64,000 nt of DNA from Candidatus Latescibacterota bacterium (GTDB taxonomy: Bacteria > Latescibacterota > UBA2968 > GCA-2709665): NCBI GenBank assembly GCA_963667175.2, contig CAXXXF010000006.1:128001-192000 (forward strand). Direction: 5' to 3'. The position numbers were made by a program, and so were the translations under genes. Position 1 is the stretch's first letter; each line of letters opens with the position of its first letter. The notes under the pieces are model-generated. The model was not told the origin of the DNA, made no database searches, and saw nothing but the letters and a program-made list of their open reading frames with translations. Shown here one piece after another: positions 1 to 64,000 of the stretch.

Positions 1-73
1 CCACGGTCAGCATCAAAAGAGTCGCCCCAGCCAGCACCAGCCAGAAAACACGGACCTGTCGGGGTACACCCAT
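1..73 (-). CDS. 5' fragment of a membrane-anchored protein running off the window (possibly SCO-family, from context only)
   Basis: ATG at 73 gives MGVPRQVRVFWLVLAGATLLMLTV, a hydrophobic N-terminus, 5 nt after the ABC permease stop. Confidence 0.45.
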   Translation of the reverse strand, partial: MGVPRQVRVFWLVLAGATLLMLTV

Positions 74-78
74 CGGTT

Positions 79-888
79 TTACCGCGCTCCTTCCCGTCGT
101 TTGATCACACCCAGGGAAACGCTCAACGTCAACAGAACAAACAGACACGTCACCAGAAGGCAGGTCTCCGGCGACGGAACCTGCCCCGTCAGTTCAGGCG
201 CATGGAGATACAGCATGTGCCGGACACCGGCGACGCCGTACGTCAGCGGATTGATCCGCATCACCCACGCGAGCCATTCCGGCACGCCGGAAAGCGGAAA
301 CAATGCCCCGGAAAGCGCCCACATCGGCAACAGGAAGAGGTTCATAATGGCATGGAAACCGGCCGTGGACGCCATTCGCCACGCAATTGCGAAACCAAGG
401 CCCGTCAGCGCCAGGCCCACCAGAAACAGAAATGCCACCGTTGCGACGAGAGAGACAGGGCTGACCGGAATATCCAGCTGGAATACGAACAACAGGAACA
501 CCACCCCTTCCAGCACCGCCAGCGTCGTTCCCCCCAGCACCTTGCCGATGACCACCCCGCTCGGGGAAACCGGGGCAACCAGCACGGCTTGCATGAACCC
601 CTCTCTCCGGTCCTCAACCACCGAAATGGTGGAAAAGATGGCCGTAAAGAGCAAGACCATCAGCAGCGCGCCCGGATAGATGTATTCCAGGTAACTCATC
701 GTGCCGGCCATCCCGGCGGGCGAGAAAGACGCGCTCATTCCAATGCCCAGCAGCAGCCAGAACACAAACGGCTGCAGGATCGCGCCAAGCAGCCGGTGCC
801 GGTCCCTGACGAATCGCACAAGTTCCCGTCGCCACAGTGTCGCCGCGGGCAGGAAAAACCCTTCACCGCGCCTCACGTCATCCGGCAT
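79..888 (-). CDS. ABC-2 type transporter permease
   Basis: About 6 TM segments; DRREGFMQAVLVAP and INPLTYGV motifs typical of ABC-2 permeases; overlaps the ATPase gene. Confidence 0.9.
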   Translation of the reverse strand: MPDDVRRGEGFFLPAATLWRRELVRFVRDRHRLLGAILQPFVFWLLLGIGMSASFSPAGMAGTMSYLEYIYPGALLMVLLFTAIFSTISVVEDRREGFMQAVLVAPVSPSGVVIGKVLGGTTLAVLEGVVFLLFVFQLDIPVSPVSLVATVAFLFLVGLALTGLGFAIAWRMASTAGFHAIMNLFLLPMWALSGALFPLSGVPEWLAWVMRINPLTYGVAGVRHMLYLHAPELTGQVPSPETCLLVTCLFVLLTLSVSLGVIKRREGAR

Positions 889-1819
889 TGCCGCCCTCCC
901 CCGTTGCGAACGGACGCCCCGTCTCCCGGATGAACACGTCCTCCAACGTGGGCCTTCCCAGCCTGATTGCGGAAATCCGTTCCCGGAAACCGGCGTACAG
1001 TGAAGCCATCATTGCCTGTCCGTCGTCGCACTCAATCCGCACCGTACCGTCGACGAGCACGGTGGACGCGTTCAACTGCGCTTCGATATCGGCTTTCAGT
1101 GCCTCCGTATGATCGGCTTCGATCACCACCACGTCTTTGTTCATCGAACGCTTCAGTGCCTCCGGCGCGCCCTCCGCGACAAGCCGCCCCCGATCCAGAA
1201 TGCCCACGCGGTCGCACCGCTCCGCTTCCTCGATGAAATGCGTGGTCAACAGCACGGTGACACCCCGCTCCCCCCGCAGTCTTCGTAGATCGTCCCACAT
1301 TGCCCTGCGCGCCAGCGGGTCCAATCCACTGGAGGGTTCGTCGAACAACAGCAGTTCCGGACGGTGCAACAGCCCCCTCGCCAGGTCCACCCGCCTCCGC
1401 AGGCCGCCGGAAAGGTCCTCGGTCCGATCGTCCCTGCGATCCGCCAGGCGGACCGTCCGGAGCGCCGATTCGATCCGCTCCTGCAGGCTTCGTCCTCGCA
1501 GGCCGTATAGATGGCCCTGGTGGCGCAGGTTCTCGAAGGCCGTCAGCTTGAGGTCCAGGCTGGCATGCTGAAACACGACCCCGATGCGCGCCCGTATTCC
1601 CGCAGAATCCCGCAGGGGATCGCGTCCCAATATTCGTACCGTGCCGTCGGTGGGTTCGAGAAGGGTCGTAAGGACGCGGAAGAGCGTTGTTTTCCCGCCG
1701 CCGTTCGGGCCGAGCATGCCATAGACTTCCCCCTTCTCAATTCGAAGATTGATCCCGTCCAGCGCCATCCGATCACCGTAACGATGGCGCAACCCGGAAA
1801 CGGCTATGGCAGGCGACAC
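878..1819 (-). CDS. ABC transporter ATP-binding protein (DrrA-like)
   Basis: Walker A GPNGGGKT, signature LSGG, Walker B LLLFDEP, H-loop TTH. Confidence 0.95.
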   Translation of the reverse strand: MSPAIAVSGLRHRYGDRMALDGINLRIEKGEVYGMLGPNGGGKTTLFRVLTTLLEPTDGTVRILGRDPLRDSAGIRARIGVVFQHASLDLKLTAFENLRHQGHLYGLRGRSLQERIESALRTVRLADRRDDRTEDLSGGLRRRVDLARGLLHRPELLLFDEPSSGLDPLARRAMWDDLRRLRGERGVTVLLTTHFIEEAERCDRVGILDRGRLVAEGAPEALKRSMNKDVVVIEADHTEALKADIEAQLNASTVLVDGTVRIECDDGQAMMASLYAGFRERISAIRLGRPTLEDVFIRETGRPFATGEGGNAG

Positions 1820-1916
1820 TGAGACTCCCTACCGAAAATGTTCATGACCCGAAAAGAGAAAGGTGATAGGCTGCCCCTATCACCCGGAACGACGTGGCTT
1901 GCGTAACCCCATCCCA

Positions 1917-2819
1917 TTACAGGAACGTATCGAACAGCAGGGCGATCCAGAGCAGGGGCAGATAAACCAGCGTCGTGCGCAGCAGCCGTCTCGCGTTCTG
2001 CTCGGACCGGGCGCCGGCAAACGCAATTACGGAATACAGGAGGCAGAGTCCCGCGGCCGCGGCCGCGGCGGCATAGACCAAACCGCACAGACCCGCAATC
2101 CACGGAAGCACGGAACAGGCCAGCAGGACCGCGCTGTAGACGGCGATCTGACCGGCCGTTCGCCGGCCGGCCGGATCGTCCGTGGAAATCATCTTGAATC
2201 CGCCGCGAACGTAATCGTCCCTGTAGATCCAGGCGATGGAGAAAAAGTGCGGGAACTGCCAGAAGAACAGAATACCGAACAGCATCCACGCGCCGCTGCC
2301 GATCTCTCCCTGCGCCGCGGCCCAGCCGCCCATGGGCGGCAACGCCCCCGCGACGGCGCCGACGGCGGTATTGTGCGTGGACACCCGCTTCAGCGGCGTA
2401 TACGCGAACAGATAGATTGCCGAGGTCAACGCCGCCAGAAAACCGGCAAGCCAGTTGATCTGCAGCCCCATATAGAGAATGCCGGTTCCGGACAGCAGGA
2501 GACCGAACAGATAGGCTTCTTCCGGATAGAGGCGACCGGCAGGCAGGGGCCTGCTCGCGGTACGTTCCATCCGTGCATCCAACTTCCGCTCCAGAAACTG
2601 GTTCAGCACCGCGGACCCGCTTGCGATCAGGACCGTCGCCAACAGTGTATGCAGAAGCCGGGAAAACTCGAAAACGCCGGCCGCGCCCAGAACGAACCCA
2701 ACCGTTGTGCTCAGGACGACGAAAACGGTGATTTTGGGCTTGGTGAGGGTCAAATAATCCATCAGGCGCGCCCACGACAAAGCCGGACTCGCCGCCCCGG
2801 TTTCAACCCGCGGTTTCAT
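1917..2819 (-). CDS. ctaB: Protoheme IX farnesyltransferase (heme O synthase)
   Basis: LTKP, NQFLERKLDARMERTASRPLP, YTPLKR, WQFPHF and YRDDY motifs. Confidence 0.95.
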   Translation of the reverse strand: MKPRVETGAASPALSWARLMDYLTLTKPKITVFVVLSTTVGFVLGAAGVFEFSRLLHTLLATVLIASGSAVLNQFLERKLDARMERTASRPLPAGRLYPEEAYLFGLLLSGTGILYMGLQINWLAGFLAALTSAIYLFAYTPLKRVSTHNTAVGAVAGALPPMGGWAAAQGEIGSGAWMLFGILFFWQFPHFFSIAWIYRDDYVRGGFKMISTDDPAGRRTAGQIAVYSAVLLACSVLPWIAGLCGLVYAAAAAAAGLCLLYSVIAFAGARSEQNARRLLRTTLVYLPLLWIALLFDTFL

Positions 2820-2854
2820 CAATCAAGGACCTCCAGCACTCGCCGATCAGCGTC

Positions 2855-3844
2855 TTATGATGCGATCCAGGTATTGCGCGCGGCGCCCGTCCGCCATACG
2901 CGAAGCGTCAGCACCAGGCTGGTTCCCAACACCGCGGCGCCCACGACCACGTGCAACGTCGTAACCGCGACCGCCTTGCCGGTCCAGATCACCAGGGCGC
3001 CCAGCGCGAGCTGAACAACAAGCAGCGCCAGCAACGCCACGGAGGGTCTCGTCAGTTCGGATCGGGTTTCGTGGGCGCGCAGGACACGGCACGCGGTCCA
3101 GACCAGAACTACGGACACCACGACCGCCCACGCCCGATGGGTAAAGTGAATGGCCACTCGGGTCCGGAACGTGTCGATCGAGATGGGAAACGGATCCGTT
3201 GCATCGACAGTCAATTCCGAAAAGGGCGGAATCACGCGGCCGAAGGAAAGCGGGAAATCGGGAATGGCCAGGCCGGATTCCGTATGCCGCATCAGCGCGC
3301 CGAGGATCAGCTGAATGAAAACCACCGCCGTGCCGGCTGCGGCCAGCCATTTCAGCGGCGCCCCGCCCGTCTCCGACAACGGCTCCGCAGCCGCCTGCCA
3401 GCCGGCCGACGTAAACAGCGCGATGCCCACGATCAGGCAGAAAAAGGCCTGCGCCAGGCAGGCGTGGCTTACGGAGATCCACGTGGGCAGGAGATAGAGC
3501 ACCGTCAGGCCGCCCAGCAGCCCTTGCAGGACAATTGCGGCCAGGGCCGCCGCGCCCAGGTTCCGCAACCAGCGCCGTTCTTCCCGGCGCCACAGCCAGA
3601 TGGCAAGAACCGTGGTCAGCACCCCCACGAACGTCGCCACCATCCGATGGCCGTGTTCGTAGAATATCCCGCCGACCATGGGCGGGAATACCATACCGTA
3701 GGAAAGCGGCCAGTCCGGAACCGCCAGTCCCGAACCCGTGCTGCTGACCATCGCGCCGGCGAAAATTAAAAAAAGGGTGGCGCCGGCCGTGAACACGGAA
3801 AACCGGTGCAGCCAGCGATACCCCTGCGACGTTGCGATATCCAC
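2855..3844 (-). CDS. ctaA: Heme A synthase (COX15/CtaA family)
   Basis: GLAVPDWP, EHGHR and HFTHR motifs, about 8 TM helices; GTG at 3844 preferred as start. Confidence 0.9.
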   Translation of the reverse strand: MDIATSQGYRWLHRFSVFTAGATLFLIFAGAMVSSTGSGLAVPDWPLSYGMVFPPMVGGIFYEHGHRMVATFVGVLTTVLAIWLWRREERRWLRNLGAAALAAIVLQGLLGGLTVLYLLPTWISVSHACLAQAFFCLIVGIALFTSAGWQAAAEPLSETGGAPLKWLAAAGTAVVFIQLILGALMRHTESGLAIPDFPLSFGRVIPPFSELTVDATDPFPISIDTFRTRVAIHFTHRAWAVVVSVVLVWTACRVLRAHETRSELTRPSVALLALLVVQLALGALVIWTGKAVAVTTLHVVVGAAVLGTSLVLTLRVWRTGAARNTWIAS

Positions 3845-3872
3845 TTCCGTTCTGCCTGTCCGCCGTCCCCGC

Positions 3873-4145
3873 TCATTCCGCGTCGGCGGCAAGCCATTTG
3901 CCGTTCATACCGAGAATTCCCGGTTGTCGTTTCGAATGACGTCGCGCCCGGCGCATCCAGAAGACCGCCACACCCGCAATACCCACCAGCACGGACACGA
4001 CAATACCCATGAGCACCAGAACCCCGGCCGCCGCGCCCTTTGCCATATCCGATTCCGGATCCCCGTAACACACGGCGCACGCCTGAAGGGCCTCGGGAAT
4101 CGTCAGCGCTCCGCTAACAGCCGTTGCAATCCAGGCACGCTTCAC
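3873..4145 (-). CDS. Small membrane protein with CAVCYG (CxxC) motif
   Basis: Signal-like N-terminus, CxxC, C-terminal TM helix; GTG start overlaps the upstream stop. Confidence 0.7.
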   Translation of the reverse strand: MKRAWIATAVSGALTIPEALQACAVCYGDPESDMAKGAAAGVLVLMGIVVSVLVGIAGVAVFWMRRARRHSKRQPGILGMNGKWLAADAE

Positions 4146-4348
4146 AGATAACTCCATCCCTTGAGCTTCTTCAGAAACCAGAGGCCGTACCAGACCAGGA
4201 CGACGCTCCCGGCAAATGAACCGATGCCAAGTCCGAGATTCGTCCCGTTGCCGGTCGCAGCGTAATCCTGAATCGCCCAGATCCCGAAACCCAGGCAGCA
4301 GAGTATCGACACAATGACAAAGACCACGTGGAATGCCTTGAGTGACAT
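4142..4348 (-). CDS. Small two-TM hypothetical protein in the cox operon
   Basis: MSLKAFHVVF...; two hydrophobic helices; coupled to neighbours. Confidence 0.7.
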   Translation of the reverse strand: MSLKAFHVVFVIVSILCCLGFGIWAIQDYAATGNGTNLGLGIGSFAGSVVLVWYGLWFLKKLKGWSYL

Positions 4349-4361
4349 CGCGTTCTCCGAT

Positions 4362-4679
4362 TCAAACCTGGCCTTCCAACTCACCCACGCCCGAGAATTC
4401 CGTCACGGACGGAAGCAGCATCAGGGCGGCAAAAAAGACGACCGTCAGCGCCAGCACCCAGAAAATAATCTGTTTTTCGGACACCAGGTGCATGAAATAC
4501 CCGGCGACCAGCCCGCCTTTGATACTCGCGATGAACAGCGCGATCAGGACCGTCGCCGCCACCGACTCGATCTTGAGATAGGAGACGCCAACCGTCACCA
4601 CCGTGAGCACAGCCAACGCGGCAAACACCAGAATGTAGACCCGAACATGCTTCCTGATCTCTTCAGCGCTTTCAGCCAT
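4362..4679 (-). CDS. ctaF: Cytochrome c oxidase subunit IV (prokaryotic)
   Basis: 3 TM helices, KGGLVAGYFMHL motif; follows subunit III. Confidence 0.85.
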   Translation of the reverse strand: MAESAEEIRKHVRVYILVFAALAVLTVVTVGVSYLKIESVAATVLIALFIASIKGGLVAGYFMHLVSEKQIIFWVLALTVVFFAALMLLPSVTEFSGVGELEGQV

Positions 4680-4701
4680 ACGATGCCCCTTACAACGTCC
4701 C

Positions 4702-5301
4702 TTACAACAGATAAAGAATCGGAAACAGGAAGATCCATACCAGATCCACGAAGTGCCAGTAGAGTCCGGCGCATTCGATCCGGTTGGCAAACTGCTCGGG
4801 CGCCGTATGCCAGAGCTTGCTTCCCGGGAACAACAGGTAGAGATTCACGATAATGCCGCCCACCACGTGAAGCCCGTGCAGGCCGGTCATCGTAAAGTAC
4901 GTGGCGTAAAACGTGCTGGTGGACGGAAAGATGCCAAGATGGAATTTGTGGGTGTATTCGAAATACTTGATCACCAGGAACACGAAGGCCAGCAGCACCG
5001 TCAGCCCCAGATAGAGTTTGAACCTGCCGAAGTTGTCCATTTTCAGGGATGCCCAGGACATCACCATGGTCACACTGGACGCGATGAGTACGAACGTATT
5101 CAGCGTGGCCAGCGGCACGTTTAACAACTCCGAACCCTGAGGCCAGCTCGGCGCGCCCACCCTGAGCAGGACCAGCGTAGAAAACAACGCGCCGAACAGC
5201 ATCACCTCGGACGCCAGGAACAACCAGATCCCGAACTTTCCGTTATACACCCCCGTAATCGGATGCGGTTCCACCGTGTGGGGAATTTCTTCAACGGACA
5301 C
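4702..5301 (-). CDS. ctaE: Cytochrome c oxidase subunit III (short form)
   Basis: FLASEVMLF, TGLHGLHV and YWHFVDLVW motifs. Confidence 0.95.
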   Translation of the reverse strand: MSVEEIPHTVEPHPITGVYNGKFGIWLFLASEVMLFGALFSTLVLLRVGAPSWPQGSELLNVPLATLNTFVLIASSVTMVMSWASLKMDNFGRFKLYLGLTVLLAFVFLVIKYFEYTHKFHLGIFPSTSTFYATYFTMTGLHGLHVVGGIIVNLYLLFPGSKLWHTAPEQFANRIECAGLYWHFVDLVWIFLFPILYLL

Positions 5302-5345
5302 CGTGTGTCTCCTTTGCGTTTGTAGCGGACGGGCCGCCCGGTTCT

Positions 5346-7142
5346 CTAATCGTCGTCCGCGGGCGTTGGCGCCGGTTCGGATTCGGGTTGATCCACCTGG
5401 CCGTTATCGGACGCGTGCTGCGGTATGAAGTCACTGGACGCGCCCGGAACACTGTATTCGTACGGCCCCCGGCAGACCCTTGGCGTATCCTTGAAATTCC
5501 CGTGCGGCGGGGGCGTGGGCGTTGCCCACTCCAGGGTGGTGGCCTGCCACGGATTGTCCGACTCGACCTTCTTCCCCTTCCTCATGCTCCAGAAGAAATT
5601 GACGATGAAGAAGATCTGCGCCAGTCCCAGCAACCATGCGGACCAGGAACTCATCGCAGTCAGACCCTGCACCTGCGCCCCGTAGGCGTACTGCGTCTGG
5701 TCGTAGAGCCGCCTCGAAACCCCGGCCATCCCCACGAACATCATGGGCATGAACACGCCGTTCATAAAGATCAGGCTGGTCCAGAAATGCAGCTTGCCCA
5801 GCGCGTCGTTCATCATGCGGCCCGTTGCCTTGGGGAACCAGTAATAGATCCCGGCAAACAGCGCGAATATCGTGCCCGGCGCCACCACGTAGTGGAAGTG
5901 ACCGATCACGTAGTACGTATCGTGCAGATGCAGATCCGAGGCCGTGAGGCCCAGCGGCAGCCCCGTCAACCCTCCGATGGCGAACATGGGAATGAACGCC
6001 AGGCAGAACAGCATGGGTACCGTAAACCGGATGGACCCGCCGTGCAGGCTCAACGCGAACGCCGTCAGGATGATCACCGAAGGAATGGAGATGATCATGG
6101 TCGTGGCCTGGAAGAAGGTGCTGATGGTCGTTCCCATCCCCGTCATGAACATGTGGTGCGCCCAGACGATGAACGACATGAATCCGAGAAAGACGATTGA
6201 GTAGACCAGCGTGCGATACCCCCAAAGCGGCCGGCGCGTGTTGTTTGCCACAATCTCGCCCACGATGCCCATTGCCGGAAGAATCAGCACGTAGACTTCC
6301 GGATGAGCGAGAAACCAGAAAAGGTGCTGCCACAACAGCGGGCTGCCGCCGCCGCTCACGTCCAGCGCCTGTCCGGTGACGACGAGGCCGCTGGGCATGA
6401 AGAAGCTGGTCCCCGCGATCCGGTCCATGAGTTGCATGACCCCGGCGGCCTCCAGCGGCGGGAACGCCAGCAACAGCAGAAACGCCGTGACGAACTGAGC
6501 CCAGACGAAGAACGGCAGCCGGAAGAAGGAAAGCCCCTCGGCTCTCATCTGTACCGTCGTGACGATGAAATTCACCGAGCCCAGCAGAGACGAGGTGATG
6601 AGGGCGACCATCCCCCACAGCCACCAGGTCTGCCCGGTGGGCGCGATAACGGCAAGCGGCGGATAGGACGTCCAGCCGGACTGCGCCGCGCCCTCGGGCA
6701 CGAAAAAGCTGGCCAGCATAATGACGCCGCCAACGTAAAACACCCAGTAACTCGCCATGTTGAGTTTCGGAAACGCCATATCCGGCGCGCCGATCTGGAG
6801 CGGCAGCACGTAGTTTCCAAAGCCGCCGACGGCCAGCGGAACCACGCCCAGAAAGACCATGATTGTGCCGTGCATGGCCCCCAGCTGGTTGTAGAATTCG
6901 GGAACCATGATGCCTTCCGGCATATTCACCGCGCTGAACAACGTCCCTATCCAGGGCATCGGCTGCCCGGGATACGCCAGTTGCCACCGCATCATCATCA
7001 TCAGGCAGAAGCCGAACAGAAGGAAGAAAAGGGCGGTTACCGCGTATTGGATCCCGATGACCTTGTGGTCCGTGGAAAACACGTACTTCTGCCAGAATGG
7101 CAACTCATGGTGTCCATGATCGCCGTGCGCATGCTCAGCCAT
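5346..7142 (-). CDS. ctaD: Heme-copper oxidase subunit I, A family
   Basis: TDHK, MHG, DMAFP, HPEVY, WAHH, HDT, HFHY and RR motifs. Confidence 0.97.
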   Translation of the reverse strand: MAEHAHGDHGHHELPFWQKYVFSTDHKVIGIQYAVTALFFLLFGFCLMMMMRWQLAYPGQPMPWIGTLFSAVNMPEGIMVPEFYNQLGAMHGTIMVFLGVVPLAVGGFGNYVLPLQIGAPDMAFPKLNMASYWVFYVGGVIMLASFFVPEGAAQSGWTSYPPLAVIAPTGQTWWLWGMVALITSSLLGSVNFIVTTVQMRAEGLSFFRLPFFVWAQFVTAFLLLLAFPPLEAAGVMQLMDRIAGTSFFMPSGLVVTGQALDVSGGGSPLLWQHLFWFLAHPEVYVLILPAMGIVGEIVANNTRRPLWGYRTLVYSIVFLGFMSFIVWAHHMFMTGMGTTISTFFQATTMIISIPSVIILTAFALSLHGGSIRFTVPMLFCLAFIPMFAIGGLTGLPLGLTASDLHLHDTYYVIGHFHYVVAPGTIFALFAGIYYWFPKATGRMMNDALGKLHFWTSLIFMNGVFMPMMFVGMAGVSRRLYDQTQYAYGAQVQGLTAMSSWSAWLLGLAQIFFIVNFFWSMRKGKKVESDNPWQATTLEWATPTPPPHGNFKDTPRVCRGPYEYSVPGASSDFIPQHASDNGQVDQPESEPAPTPADDD

Positions 7143-7154
7143 TGAAAAGGCTCC

Positions 7155-7925
7155 TTAAAACGAGAATTCGTCCTCTTCGTCCGCGGCCCCGGACTGCTCA
7201 TCGAACCAGGCCTGGAACGCCGCTTCCGACTCGACCGTCAATTGACCACGCATGCGGTAGTGGCCCAACCCGCACAACTGCGCGCAGGCGATGTCGAAGG
7301 CGCCGTTCTTTGTGGCTTCGAACCAGATCCTGATGTCCTGGCCGGGAATCGCGTCCTGCGTCAGCCGCAGTACCGGTATCTTGAAGCTGTGAATGACGTC
7401 CTTCGAGGAGACGTGGGCAATGACGGGCTTATCTTTCACGATATGCAGGTTGTTGATGGCATTGAAATCGTCGTTGCCGTCAGGGTCGTCGGGATCCAGC
7501 CCAAGCAGATTATCGGCGCTGACAAACTCGGGCGCCGTCCGTCCGAACTTGCCGTCTGTGCCCGAGTAGTGGATATTCCAGGCAAACTGTTCGGGTACTA
7601 CCCGGACCACAAGCGCGTCGGACTCGTCGGGAAACGCATGTTTGAAGTCGGCCCAAAGCGGCATGGACAGCCCGATGAGCAGCACCGCCTCGACGACGAT
7701 CACCCCGTACTCCACGTACTTGGCGATCTTTCCCTTGATGGGATCGTAGGTCGCGTCCGGGTTTGCACGCCTCCGATAGCGGACAAGACAATAGATAAAA
7801 AAGACGCCCCAGCCCAGAAACAGCGCCACCATGAAGACATGCAACCAATTGATCAGCCAATCCACGGTGGCGCCGTGGGTTGAGATGTCAATTGGCAGCC
7901 AGTATCCGTACACCTTTTCCTGCAT
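7155..7925 (-). CDS. ctaC: Cytochrome c oxidase subunit II (CuA)
   Basis: Two N-terminal TM helices, DVIHSF, CAQLCGLGHYRM. Confidence 0.95.
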   Translation of the reverse strand: MQEKVYGYWLPIDISTHGATVDWLINWLHVFMVALFLGWGVFFIYCLVRYRRRANPDATYDPIKGKIAKYVEYGVIVVEAVLLIGLSMPLWADFKHAFPDESDALVVRVVPEQFAWNIHYSGTDGKFGRTAPEFVSADNLLGLDPDDPDGNDDFNAINNLHIVKDKPVIAHVSSKDVIHSFKIPVLRLTQDAIPGQDIRIWFEATKNGAFDIACAQLCGLGHYRMRGQLTVESEAAFQAWFDEQSGAADEEDEFSF

Positions 7926-7981
7926 TCGGGACCCCTCCCTTAATCACGTCGCGGACGCGGGCGCCCGCACAATCGCTCCAC

Positions 7982-8722
7982 CTACTTCTTCGGCTTTATC
8001 TTGAACAGGAAGTCCAGGGTCTTGGACTCGCCGTCGGCAACGCTAATCTCCTCCGTCATCGTACCCAGCCGCTTGCTTTCGTGCCATGCCTCGATCGTGT
8101 AGGCGCCCGCCGGCAGACCGGCGATCTCGAATTTCCCTCCCTCGCCGCTGACGGAGAAGAACGGGTGTTCCATCACGCCGATATAGGACTGCATCCAGGG
8201 ATGCACGTCGCATTTGACCGGTACCATCACCTCCGGATTCGCAAACGAAATCGTGATCTTCTTCATGAACTTCGGCATCGCCTTGTTGATTTCGTCGGAG
8301 TTCTCCGGCTTCGGGTGGATGTTGTGCAGCGTGCCGTCGCTGTTGAGCACCGTGATCGGTTGCCCCGCCCTGACGCCCATCACGTGCGGCTTATAGATAC
8401 AGCCCTGCTGATCCAGAACGGCAGGTTCGGTCGGCACGTCGAATTTCTCGCCCTCCAGACCCTTTTTTACGTAGACGAATACGTTGTGCAGCCCTCCATC
8501 GTCGTCGACGACCACGACCTCGCTACGTGCGGGCGCGTCGGGGTGCTTCCCCGCGCACACCGGATCGGCCGCCATCTGGATTTTCTTGCGTCCCGGTTTC
8601 TTACCGCCCGGGAATTCAAGTTTGATGGTTCCGGAAACCGTGGCGCCCGCAAATGCCTCACCCGACGCAAAACAGGCGAAACTCAGCGCGATGATCGCAG
8701 CGATAGACCCACGTCGTATCAT
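7982..8722 (-). CDS. Exported cupredoxin-like / carboxypeptidase-regulatory-like domain protein
   Basis: Signal peptide ending AFA; LDQQGC, HNIH and CDVHPWM; C-terminal beta-sandwich. Confidence 0.75.
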   Translation of the reverse strand: MIRRGSIAAIIALSFACFASGEAFAGATVSGTIKLEFPGGKKPGRKKIQMAADPVCAGKHPDAPARSEVVVVDDDGGLHNVFVYVKKGLEGEKFDVPTEPAVLDQQGCIYKPHVMGVRAGQPITVLNSDGTLHNIHPKPENSDEINKAMPKFMKKITISFANPEVMVPVKCDVHPWMQSYIGVMEHPFFSVSGEGGKFEIAGLPAGAYTIEAWHESKRLGTMTEEISVADGESKTLDFLFKIKPKK

Positions 8723-8839
8723 TCCTGTATCCCCTCTCTTCCGTTTACGGTTGACAGCCCGCCGGTCGTGCGCCTGCCCCGCCAGCCGGCTGATTCTTCC
8801 ACTTTTTTCCGAATCCTAAAGACACCCCGGGTGAGTGTG

Positions 8840-11800
8840 CTATCGCGCGGTCAGCCGGGCATCCTGGTGCAGGCCGTGGATGATGTAGTCCGTAAGCGCC
8901 TCGATGACCACGTCCGTCGGCAACTCAAGATACTCGCCTTCCGGCTTGACCCCCTCCGGCAGTTTCAGATAGTCCGCCATTTCTGCCGGAAGGTAGGTCA
9001 TTTCGTCGCCGAAGAACGTGGGCATCTTGGTGCCGGGCTGAATCTTCTGCGGATCCCACAGCCAGTCCCTGATCCATGCCGGCTTCAGCCGCTCCCGCGC
9101 CAGCTTCAGGTCCGGCGCCCAGCTTGCGGGGTCCCCGGTGGGCTTGACGTCGCCCTGCTGGTGGCACGTGAAGCAGTTGTAAATATCTGCGCTGAACAGC
9201 TTCTTCGCGCCGCTCATCTCTTTATAACTCAGTCGTTTATGAACAAACATCGCGTAGGGGAACTGCTGGTCGTCCAGGCGCGAAAAATAGGTGACCAGGT
9301 CGATGGCCTGCGGGTCTTCGAAGCCGAACGTGGGCATCCGGACCTCGAGCCACGGACGGATGGGCTCCACGTTCTTCAGGAACGAGAAGAACCAGTCCGG
9401 CTGGACTTTTCTGCCCTCGCCGTTCAGCTCCGGCGGCACGAAACCCACGGCGTCGGCTGCGGAGACGTCCTCGGCGCCGTAAGCCGTCACCAGCGGCTCC
9501 CGGATCGCCCCCCCCTGATTCTCCACAACGTGGCACCCCTTGCAGTTCCTGTCGTACACCAGCCAGCGGCCCTTCTCGACGTCCACTTCGTCGGGCGCCA
9601 GGCGTTTGATCGCGTCCGAACCCACCTGGCTCCGGTTCAGGCTCAGCAGCGCCGTCGTCAACGCGTGCGCGTCTTCGTCGCTCAGACCGAACTGGGGCAT
9701 ACGCAGCTTGTCGTCGAACTGTTTCACCTTGCCCTTGTCGAAGACCCGAGGATGCTTGAGCTTCTTGAAGAACCAGTCGTGGCGCGTATAGGGGATGGCG
9801 TCGGGATCGGTGTTGTAGGAACCCGGTTTTTTGGCCAGAAGGCCAAAGTCCAGCTTGTCGACGTCCTTGCTGCCTTGCTCAGTCAGTTCGGTGCCGATGG
9901 GCTGGGCGTCTTCGAATCCCGGAATGAGGTGACATCCGAAGCAGCCCTGCCGGGAGATGATCTTCTCGCCCAGCCAGATATCCCGCTCGTGACCCGACAT
10001 CCCGGCCAGTTGCTCCTTCGCTGTCTTCACGGGCAGCCTGCCTCGCAGATAGTTCAGCACAAGGTCGTCGCGCACCTGCGCGTCCACTGCCGCCACCTGT
10101 CGGGCTTCGAACTCCGTATTCCGAAGGGTAAGCAGATACGCGGAAATATCGGCGGCTTCCCGGTCGGTCAACCGCAGATTCGGCATCCGGGTGTCCGGGA
10201 AATAGGCCGTGGGATCCTTCAGCCACGCGAACAGCCATCCTGAAGACAGCTTGCTGCCCACGTCGTTCAGATTCGGGCCGAAATTCCGGAGACCGTATTC
10301 CTGGCCCAGCTGATCGTCCGCGCCCACCACGTGGCAGGCCTTGCAGCCCACCATTTCCACGAGGCGCTCGCCGCGGCCGGCATCGCCCTGCGCCGGAGGC
10401 GGGGGGTACTGGGGCCTCTCGGACTTCTCGAAGATATACGTCACGACGGCATTGACCGCAGCCGTATTGCGCGCGATATCCTCCGGTCCGCTCACGTTGG
10501 CCAGATCGAAAATCTTGGGCATCTTCGTGGAAGGCCGGAACCCCCTGGGATCACGCACCCACTTGATTGCCCAATCGCGATCCAGCTTGCCGGCCGCCTT
10601 TCGCAGGTCGGGACCGACGTTTCGCACGTCCTGCAGCGTATGTTTTGCGATTTTGTGGCACCCGTGGCAACCCAGCGTGCGAACGAGATGGATGCCGCGA
10701 TTCAGATTGTCCGCCTGCGGCACGTCCACAACGCCCGCGTGGCACTGCGCGCACGTGGACTCGACGTAGCGGCTGGGCAGCATCGGGTGGTCCCAGTATT
10801 TCATCTTCTTCCACCCGTACAGCTTTTTCCAGCGGGCAGCCTCGGCGTCGTCGCCCGGGGAATGTGCCGTATTCTTGAACGTAACGCCCCGGTCGCGCCC
10901 GAGATGGCAGGTGGTGCACCCGGACTCGTCGATCGGATGCGGCGAGCCGCTGCTCAGGAAAAGGTCCAGTCTCGGATGCGTGGCGAATGCCCTTGTGCGG
11001 CCTAGCCGTACATCCTCATCCGCGTGGACCGATTCCATATACGTTCTGAGCGTCTCATCCTTGAACCAGCCGGATTCCGGATCGAGTTCGTACCCCGGTC
11101 GGTCGATGTTCACGTGACACGTGGTGCACCGGTCCACGCGGGGAACCCGGGTAAAATTGAGTTCGTTTCTCAGATCGGCCAGAACGACCTGGCGGACCTT
11201 GATGGACGGATCGATGAAATCGACCATCGGCAGGTTTCGGAACACATTGGGAAAACTGGGCACAAGACCCGTCAACTTCCGCCTCAGGTTGTCTTCATCC
11301 TTGCGCAGCGAGCGCCGCCTGGACGCCAGCGCCTGCCGCTTCCCGGCCACTTCATCGATGATCTTCTGCTGAGCCGCCTGTTTCTCCTCCACCGCCTCTT
11401 TGGCCAGCCGGAACTCGAAGATCCGGACTTCCATGGCCTCCATCTCGGCCTTCTTCTTCGCCGCGGTTTCCTCATACCCGGCTTTGGCCGCGTCTTCATA
11501 CTCGAACTTCACCACGTCGTACTGCGCTTTTTCGAACTTGAGTCTCTGATCGGCGCTGTAAAAGTCCGCCTGCGTCAGCCGCTTCAACTCGGTCGTCGCC
11601 GCGTCGTATTGTTCCTGGTGCGCCCGGATTGCGGCCTGAATCCCGGCGAGTTCGTCCTCGATCGCCTTCAGCGCGTCCTGATCGACGTTCTCCTGCGCCC
11701 GCTTGATTTCAGCCTCGGTCTTGTAGGCCTCCAGCGCCATCGCTTCCTTCTGAAAGTCCTTCCATTCCCGGTCGTAGTCGTCCCAGACCATCCAGAGCAC

Positions 11801-11893
11801 GGCGACAACCAGCACCACGCTGGACACGGCGAAGATCATGTTCATTCTGTCTACGTTGTAGACGAAGTCAATAAAGCGCTTCGGCTCATTCAT
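8840..11893 (-). CDS. Membrane-anchored octaheme cytochrome c with coiled coil, associated with the Rieske/cytochrome b complex
   Basis: Eight CxxCH motifs (CTTCH x2, CAQCH, CHGCH, CKACH, CFGCH, CKGCH, CFTCH); N-terminal TM helix and coiled coil. Confidence 0.9.
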   Translation of the reverse strand: MNEPKRFIDFVYNVDRMNMIFAVSSVVLVVAVLWMVWDDYDREWKDFQKEAMALEAYKTEAEIKRAQENVDQDALKAIEDELAGIQAAIRAHQEQYDAATTELKRLTQADFYSADQRLKFEKAQYDVVKFEYEDAAKAGYEETAAKKKAEMEAMEVRIFEFRLAKEAVEEKQAAQQKIIDEVAGKRQALASRRRSLRKDEDNLRRKLTGLVPSFPNVFRNLPMVDFIDPSIKVRQVVLADLRNELNFTRVPRVDRCTTCHVNIDRPGYELDPESGWFKDETLRTYMESVHADEDVRLGRTRAFATHPRLDLFLSSGSPHPIDESGCTTCHLGRDRGVTFKNTAHSPGDDAEAARWKKLYGWKKMKYWDHPMLPSRYVESTCAQCHAGVVDVPQADNLNRGIHLVRTLGCHGCHKIAKHTLQDVRNVGPDLRKAAGKLDRDWAIKWVRDPRGFRPSTKMPKIFDLANVSGPEDIARNTAAVNAVVTYIFEKSERPQYPPPPAQGDAGRGERLVEMVGCKACHVVGADDQLGQEYGLRNFGPNLNDVGSKLSSGWLFAWLKDPTAYFPDTRMPNLRLTDREAADISAYLLTLRNTEFEARQVAAVDAQVRDDLVLNYLRGRLPVKTAKEQLAGMSGHERDIWLGEKIISRQGCFGCHLIPGFEDAQPIGTELTEQGSKDVDKLDFGLLAKKPGSYNTDPDAIPYTRHDWFFKKLKHPRVFDKGKVKQFDDKLRMPQFGLSDEDAHALTTALLSLNRSQVGSDAIKRLAPDEVDVEKGRWLVYDRNCKGCHVVENQGGAIREPLVTAYGAEDVSAADAVGFVPPELNGEGRKVQPDWFFSFLKNVEPIRPWLEVRMPTFGFEDPQAIDLVTYFSRLDDQQFPYAMFVHKRLSYKEMSGAKKLFSADIYNCFTCHQQGDVKPTGDPASWAPDLKLARERLKPAWIRDWLWDPQKIQPGTKMPTFFGDEMTYLPAEMADYLKLPEGVKPEGEYLELPTDVVIEALTDYIIHGLHQDARLTAR

Positions 11894-11997
11894 CGAACGG
11901 CTCCAGGGTGGAGGCGTCGGACCGTCGTGCCGCGTCCACCAACCCCTTCAAATAGCACACAGAATGCCGCAGCGACGCCGGCAACAAGAGTGAACCC

Positions 11998-13074
11998 TCA
12001 GATATTGAAGAAATACTCCGGTATGGCGACGATGTATTTCAGGTTGAACAGCCAGCGCAGCAACATCTTGATGGGGAGGGCGACCATGCAGAGGAAGAAG
12101 AAGATCATCACACTGTAGCGGGCGAATCCCATGTTCCTGTAGAATTCCTTGAACGCCGTCTGCGCGAGCAATGGCGGCGGAACCAGAAAGTACAGGATCA
12201 CCAGCAGAAATCCCCATATCTCGCGCGTCAACCAGAAGGAAGGCAAGCCCGTGCCCAGCCACTGGACGTAGATATATTCCGAGAGATTGACGTTGACCAG
12301 CGCTTCCAGCTTATGTACGTCCCAGAATTCGTAGGGTCCGAAGAAATTCCAGTTCGGCCCGCGCAGGAACGTGCCGATCATGATCAGCACGACCCATAAC
12401 ACCACAAAGCCGAACAGGAACACCGTAATGGCGAACCGCCGTTCCTTGAACGTGTAGTATCCCAGACCCCTGGGATTCCGATCGATAAATGGAATGGCCA
12501 TGAGCCCCACGATGACGAGGGTTGGCAGAACAACCCCGGCGATCCAGGGATCGTAATAAACCAGCATTTCCTGAAGTCCCAGGAAATACCAGGGCGCCTT
12601 GGATGGATTGGGGGTCTTTGCGGGGTTGGCGGGCTCCTCGATGGGAGCTTTTATCAGTACGGACCAGAGAATCAGGAATACCGTGGCCAGCGTCAGGCAG
12701 ATCAACTCCGTGTAGACCAGATGAGGCCAGGTGAGGACTTTTTCCTTGAATTCCGCTTTTTCAATCGGTCCTTCGCCCCGCGCGATGCGTTCGTCGTTGT
12801 CGTACCCCTGTTTCATGCTGTACCAGACAAAGAACCCCACCAGGAACAGGAGCATGACAATGGGGATATTGTCACCCTTCGTCACGATGATGCGAAAATT
12901 CTCATCCTGAAAACTAACCAGAAAGAAGACGATCGAGGCGATCAAGGCGGGCAGACCGAAACGGACCGTCCATACCCAGCGGGTCCGCAAAGCCAGAAAG
13001 AAGAGAATGGCAAACAACGGCATGAAATATTCAGGCGTAAGAAGCCAATTGACGAAGCCTTTCAGAACGTCCAT
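11998..13074 (-). CDS. Cytochrome b subunit IV-like (PetD/QcrC-type) with N- and C-terminal TM extensions
   Basis: WPHL and PANPAKTPNPSKAPWYF (PEWY-equivalent), then PFIDR. Confidence 0.85.
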   Translation of the reverse strand: MDVLKGFVNWLLTPEYFMPLFAILFFLALRTRWVWTVRFGLPALIASIVFFLVSFQDENFRIIVTKGDNIPIVMLLFLVGFFVWYSMKQGYDNDERIARGEGPIEKAEFKEKVLTWPHLVYTELICLTLATVFLILWSVLIKAPIEEPANPAKTPNPSKAPWYFLGLQEMLVYYDPWIAGVVLPTLVIVGLMAIPFIDRNPRGLGYYTFKERRFAITVFLFGFVVLWVVLIMIGTFLRGPNWNFFGPYEFWDVHKLEALVNVNLSEYIYVQWLGTGLPSFWLTREIWGFLLVILYFLVPPPLLAQTAFKEFYRNMGFARYSVMIFFFLCMVALPIKMLLRWLFNLKYIVAIPEYFFNI

Positions 13075-13123
13075 CGTGTTCCTCGGTGAAACTCCGGATT
13101 TACAGCGCGGAGGCCGTTTCCAC

Positions 13124-13909
13124 CTACATTGGTCCCGAAATCCCGCCGTCTTTCCGCACCCGCCAGAAGTGAACGGCCATCAACACGGCCGCGACGAACG
13201 GGATGAACAGACAGTGCAGGACATAGAATCTGAGCAGCGCGCCCTCCCCGACAAAGCGGCCCCCCAACAATGCGAATCGGGCATCGTCGCCGGCGTGAAC
13301 CAGATTGATATCGCCAAGCATGAGGAACGCCGCTCCGGGCCCCTCGTGACCGAGGAACGGGGTTGCCCGGGCCATATTCGACCCAACGGTAATGGCCCAG
13401 ATGGCAAGCTGATCCCAGGGGAGCAGGTACCCGGTAAAGCTCAACAACAACGTCAGAAGAAGCAGAATGACCCCGATCGCCCAGTTGAATTCGCGAGGCG
13501 GCTTGTAAGATCCGGTCATAAACACCCGCAGCATATGGAGCCAGACCGTAATGATCATGGCGTGGGCGCCCCATCGGTGAATCTCCCGCATGATGCCCAG
13601 CGGCACCTGCTCGCCCAGGTCTATAATGTCGGTGTAAGCGTACTCGAGAGTGGGCCGGTAGTAGAACATCAGCAGAATGCCGGTGATGGTCTCAATCAGA
13701 AAAATAAAAAAGGTGAGCCCACCCATACACCAGGTGTAGCGCACCCGGATTCCCGATTTGGGCGTGCGCACGGGATGCAGATGCAGGAAAACGTTGGTCA
13801 ACACCACTTGCGCGCGACCGCGTTCGTCTCTCGGCACGTCGTGCCGGAAAATGGACTTCCAGATCTGAGAGCGCTTGGTCCGGTCCAGGAGGCCGGAAAT
13901 CTTCGGCAT
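13124..13909 (-). CDS. petB: Cytochrome b6-like N-terminal subunit
   Basis: [40 protein letters not shown] and VHFW motifs. Confidence 0.93.
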
Positions 13910-13995
13910 ACCGTGTTCTCCCGATTAACCCGAAATCCTGAAACAGTCGCAAAATTCGCGTGAAAGAGGATACCGCCGCCGGAGTGCGGGCGCGA

Positions 13996-14946
13996 CTATA
14001 TCCGCAGGAAGGACTCCGGGTTGTCCCAGTGACCTTTCTCGTACTGAAATTTCCGGGTCTTGTCGACCAGCACCTGTCCGTCTTCGGCCAGCACGATGCG
14101 CGCCCTTTCCAGGGGGCGCGGCGCAGGACCTTCGAAGTTGATGCCCGACATGTAAAAACCGCTGCCGTGACACGGACATTTGAATTTCTGTTCGTTGCCC
14201 AGCCAGTTGGGCGTACAACCCAGATGCGTGCACACCGAAATGAGCGCGAACATGTCCTGCGTGGACTTGACGATCCAGACGCTGAACTTGTCTTTCCAGC
14301 GTTCATCCACGCCCAGATCGTAATCTTCCGCGAATCCGATCTTGAAAGACTGGGGCGGTTCAAACAGCACGTTCGGGAACAGAAAGCGCCCGAATCCCAG
14401 AAGCCCGGCCGCCGACGCGGCCGCAAAGGACGCCCAGGCCAGGGTCAGCCAGGTGAAGAACCCGCGGCGGGTGGTCATGCCGCCTTCGGCGACGGCCTGC
14501 GTTCTCTCGGGACCGGGGCGGATTGCGGGCGGCGCCGGAGACGTCTGTACGATCACACGCTCCTCGGCAGGCTCGTCGGTTTTCTGCGTCAACGCGCGAG
14601 CGGCGGCGGCCCGGTCCGCGGTGGATGCGGCTTTCCTGGCCGGCGCGCCGGACGGCGCCGGTTTTGCGCCGCCGCGAGCCTTGCGCATGAGTTCGGCCTT
14701 TGCCTTCGCGCGGGCAACGCGGTCCTGGATCTCGTCCAGCGACGAAAGATCCACTTCGGCGGCCGCGGATTCGCCTCCCGTTTCATCCGGGGCCTGCGAG
14801 GAAGCCTCGTCTGACGGCGTCTCCCCGGAGGCATCACCCGCGGCGGCCTCCCGGGCCTTGCGGAGCGCCTCCGCTTTGGCCCTGGCCCTGGCCACCCGAT
14901 CCGGAATTTCGTCAAATTCCGAAAGATCGATATTTTCTTCCGACAT
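13996..14946 (-). CDS. petC: Rieske [2Fe-2S] subunit with a ~155-aa N-terminal extension
   Basis: CTHLGC, CPCHGS and GPAPRPL; internal Tat-like RRGFF plus TM helix near aa 160. Confidence 0.93.
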   Translation of the reverse strand: MSEENIDLSEFDEIPDRVARARAKAEALRKAREAAAGDASGETPSDEASSQAPDETGGESAAAEVDLSSLDEIQDRVARAKAKAELMRKARGGAKPAPSGAPARKAASTADRAAAARALTQKTDEPAEERVIVQTSPAPPAIRPGPERTQAVAEGGMTTRRGFFTWLTLAWASFAAASAAGLLGFGRFLFPNVLFEPPQSFKIGFAEDYDLGVDERWKDKFSVWIVKSTQDMFALISVCTHLGCTPNWLGNEQKFKCPCHGSGFYMSGINFEGPAPRPLERARIVLAEDGQVLVDKTRKFQYEKGHWDNPESFLRI

Positions 14947-15069
14947 GGTGTTCCCCGGAAACCGGCCATGCGGTTCTTGGATCGGAAATCGTCAGATCTG
15001 AATTATATATGATATAAGTTTATAAAATACCGGGAATTGCATCATTTACGGCCCGAAATACAACGGGCC

Positions 15070-15098
15070 AATATATCCAAACCACCCCGGAATGTCAA
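15070..15098 (-). promoter_or_regulatory. Sigma70-type promoter for the respiratory operon
   Basis: TTGACA-17 nt-TATATT on the minus strand, upstream of the Rieske gene. Confidence 0.65.
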
Positions 15099-15204
15099 GC
15101 GGCATTTTCTGCAGATTCGCACCTTCCGGGAGCCAATGAAAAAGGGATCCGACAGGCGCCCCGACAGCCGGATCCCTCGCCGAAATTCCATCGGTTCAAC
15201 CGGC

Positions 15205-16113
15205 TCATTCTCCCCCCCATCCATTCAGAACCTCGATGGCGGCCTGCCGGACCCGCAAGTCCGGATCCTGACTACGCAGCCGCTGCAGCGCCGGGGCCAG
15301 CGACGTCGCGTTGAGCATGCCCACGGCCCTGATCGCTTCGACCAGAACGTTACGCCGACCCTCTCCGCTTATCCTTTCGAAACCATTCAGATACCCGGGG
15401 CTCAGCATTTCGCCCAGCACCTCCAGACCCGCGTTGTTACCGGCGGAAGCCAGTTGCAATGCGGCGTTCCAGCGAACGTCGGGGGCCCGGTCGTGAAGCG
15501 CCCGTTCGAGTGCCGACGGCACTCGCGGATCATCGAAATTACCCAGCGCGAATACCGCGGCCTTGCGCAATCCGGCATCGTCGCCTGACGCGACCCTGAT
15601 GAGATGCGGGACGGCCGTGGGATCTGCCTGCGCCCGGAGCGAGAACATCGCGTTGATACGGGTTTCGTCGTCCGGGTCGTCCAGCGCGGAAATCAGAACG
15701 CCGACGAGTTCGGGGTCCCGCACCCGTCCCATCGCCGCGGCCAGAAAGCGCCTCACCCGCGGGTCGTCCGAACGGGAAGCTTCGAAGACCCGGACCAACT
15801 CCCCGACGAACCTGTGGCCGATCCGTCCCTCCCGCTGTTCCTGGTCGAGTACCGTGGCCAGTTCATAGGCCGCCTGCCACCGGCTGTTGATGCCGCCCAC
15901 GCGAATGGTATTGAGATAGTCCTCCGCGGTCTTTCTTTCGGCCGTCAACAACCCCAACCCCAGGTATATGGCAAGCGCCACGAGGATGATCGCCACCGGA
16001 AAGATGACGAACTGCGAAACCAGCCTTGCCCGTGAGACGTCCGCGTCGGAAACCGGAGCGGTGGCGTCGTCCGCGATTTTTCTGAGTTCCTCTTCGGGAG
16101 TCGGTTCGTTCAT
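15205..16113 (-). CDS. HEAT-repeat protein with N-terminal TM anchor
   Basis: Repeated L.D.D..VR..A..ALG units; one TM helix. Confidence 0.85.
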   Translation of the reverse strand: MNEPTPEEELRKIADDATAPVSDADVSRARLVSQFVIFPVAIILVALAIYLGLGLLTAERKTAEDYLNTIRVGGINSRWQAAYELATVLDQEQREGRIGHRFVGELVRVFEASRSDDPRVRRFLAAAMGRVRDPELVGVLISALDDPDDETRINAMFSLRAQADPTAVPHLIRVASGDDAGLRKAAVFALGNFDDPRVPSALERALHDRAPDVRWNAALQLASAGNNAGLEVLGEMLSPGYLNGFERISGEGRRNVLVEAIRAVGMLNATSLAPALQRLRSQDPDLRVRQAAIEVLNGWGGE

Positions 16114-16183
16114 TTCAAAGCCTTTGCCAGGAAAAACCGCAAATGCCACCCACCGCGTGGACGCGCGTATGCGCGCGGTTCGA

Positions 16184-16211
16184 AATATACACTGCCCGCG
16201 CGCGCTGTCAA
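16184..16211 (-). promoter_or_regulatory. Sigma70-type promoter for the HEAT-repeat gene
   Basis: TTGACA-16 nt-TATATT on the minus strand. Confidence 0.5.
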
Positions 16212-16257
16212 GGATTTGGTCCCCCGCGAAGTTCTCCCGGACCCGGCTCCTTCCTCC

Positions 16258-16286
16258 TTGACAACCCCCGGCAAAGACCGTATTTT
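16258..16286 (+). promoter_or_regulatory. Sigma70-type promoter for the ferredoxin-like gene
   Basis: TTGACA-17 nt-TATTTT. Confidence 0.55.
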
Positions 16287-16344
16287 ATCATCGGACGGCA
16301 CAGATTGCATCTGGAAGTTCCGATCGACAGGAGGTCACAATTCA

Positions 16345-17073
16345 GTGAACGTCGACCTTACCCAGTTTGACGGCATCACCGACCGGGTGGCGCGCGCCAG
16401 GGCCAAAGCCGAGGCCATGCGGAACGCAAAGCAGGGCGGCGGCGCGGAATCGGCGCCCGACGCGGCCAGCGCCGAACTGGAATCATCGGCCGCCCCCGCG
16501 GAAGCCGAACAGGAACCCGCCGGCCTGACCATTCTCGAATTCAGGCCCGGCATCCACTTCAAACTGAACGGGCGCGCCGGACGGACGGTGGGCATCCGTT
16601 ACGATCTGGTCAGTTTCGTGTACGACGACGACCCGGACCAACTCGTTACCTCGGACCGATACCGCCTCAGCCACGCCCACGCCGAAGGCACGCTGGAATT
16701 CGCGCCGAAGTCGGAGGTCTACAGACCGGAGCGCGTCGCGAAGAAAGAACGCGTCGACTTCCACGACCACCTGTGGCTCGAGTCCCGCTCCGGCATGACG
16801 GCCAAGAAGAAACGGCCGCGGCATATTGCCATAATCAACCCGGACTATTGCACCGGCTGCAACGCATGCATCGAAGTCTGTCCGACCGACTGTATCGAGG
16901 AAGTGGACGTGGCCGATGCAGGCCTCGACGGCATCGGCACATTCTGTGAAGTCCGCCTGGAAGACTGCATCGGATGTATCCAGTGCGTGCACATCTGCCC
17001 ATGGGAAGCCATCGAAATGGTGGACACCCCGCGGGTTGAAGAGGCATACGGTATTCCCGTAGGGACGCTGTAG
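16345..17073 (+). CDS. 2x[4Fe-4S] dicluster protein with N-terminal extension
   Basis: AGGAGG at 16329 before GTG at 16345; CTGCNACIEVCP and CIGCIQCVHICP. Confidence 0.88.
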   Translation: MNVDLTQFDGITDRVARARAKAEAMRNAKQGGGAESAPDAASAELESSAAPAEAEQEPAGLTILEFRPGIHFKLNGRAGRTVGIRYDLVSFVYDDDPDQLVTSDRYRLSHAHAEGTLEFAPKSEVYRPERVAKKERVDFHDHLWLESRSGMTAKKKRPRHIAIINPDYCTGCNACIEVCPTDCIEEVDVADAGLDGIGTFCEVRLEDCIGCIQCVHICPWEAIEMVDTPRVEEAYGIPVGTL

Positions 17074-17172
17074 TTCGAAATTGAAAGAGGTCAAATTGAG
17101 AGAGCGTCTACCGGTTCAGGTCGACGCTCTTTTTCCATGGCTGGATTCTCGAACGGCGAACAACGCTGCCCG

Positions 17173-18141
17173 TCAGCTGACACCTGACGTCAGCGCCTCG
17201 GAGACGCAGGCCATGTCCGGCGGCAGATCCGCGTGGAATTCCAGTGCTTTGCTCGATACCGGATGGTTGAAACCGAGCACGCCGGCATGCAACATCTGCC
17301 GATTCGCCAGATCCAGGACCGTCCTGGCCGCGTTCCGCAACGCCGGCGCAATCCCCCGAATCCGTTTCGCGCCCCCTCCGTAGGCGGTATCTCCGAATAC
17401 CGGATGGCCGACGTGGGCGAGATGCACGCGAATCTGATGCGTTCTACCCGTCTCCAGCCGCAACCCCAGCGTCGACGCGAACCCGTGGGACGCCTTTACC
17501 TCGTACCGGGTGGCGGCAGCGCGTCCACCGGTGTCCACCACGGCCATGCGCCTGCGGTCCTCAGGGCTCCTGCCGATGGCCTTCTCGATGCGGCCGCGCT
17601 CCGCCCGGGGTTGCCCCCATACAATGGCGGTATATCGCCTGGTCACCGCACGCGCCTCCAACTGCCCTGCCAGCCCCCGGTGGGCGGCGTCGTTCTTGGC
17701 CACCATCAGCAGACCCGATGTTTCTCTGTCCAGCCGGTGAACGATTCCGGGACGCAGAACGCCGTTGATCCCGGAGAGACCGTCGCAATGGGCAAGGAGG
17801 CCGTTCACCAGAGTTCCGGTTCGCGCGTCTCCCGTGGGATGCACGACCAGGCCTGCAGGCTTGTTGACGACAAGCAGATGCGCGTCTTCAAATAAGACGT
17901 CCAGGGGAATCTCCTCCGGATCGAGTTCGGTCGGTCGGGGGGCAGGCAGACAGACGACGATTCTTTCGCCGGCCGAAACCCGGTAGCTTGATCGAACCGG
18001 TTTTCCGGCTACCAGCACGTCCCCCGAGGCAATCAGCGCCTGGATTCGAGTCCGGGAGAACGGTTCGCAAACGGTCGCCAGCAGGCGGTCCAGCCGGCTG
18101 CCCGCGTGTGAAGGAAGGACGGCAACGTCAATCTTCGTCAT
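17173..18141 (-). CDS. rluD: RluA-family 23S rRNA pseudouridine synthase
   Basis: S4 domain (RLD), NKPAGLVVHP, HRLDRETSG, GRTHQIRVH. Confidence 0.93.
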   Translation of the reverse strand: MTKIDVAVLPSHAGSRLDRLLATVCEPFSRTRIQALIASGDVLVAGKPVRSSYRVSAGERIVVCLPAPRPTELDPEEIPLDVLFEDAHLLVVNKPAGLVVHPTGDARTGTLVNGLLAHCDGLSGINGVLRPGIVHRLDRETSGLLMVAKNDAAHRGLAGQLEARAVTRRYTAIVWGQPRAERGRIEKAIGRSPEDRRRMAVVDTGGRAAATRYEVKASHGFASTLGLRLETGRTHQIRVHLAHVGHPVFGDTAYGGGAKRIRGIAPALRNAARTVLDLANRQMLHAGVLGFNHPVSSKALEFHADLPPDMACVSEALTSGVS

Positions 18142-18592
18142 CCTTTCCGCCCTTCAGAAGACCACAGCCCAGGATCAACAGGCCGGCCCCCACCGTGACG
18201 GATGCGTCGGCGACGTTGAACACCCACCAGCGAAGGGATCCGAGTCCGAAATCCAGAAAATCAATCACGGCGCCGAAACGGACCCGGTCGATGACGTTGC
18301 CAACGGCGCCGCCCAGCACAAACGCCAGGCCGGCCGACGCCACCCGCTCCCCGGGCGGCAGCCGAAGCCACGTCACCGCGACGATGATCAATGCCACGCC
18401 GGCGAAAATCAGATGTGCAACGTTCCCGCCCAGCCTCAATCCGAACACGGCGCCGGGATTGTGTATATAGGTCAACCTGAAGAATGAGCCCAGCACGGGA
18501 ATCGACTCGCCGAGGAACATCGATTCCATCACCATCCGCTTTGACACCTGGTCGAGGAAAACGACAACACCGGAAATCCAGAGGCTCCGCAC
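18128..18592 (-). CDS. lspA: Lipoprotein signal peptidase II
   Basis: DQVSK, NPGAVFG, GNVIDR, VIDF and FNVAD; GTG at 18592 preferred over the longer ORF. Confidence 0.93.
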   Translation of the reverse strand: MRSLWISGVVVFLDQVSKRMVMESMFLGESIPVLGSFFRLTYIHNPGAVFGLRLGGNVAHLIFAGVALIIVAVTWLRLPPGERVASAGLAFVLGGAVGNVIDRVRFGAVIDFLDFGLGSLRWWVFNVADASVTVGAGLLILGCGLLKGGKDDED

Positions 18593-18651
18593 GTCGCCCC
18601 CAATGGTGACGAATCGAACGCGCCCGATCCTGCAACGGGCCGGCGGACGAA

Positions 18652-19035
18652 TTATGAGGAACGAAAACCCTGCCGCTGTTCGCCTTCCTTGCAGGGAACG
18701 CACAGGCGGGTTGTGGGCACGGCCTCCAGACGCGCTTTCGGGATCGCTTTTGTGCATAACCTGCATTCTCCGAACGTCCCCGCCTTTATGCGCAGCAGCG
18801 CGTCCTCCACCTGCGTCAGGTAGGCTCCGTCGCGAGACGCGAACAGGAACGCCTTTTCCCGTTCGATGGAGTCGCTGCCCAACTCCGGCATATGATCCGA
18901 GTAAATCTGTCCGCCGGATGCCTCCTCGGACGTCGCATGCATGGACCTCTGTTCCAGCATCCCCAGATCCTGAACGATGGACAACCGCTTTTTTTCCAGG
19001 ATCTCCCGGAAGTATTTCAGATCTTTCTCGGTCAT
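18652..19035 (-). CDS. TraR/DksA C4-type zinc-finger protein
   Basis: Coiled coil followed by FGECRLC...RLEAVP...CVPC. Confidence 0.9.
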   Translation of the reverse strand: MTEKDLKYFREILEKKRLSIVQDLGMLEQRSMHATSEEASGGQIYSDHMPELGSDSIEREKAFLFASRDGAYLTQVEDALLRIKAGTFGECRLCTKAIPKARLEAVPTTRLCVPCKEGEQRQGFRSS

Positions 19036-19122
19036 CGGCCTCTCCGACTGTCAATCCCAATAGTGCGCACCCGCAGGATGCCGCAATCCTCGCGCGTCCG
19101 TGACGTCCGGACCATATAAACT

Positions 19123-22100
19123 TCAATTACGCAAAATGCCGATTGTGCCGCGCAATCCGTTCACCTGCCATTCCCGCTGAAACTGGCAGGAACCCGGCAG
19201 TTGGCCTACCAGCAATTCCTCGGCAAGCGTCTCCCCGCCGACGTACGCCCGGTAGCGGGTGACCGCACGCTCCAGGCGGCCTTCTCCCAAAACCCCCACC
19301 CGGATGCGGTCGACGACGTTCAATCCCATCTCCTTCCGCATGTTCTGAACGCGGTTTACGAACTCACGCGCGGTACACTCGTCGATCAGATTATCGTCGA
19401 GATGCACGTCCAGCCCCACGCACAGGTTGTTCTCGACCGCAACGACCACGTCGTCTTTCTTCTGACGCCGGATCTGCAGGTCTTCGATAGCGATTTCGCC
19501 CCCCGCAACGGCCAGCTTCTCCCCCGTCTGCAGGCGTTCGACCTCGCGGGGCGCCAAGCCGGCGATCCGTCCGGCCACTTCTTTCATGCGTTTCCCGAAA
19601 CGCGGACCGAGCGATCTGAAATTGGGTCTGTAGGAGATTTCGCTCAATTCGGTCTCATCCTCCACGAACACGATCTCCTTGATATTGAGTTCCTCTGCGA
19701 TCAGCCCCTGCATCGACGCCAGCGCATCGCGCCCGGCGGCATCGGGCGGCAACAGGTAGACCCGTCTCAGCGGTTGACGGACCTTCAGGTCGTGACGGCT
19801 GCGAAGCGACCGGCCGAGGGCGACCGCGCGCATCGCCAGATGCATCTGCGCCTCGAGTTCGGGATCGCGTAACGACTCATCCGCCTGCGGCATTTCGCAC
19901 AGGTGCACACTCTCGGGCGCCTCCGGGTGGCTTCTTCGCACCAGATTCTGATAGATATGCTCGGTTACGAACGGCAGTACAGGCGCCATCGCCTTGACCA
20001 GCACCACCAGCACCTCGTAGAGCGTCTCGTAAACCGCCGCCTTATCCTCGTCGTCTTCCGACTTCCAGAAGCGGCGGCGACTGCGGCGGATGTACCAGTT
20101 AGTCAGCTTTTCCACGAACGAAACCATGACCGGAACGGTCCTGTACAACCGGTAAGCCGACATCTCTGCGTTCATGTCGTGGAGCAGGGTCTGCAGTTCC
20201 GACAGGATCCAGCGGTCCAGTTCGTGTGTGGGCGCGGCTCCGGTCGACGAGGCCGGCGTCCAGCCGTCAATATTTGCATAGGTGACGAAAATCCCGCCGT
20301 ACGCGTTCCACAGTGGGATAATGACCGACCTGAGGCTCTCCTGAATTCCCCGCTCGCTGATTCTCAGTTCCTCGGCCTTGAGCGCCGGGGAGTTGAGGAG
20401 ATACAACCTCAGCGCGTCCGCGCCGTACGCATCCAGCATTTCGGTGGGTTCCGGATAGTTCTTCAGCCGCTTGCTCATCTTGCGTCCGTCTTCAGCCAGC
20501 AGCATCCCGGAAACAATACAATTCCTGAACGCCGGTTCCTCAAATAACGCGGCGGCGAGAACCGTCAGCGTATAAAACCAGCCGCGGGTCTGATCCAGCC
20601 CTTCCGAAATGAAGTCTGCCGGAAAATTCGCCTCGAAAAACGACCGGTTCGCGAAAGGATAGTGTGTCTGGGCGTACGGCATGGACCCGGACTCGAACCA
20701 GCAATCCAGCACCTCGGGTACGCGTTTCAACGTACCCCGCCCGGTGGGGCTGGGAATCTCGATAGAGTCGATCAGGTGCTTGTGCAGATCCTCCACCTTC
20801 CGGCCGCTCAGGCGCTCCAGTTCCTCCCGGCTTCCGAGACAGATCGTCTCCTTCGTCTCCTCATTGCGCCACACCGGTAACGGCGTGCCCCAGTATCGGT
20901 TCCGGCTGATCGCCCAATCACGCGCATCTTCAAGCCATCGTCCGAACCGCCCGGTCTTGATGTGCTCCGGGACCCACCGGATCCGGCGATTGGCTGCGAT
21001 CATCTTCTCCTTGATCGGCTCGATGGCCACAAACCACGTTGAAATCGCCCGATAAATCAGGGGAGAATCGCATCTCCAGCAATAAGGGTAACTGTGTGCC
21101 AGCGTTCCGTCGGAAAACAGCAATTCACTCTTTCGCAGATGCCGCACAATATCGCGGTCGACGTCCTTTACGAAACGTCCCGCATAGTCCGGGACCGCGT
21201 CGGTAAACGCGCAGTCTTCGTCGATCGGGCACACGACCGGGATGCCCTTTTCGACCCCCAGTCGATAGTCGTCTTCGCCAAAACCCGGTGCGACGTGAAC
21301 AATGCCGGTACCGTCGTCGGTGGACACGAAATCGGCCGCAACCACGCGAAACGCGCCGTCGTCTCCCAGATCCGCAAAATAGGGGAACAACGGCTCGTAG
21401 CGCATCTCCAGCAGCCCCTCCGTCGGCTCCGGCGCCACCCGTACCACTTCTCCGTTGCGCCTGCCGAACAGGGCATCGAAGCGCGGCTCCGCAAGGATCA
21501 ACCGCTCTCCGTTCTCCATGTGGACGCGCACGTACCGGATATCCTCCCCCACCGCAAGCGCCATGTTTGAAGGCAGCGTCCACGGGGTGGTTGTCCAGGC
21601 CAGAATCGACGTATCCTTCTGTCCCCGCACTCGGAACCGCACCGTAATCGAAGGATCCTGGGTGTCCCGGTAGCCCCCCAGGTTCACCTCGAAATTCGAA
21701 AGCGGCGTGGCGCACCGCGGACAGTAGGCGAGGGAATAGTAGCCCTCGTAGACCAGGTCCTTCTCCCAGAGGCTCTTGAACACCCACCACACCGACTCCA
21801 TGAAATCCGGATCCATCGTCCTGTACTGGTGGTCCCAGTCCACCCACCGCCCGCATCGCTGGATGACCTGCTTCCACTCCGCCGTGTATTGAAGCACCTG
21901 TTCACGGCAGAACTCGTTGAACCGGTCCACTCCGAATGCAAGGATGTCTTTCCGGGACTTCAGGCCCAGCTGCTTCTCGGCCTCGTTTTCGACCGGCAGA
22001 CCATGGCAATCCCATCCGAAACGCCGGTCCACCCGGTATCCGCGCATCGTCCAGTACCGAGGCACGACGTCTTTGATGATGGAAGCCAGCAGATGACCGT

Positions 22101-22326
22101 AATGCGGAAGCCCGCTGGCGAAGGGCGGTCCGTCATTGAAAATGAACGCGCTGGATGCCGGGCGGGTCGCCACCGACTTCGCAAACGTCCGGTTCTTCTC
22201 CCAGAAACGAAGGACCTCCCGCTCCATTTCGGGAAAGTTCATCCTGCCGGAAACATCTGCAAAACCGTTGCCTGCCTGCTTTAACGCCGCCATGAGGGTT
22301 ATTCCATCAATGGGTAAGTCTGTCAT
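19123..22326 (-). CDS. ileS: Isoleucine-tRNA ligase (type 2)
   Basis: DGPPF, HYGH, GWDCHGLP, WTTTPWTL, DQTRGWF and KMSKR; start codon uncertain. Confidence 0.97.
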   Translation of the reverse strand: MTDLPIDGITLMAALKQAGNGFADVSGRMNFPEMEREVLRFWEKNRTFAKSVATRPASSAFIFNDGPPFASGLPHYGHLLASIIKDVVPRYWTMRGYRVDRRFGWDCHGLPVENEAEKQLGLKSRKDILAFGVDRFNEFCREQVLQYTAEWKQVIQRCGRWVDWDHQYRTMDPDFMESVWWVFKSLWEKDLVYEGYYSLAYCPRCATPLSNFEVNLGGYRDTQDPSITVRFRVRGQKDTSILAWTTTPWTLPSNMALAVGEDIRYVRVHMENGERLILAEPRFDALFGRRNGEVVRVAPEPTEGLLEMRYEPLFPYFADLGDDGAFRVVAADFVSTDDGTGIVHVAPGFGEDDYRLGVEKGIPVVCPIDEDCAFTDAVPDYAGRFVKDVDRDIVRHLRKSELLFSDGTLAHSYPYCWRCDSPLIYRAISTWFVAIEPIKEKMIAANRRIRWVPEHIKTGRFGRWLEDARDWAISRNRYWGTPLPVWRNEETKETICLGSREELERLSGRKVEDLHKHLIDSIEIPSPTGRGTLKRVPEVLDCWFESGSMPYAQTHYPFANRSFFEANFPADFISEGLDQTRGWFYTLTVLAAALFEEPAFRNCIVSGMLLAEDGRKMSKRLKNYPEPTEMLDAYGADALRLYLLNSPALKAEELRISERGIQESLRSVIIPLWNAYGGIFVTYANIDGWTPASSTGAAPTHELDRWILSELQTLLHDMNAEMSAYRLYRTVPVMVSFVEKLTNWYIRRSRRRFWKSEDDEDKAAVYETLYEVLVVLVKAMAPVLPFVTEHIYQNLVRRSHPEAPESVHLCEMPQADESLRDPELEAQMHLAMRAVALGRSLRSRHDLKVRQPLRRVYLLPPDAAGRDALASMQGLIAEELNIKEIVFVEDETELSEISYRPNFRSLGPRFGKRMKEVAGRIAGLAPREVERLQTGEKLAVAGGEIAIEDLQIRRQKKDDVVVAVENNLCVGLDVHLDDNLIDECTAREFVNRVQNMRKEMGLNVVDRIRVGVLGEGRLERAVTRYRAYVGGETLAEELLVGQLPGSCQFQREWQVNGLRGTIGILRN

Positions 22327-22446
22327 CCTGTGGTTATTGACCGCTTCAACGTCCCGTCATTAGCGGCGCCGCGACCGATCGGAAACCGTCCCTTCCATGC
22401 CGCAGGCCGGTTCAGCCGGTCGTGTCGTGCTTCCGAATATAGGCAA

Positions 22447-22917
22447 TCATCGAATCGACTGACCGTTCACCATCGCGACAATCCGATCTTCGTTTTCCTT
22501 CAGCAGCGCCTTCTGCTCCGGCCACGTCATCACCGGCAGCCGATCGATCGGGAACCAGTCAACGATTTCGTGTCGTTCGACGTCGGTCGGCACGACGTGC
22601 ACCTGCTCGGTCCGATAGAGGAAGTAGTGCGTGGTTTTCCATTCCGTGCGACGATAATTCATCCGTGCCCGCACGCCCATCGACCGGATCAGCTCCATTT
22701 CGGTAAAACCCGCCTCCTCCTCGATCTCGCGTCTCGCGGCTTCCTCGACGGACTCGCCTCGGTCCACGTGCCCCTTGGGAAGCACGTATTCCTCATACGA
22801 CTGTTCACGAATCAGCGCCACCAACACCCGACCGTCCGCCACCCTCGCAACCACGCCCCCCGCCGAGACGGCTTCGGGCGCGTCCCCGGGCTTCCGGTAC
22901 CATCGCTCATCGATCAC
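22447..22917 (-). CDS. NUDIX hydrolase
   Basis: Nudix box PKGHVDRGESVEEAARREIEEEAG. Confidence 0.9.
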   Translation of the reverse strand: MIDERWYRKPGDAPEAVSAGGVVARVADGRVLVALIREQSYEEYVLPKGHVDRGESVEEAARREIEEEAGFTEMELIRSMGVRARMNYRRTEWKTTHYFLYRTEQVHVVPTDVERHEIVDWFPIDRLPVMTWPEQKALLKENEDRIVAMVNGQSIR

Positions 22918-23801
22918 TGCAACCCACCTAGATAGTGTCCGTACAAGACGTTCAGCCGCTGCCTCGCCTCATCGGGAATGGCGTCGGGCGCCGTGATTAT
23001 CGCGTCTCGCGCCGCGTGCAGGCATTCGCAATCGGTCGTCTCCGGAAGCAGCCCGGAGACTTCTCTCACGACCGCGTTGGCCGTCTGCGTATTGGCCTTC
23101 ATGATCGCCAGTACGGACTCGATTTCGACGTCCCCTTCCTGTTCGTGCCAGCAATCGTAATCCGTGCCCATGGAAAGCACGGCGTAACACATCTCGGCCT
23201 CGCGGGCAAGTTTGGCCTCGGGAAGCGCCGTCATTCCAATCACCGTGGCATCAGCGGCCCGCCGGTAAAAGTGAGACTCCGCCCGGGTCGAAAACTGCGG
23301 CCCTTCCATGCAGATATAGGTGCCGCCTTCGTGAACCACAGCGCCCCGGTTCCGCGCCGCACGCACAACCAGGGAGCGCAGATCCTCGCAAAACGGGTCT
23401 GCGAAGGCAACGTGTCCCGCAACCCCGTCGCCGAAGAACGTGGATGGCCGGATACCCTTGGTACGGTCGAAAACCTGGTCCGGTACCACCATGTCTCCAG
23501 GCCTGATGTGTTCCTTCATGATTCCCACCGCGCCTACCGCGAGAACGTGGGTAATCTCCAGCTGTTTCAAAGCGTGGATATTCGCGCGGTATCTCACCTC
23601 GGACGGCAGCAACCTGTGACCCCGCCCATGGCGGGGCAAAAACACGACCGCGCGTCCGCCGATATCCGTTTCCACCAGAAGATCGGACGGGCGTCCGAAC
23701 GGCGTATCCATCTCACGTTCCCGCACCACCGTGACGCCATCCATCTCATAGAAACCGGATCCGCCGATCACACCCAGGCGCAGTGGGACAGGCTTTGTCA
23801 T
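22914..23801 (-). CDS. mtnP: S-methyl-5'-thioadenosine phosphorylase
   Basis: GGSG, PRHG, EGPQFSTRAES, GMT and TDYDCW motifs. Confidence 0.93.
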   Translation of the reverse strand: MTKPVPLRLGVIGGSGFYEMDGVTVVREREMDTPFGRPSDLLVETDIGGRAVVFLPRHGRGHRLLPSEVRYRANIHALKQLEITHVLAVGAVGIMKEHIRPGDMVVPDQVFDRTKGIRPSTFFGDGVAGHVAFADPFCEDLRSLVVRAARNRGAVVHEGGTYICMEGPQFSTRAESHFYRRAADATVIGMTALPEAKLAREAEMCYAVLSMGTDYDCWHEQEGDVEIESVLAIMKANTQTANAVVREVSGLLPETTDCECLHAARDAIITAPDAIPDEARQRLNVLYGHYLGGLQ

Positions 23802-23822
23802 GGAACCGCTCCGCTCCCGCTT

Positions 23823-24425
23823 CTAAGACACACTCAGGCCAAAGACCTTGAGAACGGCCGCCTTTGCGAAATTCAACAGCAGGATCAACAGAATCGGCGA
23901 CAGATCAAACATCCCCAGCGGCGGAATCAGGCGCCGGAACGGGGCCATCACGGGCTCGGTCAGTGCATGCAGCGTCCAGATCAACCGCCCGTTTCGCAGA
24001 AACGCCATCCAGGAAACGACGATGCGAGCGAGGATCAACACCAGATAGACCGAAATCGCCCCGTAAAAGAGCCAGCCGATGACCTGAAGAAAAGCCACGT
24101 TCAATAACGCCCGAACCACGCCCTCCAGCGCCAGAAGCACGTCGTTGCTGACCCACTTCAGAAAAAACGCGGCCAACAACGTCGCAAGAATCACGAACAA
24201 CGGCGCAATGCCCAGACTGTTGGACGCGGGAAGACTTTGCGCAACCGGCCAGATCATCGGATCGGTCCATTCCCGGACGACCTGGGCCGGCCGGCCAAAG
24301 GGCTGCACCCTGAAAAGTACCCATCGCAGAACCATCAGAACAACGACAACCACAACCGCCGCGAGTACCACGAAATTGACGGCCTCGCGTATATAGTCGA
24401 TTACCCGAAGCAAAACATATAACAT
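23823..24425 (-). CDS. yggT: YggT family protein (two YGGT repeats)
   Basis: TEPVMAPFRRLIPPLGMFDLSP motif; follows yggS. Confidence 0.85.
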   Translation of the reverse strand: MLYVLLRVIDYIREAVNFVVLAAVVVVVVLMVLRWVLFRVQPFGRPAQVVREWTDPMIWPVAQSLPASNSLGIAPLFVILATLLAAFFLKWVSNDVLLALEGVVRALLNVAFLQVIGWLFYGAISVYLVLILARIVVSWMAFLRNGRLIWTLHALTEPVMAPFRRLIPPLGMFDLSPILLILLLNFAKAAVLKVFGLSVS

Positions 24426-24521
24426 ACGATGCCCTTCGCTGAGCCCTGCCGACTCGGAAAATCGCGCGTCCGTCCGTCGGCGGGTCGCGGTGATTTCATC
24501 CGGAGACGTTCTGTCCCCGTG

Positions 24522-25211
24522 TCATTCCCTCGAACCGAAGATCGCAGATCCGACGCGTACCATTGTGGCGCCCTCCTCGATCGCCACCTCGAAATCCCCC
24601 GTCATCCCCATCGAAAGGTGTGCCATCGAAACGCCTGGCAGCCGTGCCGCCGCGACCTTCTCCCTCAGTTTACGCAACTGGACGAAACATGGTCTCACCG
24701 CCTCCGGGTCCGGCAGAAACCGGCCAATCGTCATCAACCCCTCTACGCCCAATCCCTCTACTTCCGATATCCGTCCGACCAGCTCGACCGTGGCGTCGGG
24801 CTCGGACCCGAATTGCGAGTCCGCCCCCGACGTATTCACCTGAACGAGCGTCCGTGAGGAAATTCCTGCCTGCACGGCTCGTTTCCCGATCTCCTTTGCC
24901 AATCGAAGACTGTCCACCGAGTGAACCATTTCGAACATGCGGAGGGCGCTTTTCACCTTGTTCCGCTGCAGATGTCCCACGAGGTGCCATTCCACGGCAT
25001 CCGTGACGTTGCCAACCTTCGTCTCGGCCTCCTGTACGCGGTTTTCGCCCAACGCCCGGACCCCGGCCCGCACCGCTTCTCCGATGGCCTCGACGGGTTT
25101 TGCCTTGGAGACCGCGACGAGGGTCACGTCGTGCGCCTGCCGCCCCGCTCGTTCCGCGGCGCGTGCGATGCGCTCCCGGACCCGTTTCAGATTCTCGGAA
25201 ATCGTCTTCAT
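24522..25211 (-). CDS. yggS: PLP homeostasis protein YggS
   Basis: AVSK, GENRVQE, GHLQRNK, GLMT, SMGM and RVGS motifs. Confidence 0.95.
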   Translation of the reverse strand: MKTISENLKRVRERIARAAERAGRQAHDVTLVAVSKAKPVEAIGEAVRAGVRALGENRVQEAETKVGNVTDAVEWHLVGHLQRNKVKSALRMFEMVHSVDSLRLAKEIGKRAVQAGISSRTLVQVNTSGADSQFGSEPDATVELVGRISEVEGLGVEGLMTIGRFLPDPEAVRPCFVQLRKLREKVAAARLPGVSMAHLSMGMTGDFEVAIEEGATMVRVGSAIFGSRE

Positions 25212-25384
25212 TTGCGCTACGCCACAACGAAGAAGGGTGAGTCACGGTTCCGATACAGAATATTGAATTTACAACAAGACAACCGTTTTGGCAACTCATT
25301 CGCAGACCCGGAATTCCGGAATTCGACCATCGGCTTTACCAGCAGTCTCCCAGATAACGAAAGACAAGCGAATTACGCGGAAGA

Positions 25385-28024
25385 TCACACGATGCCGCCG
25401 GTTCCGGGTCCGTGCCCGGGCTGGTCAGTTGTCTCCGACGATACCGGAGGTTCGAATTCGTCGTCGTGGATTGCGACCACACCGCGGCTCCCATCCACGG
25501 TTATCCGGTCTCCCGTACGGATTCGCCGCGTCGCGCCCGATACCCCCACCACTGCCGGCACCTGGTACTCGCGGGCGATCACCGAACTGTGGTTCAGCAC
25601 GCCGCCGATTTCGGTGACCACCGCGCGTACACGCCGGAAGAGCGGGGTCCATCCCGGGTCGGTACCGAGTGCGACCAGCACCTCCCCCTGCGCCAGTGTC
25701 TCGAACTCCTCGGGCCCGCGTAGCAGCCGGGCGATTCCGGTCGCCGTACCCGGGCTCGTGCCGACACCTTCAAGCCTCCTCGCGTCGGGGTCGCCGACCC
25801 GGGACGGGTTCTCGCCACGACCTTCAATCCAGAAGTAAACCGGCTGCCGGCAACGCGCACGTTCGAAATCGGCGATCCGTCGATTGACTTCATCCTCGCT
25901 TGTGACGAAGCCCCTCCTGAACGCATTCTCCACTTCGGCGCGCGACAGGAAAAACACCTCATCCTTCCGCCGCAGCATCCCCCGGGATACGAGATGGTCC
26001 CCCAGTTTCAGATAGACCGCTCTGTACCCGGCAAACAGCCTGTCCAGGTGGAATCTCAACTCTTCACGCAGTCCGAGATAGATTCTGGCGTATTTCAACA
26101 CCCTGCGAAAGATCGTGGTCCGCGCCCATCGCCACGGCGAATCGGAAAGACGCCTCAACACCTTCGCTTCCGCGGACCGAACCAGATCCTGCGGCTTCTT
26201 CCTGACCGACGCAGGTTCACAACAGAGGTTCTGACGGAGCATCTGCACGACGATTTCCGGGCGTTCACGCCAGCGTTCAAACGTAAAATCCCGATTTGCA
26301 GAGCGAATTCCGTACGCGTCGATGAATGCGTTGAATCTGGATGCAACGTGGCCCCGGCCGGAACGAAGGCATTCGAGAAACGCAGCGTCCGTCCCGGTTT
26401 CCAGGGTCCGCCGAAGCACGGCATCGCTTCGGACCTCATCCGACAATTTCCCCAGTGCGTCATTGACCTCGGACGTCTTGTTGCGTTCAGGCGCCAGCAG
26501 CAGATCCTTGAACGTGTCCACGTCGAGGTCCGCCCAGCGGATCAGCATCGCGCGCAGGACCCAGATGCAATTCATCGCAAACGCGTAACTCCACTGGTTG
26601 ACGTCCCTTTGCTGACGCACGGCGAGTTCCGTCAGACGATTCTCGGCCAGAAGCAGGACGTCCGGGTCCCGCGCCGAGGAAATCTGGCGTTCGATGGAAC
26701 GTATCCTCCGGTTGAATGCCGGGAAAAACGCCTGCCTGACCCTTCGGTGATTGCTGTGAATCAGACCGTACGGTTCGGTCATCAGGAGGCCCGGAAGACG
26801 CAGCAGCACCGGGACGATCCCCTTCCAGGTCCGGCTCGCGCACGCCACCTCTCGCCGGAGTTTTCGCGGCAGAATAACCAGCGCGTCGTCCATCAACAGT
26901 TTCGCGGGAACCAGTTTGAGCGCCTGCGCAACGGCATCCGCGTTCACGTACATGTAGGAATCGATCACCTTCATCATATCGTCGCGTATCAGCGCCCCGA
27001 GTCCGAGTCGTCGCGCGGGCCCCTGAAACGTGTACGACTGGCTCAGGCCGTCCACAATGACGGACGCCGTCATCGGAGAGAGGGCCTCGGACCAGACGTC
27101 GTCGCAGATCCCCCGGGACCAGGCGCCGGGCGGCCTGGATACACTCGTCGTAATCGGTCGCGTCTGCAGGACGTAAAGCCGGCCGCAGGAAAACGCCCAT
27201 TCGACGTCCTGGGGCCGGCCGTCGGAATACGACTCGATCTCGCAGCCCCGCCTCCACAGCGATTGCAGCTCGCGCGGAGAAAGCGCCTCCTCGTCCCGCA
27301 GCCCCTCGGGCATGGGTTCAGGCCTGCGGCGACCCGGTCGCAGGCGCCACAGCTTGTGCGCTATCCGCTTCTCAACGACCCGGCCGGAGGTCCGGTCCAG
27401 CACGTATGAGTCGGGCGAAACCTCGCCCCCGACAACGGTCTCGCCGAGACCCCAGTTGGCCTCCACAAAAATACCCGGCGCGCCTGAGGCTACCGGGTTC
27501 CGTGTAAAGAGGACGCCTGACTTTTCGGCCTCGACCATCTCCTGCACGACAACCGCAATGCGCGGAACCAGACCGGGCGCGTAGGTTCGCAACCGTTCGT
27601 TACACGCCGACGCCCAGCACAGCCGGACGTGCTCGAGTACAGACGCGACGTCCGTCAGGTTCAGATAGGTTTCGAACTGTCCGGCAAAGGCGAATGCACG
27701 GCCGTCCTCGGAGGCGCCGGACGAACGGACGGCCACGGATTTGGCGCCGGCGCCCATCAGAGATTCGAACGAGCATCGGATGGCTGTTTCGACTTCGGAC
27801 GGGAACGAACCCCGGGCAACGGCCGCCTCGGTCGCGCCGGCCGGATCGAGGCCATTGTGTTCCAGAAACCGGACACAGGCGTCGGCCGTCACGCAGAATC
27901 CGTCCGGAACGTGGAATCCGCCCGCGAGAAGGCGACCCAGATTTCGCGCCTTCCCGCCGACCTGCTCCAACGAAGCTCCGCACGCCTGAGCGAGTTCAAC
28001 AACGATTTTCGACGCTTCCGCCAT
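25385..28024 (-). CDS. PEP-synthase-like / rifampicin-phosphotransferase-like enzyme
   Basis: GGKA, VRSS, FAGQ, VQEM and LQTRPIT in the ATP-grasp domain; C-terminal TDPGWTP...GGVLNHSSVIARE phospho-His domain; start MAEASK preferred. Confidence 0.85.
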   Translation of the reverse strand: MAEASKIVVELAQACGASLEQVGGKARNLGRLLAGGFHVPDGFCVTADACVRFLEHNGLDPAGATEAAVARGSFPSEVETAIRCSFESLMGAGAKSVAVRSSGASEDGRAFAFAGQFETYLNLTDVASVLEHVRLCWASACNERLRTYAPGLVPRIAVVVQEMVEAEKSGVLFTRNPVASGAPGIFVEANWGLGETVVGGEVSPDSYVLDRTSGRVVEKRIAHKLWRLRPGRRRPEPMPEGLRDEEALSPRELQSLWRRGCEIESYSDGRPQDVEWAFSCGRLYVLQTRPITTSVSRPPGAWSRGICDDVWSEALSPMTASVIVDGLSQSYTFQGPARRLGLGALIRDDMMKVIDSYMYVNADAVAQALKLVPAKLLMDDALVILPRKLRREVACASRTWKGIVPVLLRLPGLLMTEPYGLIHSNHRRVRQAFFPAFNRRIRSIERQISSARDPDVLLLAENRLTELAVRQQRDVNQWSYAFAMNCIWVLRAMLIRWADLDVDTFKDLLLAPERNKTSEVNDALGKLSDEVRSDAVLRRTLETGTDAAFLECLRSGRGHVASRFNAFIDAYGIRSANRDFTFERWRERPEIVVQMLRQNLCCEPASVRKKPQDLVRSAEAKVLRRLSDSPWRWARTTIFRRVLKYARIYLGLREELRFHLDRLFAGYRAVYLKLGDHLVSRGMLRRKDEVFFLSRAEVENAFRRGFVTSEDEVNRRIADFERARCRQPVYFWIEGRGENPSRVGDPDARRLEGVGTSPGTATGIARLLRGPEEFETLAQGEVLVALGTDPGWTPLFRRVRAVVTEIGGVLNHSSVIAREYQVPAVVGVSGATRRIRTGDRITVDGSRGVVAIHDDEFEPPVSSETTDQPGHGPGTGGIV

Positions 28025-28079
28025 GGCGGAGAAATTCTTCCTGCACAAGTGAATCCGGACCGGCGGGACGCCGGCGAGG

Positions 28080-29321
28080 TCAATAACCGCCGAAACCCAC
28101 CGGCGCGGCATTGAAGTACGACTCGTCGCCGAAATAGGGAAACATGCCGAAACCCGCGTCCAGGTCCCGCCGCTCCCATACAAGGCCGGTTTCGCAATAG
28201 CTAAGCGAGCCGTGGGCGGGTGGCGAAAACTCCGGTCGTCCCAGCAGGTCGCTTCGGAACCAGACGCTCCGATGCCCGAAACACACGCCCTTCTCCAGGT
28301 TCTCCCGAACGAATTCAACCATATGCGGAAACGTCCGCTGGTACTCCGCCCCCCGGCCGTATTCAATATGAGTCTTCAGATTCTCGCCCGCAGCCTGGAC
28401 CTCGCCCATCGACATGGGGGCTCCGCCCTTTACGAACAACGCATCGGCATTCGGATCCACCACCGCCCATTTGCCGTACTCGTCGAACCAGACCTCCGCC
28501 ACGAAATGCCCGTTGAATCCGTTCACCGCTTCGGTGAGAACGGCGCACCGGGCCGGAATGCCCGCTGCCTGAGCGCAGCTTACGAAAGCCGCCGCATAAT
28601 GAACGCACATCGCCACGGGCCGCTTTCCGTTGTGTCCCGCCTGTCGGGGCGCCCAGGCGAGAAGGGTTTCCGCGTCCCACGGCGCATATTGGCCCGCCCT
28701 GAGCGAATTGGTATGCTCCCAGCTGGACGCCAGCCAGGCCGATAGCGCACGGACCCGGTGGATCAACGGGCCCTGGTCCCGCGCGACCGGCGGCAGCAAT
28801 CGCCTCAACGACACCAGCCTCGGCGACTCAGCGACCTCCCATGCCATGGCGGGTGGCGGCGGGTCCTCTCCTTCCTCGAGCCGTACCCGAACGACGTATT
28901 CACCCAGAACCGAGTTGAGGTAGCCCATGCGGTCGCTCCGCCATGTCGCTCCGCCGTCGTCGCTCACTCCGCTGTCCGGGTCCGCGTGACCCGCTTCCAT
29001 CGCGAGCGACCATCCGTCCATCGCCGTACCATCGGTCCAGAGTTCGAAGGTGTTGTCTCCGGCTCTGAATCCGGCCACGGACAGCTCATACCAGGAATAC
29101 GCGCCGGGCCTGTCGGGCTCGAGCGCCGCCACCTCGGCGCCGTTCAGGGCCACCCGAAGCGGCGCGTCGTTATCGGGATAGGGCCGGGCGAGGATGTAGA
29201 CCCGCCCGGGCGCGTCCGTCGCGGGCAACGCGAGTGTCTTTCGTGTCCGCCGAAACGTCGTCAACTCCTCGCAAAGAGACGGCATGACCCGTCCGTCTTC
29301 GCTGTAATACAATCGGCTCAT
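28080..29321 (-). CDS. Transglutaminase-like (Cys-His-Asp) domain protein
   Basis: MCVHYA...GIPAR...HFVAEVW...VDP. Confidence 0.75.
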   Translation of the reverse strand: MSRLYYSEDGRVMPSLCEELTTFRRTRKTLALPATDAPGRVYILARPYPDNDAPLRVALNGAEVAALEPDRPGAYSWYELSVAGFRAGDNTFELWTDGTAMDGWSLAMEAGHADPDSGVSDDGGATWRSDRMGYLNSVLGEYVVRVRLEEGEDPPPPAMAWEVAESPRLVSLRRLLPPVARDQGPLIHRVRALSAWLASSWEHTNSLRAGQYAPWDAETLLAWAPRQAGHNGKRPVAMCVHYAAAFVSCAQAAGIPARCAVLTEAVNGFNGHFVAEVWFDEYGKWAVVDPNADALFVKGGAPMSMGEVQAAGENLKTHIEYGRGAEYQRTFPHMVEFVRENLEKGVCFGHRSVWFRSDLLGRPEFSPPAHGSLSYCETGLVWERRDLDAGFGMFPYFGDESYFNAAPVGFGGY

Positions 29322-29433
29322 TAAGGCCTCTCTCTAGTGTGCCCCCCTTGTCGGTCCGCAGGAATATACGCGCAGGCCCGGATCCTGACATCGCTTTCCT
29401 TGGAAAGCAGTGGCATTTTCCGGATCCCCGCGT

Positions 29434-30336
29434 CTATTTTCCAATGTATTCCGGAAAAGCAAGTTTCCAGTTCTCGTAAATGACGTTGTGGATCACTTCG
29501 TCAGGCACGGTCGGAAAATTCGTCCCTTCCACCACGTCGTTTACCTTCCACTGGCCCGCAATCACCTGCGCCGCCGTGGCCGATGGAAAATCGGAACCGA
29601 AAATCAGTTTGTGTTCCACGCCGTATTCGATGGCCGACATGAAGGCCTGGTAGTGCCGCCGCGGCCGGTAGTGAAGCGCGGACACGTTGGTGTAGAGATT
29701 GGGGTGCTTTCGAATCAGCACCACGCACTCATCTTCCCATGGATGCCCCATGTGGGAAATGACAATGCGAAGATCCGGACACGCGATTGCAATATCCTCG
29801 AGTTGAATCGGATTCGCGTACTTCAACGGGCCGGTCCGCACGAACGAGGTACCCTGATGGATATTCAGCGGAATACCGAGCCATTCCGCCTTTTTGAAGA
29901 ACGGCAGGTGTCGGGGATCCCGTGGGTCCCAGTTCTGGTAGATCGGCGCCACCTTCAGCCCCCGCAGCCCGAGGTTTTCGACACAATGCACCAGTTGGTC
30001 AATGCAATCCGCATCGTTCGGATTGACCGAAGCCCATCCGTAGAACCGGTCCGGATGTTCATTCACGAACGCGGCCACCAGATCCTGGGGCACGTCGATT
30101 CCCACGTGCGGCGCCCGCAGACCGAACACGATCACCCGGTCGCAATCCTCGGTGGCCGCCAGCAACTGCTCGGGCCTGGCGTCGAATGCATTGCGCTCAT
30201 CGCGGGCGTCGGCGGCGAAATACACGTCGGGGGACAACCGCATCTTTGCCTTCTTGGCGGCAAGCGCGGACTCGACGAACTCATCCGACAGATGGTCCGG
30301 ATACCACAGTAAATTGGTATGGGTGTCGAAAAGCAT
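29434..30336 (-). CDS. Amidohydrolase_2 family metal-dependent hydrolase
   Basis: DTHT, GLK, IHQG, SHMG and FGSDFP motifs. Confidence 0.88.
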   Translation of the reverse strand: MLFDTHTNLLWYPDHLSDEFVESALAAKKAKMRLSPDVYFAADARDERNAFDARPEQLLAATEDCDRVIVFGLRAPHVGIDVPQDLVAAFVNEHPDRFYGWASVNPNDADCIDQLVHCVENLGLRGLKVAPIYQNWDPRDPRHLPFFKKAEWLGIPLNIHQGTSFVRTGPLKYANPIQLEDIAIACPDLRIVISHMGHPWEDECVVLIRKHPNLYTNVSALHYRPRRHYQAFMSAIEYGVEHKLIFGSDFPSATAAQVIAGQWKVNDVVEGTNFPTVPDEVIHNVIYENWKLAFPEYIGK

Positions 30337-30371
30337 GCCATGCCCCCCGTTGGCCACACGGTTGGAGGCTT

Positions 30372-31958
30372 CTACTCCAGGAACCGCCTCAGCACGTTGC
30401 CGGTAATCCTGGACAGCTCATCGCTGACCAGCAGCGAACTGATGTACGTGATCGACCCCGTCGAAAAGACGGCGCCGCCCCCGTCCGGCTCGTGAATGAC
30501 CATATGGGCGCCTCCGTCGTTTTCATTCATCCCTTTGGCAAGCAGCCTGACGTTGTCGGGCGAGAATCTGGATGAGATCTTGTCGGTTTCGTGTCCTGAC
30601 GCTCCGCCCGGAATCCGCATGTGCAGGTACTCCCTGCCGAAGAGTTCTCCGTCGTCGAGGCCCGTGCCCTCGTATGCCCAGTGGCCCGAGTCGACGACCC
30701 TGTACGGCGCGGCGGTCATGATGCCGGCATCGGTGAACACCACCCCCAGCAGGTTGGCCTCGGACTCCTGGCGCATATGCATGCGGCTTTCAAATCCGCC
30801 GCACCGCTGCTGGCGCCGGTTGCCGTTCCGGACGATCATCGCATCCTCGTCCACGAACTCCACCTCACAGTTCAGCCCGTTGCCGCCCAGATACATCAGC
30901 CTGCCGCCACGGTTGAAGACCCAGTCCTTCACCTCGTAGTACATCTTGCTGGACCAGTATTCGGGATGGGGTCCCAGGATCAATACCGCGTAGTCGTCCA
31001 GGTTCAGCGCGTCGAAGTGCAACTGGGTTTCCGAATAGAGGTCATATTCGAACCCCTCGCGTTCCAGCCACCCAAGCAACCGCCATTCCGCCGGCGCGAC
31101 GTGATTGGGCGCCCGGCCCTCGATCGGATCGGTTACCTGCTCGTCCTCCGGCACGACATTGATCGGCTCCGGACGTTCGAAGGACAGCGGCAGGTACTCC
31201 TCCGCGTCGTAATTGATGTGCTCCGGGTCGGTGTAGCGCTTCAATTCCAGCCGGGCATTGATGGTGGGTGTGGAAGGCATCCTGTCCGGATGAATATAAT
31301 TGCTGCGACCTCCAAAATTGTTATAGCAGTTCCAGTTGATGTCTGACGCCAGCACGGCCGCCTTCGCAGCCGGCTCCGCGGGCGCCACAACCCACGGAAA
31401 CGAGAAAAACAGTCCGGATTCCGTTCTGGCGTGAAAGTAGTAGAGGCCGGACCTCACGGGCGCTGCGACAAGCTGTTTGTGACCGGGGCTGGTATATCCG
31501 AACCTGTTCCACTGCGCGCCTGACTGCGTATAGTCGCCGTCGGGAGTCAGCTGGACGGTGGCCCTGGGCCCGTGCTCGTCGTACCACCCGATCGGACGGA
31601 TGAGTTCCTTCTTCCATCCGTAACGCCACAACTCCAATTTATACTGTTCGTGTGAATGCACGCGAAACTCGGACCGGTCGCCCGACTTGACGCACTTGGG
31701 CCAGACGTAGCCCATCAGGCAGTCCTTCAGCAGACGAAACTGATGGGGTTCGTCCGACGTGACTTCCACGTCGACGATTTTCGACCCGTACCCGTTGCGA
31801 GCCAGAATCACCCGATGCCGACCCGGCGTCACGTCCGCATAGACCGCGCCCGATGCCGACGAACGGGCCAGCACCGCGTTGCCAGACGGGTCCCGGAACT
31901 CCAGTGCCACGTCGGAAAGGGCGATATAGCGCTCGTCACTCACGTAACCCACCAGCAT
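30372..31958 (-). CDS. N,N-dimethylformamidase large (beta) subunit-like protein
   Basis: SGLY, YNNFGGRSNY, HPEYWS, LGGN and GHETD motifs; N-terminal beta-sandwich. Confidence 0.75.
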   Translation of the reverse strand: MLVGYVSDERYIALSDVALEFRDPSGNAVLARSSASGAVYADVTPGRHRVILARNGYGSKIVDVEVTSDEPHQFRLLKDCLMGYVWPKCVKSGDRSEFRVHSHEQYKLELWRYGWKKELIRPIGWYDEHGPRATVQLTPDGDYTQSGAQWNRFGYTSPGHKQLVAAPVRSGLYYFHARTESGLFFSFPWVVAPAEPAAKAAVLASDINWNCYNNFGGRSNYIHPDRMPSTPTINARLELKRYTDPEHINYDAEEYLPLSFERPEPINVVPEDEQVTDPIEGRAPNHVAPAEWRLLGWLEREGFEYDLYSETQLHFDALNLDDYAVLILGPHPEYWSSKMYYEVKDWVFNRGGRLMYLGGNGLNCEVEFVDEDAMIVRNGNRRQQRCGGFESRMHMRQESEANLLGVVFTDAGIMTAAPYRVVDSGHWAYEGTGLDDGELFGREYLHMRIPGGASGHETDKISSRFSPDNVRLLAKGMNENDGGAHMVIHEPDGGGAVFSTGSITYISSLLVSDELSRITGNVLRRFLE

Positions 31959-32032
31959 ATCTCACTCCCCTTTGATGGTTCTCCGTCTCGAGTCATTTCT
32001 GTCCAACCGTGACCCGCGGGCGGTCTCAACGC

Positions 32033-33433
32033 TCAGTCACGGTACGCCGGCGGATGCGATGCGCGCCAATCCGTCGCCTGTTCATACGCATAGGCCAGCC
32101 GGAGAATCGTCGCTTCGTCGTACGGCTTGCCCGTCAGCTGCAGGCCCACCGGAAGCCCCTTCGACGTAAACCCGCAGGGTACGGATATCGCGCACAGGCC
32201 CAGCCAGTTTACCAGCCGCGTAAGCAAACGCGTCGGCTCCCCGCGGTCCAGGTCGCGCAGACGCGGCGCGGAACTCAACATCGTGGGACCGGCGACGGCC
32301 TCGACGTCGGCCAGACGGGCCGCCGACGTTTGCATCATCCCGGCGCGTTTGCGCTGAATCCCGGCCAGATCGACCGCAAGCAGTCCCGGCTCGACCTCGA
32401 GACGCGCACGGACCACGGGCCCGAACGAATCCGGCGCGTCTTTCAACGCCTCGCGGTGGACAGAGACCGCCTCGGTCCTCAGAAGCCTCAGGTTGTCTTC
32501 CTCTTTTTCGGCCTGCACCGCCTCGGGAAACGGCATTTCCCTGACGTCAACGCCCAGACCGGCCAGGACCCGGATGGCGTCCTCCACAAGGGAGACGACC
32601 TCCGGATCCGCGCCGCTGAAGAAGGGCTCGCGGACCACCGCGATCCGAAGGCCGCCGACGTCCTTCTTCAACATGCCCATGACGTCGCCCACCGGCAGAT
32701 CGAGGGCCGTGGCGTCTTCGACGTCGGCGCCCGCGATCGCCGTGTACATCAGCGCGGCGTCCTCGACGCATCTGGCCATCGGGCCGATCGTGTCCAGCGT
32801 CCAGGAAAGCGGCGTCACGCCCGCCGTGCCGATACGGCCCGTCGTGGTCTTGAGGCCGACGACGCCGCAGTACGCCGCGGGAATCCGTACCGAGCCCCCG
32901 GTATCCGTGCCGATGGCCGCTGCGGCCAGACCGGCAGCGACGGCCACGCCTGACCCGCTGCTGGATCCGCCCGGAACCCTCTCGGGGTCCCACGGATTCG
33001 GAGGCGTTCCGAAATGCGGATTGATTCCGAAAGGGCCGAACGCGTATTCGACGAGATTCGTCTTGCCCAGCAACACCGCGCCCGCGCGCGCCAGCCGCTT
33101 CGCCACCGTCGAGGTCCGCGCCGGCACGTAGTCCTTCCGCGCCCAGGCGCCCGACGTCGTTCGAATGCCCGCGGTATCGCAAAGGTCCTTCAGCGCGATC
33201 GGAACGCCATGCATCGGTCCAAAGTCGTTTCCCGACCGGAGGGCCAGTTCCGCGGCCTTCGCGTCCGCCCGCGCGCGGTCCGCCGTTACGGTAATGAACG
33301 CGTTCGTCCCGGGCTGATAGCGATGGATTCGCTCCAGATACGCATCCGTTACCGCCACGGGCGAGACCTGCCCGCCGCGGTACAGCGCGGCGAGTTCCGT
33401 CGCCGTCAGAAAGTGTAGCGCTTGTTCCGCCAT
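32033..33433 (-). CDS. Amidase-signature family protein
   Basis: LKD, GKTN, GGSSSGS and GTDTGGSVRIPA motifs. Confidence 0.92.
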   Translation of the reverse strand: MAEQALHFLTATELAALYRGGQVSPVAVTDAYLERIHRYQPGTNAFITVTADRARADAKAAELALRSGNDFGPMHGVPIALKDLCDTAGIRTTSGAWARKDYVPARTSTVAKRLARAGAVLLGKTNLVEYAFGPFGINPHFGTPPNPWDPERVPGGSSSGSGVAVAAGLAAAAIGTDTGGSVRIPAAYCGVVGLKTTTGRIGTAGVTPLSWTLDTIGPMARCVEDAALMYTAIAGADVEDATALDLPVGDVMGMLKKDVGGLRIAVVREPFFSGADPEVVSLVEDAIRVLAGLGVDVREMPFPEAVQAEKEEDNLRLLRTEAVSVHREALKDAPDSFGPVVRARLEVEPGLLAVDLAGIQRKRAGMMQTSAARLADVEAVAGPTMLSSAPRLRDLDRGEPTRLLTRLVNWLGLCAISVPCGFTSKGLPVGLQLTGKPYDEATILRLAYAYEQATDWRASHPPAYRD

Positions 33434-33481
33434 AGCCGAAGGCTCATCGATCGGGTCGTTCGCACAGGTCGCATCTCGTCG

Positions 33482-33817
33482 TTAACAGCCCGGTCCCCTG
33501 ATCTCATGCCGCGCAACCTGCTCCGGTAGCAAACCGCGTGCGAATCCGTCGGGATCGGCCCGATGACCCTCGACGAGTTTACGGATCTCTTCCAGCACCC
33601 GTTCCCGATCGTACAGTCCGTACCGATAGATGTCGATGGGGCCGATCAGTTTCAGATAGAAATGGTTCCCCGCGTCGTGTTCCTCCGCGCATGCGCTTGG
33701 TTTTTGCGCAGTCTCCAGTTGTTCTTCAAACGCGTCCGCGAAGGCCGCCAGCAGCGGCTCACCCCACAGATCAGCCGGGATCTCGGGGAACCGGGTCGCC
33801 AGTTCCTGAACCGTCAT
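33482..33817 (-). CDS. Hypothetical protein
   Basis: GGAG before ATG; globular composition; in operon. Confidence 0.6.
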   Translation of the reverse strand: MTVQELATRFPEIPADLWGEPLLAAFADAFEEQLETAQKPSACAEEHDAGNHFYLKLIGPIDIYRYGLYDRERVLEEIRKLVEGHRADPDGFARGLLPEQVARHEIRGPGC

Positions 33818-34232
33818 CCGTTGTCTCCTTTCCCTGAGAACCTGTCTCCCGCAGCAATTCATCGGGAATCCGTTTGCGCCCCTGATAACCTTCCATGGGA
33901 CCGTGATAATGCGTTACGCGCTCCTCATCGCTCCGCCAGCAGAGTAACACTTCCTCGCCGTCGATTACGGCGGGAAAATCAACCAGACCGAGGTTGAAGT
34001 TAGGGTCCTTATAAGAACACCCGATGGCCTCCAGCTCCTCGAAGAATTCATTCAATGTTGCAATCAGTTTCCTGATCTCCGCATCGTCGGCCGCGGCCGG
34101 CCCCAGTTCCCCGGCAAGCTGACGCAAACGGCGCCCTGAATCCTGGATATCGGCGACAATCCTCTTCACCAGGGGCAACGTCCGGTTGGCCTCCACAGGC
34201 GTGAAAACCCTGATCTCTTTCATCCGCGCCAT
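33771..34232 (-). CDS. DUF2203 family protein
   Basis: FTPVEANRTLP...GLVDFP...LCW..DE....H...GY.GR. Confidence 0.85.
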   Translation of the reverse strand: MARMKEIRVFTPVEANRTLPLVKRIVADIQDSGRRLRQLAGELGPAAADDAEIRKLIATLNEFFEELEAIGCSYKDPNFNLGLVDFPAVIDGEEVLLCWRSDEERVTHYHGPMEGYQGRKRIPDELLRETGSQGKETTDDGSGTGDPVPRDPG

Positions 34233-34236
34233 CCCC

Positions 34237-35304
34237 TTAAGACGCTTCGCCCTGCGCGCCAGAATCCGCCGGTTGACCATCAGGGCCGGCAGCGGCGCCG
34301 GACACGAAATCGTCCAGACGTATCAATGCGCCGCCTGCGGAGGCGGACGCATTGGCTCCCAACACCGCTGCCAGACTGTTCAGCGCCTGCCCGTACCCGT
34401 TCCGCAGTCCGGACGCGTCACCCGACCGGATCGCGTCGACGAATGCCCTCGCCTGGCCGGCGAACGGATTGTCCCTGTCCGGGAGTTCGAAAATCGTCTC
34501 TCCGTTCTCCACGACCTTTTCGGCGGACCATTCCAGCAGCGAATCGTCGCACACCACAAGCACTTCCCGCCGGGAAGCATTGACGTTCGTCAGCACGCGC
34601 GAGGTCGTGACGCTGGCGACGACGCCGCTTTCGAAGCGGTAATTCACGTCGTACACGTGGGGCAGATTGATAGGCGCCGGCCCTTCTCCGGGCTTGCGAT
34701 AATAATAAAACGCCGAGACCTCCGTGACGTCACCGAGGAAGAACCTGAGCAGATCCACCATGTGGATCGTATTCTCGACGAACGATCCGCCGCATAGCTC
34801 GAAACGGCTCGTCCAGTAGCGAATATGCGCGCCGCTGTAAAGCAGTTGCACCAGCGCATGTCTCGGAGTCCGATCCGATATCCGATCCCGGATGAACGCT
34901 GCGGTCGCGTAATAGCGGCTCATGAAGCCGACCTGAGACGGAACTCCCGACTTTCTGACTGCCTCGCTGAACCGGACGGCCTGCGCGATGTCCAGGGTCT
35001 GGGGTTTCTCCACCATGACCGGGATCCCTTTTTCCGCGGCAATCAACTCGGCATCCGTATGCAGGGTAGGCGGAATGCAGATGTAGACTCCGTCCAATTC
35101 CTCTTTCTCGAACATTTCACGATGGTCCGAATATACGGCATTCGCCCCGAAGGCCCGCGCCTGACCGGCGGCCGTTTCCTCGTCGGCGTCGCAGAACGCC
35201 TGAAGGATCACCAGACCTTTATCCGCCAGTTCGGCCAGGGGCGGGAGATGGGCATTCACCGTAATGTATCCCAGACCGATAAAGCCGAGTCGAGCCGCTT
35301 CCAT
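34237..35304 (-). CDS. Gfo/Idh/MocA family oxidoreductase
   Basis: IGLG, EKP, GF..R and HMVD motifs; GAGGAG RBS. Confidence 0.9.
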   Translation of the reverse strand: MEAARLGFIGLGYITVNAHLPPLAELADKGLVILQAFCDADEETAAGQARAFGANAVYSDHREMFEKEELDGVYICIPPTLHTDAELIAAEKGIPVMVEKPQTLDIAQAVRFSEAVRKSGVPSQVGFMSRYYATAAFIRDRISDRTPRHALVQLLYSGAHIRYWTSRFELCGGSFVENTIHMVDLLRFFLGDVTEVSAFYYYRKPGEGPAPINLPHVYDVNYRFESGVVASVTTSRVLTNVNASRREVLVVCDDSLLEWSAEKVVENGETIFELPDRDNPFAGQARAFVDAIRSGDASGLRNGYGQALNSLAAVLGANASASAGGALIRLDDFVSGAAAGPDGQPADSGAQGEAS

Positions 35305-35469
35305 GCCAAGCCTCCTCGATCTCCCGGACGAGCTCCCCCGGGAGGGTCTCGCCGACCCGGTCCTGCCAGAACGCCGGCACCGCATCCAGATCCCGTCCTG
35401 TCCGGATTCTCCGAAATCGCGTTCGTTCGCGACCGGGGAGATCCATTCGGAGTAACCGTCCCTGCCGTC

Positions 35470-36153
35470 TCATCGAACGTCCCGGTAGAGACGGATCAGC
35501 CACTTGTCTGAGACCGAACATAGGTAAAGGAGTCGAATCGTCCACATCCATATGACCGACGTCACGACACCCCAGCGACGCCACCGGCGAGTGGACGTGA
35601 GGACGCTGGCTTCGAGCAGATCGAATCGACCCAGTTTACTTACAGCGGCGCAGAACTCCGCATCCTCGAAGAGGGCCACCTCGGGAAAACCAACCAAACG
35701 GTCGAAAACGGAACGCCGGACGTAGATTCCCTGGTCTCCGTAGGTCACTCCCAGAACCCTTGACCGCATCGTGGAAAGCAGGGCGATCGCCCGGAACATC
35801 CACGTATTCTCGGAAAGCCCCAACCGGAACCGGCCACCCACCACGTCCGGTTTCTCAAGCGATTCAAGGATCATCCGGATGCCGCCGGCGGGCAGAAACG
35901 TATCGGCGTGCAGAAAAAGCAGCACGTCCCCCGTGGACGACCTCGCCCCGCGGTTCATCTGTACGGATCGACAGGACCTCGGCGACGTTAGCACCCGGAC
36001 TGTCCCGGATGCCCGGACTCGCTCCCGCGTACCGTCGCAGCTGCCCCCGTCGACCACGATCACTTCAACGTTCCGTTGTCCACGGAACTGCGCGAAGCAT
36101 CCATCTATGGCGTCCGCTTCATTGACAACGGGAATAATGACACTGACCTGCAA
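35470..36153 (-). CDS. GT2 glycosyltransferase (TIGR04283-like)
   Basis: SVIIP, VDGGS.D, QMN.GA, FLHAD, YGDQG, FED and TS.RRW motifs. Confidence 0.85.
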   Translation of the reverse strand: MQVSVIIPVVNEADAIDGCFAQFRGQRNVEVIVVDGGSCDGTRERVRASGTVRVLTSPRSCRSVQMNRGARSSTGDVLLFLHADTFLPAGGIRMILESLEKPDVVGGRFRLGLSENTWMFRAIALLSTMRSRVLGVTYGDQGIYVRRSVFDRLVGFPEVALFEDAEFCAAVSKLGRFDLLEASVLTSTRRWRRWGVVTSVIWMWTIRLLYLCSVSDKWLIRLYRDVR

Positions 36154-36173
36154 CGGACTCTCGCGAAAAGAAC

Positions 36174-36755
36174 TCAACGTGCGGTGCCACGCCTTTTCAT
36201 CAGAAACCTGCGCGCGTAGCTTACGGTCGAAACCAGCAGAAGCACGGCCGACAGGTAGAGAAACGGAACCTTCAGCGGCTGCGTATCCATCGCGTAGGCA
36301 ATCAGAAGCCCACTCATCGCACAGGTGGTCAGCTTGCCCCAGATATTGGAAGAGAGCACAATGCGTTCCCGTTTGATCAGGAACAACCCGGCCAGCACAA
36401 TCGCGACGTCGCGCCCGACGACCACCACGACGACCCAGAGCGGCATCCCCTTGAAGAGCGCCAGCATGATGGCGATTGCATCGATTGCCACCTTGTCGGC
36501 CAGCGGATCCAGAATCGTTCCCCAGCGCGTCACGGTTCTCCAGCGCCTTGCGAGGTATCCGTCCAGAATATCGGTGATAATCATCACCATGACAACCGTG
36601 AACAGGACCCACCTATACGCCGGCCCCATCCAGATCATCCAGAGTACCGGCCCCGTCAACGCGGCCCGGAGCAGGCTGAGGCTGTTTGAAATCGTCCAGA
36701 ACGGATTGACCGGACGATCCTCAAAGGACGTGGAAGCGCATGCATTTTCACTCAT
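36174..36755 (-). CDS. CDP-alcohol phosphatidyltransferase (PgsA-like)
   Basis: N.LSLLR, TDILDGYLAR and G..LDPLADK motifs. Confidence 0.9.
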   Translation of the reverse strand: MSENACASTSFEDRPVNPFWTISNSLSLLRAALTGPVLWMIWMGPAYRWVLFTVVMVMIITDILDGYLARRWRTVTRWGTILDPLADKVAIDAIAIMLALFKGMPLWVVVVVVGRDVAIVLAGLFLIKRERIVLSSNIWGKLTTCAMSGLLIAYAMDTQPLKVPFLYLSAVLLLVSTVSYARRFLMKRRGTAR

Positions 36756-37411
36756 CGTTCTGCCTGTTCGCCCGGTGAGAGCGCCACACCACCCATATTG
36801 GCCAATTCGCAAAACGCGTCCCGCGCGGGCCCCCACGTGGTCAGATGATAGCTCCCGTCCGGCAACTGCTGGCTACGGGTGAAGTTCGCGAAGATGCGCG
36901 TTATTCCGTCGTGCTCCGCCCGGCTTACACGCGGTACTCCCGCCCAGGGGATGGCCAAACGCGCGCACCATCGCCCGCTCGCATCGACCTCCTCAACCGA
37001 CCACTCCAGCCCGGGTACGTCGAATTTCGACATCGTCCGCCAGTCTGTCTCCTTTTCGTCCGGGAAGTACAGATCCAGAACCGCGCCAAGGGGGTTTACC
37101 TCGATTTCGTAGTAGCCTCCGCCCGCTCGGAGGAAGACCTCCACCGCGCATTCGTTGAAGAGATCCTGGTCCCGCGCTCGCATCGTCACCGGAACCGGAG
37201 ACGGATCGGAGACGAGACACACGTAGAGGGCGTGCTCGTCCCAGAGCGCCGATGCTTCGAGGAAGAAACCGGGCGGTTCGTCATCCGTACCGAGCAGATG
37301 GAATGCCTGGTTGATCCTGCCTGCAAGCTCCCACGCTGTCCCGGAGGTCTTCCCGTCCAGTGGCGGCGGGGCGGTGACGTTCCTGCAGCAGTAAACGGGT
37401 CGCTCTCTCAT
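36752..37411 (-). CDS. Carbohydrate-binding family 9-like (DOMON-like) protein
   Basis: LWDEHALYV, VEVF, YYEIEVNPLG and IPW motifs. Confidence 0.75.
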   Translation of the reverse strand: MRERPVYCCRNVTAPPPLDGKTSGTAWELAGRINQAFHLLGTDDEPPGFFLEASALWDEHALYVCLVSDPSPVPVTMRARDQDLFNECAVEVFLRAGGGYYEIEVNPLGAVLDLYFPDEKETDWRTMSKFDVPGLEWSVEEVDASGRWCARLAIPWAGVPRVSRAEHDGITRIFANFTRSQQLPDGSYHLTTWGPARDAFCELANMGGVALSPGEQAER

Positions 37412-37509
37412 TGCGCAGCCCTTCCTTGAAAACTGATTCCATGCCATGGTCCGTTCAGGCCGTTAGACATGGCCGCGGCGCCGGCCCCGATACCGTCGCG
37501 GGGCTTGAA

Positions 37510-38250
37510 TCAACGCCGCTCGACGGGGCTCCTGTCGCCACGGGATTGCGACGTTGCAATCAGGTGAGCGAACACGCGGTCCCACACCGTGCCGGGCAAC
37601 GCTTCGGGGTGAAACTGAACGCCGATAATGCGTCCATCTTCCGTCTCGATCCCTTCAATGATCCCGTCCTCGCTTACGGCGTTCACGCGAAGGCCGACCC
37701 CGGGCCCCTCGATAGCCTGGATATGCGAGCTGTTCACCTCCAGTGTTTCACCCGGCCGGCCGGTCAGTCGGGCAAGCCAGGTATCTTCCATCGTCATCAC
37801 GTCGTGCCGCACGTGACGCCCGTCCGTGCGCCTGGCGGAGTGGGCGCGTTTGCCGAGCTGGACCTGCAGATCCGCGTATATCGCGCCGTCAAACCGGGCA
37901 TTGATGAACTGCATGCCGTAGCAGATTCCGAGTATGGGCAGGTCCCGTTCCCGGGCGTAGCGGTACGTCCAGGCATCCGTCCGGGCACGGATCGGGTCGA
38001 CGGGCGGCAGGTCTTCGGGAAGCGCGCCGATCAACCCGTCCGTTATGCCGGGACCGCCCGTAATGATCAGTCCGTCGATCAGACGCAGCACCGGCGCAAG
38101 CGCTTCCCGGCGTTCGACCATGGGCAGTAACACCGGACAACCCCCGGCCCGCTCCACCGCGCTCACGTATGCGCGCCCGACCTCCTGGCGGGATTCGCCG
38201 CCTTCCTCCGTCCTGACGCTCGTGGTGATGCCGATTACCGGCCGTGACAC
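37510..38250 (-). CDS. Peptidase C26 / gamma-glutamyl-gamma-aminobutyrate hydrolase family
   Basis: RPVIGI, GICYGMQ, VNSSH and QFHPE motifs; GTG start at 38250. Confidence 0.9.
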   Translation of the reverse strand: MSRPVIGITTSVRTEEGGESRQEVGRAYVSAVERAGGCPVLLPMVERREALAPVLRLIDGLIITGGPGITDGLIGALPEDLPPVDPIRARTDAWTYRYARERDLPILGICYGMQFINARFDGAIYADLQVQLGKRAHSARRTDGRHVRHDVMTMEDTWLARLTGRPGETLEVNSSHIQAIEGPGVGLRVNAVSEDGIIEGIETEDGRIIGVQFHPEALPGTVWDRVFAHLIATSQSRGDRSPVERR

Positions 38251-38276
38251 GCGTTTCTCCAATCGTTTCGGCGGCC

Positions 38277-38993
38277 TCAGGATACCATCAACCGGAAACC
38301 GATCACCAGCACAAGGGCCAGGATCGCCCTGTTGAACCATACAACGGACAACCGTGTGTTCATCAGGATACCGATCCCCACGCCCGCGGCAAGCGTTGGC
38401 AGCATGAAGAGATCCATCCGCCAGACTTCGAGGCCGAGGAGGCCCAGCTTCGCGTAAGCCAGCGCCTTCATCGAGTTCAGGGCCAGCCCGACCAGAACCG
38501 CGGTGGACACAAACACACGTCCGCTCAGTCCCTGAGGGATCAGATACAACATCAGAATGATGCCGCCGGAATGGGTAAGTACCGAAACAACACCCAGCGC
38601 GACCCCGGCGGTCAGGCCCGAGACGGACGGCAGCGGCGGCAGGCGGTCTTTGAAGGTCTGCAACAACCCGAATAAACATGCCAGCCCACCCAGCATCCTC
38701 CGGAACCAGAGTTCCGGGATCACGTCCAGCAACACCCAGCCTGCCAGCACCCCGATCGCCATTCCCGGCAGCAGAATGATTGCGAACCTGGCAACCCGGT
38801 ACTTCCAGTAAAATCTGATGGCAATCAGATCCGCCGCCAGCGACAGCGGAAGCATGACACCCAGAGCCAGCTTGGCAGGAATCACGAGCGCCAGCAGCGG
38901 CGTCACCACAACCCCCACTCCGCCGCCGAACCCGGCTTTCATGATGCCGATAAGCAGGCCCGCCAGGGCCAGCACCAGATGCGTAACGTCCAA
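38277..38993 (-). CDS. TauE/SafE family exporter
   Basis: KAGFGGG motif, about 8 TM helices, HSGG. Confidence 0.85.
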   Translation of the reverse strand: MDVTHLVLALAGLLIGIMKAGFGGGVGVVVTPLLALVIPAKLALGVMLPLSLAADLIAIRFYWKYRVARFAIILLPGMAIGVLAGWVLLDVIPELWFRRMLGGLACLFGLLQTFKDRLPPLPSVSGLTAGVALGVVSVLTHSGGIILMLYLIPQGLSGRVFVSTAVLVGLALNSMKALAYAKLGLLGLEVWRMDLFMLPTLAAGVGIGILMNTRLSVVWFNRAILALVLVIGFRLMVS

Positions 38994-39186
38994 ATGGCCC
39001 CCTGTCTCTGGCGATTACCGGGCTCGGGTACCTCTGTTGCAGACGGCAACTGTAAATCGACTGCATGCCCCTTTCGACGTCGCGGAAAAATCCTGCAGAC
39101 GCCCGGGCGACAGAATTGCAAAGTATAACATACGCGGAAACCGGTGAAAAGACAAAATCAAGCCTCTTTCGCCGGCCGCATCGACC

Positions 39187-39215
39187 TTGACAGCCGGCAT
39201 CGCTGTGTATATGTT
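39187..39215 (+). promoter_or_regulatory. Sigma70-type promoter, back-to-back with an extended -10 (TGnTATACT) on the minus strand near 39122-39130
   Basis: TTGACA-17 nt-TATGTT. Confidence 0.5.
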
Positions 39216-39347
39216 TGGCCCTGAACAATCGTACTCGACTCTCACGGAACGTCGTTTCTGACCCGCGTGCAGTTGGCGGGCGCGTCCTGCCGCAAGCACG
39301 TACAGCGCGTCCCGGCCAAACCAGTACCGGCAATCGGGAGTCCTATT

Positions 39348-39896
39348 GTGGCAACGACCTGGAAGCGCCTCCTCAGATTCCGATGTACCCGCTGCGGAAA
39401 CTGCTGCAGGGAACCCGTCGCTCTGGTGACGGACGAGGATATCCGGCGCATCGCGCTCAATACGGGCCGGACCGCCGGGGAGATCGTCGATTTCTACGCA
39501 CAGGATGAAATCGACTGGAATCTCTCGAATCCGGGATGGATCAGACTCGGCGACGAACACCGCATCCTTGGCTTGCGCCGGAATGAAGGCGGCTGCCGAT
39601 TCCTGGGGAAAGACGACCTCTGTAGCATCTATGAATTCCGCCCGGTTACCTGTCGCCGGTATCCGTTCAACGTCGAGTTTGACACCCTCGGCGGGATCGC
39701 GTACCTGGACATCAGCGACGCGGTCGAATGTCCGTATGAACTGGACGGCCGCAACTCGCCTGATCAGATCAGAGCCGTGTGCGATTGGGAAGAAACAGAG
39801 GAACAACCTTACTTCGAGAGGGTCGAATCCTGGAACAGAAAGGGAAAGACAGGGGGGGAAACCGAATTCTTGAGGTACCTGGGATTCGACGAGTGA
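39348..39896 (+). CDS. YkgJ-family cysteine-cluster protein
   Basis: FRCTRCGNCC...CRFL...CSIYEFRPVTCRRYPF...C. Confidence 0.88.
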   Translation: MATTWKRLLRFRCTRCGNCCREPVALVTDEDIRRIALNTGRTAGEIVDFYAQDEIDWNLSNPGWIRLGDEHRILGLRRNEGGCRFLGKDDLCSIYEFRPVTCRRYPFNVEFDTLGGIAYLDISDAVECPYELDGRNSPDQIRAVCDWEETEEQPYFERVESWNRKGKTGGETEFLRYLGFDE

Positions 39897-40063
39897 GCGC
39901 GATGGTCCGGCGGTCTTGCCCACGTGGTCCGGCACACGACCCGGAGTCAAGTGGATTGCGGGGCAAAGAGATGCCCACTGCAAGCCACGTCTACCGGCTT
40001 AGCAGTCCGTTGAGAGAGTCGCTCTGCAGGCGAGGCCGAGTCATTGTGGCCGAAGACAAGACG

Positions 40064-40211
40064 CGCCTGTCTGCGTGCGGACACGCACAGGCAGGCGACC
40101 GACGCGAATCCCTGGATTCGGGGAGGGAGTGCCTGCCTGCTGCAGGCAGGCAACGCCGTATTTCGGTCACAAGGGCCGGACGCCTGTCTGCGTGCGAACG
40201 CACAGGCAGGC
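40064..40211. repeat. Cluster of three related REP-like palindromes
   Basis: GCCTGTCTGCGTGCG...CGCACAGGCAGGC at 40064-40097 and 40182-40211; TGCCTGCCTGCTGCAGGCAGGCA at 40130-40152. Confidence 0.75.
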
Positions 40212-40228
40212 AGCCCGGATGGACTTTT

Positions 40229-41005
40229 TCAACGGACTGTCAGGCCGAATACGGTTCTCTTCAATTTCCGAATCACGCAAAACAGCCAGCGTAGGTCTTT
40301 GATGACCGGCAAGCGAAAGTAAAGCCCGAGCCCGTATTTGCGCCGCACGGACCAGACCGCCCGGTCGTCGGACTCGTTGCGGCTGATGCTGGCGTCATGG
40401 ATCCGGTAAGCGTAGAGGGGCCGCGGCACGTAATGTCCGCATCCGCGGCGCCTCAGGACGACGTTCAACCAGAGATCCCAGTCCTGATAACGTCGAAGGG
40501 TCTCGTCGAACCCGGGGAAACTGGTTGCCCGCAGCAACGCTGCAAGATCGACGTAATTGCCTTTTCGCAACCTGGCAGGCTGGAAGGGTCCGGACTTCCT
40601 GATCCCCTCCGGCTCGGGATGCCACGAGCCATCCCCTTCCCTGAAGTTGATGCGATCGCAATACACGAAATCCAGACCTGGCCGCGCCGCCGCGTGGAGC
40701 GCATCCAGGAATTCGGGCGCCATGTAGTTGTCCGCGTCGAAGAAGACCACCCATTCGGCCGAGACCTGAGCGAAACCGAAATTACGGGACCTGTTGGCGT
40801 TCAGGTAACCGACACGGTGGTATTCCACGTCCGGAAACTGTCGGACGACGGCCTCGGTCTCGTCGGTGCTGGCATCGTCCACGACCAGAACGGACGCCGG
40901 TTTCAATACCTGCGCTTCAATCGAACGCAGGCATTGCCGCAGGTATCGGCCGTAATTGTGACAGGTGACAATAACGGCAATGTCCGCCTTGCGCTCCGGT
41001 CTCAT
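40229..41005 (-). CDS. GT2 glycosyltransferase
   Basis: VDDASTD, RN.G, FFDAD and QDWDLW motifs. Confidence 0.88.
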   Translation of the reverse strand: MRPERKADIAVIVTCHNYGRYLRQCLRSIEAQVLKPASVLVVDDASTDETEAVVRQFPDVEYHRVGYLNANRSRNFGFAQVSAEWVVFFDADNYMAPEFLDALHAAARPGLDFVYCDRINFREGDGSWHPEPEGIRKSGPFQPARLRKGNYVDLAALLRATSFPGFDETLRRYQDWDLWLNVVLRRRGCGHYVPRPLYAYRIHDASISRNESDDRAVWSVRRKYGLGLYFRLPVIKDLRWLFCVIRKLKRTVFGLTVR

Positions 41006-41024
41006 CCCGACTGTCCGGTGGTCG

Positions 41025-42014
41025 TCATCGCGAAGAGGCCTGCCCTCTCGCCTTGCGCAGCAGTTCGACCTGGTATTCCAGACCGAGCAACCCTTCTTCG
41101 CCTGTAACAACGGCCCGACGGCCCGTGCCACGCACGTTGGAAACGAAGGCCTCGACCAGAATGTGGAGAAAATCGTCACATTCCAACGAATCACTCCCGT
41201 GGAGAAGCCGCGCGCGGTAGATTCCGTCCGTATCTGCGTACCCCTCCCAATCCACCATAAATCCGTTGACGCCGAACCGCCGGGCCGGATCGCCCTCGTC
41301 GATATCCCGCAATACCAGTTCTATGGAGCAGTTGCCGCGGGCCCCGACGGAGTCGAAACTCGCCCGATTCTCACGCTCTTCGATTTCGCAGACGGCCGAC
41401 GCAGCGTCCAGCCTGCCGTCCGGAAGAAAGCCGATCACCAGACTCAAGGCGTGCGGTGCGACGTCGGCCCAGATTTCCTCGAAATATTTCGGCCCTCTTC
41501 GGCCCTTCACCTCCATCTCCATCGAAATACGGGTCACGTCGTCCCACGACCCGCGGACCCGCTCGTAAAGCGCCCTGTAGTGCGGGATGCCCGCCGGATA
41601 CTGTGCGGACACCCCAAGCAGGCGACCGGCGTCCCGTGCTCTTGCCACAATTGCCCGACCGTCTTCGAGAATCTCGTCCAGCTCTTTTTCCCTGTCCCAG
41701 CAGAACGGCTTCTCACAAAGAACGTGCGCCCCGGCCTCAAGGGCCGCGAGCGCGTGATCCCTGTGCATCGGGTAGGGGCTCGTTACGGCGACGATGTCAG
41801 GGGCCTCCGCCCGAAGCATCGCCTCCACGCCCAGGTACGCCCGGCCGCTGAATCCGAAATACGACGCCAGCCGTGCGCGGGTGCGATCGCACGACTCGCG
41901 CGAAGTACCGGCGAACGCAACCACCTCGCACCCCGAGAGATCGTACCACCGGGCGTGATGCTGACCGATGCCGCTGGCGCCAATGACGGCGACTCTGAGA
42001 GGTACGTTTTTCAT
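41025..42014 (-). CDS. Gfo/Idh/MocA family oxidoreductase
   Basis: IGASGIG and HVLCEKP motifs. Confidence 0.88.
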   Translation of the reverse strand: MKNVPLRVAVIGASGIGQHHARWYDLSGCEVVAFAGTSRESCDRTRARLASYFGFSGRAYLGVEAMLRAEAPDIVAVTSPYPMHRDHALAALEAGAHVLCEKPFCWDREKELDEILEDGRAIVARARDAGRLLGVSAQYPAGIPHYRALYERVRGSWDDVTRISMEMEVKGRRGPKYFEEIWADVAPHALSLVIGFLPDGRLDAASAVCEIEERENRASFDSVGARGNCSIELVLRDIDEGDPARRFGVNGFMVDWEGYADTDGIYRARLLHGSDSLECDDFLHILVEAFVSNVRGTGRRAVVTGEEGLLGLEYQVELLRKARGQASSR

Positions 42015-42406
42015 GGACTCACTCCAATAGCGAGTTCAAAGCCGGTTTTACGTAAAATAGAAATCCTCGATATCGCGGCCAATCGTTTTTTCCGGCGCCG
42101 TGCGTGCGTTGTCCGCATCAGCCGCGCAGGGTGATCGGTGGCGTGAAGACCGACTCTTAACGCGGTCGGGCGCCGCGCCATCCTGTCCGCAAGGAACACC
42201 GTCCTGCTGACGCGCGGGATGGTCTTGATGTTTATGGGCGGTAAAGGAAACCCTTGTTTTTTTTCTGCTTTTTGATATTATTAGACTTCCTCGTCTGTCG
42301 GCTTATCGTCGAATAGATCCGATGGGCCGTCGTGTACCGATGTTTCGCGGGCCTGGAGTACCGCCTTCATGTCTGTTTTGCTCAACCGTCCCCAAGGAGG
42401 ACGTGG

Positions 42407-42916
42407 ATGATTAAGGAAAATGTCCAGGCTGCCTTGAACGAGCAGCTGAATTCCGAACTGTATGCCTCCTATTATTATCTTTCGATGTCCGCCTACTTTC
42501 ATGCCGCCAACCTGACGGGTTTCGCCTCCTGGATGCGCGCGCAGTCCCACGAGGAATTGATGCACGCGATGAAGATCTACGACTTTATCAACGACCGCGA
42601 GGGCGAGGTGGCCCTCACCACGATCGCGGCGCCCAAACGGCGATGGGATGATTCCCTGGCGGCATTCGAAGATGCTTATCAGCACGAAAAGGCGGTGACC
42701 GCCCAGATATACGACCTGGTCGATCTGAGCGTCTCGGAAAGAGATCACGCCACCAACACTTTCCTGCAGTGGTTCGTGACCGAACAGGTTGAAGAAGAGG
42801 CCACCGCAAGCGATATCGTCAACAAGCTGAAACTGGTCGGCAACGACGGCAATGGCCTGTTCATCCTGGATCGTGATCTGGGTGCTCGAGGCCCGGAAAC
42901 CGAAGAAGAGGATTAA
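42407..42916 (+). CDS. ftnA: Non-heme ferritin
   Basis: AGGAGG RBS; ELYASYYY, EELMH, HE and WFVTEQVEEE ferroxidase residues. Confidence 0.95.
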   Translation: MIKENVQAALNEQLNSELYASYYYLSMSAYFHAANLTGFASWMRAQSHEELMHAMKIYDFINDREGEVALTTIAAPKRRWDDSLAAFEDAYQHEKAVTAQIYDLVDLSVSERDHATNTFLQWFVTEQVEEEATASDIVNKLKLVGNDGNGLFILDRDLGARGPETEEED

Positions 42917-42995
42917 ACAGTAAGGCCGTCCGGCTGTCCCTCCGGCGAAACGCTCCATTGCGATTTCTTCGTAGAAAAAAATCCTCGTTCCTGTA

Positions 42996-43024
42996 TTGAC
43001 AAATCGTCAATCGTATGTTATCTT
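42996..43024 (+). promoter_or_regulatory. Sigma70-type promoter with extended -10 and overlapping inverted repeat
   Basis: TTGACA-17 nt-TATCTT with TGn; ATTGAC-N5-GTCAAT at 42995-43011. Confidence 0.65.
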
Positions 43025-43500
43025 GCTATTTCACAGGGCTTTCTGTACATAGAAAGTCACGAAGGCAAGTTCGGTAGTCGGAGTCGAACCCGGTTTCACC
43101 CGCCACCCCTCGGCATTGAAACGTAGATTCCGGCGAACAACAACCCTTCGGCCGGGTACGCCCCGGGCGGAGAACCCAGGATTCCGTACCAGGAAGTCGC
43201 ATCGGGAAACGTTACCCCTAAACGGTTCCCGGTTGGATCTTCAACGTTCCCCGCGGGTTCAACGCCTCGCCCCGAGAGGAGTTGAACTTTCCGAAGTTTC
43301 TTTCTCCCTTTTTCGTTTCCTCCCCTTGCCAGATTGTGTTGTTCACGTTCACGGTCGGCACATTCGAACCTGTGTGTCGCGGGTAGTGTGTTTTGCCCGA
43401 CCAGGATCTGTCCTCGCGCGAGTACCGGGCGTATCCGGATGGATCGAATGACGTCGGGTACCGGCACGCAGACGACCGCACCATTGTTGGGGGGAAAGAA

Positions 43501-44382
43501 ATGCCTGCAACAGCAACGAGCCAGCAGAATGGAATCTCGTCACGGGGAAAAAAGCGGTCAGCACTTGAGCTCTATCTCAAGGACATCGCCTATAACGATT
43601 TGCTGACGCCACAACAGGAAGTGGCATTGGCCAAGCGTATCAGGGCCGGAGACCGAAAGAGCCTGGAACAGATGGTCGAGTCCAACCTTCGATTCGTCAT
43701 CACCATCGCCAAGGAATATCAGGGACGGGGCTTGCCCCTTGAAGATTTGATTGCCGAGGGTAATCTGGGGTTGGTTCGCGCGGCGACGCGGTACGATGAG
43801 ACGGTTGGTGTCAAGTTTACAACCTATGCAGTCTGGTGGATTCGGCAGGGCATTCTCTCATCGCTTGCGGAAAAGGCCCGAATGGTCCGCCTGCCCGTGA
43901 ACAAAATCAAGCACCTGTGCCGGATGGAAAGGATTGCCTCAAACCTCAAACAGAAACTCGGCAGAGAGCCGAGCATCGACGAGATCGCGGTGGGGGCGGA
44001 CATGCAGCCCAAACAGGCGCAGGACCTGCTGAACGCTTCGCGTTGGCACGTGTCCCTGGATATGCCGCTGGAAGAGGGTCCCGATTCGTCTCTGCTCGAA
44101 GTGCTCGAAGACAAGGACCAGGTATCGCCCGAAAACGAAGTGATGGAACAGGCGATGGCCGATGAGATTCGCGCCGCGCTGGATACCCTGTCTTCCCGCG
44201 AAGCGCGTATCTTGCGGCTTTATTTCGGCATCAATGGTCAGGACACCATGACGCTGGAACAGATCGGCAATCAACTAAGCCTCACAAAGGAACGCGTCCG
44301 GCAGATTCGGGACAAGGCCCTTGCCGCGCTGAAACATCCGTCGCGAATGCGGAAGATCCGCGCATACCTTACGGAGAACTGA
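43501..44382 (+). CDS. RpoD/SigA-family sigma factor lacking region 1.1
   Basis: LYLKDI (1.2), NLRFV, EGNLGL, TYAVWWIRQ (region 2), TLEQIG and ERVRQI (4.2). Confidence 0.93.
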   Translation: MPATATSQQNGISSRGKKRSALELYLKDIAYNDLLTPQQEVALAKRIRAGDRKSLEQMVESNLRFVITIAKEYQGRGLPLEDLIAEGNLGLVRAATRYDETVGVKFTTYAVWWIRQGILSSLAEKARMVRLPVNKIKHLCRMERIASNLKQKLGREPSIDEIAVGADMQPKQAQDLLNASRWHVSLDMPLEEGPDSSLLEVLEDKDQVSPENEVMEQAMADEIRAALDTLSSREARILRLYFGINGQDTMTLEQIGNQLSLTKERVRQIRDKALAALKHPSRMRKIRAYLTEN

Positions 44383-44387
44383 GCATC

Positions 44388-44816
44388 GTGGCACACGATA
44401 CGGGCAAGAATCCGGAAACTTCGTTAAGGGGCGCCGTGTCCCCCGTTCTGGACGTCGTGGGGGTGCATCACATCACCCTCGTCGTGCGCAACGTGAGTCA
44501 GTCCAGGTCCTTTTACGAGAAATTTCTGGGCCTGGACCCCATTCCGCGGCCCGATTACGATTTCGAAGGCGCCTGGTATCAATGCGGAGGCGTGGAAATA
44601 CACCTCCTTGTTGCGGAAGAACACCCGGATCCGTCGAGGCGTCACATCGCGCTTGAAGTCACCGACTTTGAGCGCGTGATCAAATCTCTCGACGGCGAGT
44701 GGGTGCACGTCGTGGGCGGTCCGGGCGTCAGACCGCACGACGGAAGCCGGTTCGTGTTTCTCCAGGACCCCGATGGGAATCTGATAGAAATCACCTGCCG
44801 GGACACAAAAGAGTAA
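44388..44816 (+). CDS. VOC (glyoxalase) family protein
   Basis: HHITL, FY..LG, HIAL and DPDGNLIE motifs. Confidence 0.9.
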   Translation: MAHDTGKNPETSLRGAVSPVLDVVGVHHITLVVRNVSQSRSFYEKFLGLDPIPRPDYDFEGAWYQCGGVEIHLLVAEEHPDPSRRHIALEVTDFERVIKSLDGEWVHVVGGPGVRPHDGSRFVFLQDPDGNLIEITCRDTKE

Positions 44817-44843
44817 GATTGAATTGCCGGTGGAAGCAGAATG

Positions 44844-44884
44844 GGCAACGGGCCGCGACAGCTGTCGCGGCCCGTTGCCTTTTT
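44844..44884 (+). terminator. Intrinsic terminator between convergent genes
   Basis: Perfect 36-nt palindrome GGCAACGGGCCGCGACAG|CTGTCGCGGCCCGTTGCC followed by TTTTT. Confidence 0.75.
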
Positions 44885-44906
44885 GGCGCGGCAGGAAAAC
44901 AACGAG

Positions 44907-46358
44907 CTACGAGCCCTTTCCCGCCCGCAGCACGGGCTTTCGCGCGGCCGTTGCTTCGTCTAGTCGCCGTACGGGCGTGTGGTGCGGGGCACTGTGCAAC
45001 AGTTCGGGGGTCTTCTCCGCTTCGCCCGCAATACGGATCATAGCCTCGACAAATTCGTCAATCTGCTCCAGGCTCTCTGTCTCCGTGGGTTCAATCAGCA
45101 TCGCTTCCGGCGCAACCCTGGGCAGCGGAAAATAAATCGTAGGCGGATGATGGCCATAGTCGATCAGTCTCTTGGCGATATCCAGGGCGCTTACGCCACT
45201 GGCCTTCTTCTGCCGCGACGCCGAGAACACCATTTCGTGCATGGGCTGCGCCGATTTGGGTCGATCGAAGGTTCCATCCAGGCGGCTGGCGATATAATTC
45301 GCGTTCAGAACGGCCATTTCGCTTGTACGCCGCATGCCTTCGGCGCCCAGCATTCTGGCGTAGACGTAGGCGCGGATCACCATCCCGAAATTGCCGAAAA
45401 ACGTACTGACCTTGCCGATCGACCGCGGGCGATCGTAGTCCAGCCCGAAGAGATCGCCGTTTCTCGTGACGACGGGGACGGGGAGAAAGGGCAGCAGCGC
45501 TTCCTTTACACCGACCGGCCCGGACCCCGGCCCGCCGCCCCCATGCGGGGTGGTGAAAGTCTTGTGCAAGTTGACGTGGACGACGTCGAAACCCATATCT
45601 CCGGGCCTGCATTGTCCCAGGAATGCGTTTAGATTGGCGCCATCGTAGTAGAGCAACCCGCCGCCGTCGTGGACCACCTGCTGAATCTCCACGATTTCAT
45701 CCTCGAACACGCCGAATGTATTGGGATTGGTCAGCATCAATCCCGCGACGCGATCGTTCATCTTTGCTTTCAGATCCGCGACGTCAACGGTCCCGCGGCC
45801 CGTAGACTTCAATGTCTCCACCCGAAAGCCGCACATCGCCGCGGTCGCGGGGTTTGTTCCGTGAGCGGAATCCGGGATCAGCACGATCTGCCTGGGATCC
45901 TGCCTCTCGCGGTGGTACGCTGCGATCAGAGAGATGCCGACGAATTCACCCTGCGCTCCGGCAGCCGGTTGAAACGTAAAGCCGTCCATTCCCGTTACGG
46001 CGGCCAATATCCCGTCCATTTCCCACAGTACGCGTAACGCCGCCTGGGAGGAAACTGCATCCGCGAGGGGGTGCAATCCCGCGAAATCGGGCAGACGCGC
46101 GGCGCGTTCGTGTATTTTGGGATTGTACTTCATCGTACACGAACCCAGCGGATAGAACGCGGTGTCAATGCTGAAGTTCATGGTCGATAGATTCACGTAA
46201 TGCCGTACCAGTTCCAGTTCGCTGACTTCAGGCAGCGCGGGCGCGTCTTTCCGATACATTTCGTCCGGTATGGGTACAACCGGATCGCCCGCATCCGGGA
46301 ACGTCGCACAACGCCGCCCCGATTCACCGCGTTCAAATATCAGAAGATCCCGATCCAT
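44907..46358 (-). CDS. gcvPB: Glycine dehydrogenase subunit 2
   Basis: PLGSCTMKYNP, AHGTNPA and NLHKTFTTPHGGGGPG motifs. Confidence 0.96.
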   Translation of the reverse strand: MDRDLLIFERGESGRRCATFPDAGDPVVPIPDEMYRKDAPALPEVSELELVRHYVNLSTMNFSIDTAFYPLGSCTMKYNPKIHERAARLPDFAGLHPLADAVSSQAALRVLWEMDGILAAVTGMDGFTFQPAAGAQGEFVGISLIAAYHRERQDPRQIVLIPDSAHGTNPATAAMCGFRVETLKSTGRGTVDVADLKAKMNDRVAGLMLTNPNTFGVFEDEIVEIQQVVHDGGGLLYYDGANLNAFLGQCRPGDMGFDVVHVNLHKTFTTPHGGGGPGSGPVGVKEALLPFLPVPVVTRNGDLFGLDYDRPRSIGKVSTFFGNFGMVIRAYVYARMLGAEGMRRTSEMAVLNANYIASRLDGTFDRPKSAQPMHEMVFSASRQKKASGVSALDIAKRLIDYGHHPPTIYFPLPRVAPEAMLIEPTETESLEQIDEFVEAMIRIAGEAEKTPELLHSAPHHTPVRRLDEATAARKPVLRAGKGS

Positions 46359-47695
46359 CAGAGTTCTCTCCAGGCCTCAACCAGTCGCGCGACGTCCGCT
46401 TCCGTCTTGGTTTCGGTGACGCATGTCAAGACGCACCGCTCCAATTCGGGGAAGAACCGTCCCAGATCGATGCCGCCGGCGATCCCCATTTCCCGCAGCG
46501 ACTGAAGCGCTTCACGGGCAGGACGGGTCGTTTCGATCACGAACTCGTTGAACGACGCGCCGGAGAACTTCAGGGATAGCCCATCGACGTCGCTCAGAGC
46601 GGACGCCGCTTCGTGACTGCGGTTCCAGTTCAGCGTTCCCACTTCCCGCAGGCCATTCGGACCCAGCGACGCAAGATAGACGGTCGCGGCTGTCGCGCAC
46701 AGCGTCTGATTCGTGCAGATATTCGAGGTCGCCCGTTCCCGGCGAATATGCTGTTCGCGCGTTTGAAGCGTCATCACGAACCCCCGCCTCCCGTCCGCGT
46801 CGGTCGTCTGACCGACCACCCGCCCGGGCATCCGTCGAATATGCTGTTCGCGCGTGGCGAACATCCCCACGTAAGGCCCCCCGTAGGACATCGGCAGACC
46901 CAGCGGCTGACCGTCGCCCACGACAATGTCCGCTCCAAAGTCTCCCGGCGGCCGGATCACCCCCAACGAAATCGGATTCACCGCCGCGACATACGCGGTC
47001 TTGTGATTCTGCAACAGGCTTCCCAATGCTTCCAGCGGTTCCAGCACGCCCACGAAATTCGGATTCTGCACGACGACCGCGGCGGTGTCGTCGTTCAACG
47101 CCGACGCCACCCGTTCCAGGTCGATCGTTCCCGTATCCGTCCAGGGTATCTCGACCAAATCCAATCCGATGCCGTGTACATACGTCTCGACGACACGCCG
47201 GTAGAAGGGGTGCAGGCTGCGCGGCAGCAGCACCCGGCCGCCGTCGTTGATCCTCACCGCCATCATCACCGCCTCGGCAAGGGCGGAGGCGCCGTCGTAC
47301 ATGGAGGCATTGGCCACCTCCATGCCGGTCAATTCGCAGACCATGGTCTGAAATTCGAAAATCGCCCGCAACGTACCCTGGCTCACCTCCGCCTGATACG
47401 GTGTATAGGCCGTGTAGAACTCGCTGCGCGAAATCATCGCATCCACGACGCTGGGCGTAAAGTGCTCGTAGGCGCCCCCGCCCACGAACGAAAGCGCGGG
47501 CGTCTGCTCCCGCGCCGATCGGGCGAGATCCTGCACCAGGCCCAGCGCCTCCATTTCGCTGATCCCGGCGGGCAGGTCCAGGGACCGCAGCCGAAGGGTT
47601 TCCGGGACGGGATCGAACAGCGCCGACGTCGAATCGATCCCGATCGTTTCCAGCATTTTCTGTATATCTTGATCCGTATGCGGAGTGTAATTCAC
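46358..47695 (-). CDS. gcvPA: Glycine dehydrogenase subunit 1
   Basis: YTPYQAEVSQG, NASMYDG and REQHIRRERATSNICT; GTG start at 47695. Confidence 0.95.
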   Translation of the reverse strand: MNYTPHTDQDIQKMLETIGIDSTSALFDPVPETLRLRSLDLPAGISEMEALGLVQDLARSAREQTPALSFVGGGAYEHFTPSVVDAMISRSEFYTAYTPYQAEVSQGTLRAIFEFQTMVCELTGMEVANASMYDGASALAEAVMMAVRINDGGRVLLPRSLHPFYRRVVETYVHGIGLDLVEIPWTDTGTIDLERVASALNDDTAAVVVQNPNFVGVLEPLEALGSLLQNHKTAYVAAVNPISLGVIRPPGDFGADIVVGDGQPLGLPMSYGGPYVGMFATREQHIRRMPGRVVGQTTDADGRRGFVMTLQTREQHIRRERATSNICTNQTLCATAATVYLASLGPNGLREVGTLNWNRSHEAASALSDVDGLSLKFSGASFNEFVIETTRPAREALQSLREMGIAGGIDLGRFFPELERCVLTCVTETKTEADVARLVEAWREL

Positions 47696-47732
47696 GGACA
47701 GGACCTCGAATATTGAAACGGTTCGGGGATTT

Positions 47733-48455
47733 CTACCTCTTCCGATACGTATAATCCAAAGCGTCTCCGGGTTGCCACCCCAGAATCCGCTTTGCTTTCT
47801 CGTTTGAAAACTGCCCGTGCGGGCGATCGCTGAAGATATTGAACGCCTCGCATCGAGACGGCAATACGTCCAGCTCAATGGTCAATCCGGACACGAACGC
47901 CGCGGCCGCGTCGCGCCACGATACCAGAAACGACCAGTCCCGGGCCGGCTCGGCCGACGCGTCGTGATCCCGGAAGATGTAGAACAGATAACACAACACG
48001 TAGACGTCGCTCTGCAACGTAAAGATCCGGCAGATTTCCTGGCCCAGCCCCTTTGACAGCGCATACAGATTCGTACCGGGCTTCGGCGGCACGTCCGGGC
48101 CGATTCCATAGTCCCACGCCTCATAGGGCTCGCCCTGTACCGTAAAATGCGGCCCCGTGTTGATGACGCGCCGGATTCCGTTCCCGACCGCCGCGCGCAT
48201 GACGTTGTAGCACCCCAGGGTGTTCACGTCGAACGCGGTTTTCCGATGCGGACGCAGGACCGACAGGTTGACGATCGCGTCCATCCCCTCGGCAGCCCGC
48301 ATCACGGCATCCGGATCCGCCACGTCCACGGGCATCATCTCGTGGGGCGTTTCGAACGGCTCGAGATCGGTGACTCGCAGGGCCACGCGCCCTTCAAGCG
48401 CCTTCACGACGTGCGGCCCCAGCATCCCGTTGCCGCCGTAAATCACGACTTTCAT
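47733..48455 (-). CDS. NAD-dependent epimerase/dehydratase (extended SDR), paralog A
   Basis: GGNGMLG and YALSK motifs. Confidence 0.88.
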   Translation of the reverse strand: MKVVIYGGNGMLGPHVVKALEGRVALRVTDLEPFETPHEMMPVDVADPDAVMRAAEGMDAIVNLSVLRPHRKTAFDVNTLGCYNVMRAAVGNGIRRVINTGPHFTVQGEPYEAWDYGIGPDVPPKPGTNLYALSKGLGQEICRIFTLQSDVYVLCYLFYIFRDHDASAEPARDWSFLVSWRDAAAAFVSGLTIELDVLPSRCEAFNIFSDRPHGQFSNEKAKRILGWQPGDALDYTYRKR

Positions 48456-49212
48456 AACTGTCTCCCGCGTCGGCCGGGTCGGATTCCCCGGGATTTTTAA
48501 TGTAAGTGTACTCCAGTCCGTCCCGGGGTTGCCATCCCAGGACCCGCCCGGCCTTCCCGTTTGTAAAATGCCCGTGCGGTCGATCGCCGAGAATATCGAA
48601 CACCTCGCACCGCGACGGCAGACGCTCCAGCGGGATCTTCAGTCCCGGCAGGAACGCGGCCGCCGCATCCCGCCACGTCACGACAAAGGACCGGTCATGA
48701 ACCGGCTGCGAAGACGCATCGTGATCGCGAAAACTCCAGAAGAGGTAGCACAATACGTACACGTCGTAATTCGACGCGAATATCCGGCAGACTTCCTGGC
48801 CCAGGCCCTTGGACAACGCATACAGGTTCGTACCGGGCCTCGGGGGGATGTCCGGACCGATGTGATAGTCCCAGTCCACGTAGGATGGGCCCTGCAGGGT
48901 ATAGTGGGGCCCCGTGTTGATGACGCGCCGGATCCCGTGCCCGACCGCCGCGCGCATGACGTTGTAGCACCCCAGGGTGTTCACGTCGAACGCGACCTTT
49001 CGATGCGGTCTGAGGACCGACAGGTTGATGATCGCGTCCATCCGCTCGGCAGCCCGCATCACGGCGTCCGGGTCCGCAACGTCCACGGGCATCATCTCGT
49101 GGGGCGTTTCGAACGGATCCAGATCGGTGATCCGCAGGGCCGCGTGACCCTCCAGGGCCTTTACCACGTGGGGTCCCAGCATGCCGTTGCCGCCGTAGAT
49201 AACGACTTTCAT
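48394..49212 (-). CDS. NAD-dependent epimerase/dehydratase, paralog B
   Basis: Same motifs; N-terminal half near-identical to paralog A. Confidence 0.85.
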   Translation of the reverse strand: MKVVIYGGNGMLGPHVVKALEGHAALRITDLDPFETPHEMMPVDVADPDAVMRAAERMDAIINLSVLRPHRKVAFDVNTLGCYNVMRAAVGHGIRRVINTGPHYTLQGPSYVDWDYHIGPDIPPRPGTNLYALSKGLGQEVCRIFASNYDVYVLCYLFWSFRDHDASSQPVHDRSFVVTWRDAAAAFLPGLKIPLERLPSRCEVFDILGDRPHGHFTNGKAGRVLGWQPRDGLEYTYIKNPGESDPADAGDSYESRDLRRQRDAGAARREGA

Positions 49213-49272
49213 AGCTGTCTCCACAGCCAGTCCGATCTGACCGGCTGATGTCCTGTCCCTGATATCAGTTGC

Positions 49273-49917
49273 CTAAATACCCAGCGCGTTTTTGGCCTGG
49301 TTAATTGGAAACCTGGCGTTCTCCTTCTCCGACTGCACGTGCAGGACCCGCCACATGGGCCCGTCTTTCTCAAGCGCCCCGTTAATGGCACGGACCGCGT
49401 CGCCAACGGTCAACGCCGTGTCGCCTTCGCCTCCCACGTCGCCGAACCGCAAACACGTCACGCGCACCGAATGTTCCCGCGCAAATTCCCGGCACGTGAA
49501 TTCACCCAGGTACTTCCCCAAAGGCGCCGCGTCCGTCGACGGCCTCGGCGCCCACTGCTCCGTCACGTTCCAGTTCGGATCGCAAGTCTCGAAAAGGCTC
49601 AGCGAACTGAGGTAGACCACGTGGCGGACGTTTTTCTCCCGTGCGGCAACCATCAGATTGTACGTGCAACGCGTCTGGAAGTCGATCTCGCGCTCGTCAC
49701 TCCTCCGATCATCGGGCAGCTCCGCGACGTGCACGATCGCATCCATCCCGTCCACCAGGGACTCCGCCTCGCCGTCGTGGCCCAACTCACAACGGACAAA
49801 GGCGACATCCGTCTCCACGTCCTCGAGGTCCGTCAACGTCACCTCGTGCTCCCGCGACAGGTCCTCCGCCAGGGCCCGAGCAAGCGCCGTCCCCGCCGAT
49901 GTAATCAGTACTTTCAT
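49273..49917 (-). CDS. Divergent SDR-fold protein, paralog C
   Basis: MKVLITSAGT, DAIVH, YLSS; the YxxxK position reads LGK. Confidence 0.75.
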   Translation of the reverse strand: MKVLITSAGTALARALAEDLSREHEVTLTDLEDVETDVAFVRCELGHDGEAESLVDGMDAIVHVAELPDDRRSDEREIDFQTRCTYNLMVAAREKNVRHVVYLSSLSLFETCDPNWNVTEQWAPRPSTDAAPLGKYLGEFTCREFAREHSVRVTCLRFGDVGGEGDTALTVGDAVRAINGALEKDGPMWRVLHVQSEKENARFPINQAKNALGI

Positions 49918-50035
49918 GAATCATACTCCTGTATTTGGAAATTCAATCTTGCCGTGTGCAGGGATACCTATTTCGCCAATTAAGGCAGGCAGTTCGGCCG
50001 TAACGGCCGCATTCCACTCCCATGCAAATCGCGAG

Positions 50036-50359
50036 CTACACGGCAACCACGCGTCTTTGTCCCTCGCCGCTATCTGACGGAATGATACGGATCTCAATAT
50101 CGCGATTCAGGCGAGTTAGAAATGTCATTAACCGCTCAACGCTGTAATGATTGAATTTTCCCCTCTTCAGCCGGGATATTTCAGGCTGTTTCACCCCAAG
50201 GATTTCCGCCGCCTCAGCCTGGGTCAGATTCCGTTTTCCGATTATCTGAAAGACCTCAAAACCGAGTGTTGCCTTGAGAAACAACTCTTCCGCGTCTGGT
50301 AAGTCCAGATCCTGAAACACGTTTCCTGAACTTTTCTCGATCTTGATCCTATCGCTCAT
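50036..50359 (-). CDS. XRE/HTH antitoxin (HigA-like)
   Basis: SSGNVFQDL and LTQAEAAEILGVKQPEISRL motifs. Confidence 0.88.
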   Translation of the reverse strand: MSDRIKIEKSSGNVFQDLDLPDAEELFLKATLGFEVFQIIGKRNLTQAEAAEILGVKQPEISRLKRGKFNHYSVERLMTFLTRLNRDIEIRIIPSDSGEGQRRVVAV

Positions 50360-50717
50360 AGTCCGCCTCCAGCTCCAGCGCCTTTCTCAGGCGTCGTCTG
50401 ATCAGATCGACCTCTCTCAAGGGAGTCCTGGCTCCACGTGTTGATTTTTTCTGAAAACAATGCAATACATAAACCCTCGCGCCAATCTTTACTGCGTAGA
50501 CCGCGCGAAAAGCGTCCGTTTTATGATCCGCCCGAATCTCAAAGACGCCTGAGCCGACGCCCTTAAATGGTTTGGCCGCGGGAGACATGCTGCCCGCCTG
50601 CGCGATAAACAGAGCGTCACCGATATCCTTCTGAACCTGCGCCGGAAACTCCTTCAGCCTGGTTCTGGAGTCTCCAATCCAAAAGACCGTCCTCAAATTT
50701 CCTCGAGCACGAGACAT
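50349..50717 (-). CDS. RelE/ParE-superfamily toxin (Gp49/HigB-like)
   Basis: GVFEIR, FRAVY and VLHCFQKKS motifs; toxin gene precedes antitoxin gene. Confidence 0.9.
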   Translation of the reverse strand: MSRARGNLRTVFWIGDSRTRLKEFPAQVQKDIGDALFIAQAGSMSPAAKPFKGVGSGVFEIRADHKTDAFRAVYAVKIGARVYVLHCFQKKSTRGARTPLREVDLIRRRLRKALELEADYER

Positions 50718-50722
50718 TAAAT

Positions 50723-50751
50723 ATTATAACCAAATGGATATAAATTGTCAA
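50723..50751 (-). promoter_or_regulatory. Consensus sigma70 promoter of the toxin-antitoxin operon
   Basis: TTGACA-17 nt-TATAAT; imperfect palindrome at 50724-50743. Confidence 0.85.
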
Positions 50752-50851
50752 GCGATGCGTAAATTGCACGGTCCAGGCGGCCCGTGCATCAGAGACGAGA
50801 GGTGCCCGGCCGAACAAACAGAATCCGGACGTTCGATCGGGCATCGCGGGT

Positions 50852-51370
50852 TCAAAGGTACTGATAATACGTTACCTGGGGCTGCGCAATGTTGAATCCC
50901 ACTTTCTCGTAGGCACGGCGGGCGGGGGCGTGGCCCTCGTCCAACCCGGTCCCCACGGCGGCGAACCGAAGGCCTTCAGATCGAAAAAGGTCCAATGCGT
51001 ACCGATACATCGCCGTACCGATCCCCTTTCCCTGTATTTCGAGGGCCACCGCGTTGTTCGTGATTCTACCCAGCGACTTCCCCCGATCGATCGAAAACGT
51101 CAGAAACGCGACCACCCTCGCCGTCTCCACCCTCTCAATAACCCGGAACCAGTCGGGATGTCGATTCCAGTGCCCGTGCACCGCAGCCGTCTTCTCCGCC
51201 TCCCAGTTCTCACACAACACGGCGTGCATTTCCCGGCCCATGATTCCGGCGGTACTGTCGTGAATCCGCTGCCACGCCTGCCTGGCGATCTCGCCCACCC
51301 GATCCAGGTCTGCCGGACCTGCGTGTCGGATTTGAAACCCCGGGGCGAGTTCGGCGTTCGGACGGCTCAT
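50852..51370 (-). CDS. GNAT family N-acetyltransferase
   Basis: AV....QGKGIG and ARRAYEKVGF motifs; GGAGG RBS. Confidence 0.88.
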   Translation of the reverse strand: MSRPNAELAPGFQIRHAGPADLDRVGEIARQAWQRIHDSTAGIMGREMHAVLCENWEAEKTAAVHGHWNRHPDWFRVIERVETARVVAFLTFSIDRGKSLGRITNNAVALEIQGKGIGTAMYRYALDLFRSEGLRFAAVGTGLDEGHAPARRAYEKVGFNIAQPQVTYYQYL

Positions 51371-51552
51371 CAGACCTCCTGGCGGTCCTTGATTTCCCTG
51401 CGGAAAATTCCGCTCGTCTCCACTGGACAAATACACGGCATTCCGGAGCCGGCCTCGCCGTTCCTCAAATACAAAGGCGTTGACTTTCACCGGCGAGGCG
51501 ATATCTTGAAATCGATTCCAATATCCCGTAACGTACGAAAGGAGCGCTTCAC

Positions 51553-52317
51553 ATGAAACTGGGAATTGTCACGTATCAGATCGCGAAAGACTGGGATGTA
51601 CCAACATTGATCGATATGTGCCGAACAACGGGACTCCAGGGCGTCGAACTTCGCACCACCCACGCCCACGGCGTGGAACCCGACCTCGCGCCGGACGAAC
51701 GTGCCGCTGTCAAAGGCCGGTTCGAAGACGCGGGCATTGATATCGTCGGACTCGGAAGCGTCTACGAATACCACGCCCCGGATCCCGAAACCGTGCGTCA
51801 GAACATCGACGGTACCATTGAATATGCGAGACTCGCCGCCGACCTGGGTTGCCCGGGCGTTAAGGTGCGTCCAAACGGATTGCAGACGGACAGAGGCGTT
51901 CCTGAAGAGCGGACACTCGAGCAGATCGGGCTGGCCTTAAGAGAATGCGGAGAGGCCGCCGAGGGTCTGGGTGTTCAGATCCGGGTTGAAGTCCACGGTC
52001 GGGACACCTGCGAACCCCGGCGCATGCGCCGCATTATGGACCATGCCGACCACGAGAACGTCTGGATCTGCTGGAACTCGAACCCCCAGGACATCGTCGA
52101 CGGTTCGGTCAGGGCGGGTTTCAACCTCCTGAAACACCGGCTCGGGCTCGTGCACATCAACGAACTGCACAAGTCCGAATACCCGTGGCGGGAACTCTTC
52201 GGTCTCCTGAAAGCCGAAGGCTACGACGGATACACGCTCGCGGAAATCCCCGACAGCCCGGAACCCGAACGCCTGTTGCGCTACTATCGGGCGCTCTGGC
52301 AGGCACTGATGGCCTGA
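51553..52317 (+). CDS. Sugar phosphate isomerase/epimerase (AP-endonuclease-2 TIM barrel)
   Basis: GVELR, VEVH, VHI and LAE motifs; AAGGAG RBS. Confidence 0.85.
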   Translation: MKLGIVTYQIAKDWDVPTLIDMCRTTGLQGVELRTTHAHGVEPDLAPDERAAVKGRFEDAGIDIVGLGSVYEYHAPDPETVRQNIDGTIEYARLAADLGCPGVKVRPNGLQTDRGVPEERTLEQIGLALRECGEAAEGLGVQIRVEVHGRDTCEPRRMRRIMDHADHENVWICWNSNPQDIVDGSVRAGFNLLKHRLGLVHINELHKSEYPWRELFGLLKAEGYDGYTLAEIPDSPEPERLLRYYRALWQALMA

Positions 52318-52395
52318 TCCGGCGTACTGCATCGAACTGCACAGGTGCGTGGCGGTACCATGCGTATTGAAGTTCGTGCCACGGAACTTCCACAT

Positions 52396-53703
52396 TCATG
52401 CCCAAACCTCCCCCGTTTTCAGCCCGAAGTTGATGCGGTTGTCATTCAGAATTGATGCCGCACGTCCTGGCGAAACATCGACTACTGACCCATCCGACTT
52501 AGTCAGCGTCCATGCTTCTGTGGTCAGGTTTCGCAGGCCGAAAAGATTTCGAACTTGTGAATTCTGAACGACTTCCGCGATCGGCGTGTCGTCATCTCGG
52601 GCCTGACCGACGTGGTAGCCGAACAGTCGGGTGGTGCGATTGAGCAGGATGATTTCGTCGTCAATTTTGATGCGCGGTGGGAGTACCAGCGGCTTCTTGC
52701 ATGACCAGCAGCGCTTGCCGCCAGCGGGCGCAGCGACCGCAGGCTCATAGAAATTCTCGGCGCCGCATCCGCACCGCCAGATGCTGTTGATGGCACTGGC
52801 AAGAGCCTTCCGCCACTCCGACTCACGCACGCGCCTGGGCGGATAGCGCAATCCGTCCGTGAACGATCGCCGGAACAAATCGGCCAGAAATCCCGGGTAC
52901 ATGTCGCGAAAAGCGATGGGGTTGTCGTGAATCCCGGGAACAGGACGGTTGGAATCGTCCTTCGTATCCCAGATGTAGAGCGGATTAGATCCGTATAGTC
53001 GCTCGTAGGCAGGCACATCAAGACAGCGTATGTTCGCTTCAAGTTGACCGTCGAGGGGATGACCGCCGTACAAAAGAAAAAACAGAAGTACCGCCAGCGA
53101 GTAGAGATCGGTATCGGCAGACGGAGCTTGCTCTCGACGAACCACCTCTGGGGCCATAAAACGCTGGGTACCCATCACACTGCCCGTTTCGGCGCCCGTA
53201 ATGTCAACGTTGTCGTTGTCACAAATGCGGATATCGCCGGTCTTCGGATCAAAGAACACATTGGTAAAGGAAATGTCCCGATAGCAGAGGCCGTGGCTGT
53301 GGAGGCGGAGAAAGCCATCCGCGAGTTTTCTGCCAGCCGTGAGCAATGCACGCATTGATGGGTGGATCCGCCGTGCCATGAAATCTTCCACGCCCCGGAA
53401 GTTGGGCTCTCGAAGGGCCATGATGTAGCCGTACCGTTCTGACTGGATATCTTTTACCATCGCCATCGGCCACAGGAAGTGCGGTGCAGGCGAGCCTTTT
53501 TCAACCAACCGCTCAAGTACCGCTTTTTGTTCCACGGTAGACGTATTCCGGTGATATATCTTCACCGCGACGGCCTCTCCGCCGTCAGTGGCTTTCCAGA
53601 CCTCGCCTTGTCCCCCCTGACCGAGCAGGCTATTGGCAGTGATGCGCGTTCCGTCTGTAATTTTCAGTAGTTCTGGCTTTCGCATTTGCGACTTCTCCAT
53701 CAT
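52396..53703 (-). CDS. Ser/Thr kinase of the TerY-P triad, with zinc ribbon and a possibly FHA-like C-terminal domain
   Basis: GQGGQGEV, AVK, YRDIS..N, CDNDN, MAPE and DLYSL motifs; CGC...CWSC. Confidence 0.9.
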   Translation of the reverse strand: MMEKSQMRKPELLKITDGTRITANSLLGQGGQGEVWKATDGGEAVAVKIYHRNTSTVEQKAVLERLVEKGSPAPHFLWPMAMVKDIQSERYGYIMALREPNFRGVEDFMARRIHPSMRALLTAGRKLADGFLRLHSHGLCYRDISFTNVFFDPKTGDIRICDNDNVDITGAETGSVMGTQRFMAPEVVRREQAPSADTDLYSLAVLLFFLLYGGHPLDGQLEANIRCLDVPAYERLYGSNPLYIWDTKDDSNRPVPGIHDNPIAFRDMYPGFLADLFRRSFTDGLRYPPRRVRESEWRKALASAINSIWRCGCGAENFYEPAVAAPAGGKRCWSCKKPLVLPPRIKIDDEIILLNRTTRLFGYHVGQARDDDTPIAEVVQNSQVRNLFGLRNLTTEAWTLTKSDGSVVDVSPGRAASILNDNRINFGLKTGEVWA

Positions 53704-54704
53704 TTCAAGATTGCTTTAGCCTTTACTGTTCCCACAACCCTGCAGAGGGCATCTCGGATCCATCGTACGATCCAGTTGTTCGATGTTGCCTCCAGATTCC
53801 CCGACGACGACTCGTCTGATTCCATCTCCGCTGGCCTCTCCATCGAAGTCCGATTCGGCTCATTTTGCGGCGAATTTTCCGACGATATTGTGGAAGAACC
53901 CGCAACAGTCTGGCTCGTTGATGGCGGCCAGTATATTAGCGCAAGGCCGATGTCGTCACCAGCTCCCTGAGCGGTGGTCTGCTCAAGGAAACCCCGCAAG
54001 TTCAAGGCGGAGACCCCATTCTTGCGTATAAGGTTGAGATAATCGGGGCCAATCTGCCTGAACGCGGCGTCCGTCGGGTATGATTTGCTGTATCCATCGG
54101 TCGAAAGCACGAGGAGTGTCTCTCCAACAGGTGCACGTAGGGCGCGCATACGAAGCGAGTACTCTGCCTCCGGAAGACACAGACTGGATGTTTCGTCGGC
54201 GAACACCGCAGGGTCGGCCGGTAGCAGGACTTCGGGTTTTCCATCCTTGGCGACGAGCAGAACATCGCCGTCTCCCAGTTGTCCAACCAACAGGAAGTCC
54301 GGCGTGGCTAAGGCGACTATGAGTGTCGATCCATAATCCGAGAGCGGCGATTCGTCGTCGCCAGCCTTGGCGCGTACTTGCGCTTTCCATTCCCGGACGA
54401 TATGCATGCGGAGGGGATGTTCGGCGCACTTCCGTACCTGCGTCAAATCTGAAGCGCATTCACCGAGATCCTCGGCGAACCGTACGAGCGAGGTAAGCGC
54501 CACCTGGACTGCGAGTCGGGCACCGACGTCGGCGTGTTTGCTCGTGCCATGGCCGTCAGCGACAGCCGCGACTACGGAGTCGGCGACCGCACAGACCCTC
54601 ACCTCATCCTGGCAGGGTTTACCGGACCGCATGTGGTTCGCACCGATGACACGCTCAAAGGCGAATGCGGGTCGTCGGCCGGTTTCTCGACTACCAGACG
54701 TCAT
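53700..54704 (-). CDS. PP2C-family phosphatase (YegK-like)
   Basis: G..H...KPCQD, ADGHG, GDG, STDG and DDI motifs; ATG at 54704 overlaps the vWA gene end. Confidence 0.88.
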   Translation of the reverse strand: MTSGSRETGRRPAFAFERVIGANHMRSGKPCQDEVRVCAVADSVVAAVADGHGTSKHADVGARLAVQVALTSLVRFAEDLGECASDLTQVRKCAEHPLRMHIVREWKAQVRAKAGDDESPLSDYGSTLIVALATPDFLLVGQLGDGDVLLVAKDGKPEVLLPADPAVFADETSSLCLPEAEYSLRMRALRAPVGETLLVLSTDGYSKSYPTDAAFRQIGPDYLNLIRKNGVSALNLRGFLEQTTAQGAGDDIGLALIYWPPSTSQTVAGSSTISSENSPQNEPNRTSMERPAEMESDESSSGNLEATSNNWIVRWIRDALCRVVGTVKAKAILK

Positions 54705-55407
54705 TGGCGTCTGCCAGGTCTGGCGCCGGAGGCGGAGGCAACGGCACATTGACGCCGGCGGGAGCAGCCGACGTCTGGCTCGCTGGAGCGGACGCGGCCT
54801 GCAACACTGCGGTGGACGCCCAACGGATATAATTGACCAGATCTTCTGCGTTGTCGGCCTGCAACGGTTGAATCTCTGCGTGACCGATGAAACGCTGGAG
54901 GACATTGTTATCCGCATCGCCAATTGCGATTGCAAGACGCACGGCCTTCTTGCCCCAGGGTTCGGCCATCAATGCTTCTAGCCCTTCATTGAAGTTATCC
55001 GTAGGTTGTCCGTCACTGATAAGCACCAGAACGGGAGGCAACGCACGCTCAGGCATCGGCGGCGTCTTGAGCGCGTCATCTGTGACCAGAGACAGGGCAC
55101 GCCCCATAGAGGTCATGCCATTGGCCGAAAGGTCAGTCCACTCAAACTCATCAACCGCTGTCGGCTGTGAAACGTGCCACTGGGCGCCGGATGAAAACTT
55201 GATCGCCCGCACAAGGACCTCCGCGTTCGGATTGCCGTGTGCGACCTCTCGCATATGCGGGATGGCCTCCCGGATCGCTTGATTGAGTGCTTGAATCTTG
55301 CGGCCCGCCATTGAGGACGAGCAATCCGCGATGAAGATGAAATGGAGGGGCCTGTTTGCGATCGGTCCGCCCGGGAGTTTGTGCTCCATTGACTCTTCTT
55401 GTTCCAT
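54691..55407 (-). CDS. terY: TerY-type von Willebrand factor A domain protein
   Basis: MIDAS DCSSSM, T.MG.AL, LISDGQPTD and AIAIG motifs. Confidence 0.9.
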   Translation of the reverse strand: MEQEESMEHKLPGGPIANRPLHFIFIADCSSSMAGRKIQALNQAIREAIPHMREVAHGNPNAEVLVRAIKFSSGAQWHVSQPTAVDEFEWTDLSANGMTSMGRALSLVTDDALKTPPMPERALPPVLVLISDGQPTDNFNEGLEALMAEPWGKKAVRLAIAIGDADNNVLQRFIGHAEIQPLQADNAEDLVNYIRWASTAVLQAASAPASQTSAAPAGVNVPLPPPPAPDLADANDVW

Positions 55408-55447
55408 AGATTCTCCTCCGTGTTGAAGTTGCTTTGACCTGTTACGC

Positions 55448-57694
55448 CTATGAAGGGTTGACGACAGCCACGAGTTCGGCCTGAAGTCGTTCCGCGACGG
55501 GCTTCGCTGGCTCGAGTTGATCCCAGGTGCGGATGGCGAGGAAGCGCTCTCCGCGAAATTCGTAGAGTTCCCCTATCTCTGGAGGCGCCTCGGACGGGAT
55601 CGGCGGATGCAAACTCACTTCGCATGTTGACGGGGCCGGAAGTCGCTGCGGCCTATCGAAACGGAATTCCTCCGATGCGACACGGTTGAAATTTTCAATC
55701 TCCCTGGAAAGGCGGGTAGCATCGGCCTGAAGGTCGGCAATCGCCTTCTTCGCCTCGGTCAAGCGAGCAGATACATCGTCGAGTTCGGACAGGGGAGGCA
55801 ACCAATCTGATAGGCTCTCTCGGTCCTGCTTGTTGCGGGCGACCATCCGTTCTGCGTCCCTCACGCGCTTATACGCTCTCTTTCGTGGTCCCTTGGACCG
55901 CTGGCCCTTATGCTCTCTCTTGAGAGACTTCCAGAGTGTGTGCGATTCCTCCAGCTTTGCCTCAAGATCAGCCCGCTGCTTGTCCAAAAAAGCCTTCCGC
56001 TCCTGGCGTTTGGTTGCCACAACGTTGTCAAGAGTAGCCTGCCCTTCCCGTCGTCTATCCCCCGCCGCGCCCTGGGCTTCCTCGTTTGCCGCTAGCTTCT
56101 GTCGTGCCTCACCCAACTTGGCGTTGGCGTCATTGACACGCTGTTCCCATACGCCTCGCTGATCTTCCCTCGCCTTGGCATCCTCTGCATCCTGCTGCTG
56201 ATTAAAGGCGTTACGCCGCATCCCATCCACGCGACCGACGATCCGGACGAGGCGTTCCATGCGCTCCTCGGCTTGATCCGATATCCCGCTTGGACGCGAC
56301 TCACCGATTTCGTCAAGTTCGTCTCTGAGTTGCTCTCGTTCCGAGGCCAGGTTCCAATCCCGAGACGGGAGCCATTGGCGAAGTTTGTTCAACAGCCCTT
56401 CTTGACTTTCAAGTTCGTTAAGCTCGTGGCGGAGAGTAACCACCGTGCGTGACGCCCACTCATCCACTGCTGTCCAGCTACGTACGATCTCGGCAGTGTG
56501 GGCGTCCGGCGGCAAGGCAGCCGGTACTCGCTGCCATCGGATGGTCGCTTCCAGGGCGAGAGGTGGAATATCTGGTAAGCGAGCGGGCCGAAGAGAGTCG
56601 AAACTCAGCAACGGCGCGTCCAAATCGCCGGCGTCCAACAGGACGGTCTGGACGACCTCGGCTGGCTGAGTCGCCCGGTCCAGCAACACTCTGCCTTTGA
56701 CAGCGTCGAGCCGTCGATCAGGATGGAACTCCCAATCCGGTTGTTTCGCCATCTGGTCGAGAGCGTGGATGAGATTTATCGCCTCGCCACGGGGCCATTC
56801 GACCTGGAGTGCGATCGGTGCTTCCACGAGATCCATAACCATACGCTGATATGTAACCGTCGTCCTCGGAAGGCCGGTATCAACCCACAGGACCCGGTGG
56901 CCTCGTTGGCAGAGTGCCTTGGGAAGATCGAGATCTACTGGGCCATCTCTCCCGCCGTTTGCCCAGGCGCCAGTGGGAGGAACAAACAGCACTCGGGCAC
57001 GTCCGGGGTCTACCGCCAACGGTGAAATCCTGATTTCGGCATCGGGAACCGGATCGTCGATATTTCCGTCCAGTCGGAGCCGGCCAGCCGCGAGCGAGAC
57101 GTCGGTTCCGGGAGGGTCAAATGGTGCTGCCAGCGGCTCTTGGAAGGAGACTTCACCACTGATGTCCGGCAGGGCTTCGCGCTCTGCATGGAACCAGAAC
57201 AGCACTCGAAATGCCTCAAACAGTGACCGTGCCAAGGCTCCCTCGACGGGAATCACCCATCTTTGATGCTCTGCGGTCGGCCCTACGACAAGTCGTCCTT
57301 CGCGTCCCTTATCAACGACGAGCCAGTCCGCAGGTGTGCGAGGACCCAAGCGCGTGAGGACCCGGTCACCCATACCCGCCGTTCTTTGAACCATTGCAGT
57401 ATCGGCCTCAAGAGCACGGTCCCCATAGATATAAAGTCGGCAGTGCACAGGAAGAGATTGTAAGACAGCGTTAAGCAATTTGTGCGAGGTTACTGTCGAA
57501 CCTATCGCGAGGACTACGATGTGAGCATCCTTCACGAGCGGCTGCACGTCATTGAAGGCGTAGGAGGGGTTCAAGTCGGTCCACGGAAGGTCAATATTCG
57601 CACCATTGCCCTGTTCCCAGAGCGGAAGCTCTTTCTCCCTCCGGTCAATCCGTTCCTCGTGTACTTCGGATTGAATCGGCCCGCTACGCATCAT
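55448..57694 (-). CDS. Hypothetical protein: possible degenerate PLD-like N-terminus and long coiled-coil C-terminus
   Basis: 748-aa ORF coupled by ATGA overlap; charged heptad-rich C-terminal third. Confidence 0.75.
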   Translation of the reverse strand: MMRSGPIQSEVHEERIDRREKELPLWEQGNGANIDLPWTDLNPSYAFNDVQPLVKDAHIVVLAIGSTVTSHKLLNAVLQSLPVHCRLYIYGDRALEADTAMVQRTAGMGDRVLTRLGPRTPADWLVVDKGREGRLVVGPTAEHQRWVIPVEGALARSLFEAFRVLFWFHAEREALPDISGEVSFQEPLAAPFDPPGTDVSLAAGRLRLDGNIDDPVPDAEIRISPLAVDPGRARVLFVPPTGAWANGGRDGPVDLDLPKALCQRGHRVLWVDTGLPRTTVTYQRMVMDLVEAPIALQVEWPRGEAINLIHALDQMAKQPDWEFHPDRRLDAVKGRVLLDRATQPAEVVQTVLLDAGDLDAPLLSFDSLRPARLPDIPPLALEATIRWQRVPAALPPDAHTAEIVRSWTAVDEWASRTVVTLRHELNELESQEGLLNKLRQWLPSRDWNLASEREQLRDELDEIGESRPSGISDQAEERMERLVRIVGRVDGMRRNAFNQQQDAEDAKAREDQRGVWEQRVNDANAKLGEARQKLAANEEAQGAAGDRRREGQATLDNVVATKRQERKAFLDKQRADLEAKLEESHTLWKSLKREHKGQRSKGPRKRAYKRVRDAERMVARNKQDRESLSDWLPPLSELDDVSARLTEAKKAIADLQADATRLSREIENFNRVASEEFRFDRPQRLPAPSTCEVSLHPPIPSEAPPEIGELYEFRGERFLAIRTWDQLEPAKPVAERLQAELVAVVNPS

Positions 57695-58791
57695 GCCTCC
57701 ATTCCCAAATCGGCACCCGCGGAGAGCAGCCATCTCGTCCGGGCGGCGAGGAGTCGACCATTCACCTCAGAGAGTACTGACGGATCGGGCGCATCTCCAG
57801 CCCATTTTGCCAGTGGGGTATCTTCGATAATGTCTGACCACTCCGACTGATAGGCATCGGGATCCATATATATGTCCTCAGCCTCGGCTTGAGCAACGAG
57901 AATAGCTGTTGCCCAGGTGCGAGCGTCACCCTTTGTTGCCGGGCCGACCGGTATGTCTCGGACCTCGACCGTATCGAACGGGCCGAAATCTCTGACCTGC
58001 TTATTCTTGTAACTCCTGGATCGAAGGAATGACTCGCGTCCGCCCTGCCCGACCTTTCCGTCATACGCTATGGCGAGGCGACCCACTTGCTCGTCCCATT
58101 GCGGTTCCCAGTCTGCGCAGAAATCGACCAACTTGCTCGGCTCCACCGACTCAGGTGAGGATCGGAACTTGCCGCGCCGCCCCCAGTCTCCGCTCACTTG
58201 CCCTTCAATCGTCCACTTGTTGCTTCCCGATCCAAGGTCTATATCCCACTGCAAATTCCCTGTGGTCATCTCTTCGACGCGGCAAACCGGACTTTGGCCT
58301 CTTTGTGCCGGGAACTTCGCAATGTTGAATCGCTTATCTTGGAAAATCGACGTGAATACCCGGTTGTGATTGGGTGAGAACCACGACGGAAGCTGCTCGT
58401 GGTTGCTGTAGTCGCGATCCCTCCTATCGCCAGGGGTGCGTTTGAAATCAAGGACATAACTTTCAAAGAGCGGATGGAATGCCACGAGCAGACGATATAC
58501 GCCCTGCTCCCGGGCAGGCGCCTCGCCCGACGACGCACAACGGCGTCCGAGAGCAGTCAGTACTCCGTTTCGATCAACAAGCTGAATATAGCGTAAGTGG
58601 CGCAACAGGTTTGCCCTTGCCCGACGCGACAGTCCCGGCAGGACAGTCTCAAACACGTCCTCTTCGAGAGCGCCATGGCCCCGAGCGGCGACGCATAAGA
58701 CCTGAAGATCCGGTCTCTTTTCCCAGACGGCGAGTTCTGCAAACACCGCAATGTTCCGGATCTCAACTTCTGCTTCGAGGCGGGCATTCAT
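57691..58791 (-). CDS. Hypothetical protein with probable N-terminal winged HTH
   Basis: NLLRHLRYIQLVDRNGVLTALG pattern; 4-nt overlaps with both neighbours. Confidence 0.75.
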   Translation of the reverse strand: MNARLEAEVEIRNIAVFAELAVWEKRPDLQVLCVAARGHGALEEDVFETVLPGLSRRARANLLRHLRYIQLVDRNGVLTALGRRCASSGEAPAREQGVYRLLVAFHPLFESYVLDFKRTPGDRRDRDYSNHEQLPSWFSPNHNRVFTSIFQDKRFNIAKFPAQRGQSPVCRVEEMTTGNLQWDIDLGSGSNKWTIEGQVSGDWGRRGKFRSSPESVEPSKLVDFCADWEPQWDEQVGRLAIAYDGKVGQGGRESFLRSRSYKNKQVRDFGPFDTVEVRDIPVGPATKGDARTWATAILVAQAEAEDIYMDPDAYQSEWSDIIEDTPLAKWAGDAPDPSVLSEVNGRLLAARTRWLLSAGADLGMEA

Positions 58792-61700
58792 CGCACACTT
58801 CCAAGCTCAAATAACGGTGTAGCATCTGCAAGCGCATTGAGTTCTTCGGATGGGCAATCCTCGGCGAAGTACTTCCGATGACCAAAGACGACGAGCAAGA
58901 ACCGGGCTCGGGTGATCCCCACGTTGAGCCGATTGGGGCTGTCCATGTGACCGGGCCGAGAGGTGTTCCTGAGACTCAGCAACACAAAGTCAGCTTCTCG
59001 ACCCTGGAATCGGTCAACTGTCGCGCAAGCAATCGTCGTGTTGGGAAGCGCGAAACGCGTCTCCGCACGTGCCTTTCCGGTGAGTTGTCGGAGCATGTTT
59101 CGCGTACCCAGTTCCTGCCGGTTATAGAACGAGAGACAGGCTACCGTCCAGTACTTGCCATCGGTTCTCTGGTGAGATTCGGCGTAATCCCGCCAGGCCA
59201 CCAACCAACGACGCATGGCTTCGATCTCGGCCTGGTTGATACCGCGCTCATCATGGCCGCGTACGTCTGTCCACACTCGTCGTGCCGGCGCCCTGAGCGC
59301 GAAGGACCAACCGTCTCGTTTGTCGCGTTCGTCAAGGGTATTTGCGTCTCTTAATGCTACTCCCTCGTAGAATTGGTCTCGAGGTAATCTCGAAATGTCC
59401 GGATGCATTCGGTGTTGAAATTCAAGTATTACTGCCCGCTCCTTCCATACGTCCTGCGGAATCGCCTCGGTGAGCGCGCTCCGGCAGCGGACGCGACGGT
59501 CGCTCCTGCCTATCCGGAAAGACTCAATCGCGCTGCGTACCCCTACGTCGCGGATTGCGTCAATGGCTTGAGGGACCCATTTAGAGTAAGGATCCACAGC
59601 TGGCATAAGGCTATCAATCTCGTCCTGTCGTCGTTCACGCTGTCCATCGTCTCGAGCACAGGCAAGCTGATGAACCCTTCCAAGCCGCCACGATACCTGC
59701 TTGGCCCAGGATTCCTCGCGCAGGAAATCCCGCTGGCGACTGGCCAACTCACGAGCCGCGCGGAATTGACGCCTCTGCTCCCAAATGGGTTTCGAAAAAC
59801 TGCCGCGGCGGTCAAGCCATCTTGCGAATTGGAACGCACGGGCTGAATCTAGATCCCAGTCGCGCAGTGCAAGTCCATCCGGCGGCAGATAAGGCGCAAC
59901 GCGATCTCGCAATTCAGGTGGAAATAGTATCCAGTCGGCTGCCAGTAAATGCAGCGCTACGGGTTGTCCGGCCTCAATATCTGTAATGGACACTTCATTG
60001 TCCGTGGGATTGCCTTGGACAACGCGCACGATCTCAGGCATGCGGTCGCTGTGCGTTACCCGAACCTCGATTTCCGCGCACAGCGCGTTGAGTACGTCGT
60101 CTCCCTCTTCGATCAACCATCTGACCCTTCTAAACCCGGCCTCCGGGCGCTGCAGCCGGAACAGGATCAGCAACGCCACCTGGTGGGCGTCGGAGAGTTT
60201 TGCTTCGTTTTCATCGCTGACCTCGGCAATGCTGGCTTCAAGATCCTTGGGTTCTGAAAAAGGCGGAAGTTGTCGCACGTCGCCGACCACAATCCACTTG
60301 CTGGCAAGCTGGGCGGGGACCAGAAACTCCTGGAACGTCGTCTTGCTCGCTTCATCAATGATCAGGACGTCAAAGTAAGGCCAACGCGGCCCTGTATCGT
60401 TCTCGCGCCTATGGCTTAACCGACGTATGTAGGGGTGCGCAAGGATACCCGTGGATGTGCCACAGGTGAGATTTACGGAAGAAAGAATGGTCGCTTCTGC
60501 GACCCGCTCCAAGTTGAAATCGTCGTCCCGGTCCGCGAAGACTCCGGCAGAACGCCAGGTTTCCGTCAATGCCGCGATTCGTTCATCGATCTGCACGTCG
60601 CGGATGGTTTGGTCCACCCGGTCCGCAAGCCCGATACGGACCGCCTCGACTTGCTCAAATTTGCCGACGAGGCGCTCCAGCACATTGTCCACGGCCACGT
60701 GTGTCGTGGAGCAGAGCAACACATTTAATCCCTGGTCGATGAACTGAAGCACCAATTCACAGATGGCGTGCGTCTTGCCCGATCCGGGCGGTCCTTCGAG
60801 AAACGCGAAGTCCGGTGTGCCAAGGGCTTTTTCTACGAACTCCCGTTGTTGGATAGTTCCCGACCAATGCTCGTCGCCAAGCAAATACCAGCGGGAAACG
60901 GACTCTGGTTGGCACCTCGGCCAACGAACCCTGTTGGGCGCTTCGCAAAGTCTGAGTAGGGCTTGATGGTGGGGTAGCGGGCTATCCCTTAGGCTAAATA
61001 TCGCCTGCCGCTGGCGTTGTAGGTTCGAAATGCTGGAAGGGATGAATAATGTCGATTCCTCGGCCGGGAGCCGCTCTAACTCCAGCTGGTAGTTGTCGCG
61101 ACGGAAATTAAATACCTCGAAGGCGTCATTGCGGTTGTTACCCCGTCTCGTGCGGACCTCGCGAACGCCCTCTTCCATATAGGCCGTTCGGATGTCCAGT
61201 GCCGCCTCGCTATCCACTTCTTCAGGGGGAAGGAGTTGAATCCAGACCCCGCGCCGTCGCCGGTTACCCCCCTCGTCTTCCGACCAGGCCCATCGGACAC
61301 CGTTGTCGGCGATGAAAAAGCCTTGATCTGGCAGTTTCTCCAGCGTCAGGTCTCGTTGACCGTTCCAGGGAATCTTCTCCCTGCCGACACGGAGACACGT
61401 GGCGCCCTCATGAGGGTCGGCCACCTGATGGGGTAGTTCGGCGCCATGCTTGTCTTCAAGGACAACATGGTCACAGCCTTTAATGACCAGGAAAATACGG
61501 TCAGCTTGTTCCGGGCGTTGGTACAGATGTGCGACCGTGCCGTCGCGACGCCGTGCGACCAACGTATCTGGCCAGATCGGATCTGTGGGAGTTAATGTGC
61601 AGGGACTGCCTTTCCAGAACACCTGTTCATCGGGATCCACCTCACTGTCAAGCACGAGGAGCAAACCGCTGGGGACTCGCTCAACGCGCTTGGGGACTAT

Positions 61701-61997
61701 CGGACGGTACTGTTCGCCGACGAACAACGGCATGTCCGGCACGTCGTCTGACCAACCTTCAAGGCGATACCAGAAGCCCTCTGCCTCCATGACCAGGAGC
61801 GAATCCATAGGGGTGAGCCGCAACGGATACTCACGCGGGACAGGCTCCCACCGCACTGACCTCGACTCGCGCTTCCTGGCGGCATCAAGCGCAGACTTCA
61901 GGTATGCAGTGTAGGGCCACAGGCTACCGTGAGCCTGGTTTGCCACGGCACGGGCGCGCTTCGGATGAACGCAGGCGGTGAAGTAAAGCGGTTTCAT
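58788..61997 (-). CDS. SF1B Upf1/DNA2/NAM7-like helicase
   Basis: GPPGSGKT, STTHVAVDN, DEAS, VGDVRQLPP, QHRMHP, TVDRFQGRE and NRLNVGITRAR. Confidence 0.93.
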   Translation of the reverse strand: MKPLYFTACVHPKRARAVANQAHGSLWPYTAYLKSALDAARKRESRSVRWEPVPREYPLRLTPMDSLLVMEAEGFWYRLEGWSDDVPDMPLFVGEQYRPIVPKRVERVPSGLLLVLDSEVDPDEQVFWKGSPCTLTPTDPIWPDTLVARRRDGTVAHLYQRPEQADRIFLVIKGCDHVVLEDKHGAELPHQVADPHEGATCLRVGREKIPWNGQRDLTLEKLPDQGFFIADNGVRWAWSEDEGGNRRRRGVWIQLLPPEEVDSEAALDIRTAYMEEGVREVRTRRGNNRNDAFEVFNFRRDNYQLELERLPAEESTLFIPSSISNLQRQRQAIFSLRDSPLPHHQALLRLCEAPNRVRWPRCQPESVSRWYLLGDEHWSGTIQQREFVEKALGTPDFAFLEGPPGSGKTHAICELVLQFIDQGLNVLLCSTTHVAVDNVLERLVGKFEQVEAVRIGLADRVDQTIRDVQIDERIAALTETWRSAGVFADRDDDFNLERVAEATILSSVNLTCGTSTGILAHPYIRRLSHRRENDTGPRWPYFDVLIIDEASKTTFQEFLVPAQLASKWIVVGDVRQLPPFSEPKDLEASIAEVSDENEAKLSDAHQVALLILFRLQRPEAGFRRVRWLIEEGDDVLNALCAEIEVRVTHSDRMPEIVRVVQGNPTDNEVSITDIEAGQPVALHLLAADWILFPPELRDRVAPYLPPDGLALRDWDLDSARAFQFARWLDRRGSFSKPIWEQRRQFRAARELASRQRDFLREESWAKQVSWRLGRVHQLACARDDGQRERRQDEIDSLMPAVDPYSKWVPQAIDAIRDVGVRSAIESFRIGRSDRRVRCRSALTEAIPQDVWKERAVILEFQHRMHPDISRLPRDQFYEGVALRDANTLDERDKRDGWSFALRAPARRVWTDVRGHDERGINQAEIEAMRRWLVAWRDYAESHQRTDGKYWTVACLSFYNRQELGTRNMLRQLTGKARAETRFALPNTTIACATVDRFQGREADFVLLSLRNTSRPGHMDSPNRLNVGITRARFLLVVFGHRKYFAEDCPSEELNALADATPLFELGSVR

Positions 61998-62002
61998 TCT
62001 TC

Positions 62003-62122
62003 TCAGGCTTCCAAGCGGCGTACTTTCATCCCATTAAGGAGCGATTCATGGATCATCTCGTCTTTCCTGAACCGGGCAATGAACCACTGTGATAGGTCCC
62101 ATCGATTCGAAGGGGGAGACAC
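62003..62122 (-). CDS. Possible 39-aa small ORF leading the helicase operon
   Basis: AGGAG before GTG; stop lies 5 nt before the helicase ATG. Confidence 0.3.
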   Translation of the reverse strand: MSPPSNRWDLSQWFIARFRKDEMIHESLLNGMKVRRLEA

Positions 62123-62516
62123 CCGCGCTCCTAGGCGTCGCAAAACGCGACGGTCGACCCCGAACCTGCGTCTAATCTCCGGCGATCAATATCCGGCAAT
62201 AGAATTCCATCGCCTTCCTGATCCGGCAATTTGCCAAATGCATCCAGAGTGGATGCCAGTACCGCGGAGCGCAGCAATCCCCTGAAGGTCTCCGCGATGC
62301 CTGAACAACACAACTCCAGGCAGCCATGGCGGCATAGCCACCGGATCTGCTCGAAATCTTGCCGGAACTTGAACGAAGCGACAGGGACGGCCGGTTGGAC
62401 TTCATCTCGGCGTGTCGATATGGCGGACGAGAATACCGGACCGCGCCGGAATGCCGTCGAACGGTTAAAAACTGCCGAGAGCGGCGCGTGTTACCGTCCC
62501 GGCAATCGGAGTTTCC

Positions 62517-64000
62517 CTACAGGCCCGGCACCCGGTAGCTCCAGACTTCGGAACTGTGGGTGAAATAGAGCCGGCGCTTGTGGATCACGATTCCCGCGTT
62601 CGCGTTCACGGGGGGTGTTCCCAGCAGTTTGTGTTCGAACGTGCCCGGCTCGATACGTACAATCGCGTTGCGGAACAGCGCATAGATCCTGTCGTCAGGT
62701 CCCGTCGCCAGGATCCTGGGGGCCTGCTGTCCAGCCAGAGCGCCATAAGGCAGTTTCTTCTCGAAGTGGACGATCTCCCGAGATTCGGGATCGAACACGA
62801 AAAACGCGGATCCCGAGGCCAGCCCGTAGATCAGGCCGTCCGGCCCCAGGATCACGTCGGTGATTTGCGCGGCGCCAGGCACAACCGCTTCGCGATACAG
62901 TACTCGTTTTTCTTCCAGATCCAGAACATAGAGTTCCGCCTGCTTCGCGTGCGCCTCCCCTCCCGTGCCGGGGCTGATCGTGGTGCCCGCGACGATTTTC
63001 CCGTCGGGCAACGCCGCGAGCGAGACCGTGCTGTGTTCGGGAAGCAGATCCTCGTGCGTCAGCAGCTCGTGGCTCTCCGTTTCAGTATCCCAGATCAGCA
63101 TCCCCCCGCCCGTCAGTCCGTACCCGGGCGTTCCCGTCATGACAAGCCGCCGTCCGTCCGGATGGGCCAGCAACGCGTGGGGCCGGATAATCGTGGGACT
63201 TACGGATATCAGGTCCCGTGGATTCGGATCCACCGTCCCCCGATCGTCCCACGGCCGGGACGGATCGTATTCCCAGAGCCTGCCGCCCGCATACTCCCCG
63301 CAATAGACATTATCACCCTGAACTGCCAGCGCGTTCAGGTGTCCGACAAGGTCCCATAGACCGCGGTGGACGAACGTGTCCGCCTGCGTATCGTATGTAT
63401 AGAACCGGAGCGGATGTCCAGTGGATCCGTGGATCCTGCCGTCCGGACCTTCCGCGATCGAGAGGATGGGGGATCCGGCCGATTCATAGTCGATTTCCAG
63501 ACGTCTTACCGTTCCCGCCTCGTTGATTTCGACGTACTTCTCCGGAAGGTTGATTTCATCCAGCGACCAGCCATCCGGGAAATTGTCCAGGACCGCCTCC
63601 TGTTCGCCGGCCAGAATCGGTCTCTCGGGTGCGGGAGCGTCCACCTGAGTTACCACCCCTTCAAACAGGGACCACCACGGTCCCTCACTATAGGACCTCC
63701 CGTACACTCTTCCGTCCTTCCCCCGGTACACCGTGGATGCGCCGTGCCGACGGTCGGTCTCGGGAATCAATGCGGCACGTTCGCCTGTTGCCGGATTGAA
63801 TGAAACGATCTGCCCGCGCGTGGAACCTATGCCCACGTAGACCCACCCGGAACTGTCCACCGCGATCGTCCTCGGGTACTGCGGCCAACTCTCATCGTTC
63901 AGCGGGCCGTGGTTCTCCAGTTTTCCGCTGTCCGGAACATGACTCAGCAACTCGCAGTTGGGATACGCGGACGTCCAGACCCTGCCGTTATCGTCCTCTG
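62517..64000 (-). CDS. Beta-propeller repeat protein, 5'-truncated by the window edge
   Basis: Repeated G.DG.IY and YDP blade motifs; frame remains open to 64000. Confidence 0.75.
   Translation of the reverse strand, partial: EDDNGRVWTSAYPNCELLSHVPDSGKLENHGPLNDESWPQYPRTIAVDSSGWVYVGIGSTRGQIVSFNPATGERAALIPETDRRHGASTVYRGKDGRVYGRSYSEGPWWSLFEGVVTQVDAPAPERPILAGEQEAVLDNFPDGWSLDEINLPEKYVEINEAGTVRRLEIDYESAGSPILSIAEGPDGRIHGSTGHPLRFYTYDTQADTFVHRGLWDLVGHLNALAVQGDNVYCGEYAGGRLWEYDPSRPWDDRGTVDPNPRDLISVSPTIIRPHALLAHPDGRRLVMTGTPGYGLTGGGMLIWDTETESHELLTHEDLLPEHSTVSLAALPDGKIVAGTTISPGTGGEAHAKQAELYVLDLEEKRVLYREAVVPGAAQITDVILGPDGLIYGLASGSAFFVFDPESREIVHFEKKLPYGALAGQQAPRILATGPDDRIYALFRNAIVRIEPGTFEHKLLGTPPVNANAGIVIHKRRLYFTHSSEVWSYRVPGL

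What the first reader, a model, noticed from the sequence alone, without database searches (positions are those of the whole stretch)
52396..62122. Candidate six-gene defence operon: Upf1-like helicase + wHTH + degenerate-PLD/coiled-coil protein + TerY-P triad
Seen: six co-oriented genes, with 4-nt start/stop overlaps at 58788, 57691 and 53700, a 14-nt overlap at 54691 and one 40-nt gap. The block sits between two core-looking genes and appears by eye less GC-biased than its flanks. Known: the vWA-PP2C-kinase triad (TerY-P) is a described anti-phage/stress module, and Mokosh type I combines a Upf1-like helicase, a Ser/Thr kinase and a PLD protein. Inference: this locus joins a three-gene helicase module to TerY-P in one operon, possibly a phosphorylation-gated helicase effector. 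I do not recognise this exact six-gene arrangement as a named system.
Basis: partly seen in the sequence, partly recalled or inferred. Interest (0 to 1): 0.85.

Follow-up and report, generated by a model that had tools for sequence, protein, structure and literature searches.

The report
Mobile helicase and kinase-switch defence cassette
This is a real, horizontally moving block of six genes that joins an RNA/DNA-unwinding motor, a DNA-binding adaptor and a disabled nuclease look-alike to a kinase/phosphatase signalling trio; it is most likely an unnamed relative of known anti-virus systems of bacteria.

Summary
Six co-oriented, tightly coupled genes lie at 52396-61997 on the minus strand. They encode a UPF1-like SF1 helicase, a 366-aa winged-helix protein, a 747/748-aa protein with a two-lobed PLD fold that has lost the HKD motifs plus a long coiled coil, a vWA protein, a PP2C phosphatase and a Ser/Thr kinase with a zinc ribbon.

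The same six genes in the same order occur in 12 of 12 uncut loci labelled with four phyla. In this genus the block is a 10.1-kb insertion: four complete relatives have an empty site.

The helicase/adaptor/pseudo-PLD trio also occurs without the triad. Sister cassettes carry an AAA ATPase and a PLD-fused adaptor, or an intact tandem PLD nuclease. A structure model supports binding of the adaptor's C-terminal helices to the first pseudo-PLD lobe (score 0.77, best control 0.00).

The closest published systems are Type II/III CoCoNuTs (cnuH-cnuE plus TerY-P) and Mokosh type I. The cassette meets the definition of neither: it has no McrBC, no kinase-helicase fusion and no active PLD.

Verdict: probably a defence cassette, a new variant of a known kind. 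Function, target and effector are untested.

The parts
52357..62480 (.). Inserted block of about 10.1 kb: the six genes, 39 nt downstream of them and 483 nt upstream. It is absent from four same-genus genomes, where the two flanking genes abut.
   Evidence: flank matches 4-70 bp apart in G455, G457, G458, G459; junction alignment. Only a 4-nt GCGG stands at both junctions. No direct or inverted repeat of 9 nt or more is shared by the ends. No integrase lies inside.
58788..61997 (-). UPF1-like SF1 helicase, 1069 aa. The N-terminal region of about 380 aa has no assigned family. The RecA1 domain holds Walker A (402-409), Walker B DEAS (548-551) and motif III (572-579). A stretch of about 255 aa (595-850) is unassigned. 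RecA2 covers 852-1041.
   Evidence: Pfam AAA_11 8.5e-29 and AAA_12 1e-25. PADLOC MkoA PDLC03920 4.6e-76, matching profile positions 521-843 of 1112. The nearest solved chains are SMUBP-2, Sen1, Upf1 and Dna2. Motifs I and III are identical, and II, V and VI nearly so (single conservative changes), in all loci that cover them. No Pfam hit for residues 1-380 or 595-850.
57691..58791 (-). p366, the adaptor. A winged helix-turn-helix (residues 25-90) sits at the tip of a long beta ribbon. A beta-rich middle part follows, then C-terminal helices (287-361).
   Evidence: AlphaFold2 pLDDT 87.1. VIA-align gives wHTH matches of Z about 8, rmsd about 2 A, over about 64 residues. Foldseek finds no whole-chain match. 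No Pfam, PADLOC or NCBIfam hit. A profile search finds 422 representative proteins at E<=0.001, many of about 555 aa with an added C-terminal domain. In the complex model, residues 303-366 touch p747.
55448..57694 (-). p747, the pseudo-PLD coiled-coil protein. Residues about 30-345 form a two-lobed PLD-superfamily fold without HKD motifs. Residues 401-672 are long helices, the longest being 471-593. A proline-rich linker and a small conserved C-terminal domain (708-742) follow.
   Evidence: AlphaFold2 pLDDT 86.8. Foldseek: PLD4, F13 and PLD3 at E 1e-6 to 1e-5. VIA-align: Z 15.0, rmsd 4.5 A, 268 residues against 7e0m_B. No invariant His or Lys among 24 homologues. No conserved HxKxxxxD; a relic FHPxRRLxD has His323 in 23 of 24 sequences, Lys at the Lys position in 3 of 24 and Asp in 12 of 24. 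94 homologues of 37-100% identity were found.
54691..55407 (-). vWA (TerY-like) protein, 238 aa, with an intact MIDAS site (D28-x-S-x-S, Thr about 99, Asp132). It has a proline-rich tail ending in a conserved D-V-W. It is the most conserved protein of the block.
   Evidence: Pfam VWA 1.7e-7 and VWA_2. Motif conservation over 15 sequences. Identity to the window of 74-100% across loci; mean pairwise identity 78.6%.
53700..54704 (-). PP2C-type phosphatase, 334 aa from the start supported by homologues. The acidic motifs DGHG, GDGD and STDGY are largely conserved, and the C-terminal tail is variable.
   Evidence: Pfam PP2C_2 1.2e-42. Conservation shown. The start at 54704 fits the homologue alignments and the ATG read.
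52396..53703 (-). Hanks-type Ser/Thr kinase (residues 18-243) with a C-terminal zinc ribbon (C311-x-C313 ... C332-x-x-C335) and a further unassigned part of about 95 aa.
   Evidence: Pfam Pkinase 2.9e-22. Nearest solved chain is PknA. The Gly loop, VAVK Lys48, YRD..N, DND and APE motifs and the four Cys are conserved in 14 sequences. No Pfam hit for residues 240-435.
61998..62480 (-). Non-coding leader of the block, 483 nt upstream of the helicase. It presumably holds the promoter. It is not conserved outside the closest relative.
   Evidence: blastn of 14 upstream regions: only L001 matches, at 86%. No sigma-70-like site was found here.

Best explanation
The block is a self-contained, horizontally transferred conflict (most likely anti-phage) cassette built from two modules.

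Module 1 is a nucleic-acid surveillance machine shared with a wider, mostly unnamed family. It has an active UPF1-like 5'-3' helicase and a winged-helix adaptor (p366). It also has a scaffold (p747) whose two-lobed PLD fold has lost the catalytic HKD motifs and carries a coiled-coil arm with a helix of about 120 residues. The adaptor's C-terminal helices dock on the first pseudo-PLD lobe. Inferred: the three proteins work as one complex that loads on invader RNA or single-stranded DNA.

Module 2 is a TerY-P triad. The kinase (with a zinc ribbon), the PP2C phosphatase and the MIDAS-bearing vWA protein form an on/off phosphorylation switch. The phosphatase holds the system off. The vWA protein acts as sensor or anchor.

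Sister cassettes keep an intact PLD nuclease, either fused to the adaptor or in the third gene slot. This class has none but has gained the triad. I therefore take the output here to be helicase action plus kinase-driven shutdown of the infected cell or of the invader, rather than PLD cleavage. About 40% of my belief within this explanation rests on that reading. The rest rests on an unrecognised nuclease, for instance in the unassigned 380-aa helicase N-terminus.

Shown: gene content, intact motifs, folds, strict synteny, insertion, patchy spread. Supported by a model only: adaptor-scaffold binding. Inferred: defence role, target, gating, output.
For: Unit character:
- The same six genes in the same order occur in 12 of 12 uncut loci, and 3 of 3 contig-cut loci carry what fits. 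The loci are labelled Latescibacterota, Pseudomonadota, Myxococcota and Planctomycetota.
- Pairwise identity matrices of trio and triad proteins correlate (Spearman 0.53-0.88).
- The gene junctions are 4-nt overlaps, a 14-nt overlap and one 40-nt gap.

Mobility and accessory status:
- There is an empty site in 4 of 4 same-genus complete genomes that lack the block.
- p747 was found in 6 of 168 genomes of the phylum and in 1 of 14 other genomes of the genus.
- GC and GC3 are lower than in the host genes.
- In the helicase tree, phylum labels are not clades; a gammaproteobacterial row nests with the window at 96/96 support.

Conflict context in the flanks of other loci: a kinase-SAVED-SMODS gene, an ABC-3C CTD2 domain, a SocA/Panacea antitoxin, AAA_22/AAA_35 and AAA_16 NTPases, DUF499, a serine recombinase and a transposase.

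Active parts:
- The helicase motifs are identical or nearly so in all loci.
- The kinase, PP2C and MIDAS motifs are largely conserved.

Folds:
- p366 has a winged helix.
- p747 has a PLD fold at Z 15.0 without conserved HKD.

Binding model: ipSAE 0.77 in 3 of 3 runs against a best control of 0.00. The runs agree in at least 94% of contacts and the partner's pLDDT is at least 80. That mark was reached by 116 of 157 solved complexes and 2 of 215 mismatched pairs. Invariant residues sit in the interface: R85, Y87, F161, L164, F165, P175, L187 and P190 of p747, and R351, W354 and D361 of p366.

Modularity:
- 0 of 42 sister loci carry vWA or PP2C. Of these, 27 show both an adaptor and a p747-like gene (24 of the 27 with the helicase on the same contig). 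An AAA ATPase gene lies upstream in 17.
- 3 Myxococcota loci have helicase, adaptor and a tandem PLDc_2 protein with two HAKxxxxD motifs.

Kin with proven defence:
- Mokosh needs both helicase ATP binding and the PLD active site (passages read).
- A seven-gene Type II CoCoNuT protects P. aeruginosa from RNA phages PP7 and LeviOr01 and from DNA phage MPK7 (passages read).
Against: - No member of this six-gene class has been tested against phages, and no expression data were found.
- No nuclease or other toxic effector could be identified, so the output step is a guess.
- No sequence-level link to bona fide CnuH or CnuE was made. I found no McrBC-linked locus among those fetched. The likeness to CnuE rests on the paper's description ('elongated wHTH') and on gene order.
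- In this window the neighbours are metabolic genes, not a defence island. The only conflict-type genes nearby are a Gp49/HTH_37 toxin-antitoxin-like pair 1.7 kb away.
- The cassette carries no recombinase or terminal repeats, so how it moves is unexplained.
- PADLOC models gave no hit for the vWA and PP2C proteins.
- Taxon labels are those of metagenome bins and can be wrong.
Confidence: 0.58

Rival explanations
1. Two independent systems are stacked side by side: a Mokosh-like helicase trio and a stand-alone TerY-P defence triad. Each works alone, and they are merely co-transferred.
For: The trio occurs without the triad in 42 of 42 sister loci. The CoCoNuT paper states that TerY-P-like modules act as stand-alone antiphage systems (citing Gao et al. 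2020) and may simply augment the core (passages read). The only real intergenic gap in the block, 40 nt with its own ribosome-binding site, lies exactly between the two modules.
Against: Within this class the two modules are never seen apart: 12 of 12 uncut loci, in fixed order. They co-diverge. The trio of this class lacks the PLD His motif that sister adaptors carry and the intact PLD of the third class. It therefore seems to lack an output of its own.
Confidence: 0.13
2. It is a nuclease system after all. The pseudo-PLD keeps a non-canonical active site (His323 and the conserved Arg, Asp and Glu residues), or the helicase N-terminus is an RNase. The cassette would then be a Mokosh/CoCoNuT-type helicase-nuclease whose triad only licenses cleavage.
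For: His323 is kept in 23 of 24 class members, in a FHPxRRLxD stretch with the His-to-Asp spacing of an HKD motif. p747 also has invariant R85, R114, D122, R155, E172, R283, Q296 and E298. CnuH helicases of CoCoNuTs carry an RNase-toxin-like domain before the helicase, found only by structure. Residues 1-380 of this helicase are unassigned.
Against: A canonical PLD site needs two HKD motifs. Lobe 1 has none, and the Lys of lobe 2 is present in only 3 of 24 sequences. His323 is not kept in the sister class. Several of the invariant lobe-1 residues are explained by the modelled adaptor interface. No nuclease family matched any part.
Confidence: 0.17
3. It is not defence. It would be an accessory RNA- or DNA-surveillance or stress-signalling module that benefits the host in some habitats, or a maintenance function of an unrecognised mobile element. 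TerY-P triads were first tied to tellurite and stress responses.
For: TerY-P triads were first described with tellurite resistance and a proposed metal-sensing switch (as the CoCoNuT paper cites Anantharaman et al. 2012, whose text I could not read). UPF1-like helicases also serve RNA quality control. The neighbours in this window are metabolic genes.
Against: The distribution is patchy (6 of 168 genomes), with an insertion/empty-site pattern and cross-phylum spread. p366 and p747 evolve fast: mean pairwise identity is 53% and 50%, against 79% for vWA. Defence-type neighbours occur in several other loci. All this fits conflict systems better than housekeeping.
Confidence: 0.12

Closest known systems
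Type II / III-A CoCoNuT systems (Bell, Sahakyan, Makarova, Wolf, Koonin, eLife 2024, PMC11090510; section 9 read in full, sections 10 and 16 in passages or in full)
   Same: Both have a UPF1-like SF1 helicase followed by a gene for an elongated winged-helix protein linked to a coiled coil and a nuclease-type domain. Both have a TerY-P triad whose kinase ends in a zinc ribbon. The paper also notes that helicases of this family are generally encoded with a downstream wHTH-effector gene. A seven-gene Type II locus protects P. aeruginosa from phages (bioRxiv 10.64898/2026.04.06.716636, passages read).
   Different: There is no McrB-like GTPase (CnuB) and no McrC-like protein (CnuC) in the cassette or within 10 kb in 14 loci. 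There is no HEPN domain. The winged helix and the coiled-coil/PLD part are two proteins. Sequence-level orthology to CnuH or CnuE was not tested.
Type III-C CoCoNuT CnuE (same paper)
   Same: A winged-helix module is combined with two PLD-family domains and a coiled coil. Its PLD domain 1 matches Streptomyces PLD 1V0W (supplementary file 1 of the paper), as p747 does by structure.
   Different: The paper says that TerY-P is never found in Type III-C and that McrBC and an Hsp70-like CnuD are present. Here the triad is present, McrBC and CnuD are not, and the PLD motifs are lost.
Mokosh type I (MkoA + MkoB; Millman et al. 2022, bioRxiv 10.1101/2022.05.11.491447, passages read)
   Same: The same three domain kinds are used: a Ser/Thr kinase, a UPF1-like (COG1112) helicase and a PLD-fold protein. 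The helicase scores 255 bits on the PADLOC MkoA model PDLC03920.
   Different: The kinase is a separate gene, not fused to the helicase, and only profile positions 521-843 of the MkoA model are matched. p747 matches no MkoB model and lacks the PLD active site that Mokosh needs. Three extra genes are present (wHTH adaptor, vWA, PP2C).
Unnamed sister cassettes found here
   Same: Both sister classes share the helicase (the AAA class alignable end to end, HMM positions 2-1067 with E about 1e-295) and the p366-type adaptor. The AAA class also shares a p747-type pseudo-PLD coiled-coil protein with the same C-terminal mini-domain. The first class is AAA ATPase - helicase - adaptor fused to a PLD-like domain - pseudo-PLD. 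The second is helicase - adaptor - tandem PLDc_2 - sigma54-type AAA+. Two earlier unchecked notes of this scan describe such helicase-adaptor-PLD trios.
   Different: They have no vWA, PP2C or kinase triad (0 of 42 loci). Instead they carry a classical AAA ATPase (PF00004) upstream, a His-bearing PLD-like domain on the adaptor, DUF1257 plus a small radical-SAM-like gene, or an intact PLDc_2 nuclease and a sigma54-type AAA+ protein.
Stand-alone TerY-P defence triad (Gao et al. 2020, known to me only through the citation in PMC11090510)
   Same: Three adjacent genes encode vWA, PP2C and a Ser/Thr kinase.
   Different: According to the CoCoNuT paper, the kinase of the stand-alone system ends in an OB fold. 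Here it ends in a zinc ribbon plus an unassigned part of about 95 aa, and the triad is bound to the helicase trio.

Membership tests
CoCoNuT (Type II/III) | McrB-like GTPase (CnuB) encoded in the system | tested here: not met
   None of the six proteins has an AAA_5/McrB domain. None of 95 flanking ORFs in 14 related loci has one at E<=1e-5.
CoCoNuT (Type II/III) | McrC-like partner (CnuC, DUF2357/McrBC family) encoded in the system | tested here: not met
   None is present in the cassette or the flanks. The own genome has two PF10117 genes, but on contigs C15 and C3, whereas the window is on C6. The PF09823 search rang in no control genome and is uninformative.
CoCoNuT (Type II/III) | UPF1-like SF1 helicase CnuH with N-terminal SmpB-like OB and RNase-toxin-like domains | tested here: inconclusive
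   UPF1-like class is shown with motifs intact. The fold of the N-terminal 380 aa was not obtained: there was no Pfam hit and the Atlas gave only a weak lead to the UPF1/SMUBP-2 1B domain at 0.83, below its threshold.
CoCoNuT (Type II/III) | CnuE: elongated wHTH fused to a coiled coil and a nuclease (HEPN or PLD) | tested here: inconclusive
   A winged helix on a long beta ribbon is present in p366. The coiled coil and PLD fold are on the next protein, p747. The two are modelled to bind. There is no HEPN domain, and no sequence comparison with a real CnuE was possible.
CoCoNuT (Type II/III-A accessory) | TerY-P triad with a kinase-zinc ribbon fusion | tested here: met
   VWA, PP2C_2 and Pkinase are adjacent. 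The CxC...CxxC motif is invariant in 14 sequences.
Mokosh type I | MkoA: Ser/Thr kinase and COG1112 helicase in one protein | tested here: not met
   The helicase has no kinase domain. It matches only profile positions 521-843 of the MkoA model. The kinase is a separate gene five genes downstream.
Mokosh type I | MkoB: PLD nuclease with an intact active site | tested here: not met
   p747 has no PADLOC hit at E<=0.01 and no conserved HxKxxxxD.
TerY-P triad | Adjacent vWA (MIDAS), PP2C and Hanks-type Ser/Thr kinase genes | tested here: met
   Pfam hits. The MIDAS DxSxS/T/D residues, the PP2C acidic motifs and the kinase catalytic motifs are largely conserved.
PLD superfamily (for p747) | Two-lobed PLD fold | tested here: met
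   Foldseek E 1e-6 at probability 1.00. VIA-align Z 15.0, rmsd 4.5 A, 268 residues, with single-lobe matches to NucT and TrmB at Z about 12. This rests on a predicted model of pLDDT 86.8.
PLD superfamily (for p747) | HxK(x)4D catalytic motif in both lobes | tested here: not met
   There is no invariant His or Lys in 24 homologues. The window protein has no such motif. 18 of 94 homologues match the pattern, where checked (1 row, L004) within the relic FHPxRRLxD stretch. The control tandem PLDc_2 proteins of loci L090, L092 and L093 each show two HAKxxxxD motifs.
UPF1-like SF1B helicases | Motifs I, II, III, V and VI, and best similarity to Upf1/SMUBP-2/Sen1/Dna2 | tested here: met

The most novel reading that the evidence does not exclude
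In this branch of the Mokosh/CoCoNuT-type helicase systems the nuclease has been turned into a pseudo-enzyme scaffold, and the killing or blocking step has passed to a eukaryote-like signalling triad. The dead PLD would serve as a docking platform for the adaptor, and perhaps for the kinase. This would parallel human FAM83 proteins, which use a dead PLD domain to anchor CK1 kinases (that function is recalled, not from a call). The FAM83B domain is among the Foldseek matches at E 5e-4. The system would then be a nuclease-free, phosphorylation-output immune system that reads invader RNA or ssDNA with a UPF1-like motor.
Probability: 0.15. Interest if true: 0.8.

Novelty: new variant of a known kind. 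Interest (0 to 1): 0.6.

Why it matters
The finding defines a compact, strictly conserved six-gene unit that is clonable as one 10.1-kb piece. It links three lines of work: Mokosh, CoCoNuT and TerY-P.

It shows that the helicase/winged-helix adaptor/PLD-type trio is a mobile core. That core swaps its accessory module between a kinase triad, an AAA ATPase, a sigma54-type AAA+ protein and radical-SAM-like genes. It also swaps the state of its nuclease between intact, fused and dead.

The dead-nuclease-plus-kinase form is a natural experiment on two open questions: what TerY-P triads do in such systems, and whether UPF1-like defence helicases need a nuclease at all. The modelled adaptor/pseudo-PLD interface gives concrete residues to mutate.

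Tried and rejected
- PHROGs gave only insignificant hits for p366, p747 and vWA.
- tblastn of p747 and p366 against 72,556 plasmid records found no match.
- Foldseek on the whole p366 model found nothing at E<=0.001. Only the wHTH was placed, by VIA-align. The beta-rich middle and the helical end of p366 remain unassigned and were barely tested.
- hhalign of the sister adaptors' C-terminal PLD-like domain against the p747 alignment gave probability 0.7%, so no profile-level likeness.
- ESM Atlas on the helicase N-terminus gave scores of 0.83-0.84, below the tool's 0.9 line, so a lead only. On the kinase C-terminus it returned unnamed clusters only.
- Pfam on isolated unassigned parts (helicase 1-380 and 595-850, kinase 240-435, p366 95-366, p747 C-terminus) gave nothing.
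- The promoter/terminator scan found fewer sites than in shuffles and none in the leader.
- The leader is not conserved among loci except in L001.
- The terminal repeat search found only one shared 8-mer and a 4-nt GCGG.
- The sequencing-run search listed no RNA holder, and I laid no reads.
- The PF09823 search rang in no control genome.
- Alignments A3 and A4 were too diverse for the locus scan, so a five-sequence alignment was used instead.
- Literature: a search for 'PLuB system' (the NCBIfam name of a weak helicase hit) found 0 papers. A search for 'CnuH' returned only unrelated hospital papers. A search for 'TerY' + 'PP2C' + 'UPF1' found only the CoCoNuT preprint.
- Anantharaman et al. 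2012 (PMC4104200), the original TerY-P paper, is not held. It may already describe this association, and I could not check.
- No McrBC-linked (true CoCoNuT) locus turned up among the 15 + 42 + 17 loci fetched. A direct sequence comparison with CnuH or CnuE was therefore not made.

Full report
**Observation.**

- helicase, 58788-61997
- p366, 57691-58791
- p747, 55448-57694
- vWA, 54691-55407
- PP2C, 53700-54704
- kinase, 52396-53703

I read the junctions directly. There are ATGA overlaps at 58788-58791, 57691-57694 and 53700-53703. There is a 14-nt overlap at 54691-54704. A single 40-nt gap with a GGAGGAG ribosome-binding site precedes the vWA gene.

Two ORFs that seem to flank the block on the same strand need comment:
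- The 152-aa ORF 51937-52395 lies antisense to a real plus-strand gene, 51553-52317 (AP_endonuc_2, 1.1e-24). I treat it as spurious.
- The gene at 62517-63998 is shared only with the closest relative. It belongs to the host backbone.

**What the six proteins are.**

*Helicase.*
- It has Pfam AAA_11/AAA_12.
- It scores 255 bits on the PADLOC MkoA model, but only over profile positions 521-843.
- Among solved chains it is nearest to SMUBP-2, Sen1, Upf1 and Dna2.
- Motifs I and III are identical, and II, V and VI nearly so, in every locus that covers them.
- Its first 380 residues and residues 595-850 match no family. The Atlas gave only a sub-threshold lead to the UPF1/SMUBP-2 1B domain.

*p366.*
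- It has no family in Pfam, PADLOC or NCBIfam.
- It folds with confidence (pLDDT 87.1).
- Residues 25-90 are a winged helix of the MarR/PadR kind (Z about 8, rmsd about 2 A, about 64 residues).
- The winged helix is carried on a long two-stranded ribbon (strands 2-25 and 90-106).
- The rest of the protein found no match.

*p747.*
- It also has no family, and it also folds with confidence (pLDDT 86.8).
- Residues about 30-345 are a two-lobed PLD-superfamily fold. Foldseek gives 1e-6 to PLD4, F13 and PLD3. VIA-align gives Z 15.0, rmsd 4.5 A and 268 residues to 7e0m_B, with single-lobe matches to NucT and TrmB at Z about 12.
- Residues 401-672 are long helices, including one of 123 residues.
- A small conserved domain closes the chain.
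- No His or Lys is invariant among 24 homologues.
- The only HKD-like trace is FHPxRRLxD in lobe 2. It has His in 23 of 24 sequences, Lys at the Lys position in 3 of 24 and Asp in 12 of 24.
- As a control, true tandem PLDc_2 proteins of related loci each show two HAKxxxxD motifs.

*The triad.*
- The vWA protein keeps a full MIDAS site.
- The PP2C largely keeps its acidic motifs.
- The kinase keeps its catalytic motifs and a four-Cys zinc ribbon.

**Is it one unit?**

A scan of one genome per species with the p747 alignment returned 15 loci. tblastn with the six proteins gave these results:
- All six genes, in the same order, in 12 of 12 loci whose contig spans the block.
- Every gene that fits in the 3 loci cut by contig ends.

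The record titles name Latescibacterota, Gammaproteobacteria and other Pseudomonadota, Myxococcota and Planctomycetota. Flanking genes are shared only with L001.

Pairwise identity matrices of the six proteins correlate (Spearman 0.53-0.88; pairs are not independent). p366 and p747 evolve fastest (mean pairwise identity 53% and 50%) and vWA slowest (79%).

**Is it mobile?**

- In the window's phylum, p747 occurs in 6 of 168 genomes searched, counting the window's own. In its genus it occurs in 1 of 14 others.
- In four complete same-genus genomes without it, the two flanking genes lie 4 to about 70 bp apart. The junction alignment places the insertion at about 52357-62480.
- Only GCGG is shared by the two junctions. 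There is no terminal repeat of 9 nt or more and no recombinase gene inside.
- The block has 57.9% GC against 60.8% for the rest of the window. Its GC3 is 0.61-0.66 against mostly 0.69-0.81.
- On a helicase tree the phylum labels are not clades. A row labelled Gammaproteobacteria nests with the window and L001 (96/96 support). Bin labels can err.
- The leader is not conserved beyond L001.

**The wider family.**

A profile of p366 finds 422 representative proteins at E<=0.001. Many are about 555 aa, with p366 as their first 365 residues. Their extra domain carries an invariant His in a PHDRY...MSNS pattern that resembles a single PLD lobe. It has no Pfam match and no profile-level likeness to p747.

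Forty-two metagenome loci of this class were annotated with HMMs built from the window's cassette and with Pfam:
- None of the 42 has a vWA or PP2C gene.
- 27 show both an adaptor and a p747-like gene (24 of the 27 with the helicase on the same contig); the rest are cut by contig ends or by my ORF picking.
- The helicases align end to end with the window's, over HMM positions 2-1067.
- In 17 loci an upstream gene of 63-91% mutual identity encodes a classical AAA ATPase.
- Some loci add DUF1257 and a small radical-SAM-like gene.

Among 401 Myxococcota genomes, 19 hold a p366 relative. Most are of the AAA class. Three loci read helicase - adaptor - intact tandem PLDc_2 - sigma54-type AAA+.

No McrB or McrC gene was seen in any of these loci, nor in 95 flanking ORFs of 14 loci of the six-gene class. 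The window's genome has McrC-family genes only on other contigs.

So a trio of helicase, adaptor and PLD-type protein is the mobile core. The accessory module and the state of the nuclease vary. The six-gene class is the one with no intact PLD motif anywhere and with a TerY-P triad.

**Binding.**

I tested one open claim: that the adaptor binds the pseudo-PLD. The head of p747 (1-470) and its C-terminal part (660-747) were given as two chains, with p366 as the partner, all with alignments.
- The score was 0.77 in 3 of 3 runs against a best control of 0.00.
- The runs agree in at least 94% of contacts, and the partner's pLDDT is at least 80.
- The mark is reached by 116 of 157 solved complexes and by 2 of 215 mismatched pairs. 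The tool warns that this calibration holds only roughly for my alignments and for a three-chain job.
- The interface joins p366 residues 303-366 to lobe 1 of p747 (57-60, 85, 87, 108-112, 128, 161-166, 174-179, 187-194).

Many of these are the invariant residues of both families. The same residues are kept in the sister class. This gives a reason for the conservation of a lobe that has lost its catalytic motif. It is support from a model, not a measurement.

**Comparison with what is known.**

[quoted passage not shown] They comprise a UPF1-like helicase CnuH, a downstream CnuE (elongated wHTH, coiled coil, HEPN), McrB/McrC homologues and, almost always, a TerY-P triad whose kinase ends in a zinc ribbon.
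- Type III-C has a wHTH with two PLD domains and never TerY-P.
- The paper remarks that relatives of CnuH are generally followed by wHTH-effector genes.
- The present cassette shares that logic and the triad. It lacks the McrBC pair that defines CoCoNuTs, has no HEPN, and splits the wHTH from the coiled-coil/PLD part.

*Mokosh type I.* It joins a kinase-helicase fusion to an active PLD nuclease. Here the kinase is separate and the PLD is dead.

*Experimental evidence in the relatives.*
- Mokosh protects against phages.
- A seven-gene Type II CoCoNuT protects P. aeruginosa from RNA phages PP7 and LeviOr01 and from DNA phage MPK7.

*Earlier notes and literature.*
- Earlier unchecked notes of this scan describe helicase-adaptor-PLD trios and typical Type II CoCoNuTs in other genomes. 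They agree with the family picture drawn here.
- A full-text search for TerY + PP2C + UPF1 returns only the CoCoNuT preprint.
- The original TerY-P paper could not be read.

**How it most likely works.**

Shown:
- an intact motor
- an intact kinase, phosphatase and MIDAS site
- a DNA/RNA-binding-type winged helix
- a dead two-lobed PLD with a long coiled coil
- co-inheritance
- insertion

Model-supported: the adaptor docks on the dead PLD.

Inferred:
- The trio forms a complex that loads on invader RNA or single-stranded DNA.
- The triad is the switch, with the phosphatase keeping it off and the vWA protein sensing or anchoring.
- The output is helicase action plus kinase-driven shutdown, because this class alone lacks any intact PLD motif and alone has the triad.

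A cryptic nuclease remains a live alternative. It could lie in the unassigned helicase N-terminus, where CnuH carries a structurally detected RNase-like domain, or in a non-canonical site around His323.

**Verdict.**

This is a real, strictly conserved, mobile six-gene cassette. It is most probably a defence system and a new variant within the Mokosh/CoCoNuT/TerY-P sphere. It is not a member of any of those families as defined. It is worth cloning, but it is not a new category.

Noticed in passing
window 50036-50717 (minus strand): A Gp49-like (PF05973, 4.8e-23) gene and an HTH_37 (8.1e-25) gene overlap by 11 nt (50349-50359). They look like a HigB/HigA-type toxin-antitoxin pair. They sit in the lowest-GC stretch of this part of the window (0.53-0.55 at 49500-51000), about 1.7 kb from the cassette. 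This may be a separate small insertion.
   Followed up: no
L015:2492-5437 (-), L022:1923-4910 (-), L024:727-3669 (-): A large Pkinase-SAVED-SMODS protein (about 980-995 aa) is encoded divergently, just upstream of the helicase cassette. It appears in one six-gene locus and in two loci of the AAA sister class. This is a recurring neighbour that hints at a link with cyclic-oligonucleotide signalling.
   Followed up: partly
L044:5344-6566, L054:3602-4664, L049:9058-10190, L027:6703-7797, L040:4722-5285, L055:6593-7153, L082:13305-14321: In several sister cassettes the pseudo-PLD gene is followed by a DUF1257 gene and a small (about 186-212 aa) radical-SAM-like Fer4_12 gene. In L082 the Fer4_12 domain is part of a 338-aa protein. 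This is an accessory module of unknown role.
   Followed up: no
L038:4548-9155, L046:101-4900, L051:886-5646: The helicases in these loci are 1535-1599 aa. The window-type helicase occupies the last 1070 or so residues, behind an N-terminal extension of about 440-517 aa of unknown nature. This may be a fusion with the upstream ATPase.
   Followed up: no
window 54691-54810 (C-terminus of the vWA protein): The vWA protein ends in a proline-rich tail whose last residues, D-V-W, are conserved across phyla. It looks like a short docking motif.
   Followed up: no
window 48394-49224 and 49273-49917 (minus strand): Two adjacent ORFs both match the NAD-dependent epimerase family, and the same split appears in L001. 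This is either two short paralogues or one gene broken in both relatives.
   Followed up: no
G457:C1:3310763-3314526: One same-genus genome carries two tandem copies of the gene that flanks the insertion site on the right (window 62517-63998), at 82-83% identity to the window.
   Followed up: no
G000 contigs C15:556338-557300 and C3:549283-550137: The window's genome has two McrC-family (PF10117) genes elsewhere. It therefore also carries McrBC-type restriction systems that are not linked to this cassette.
   Followed up: no
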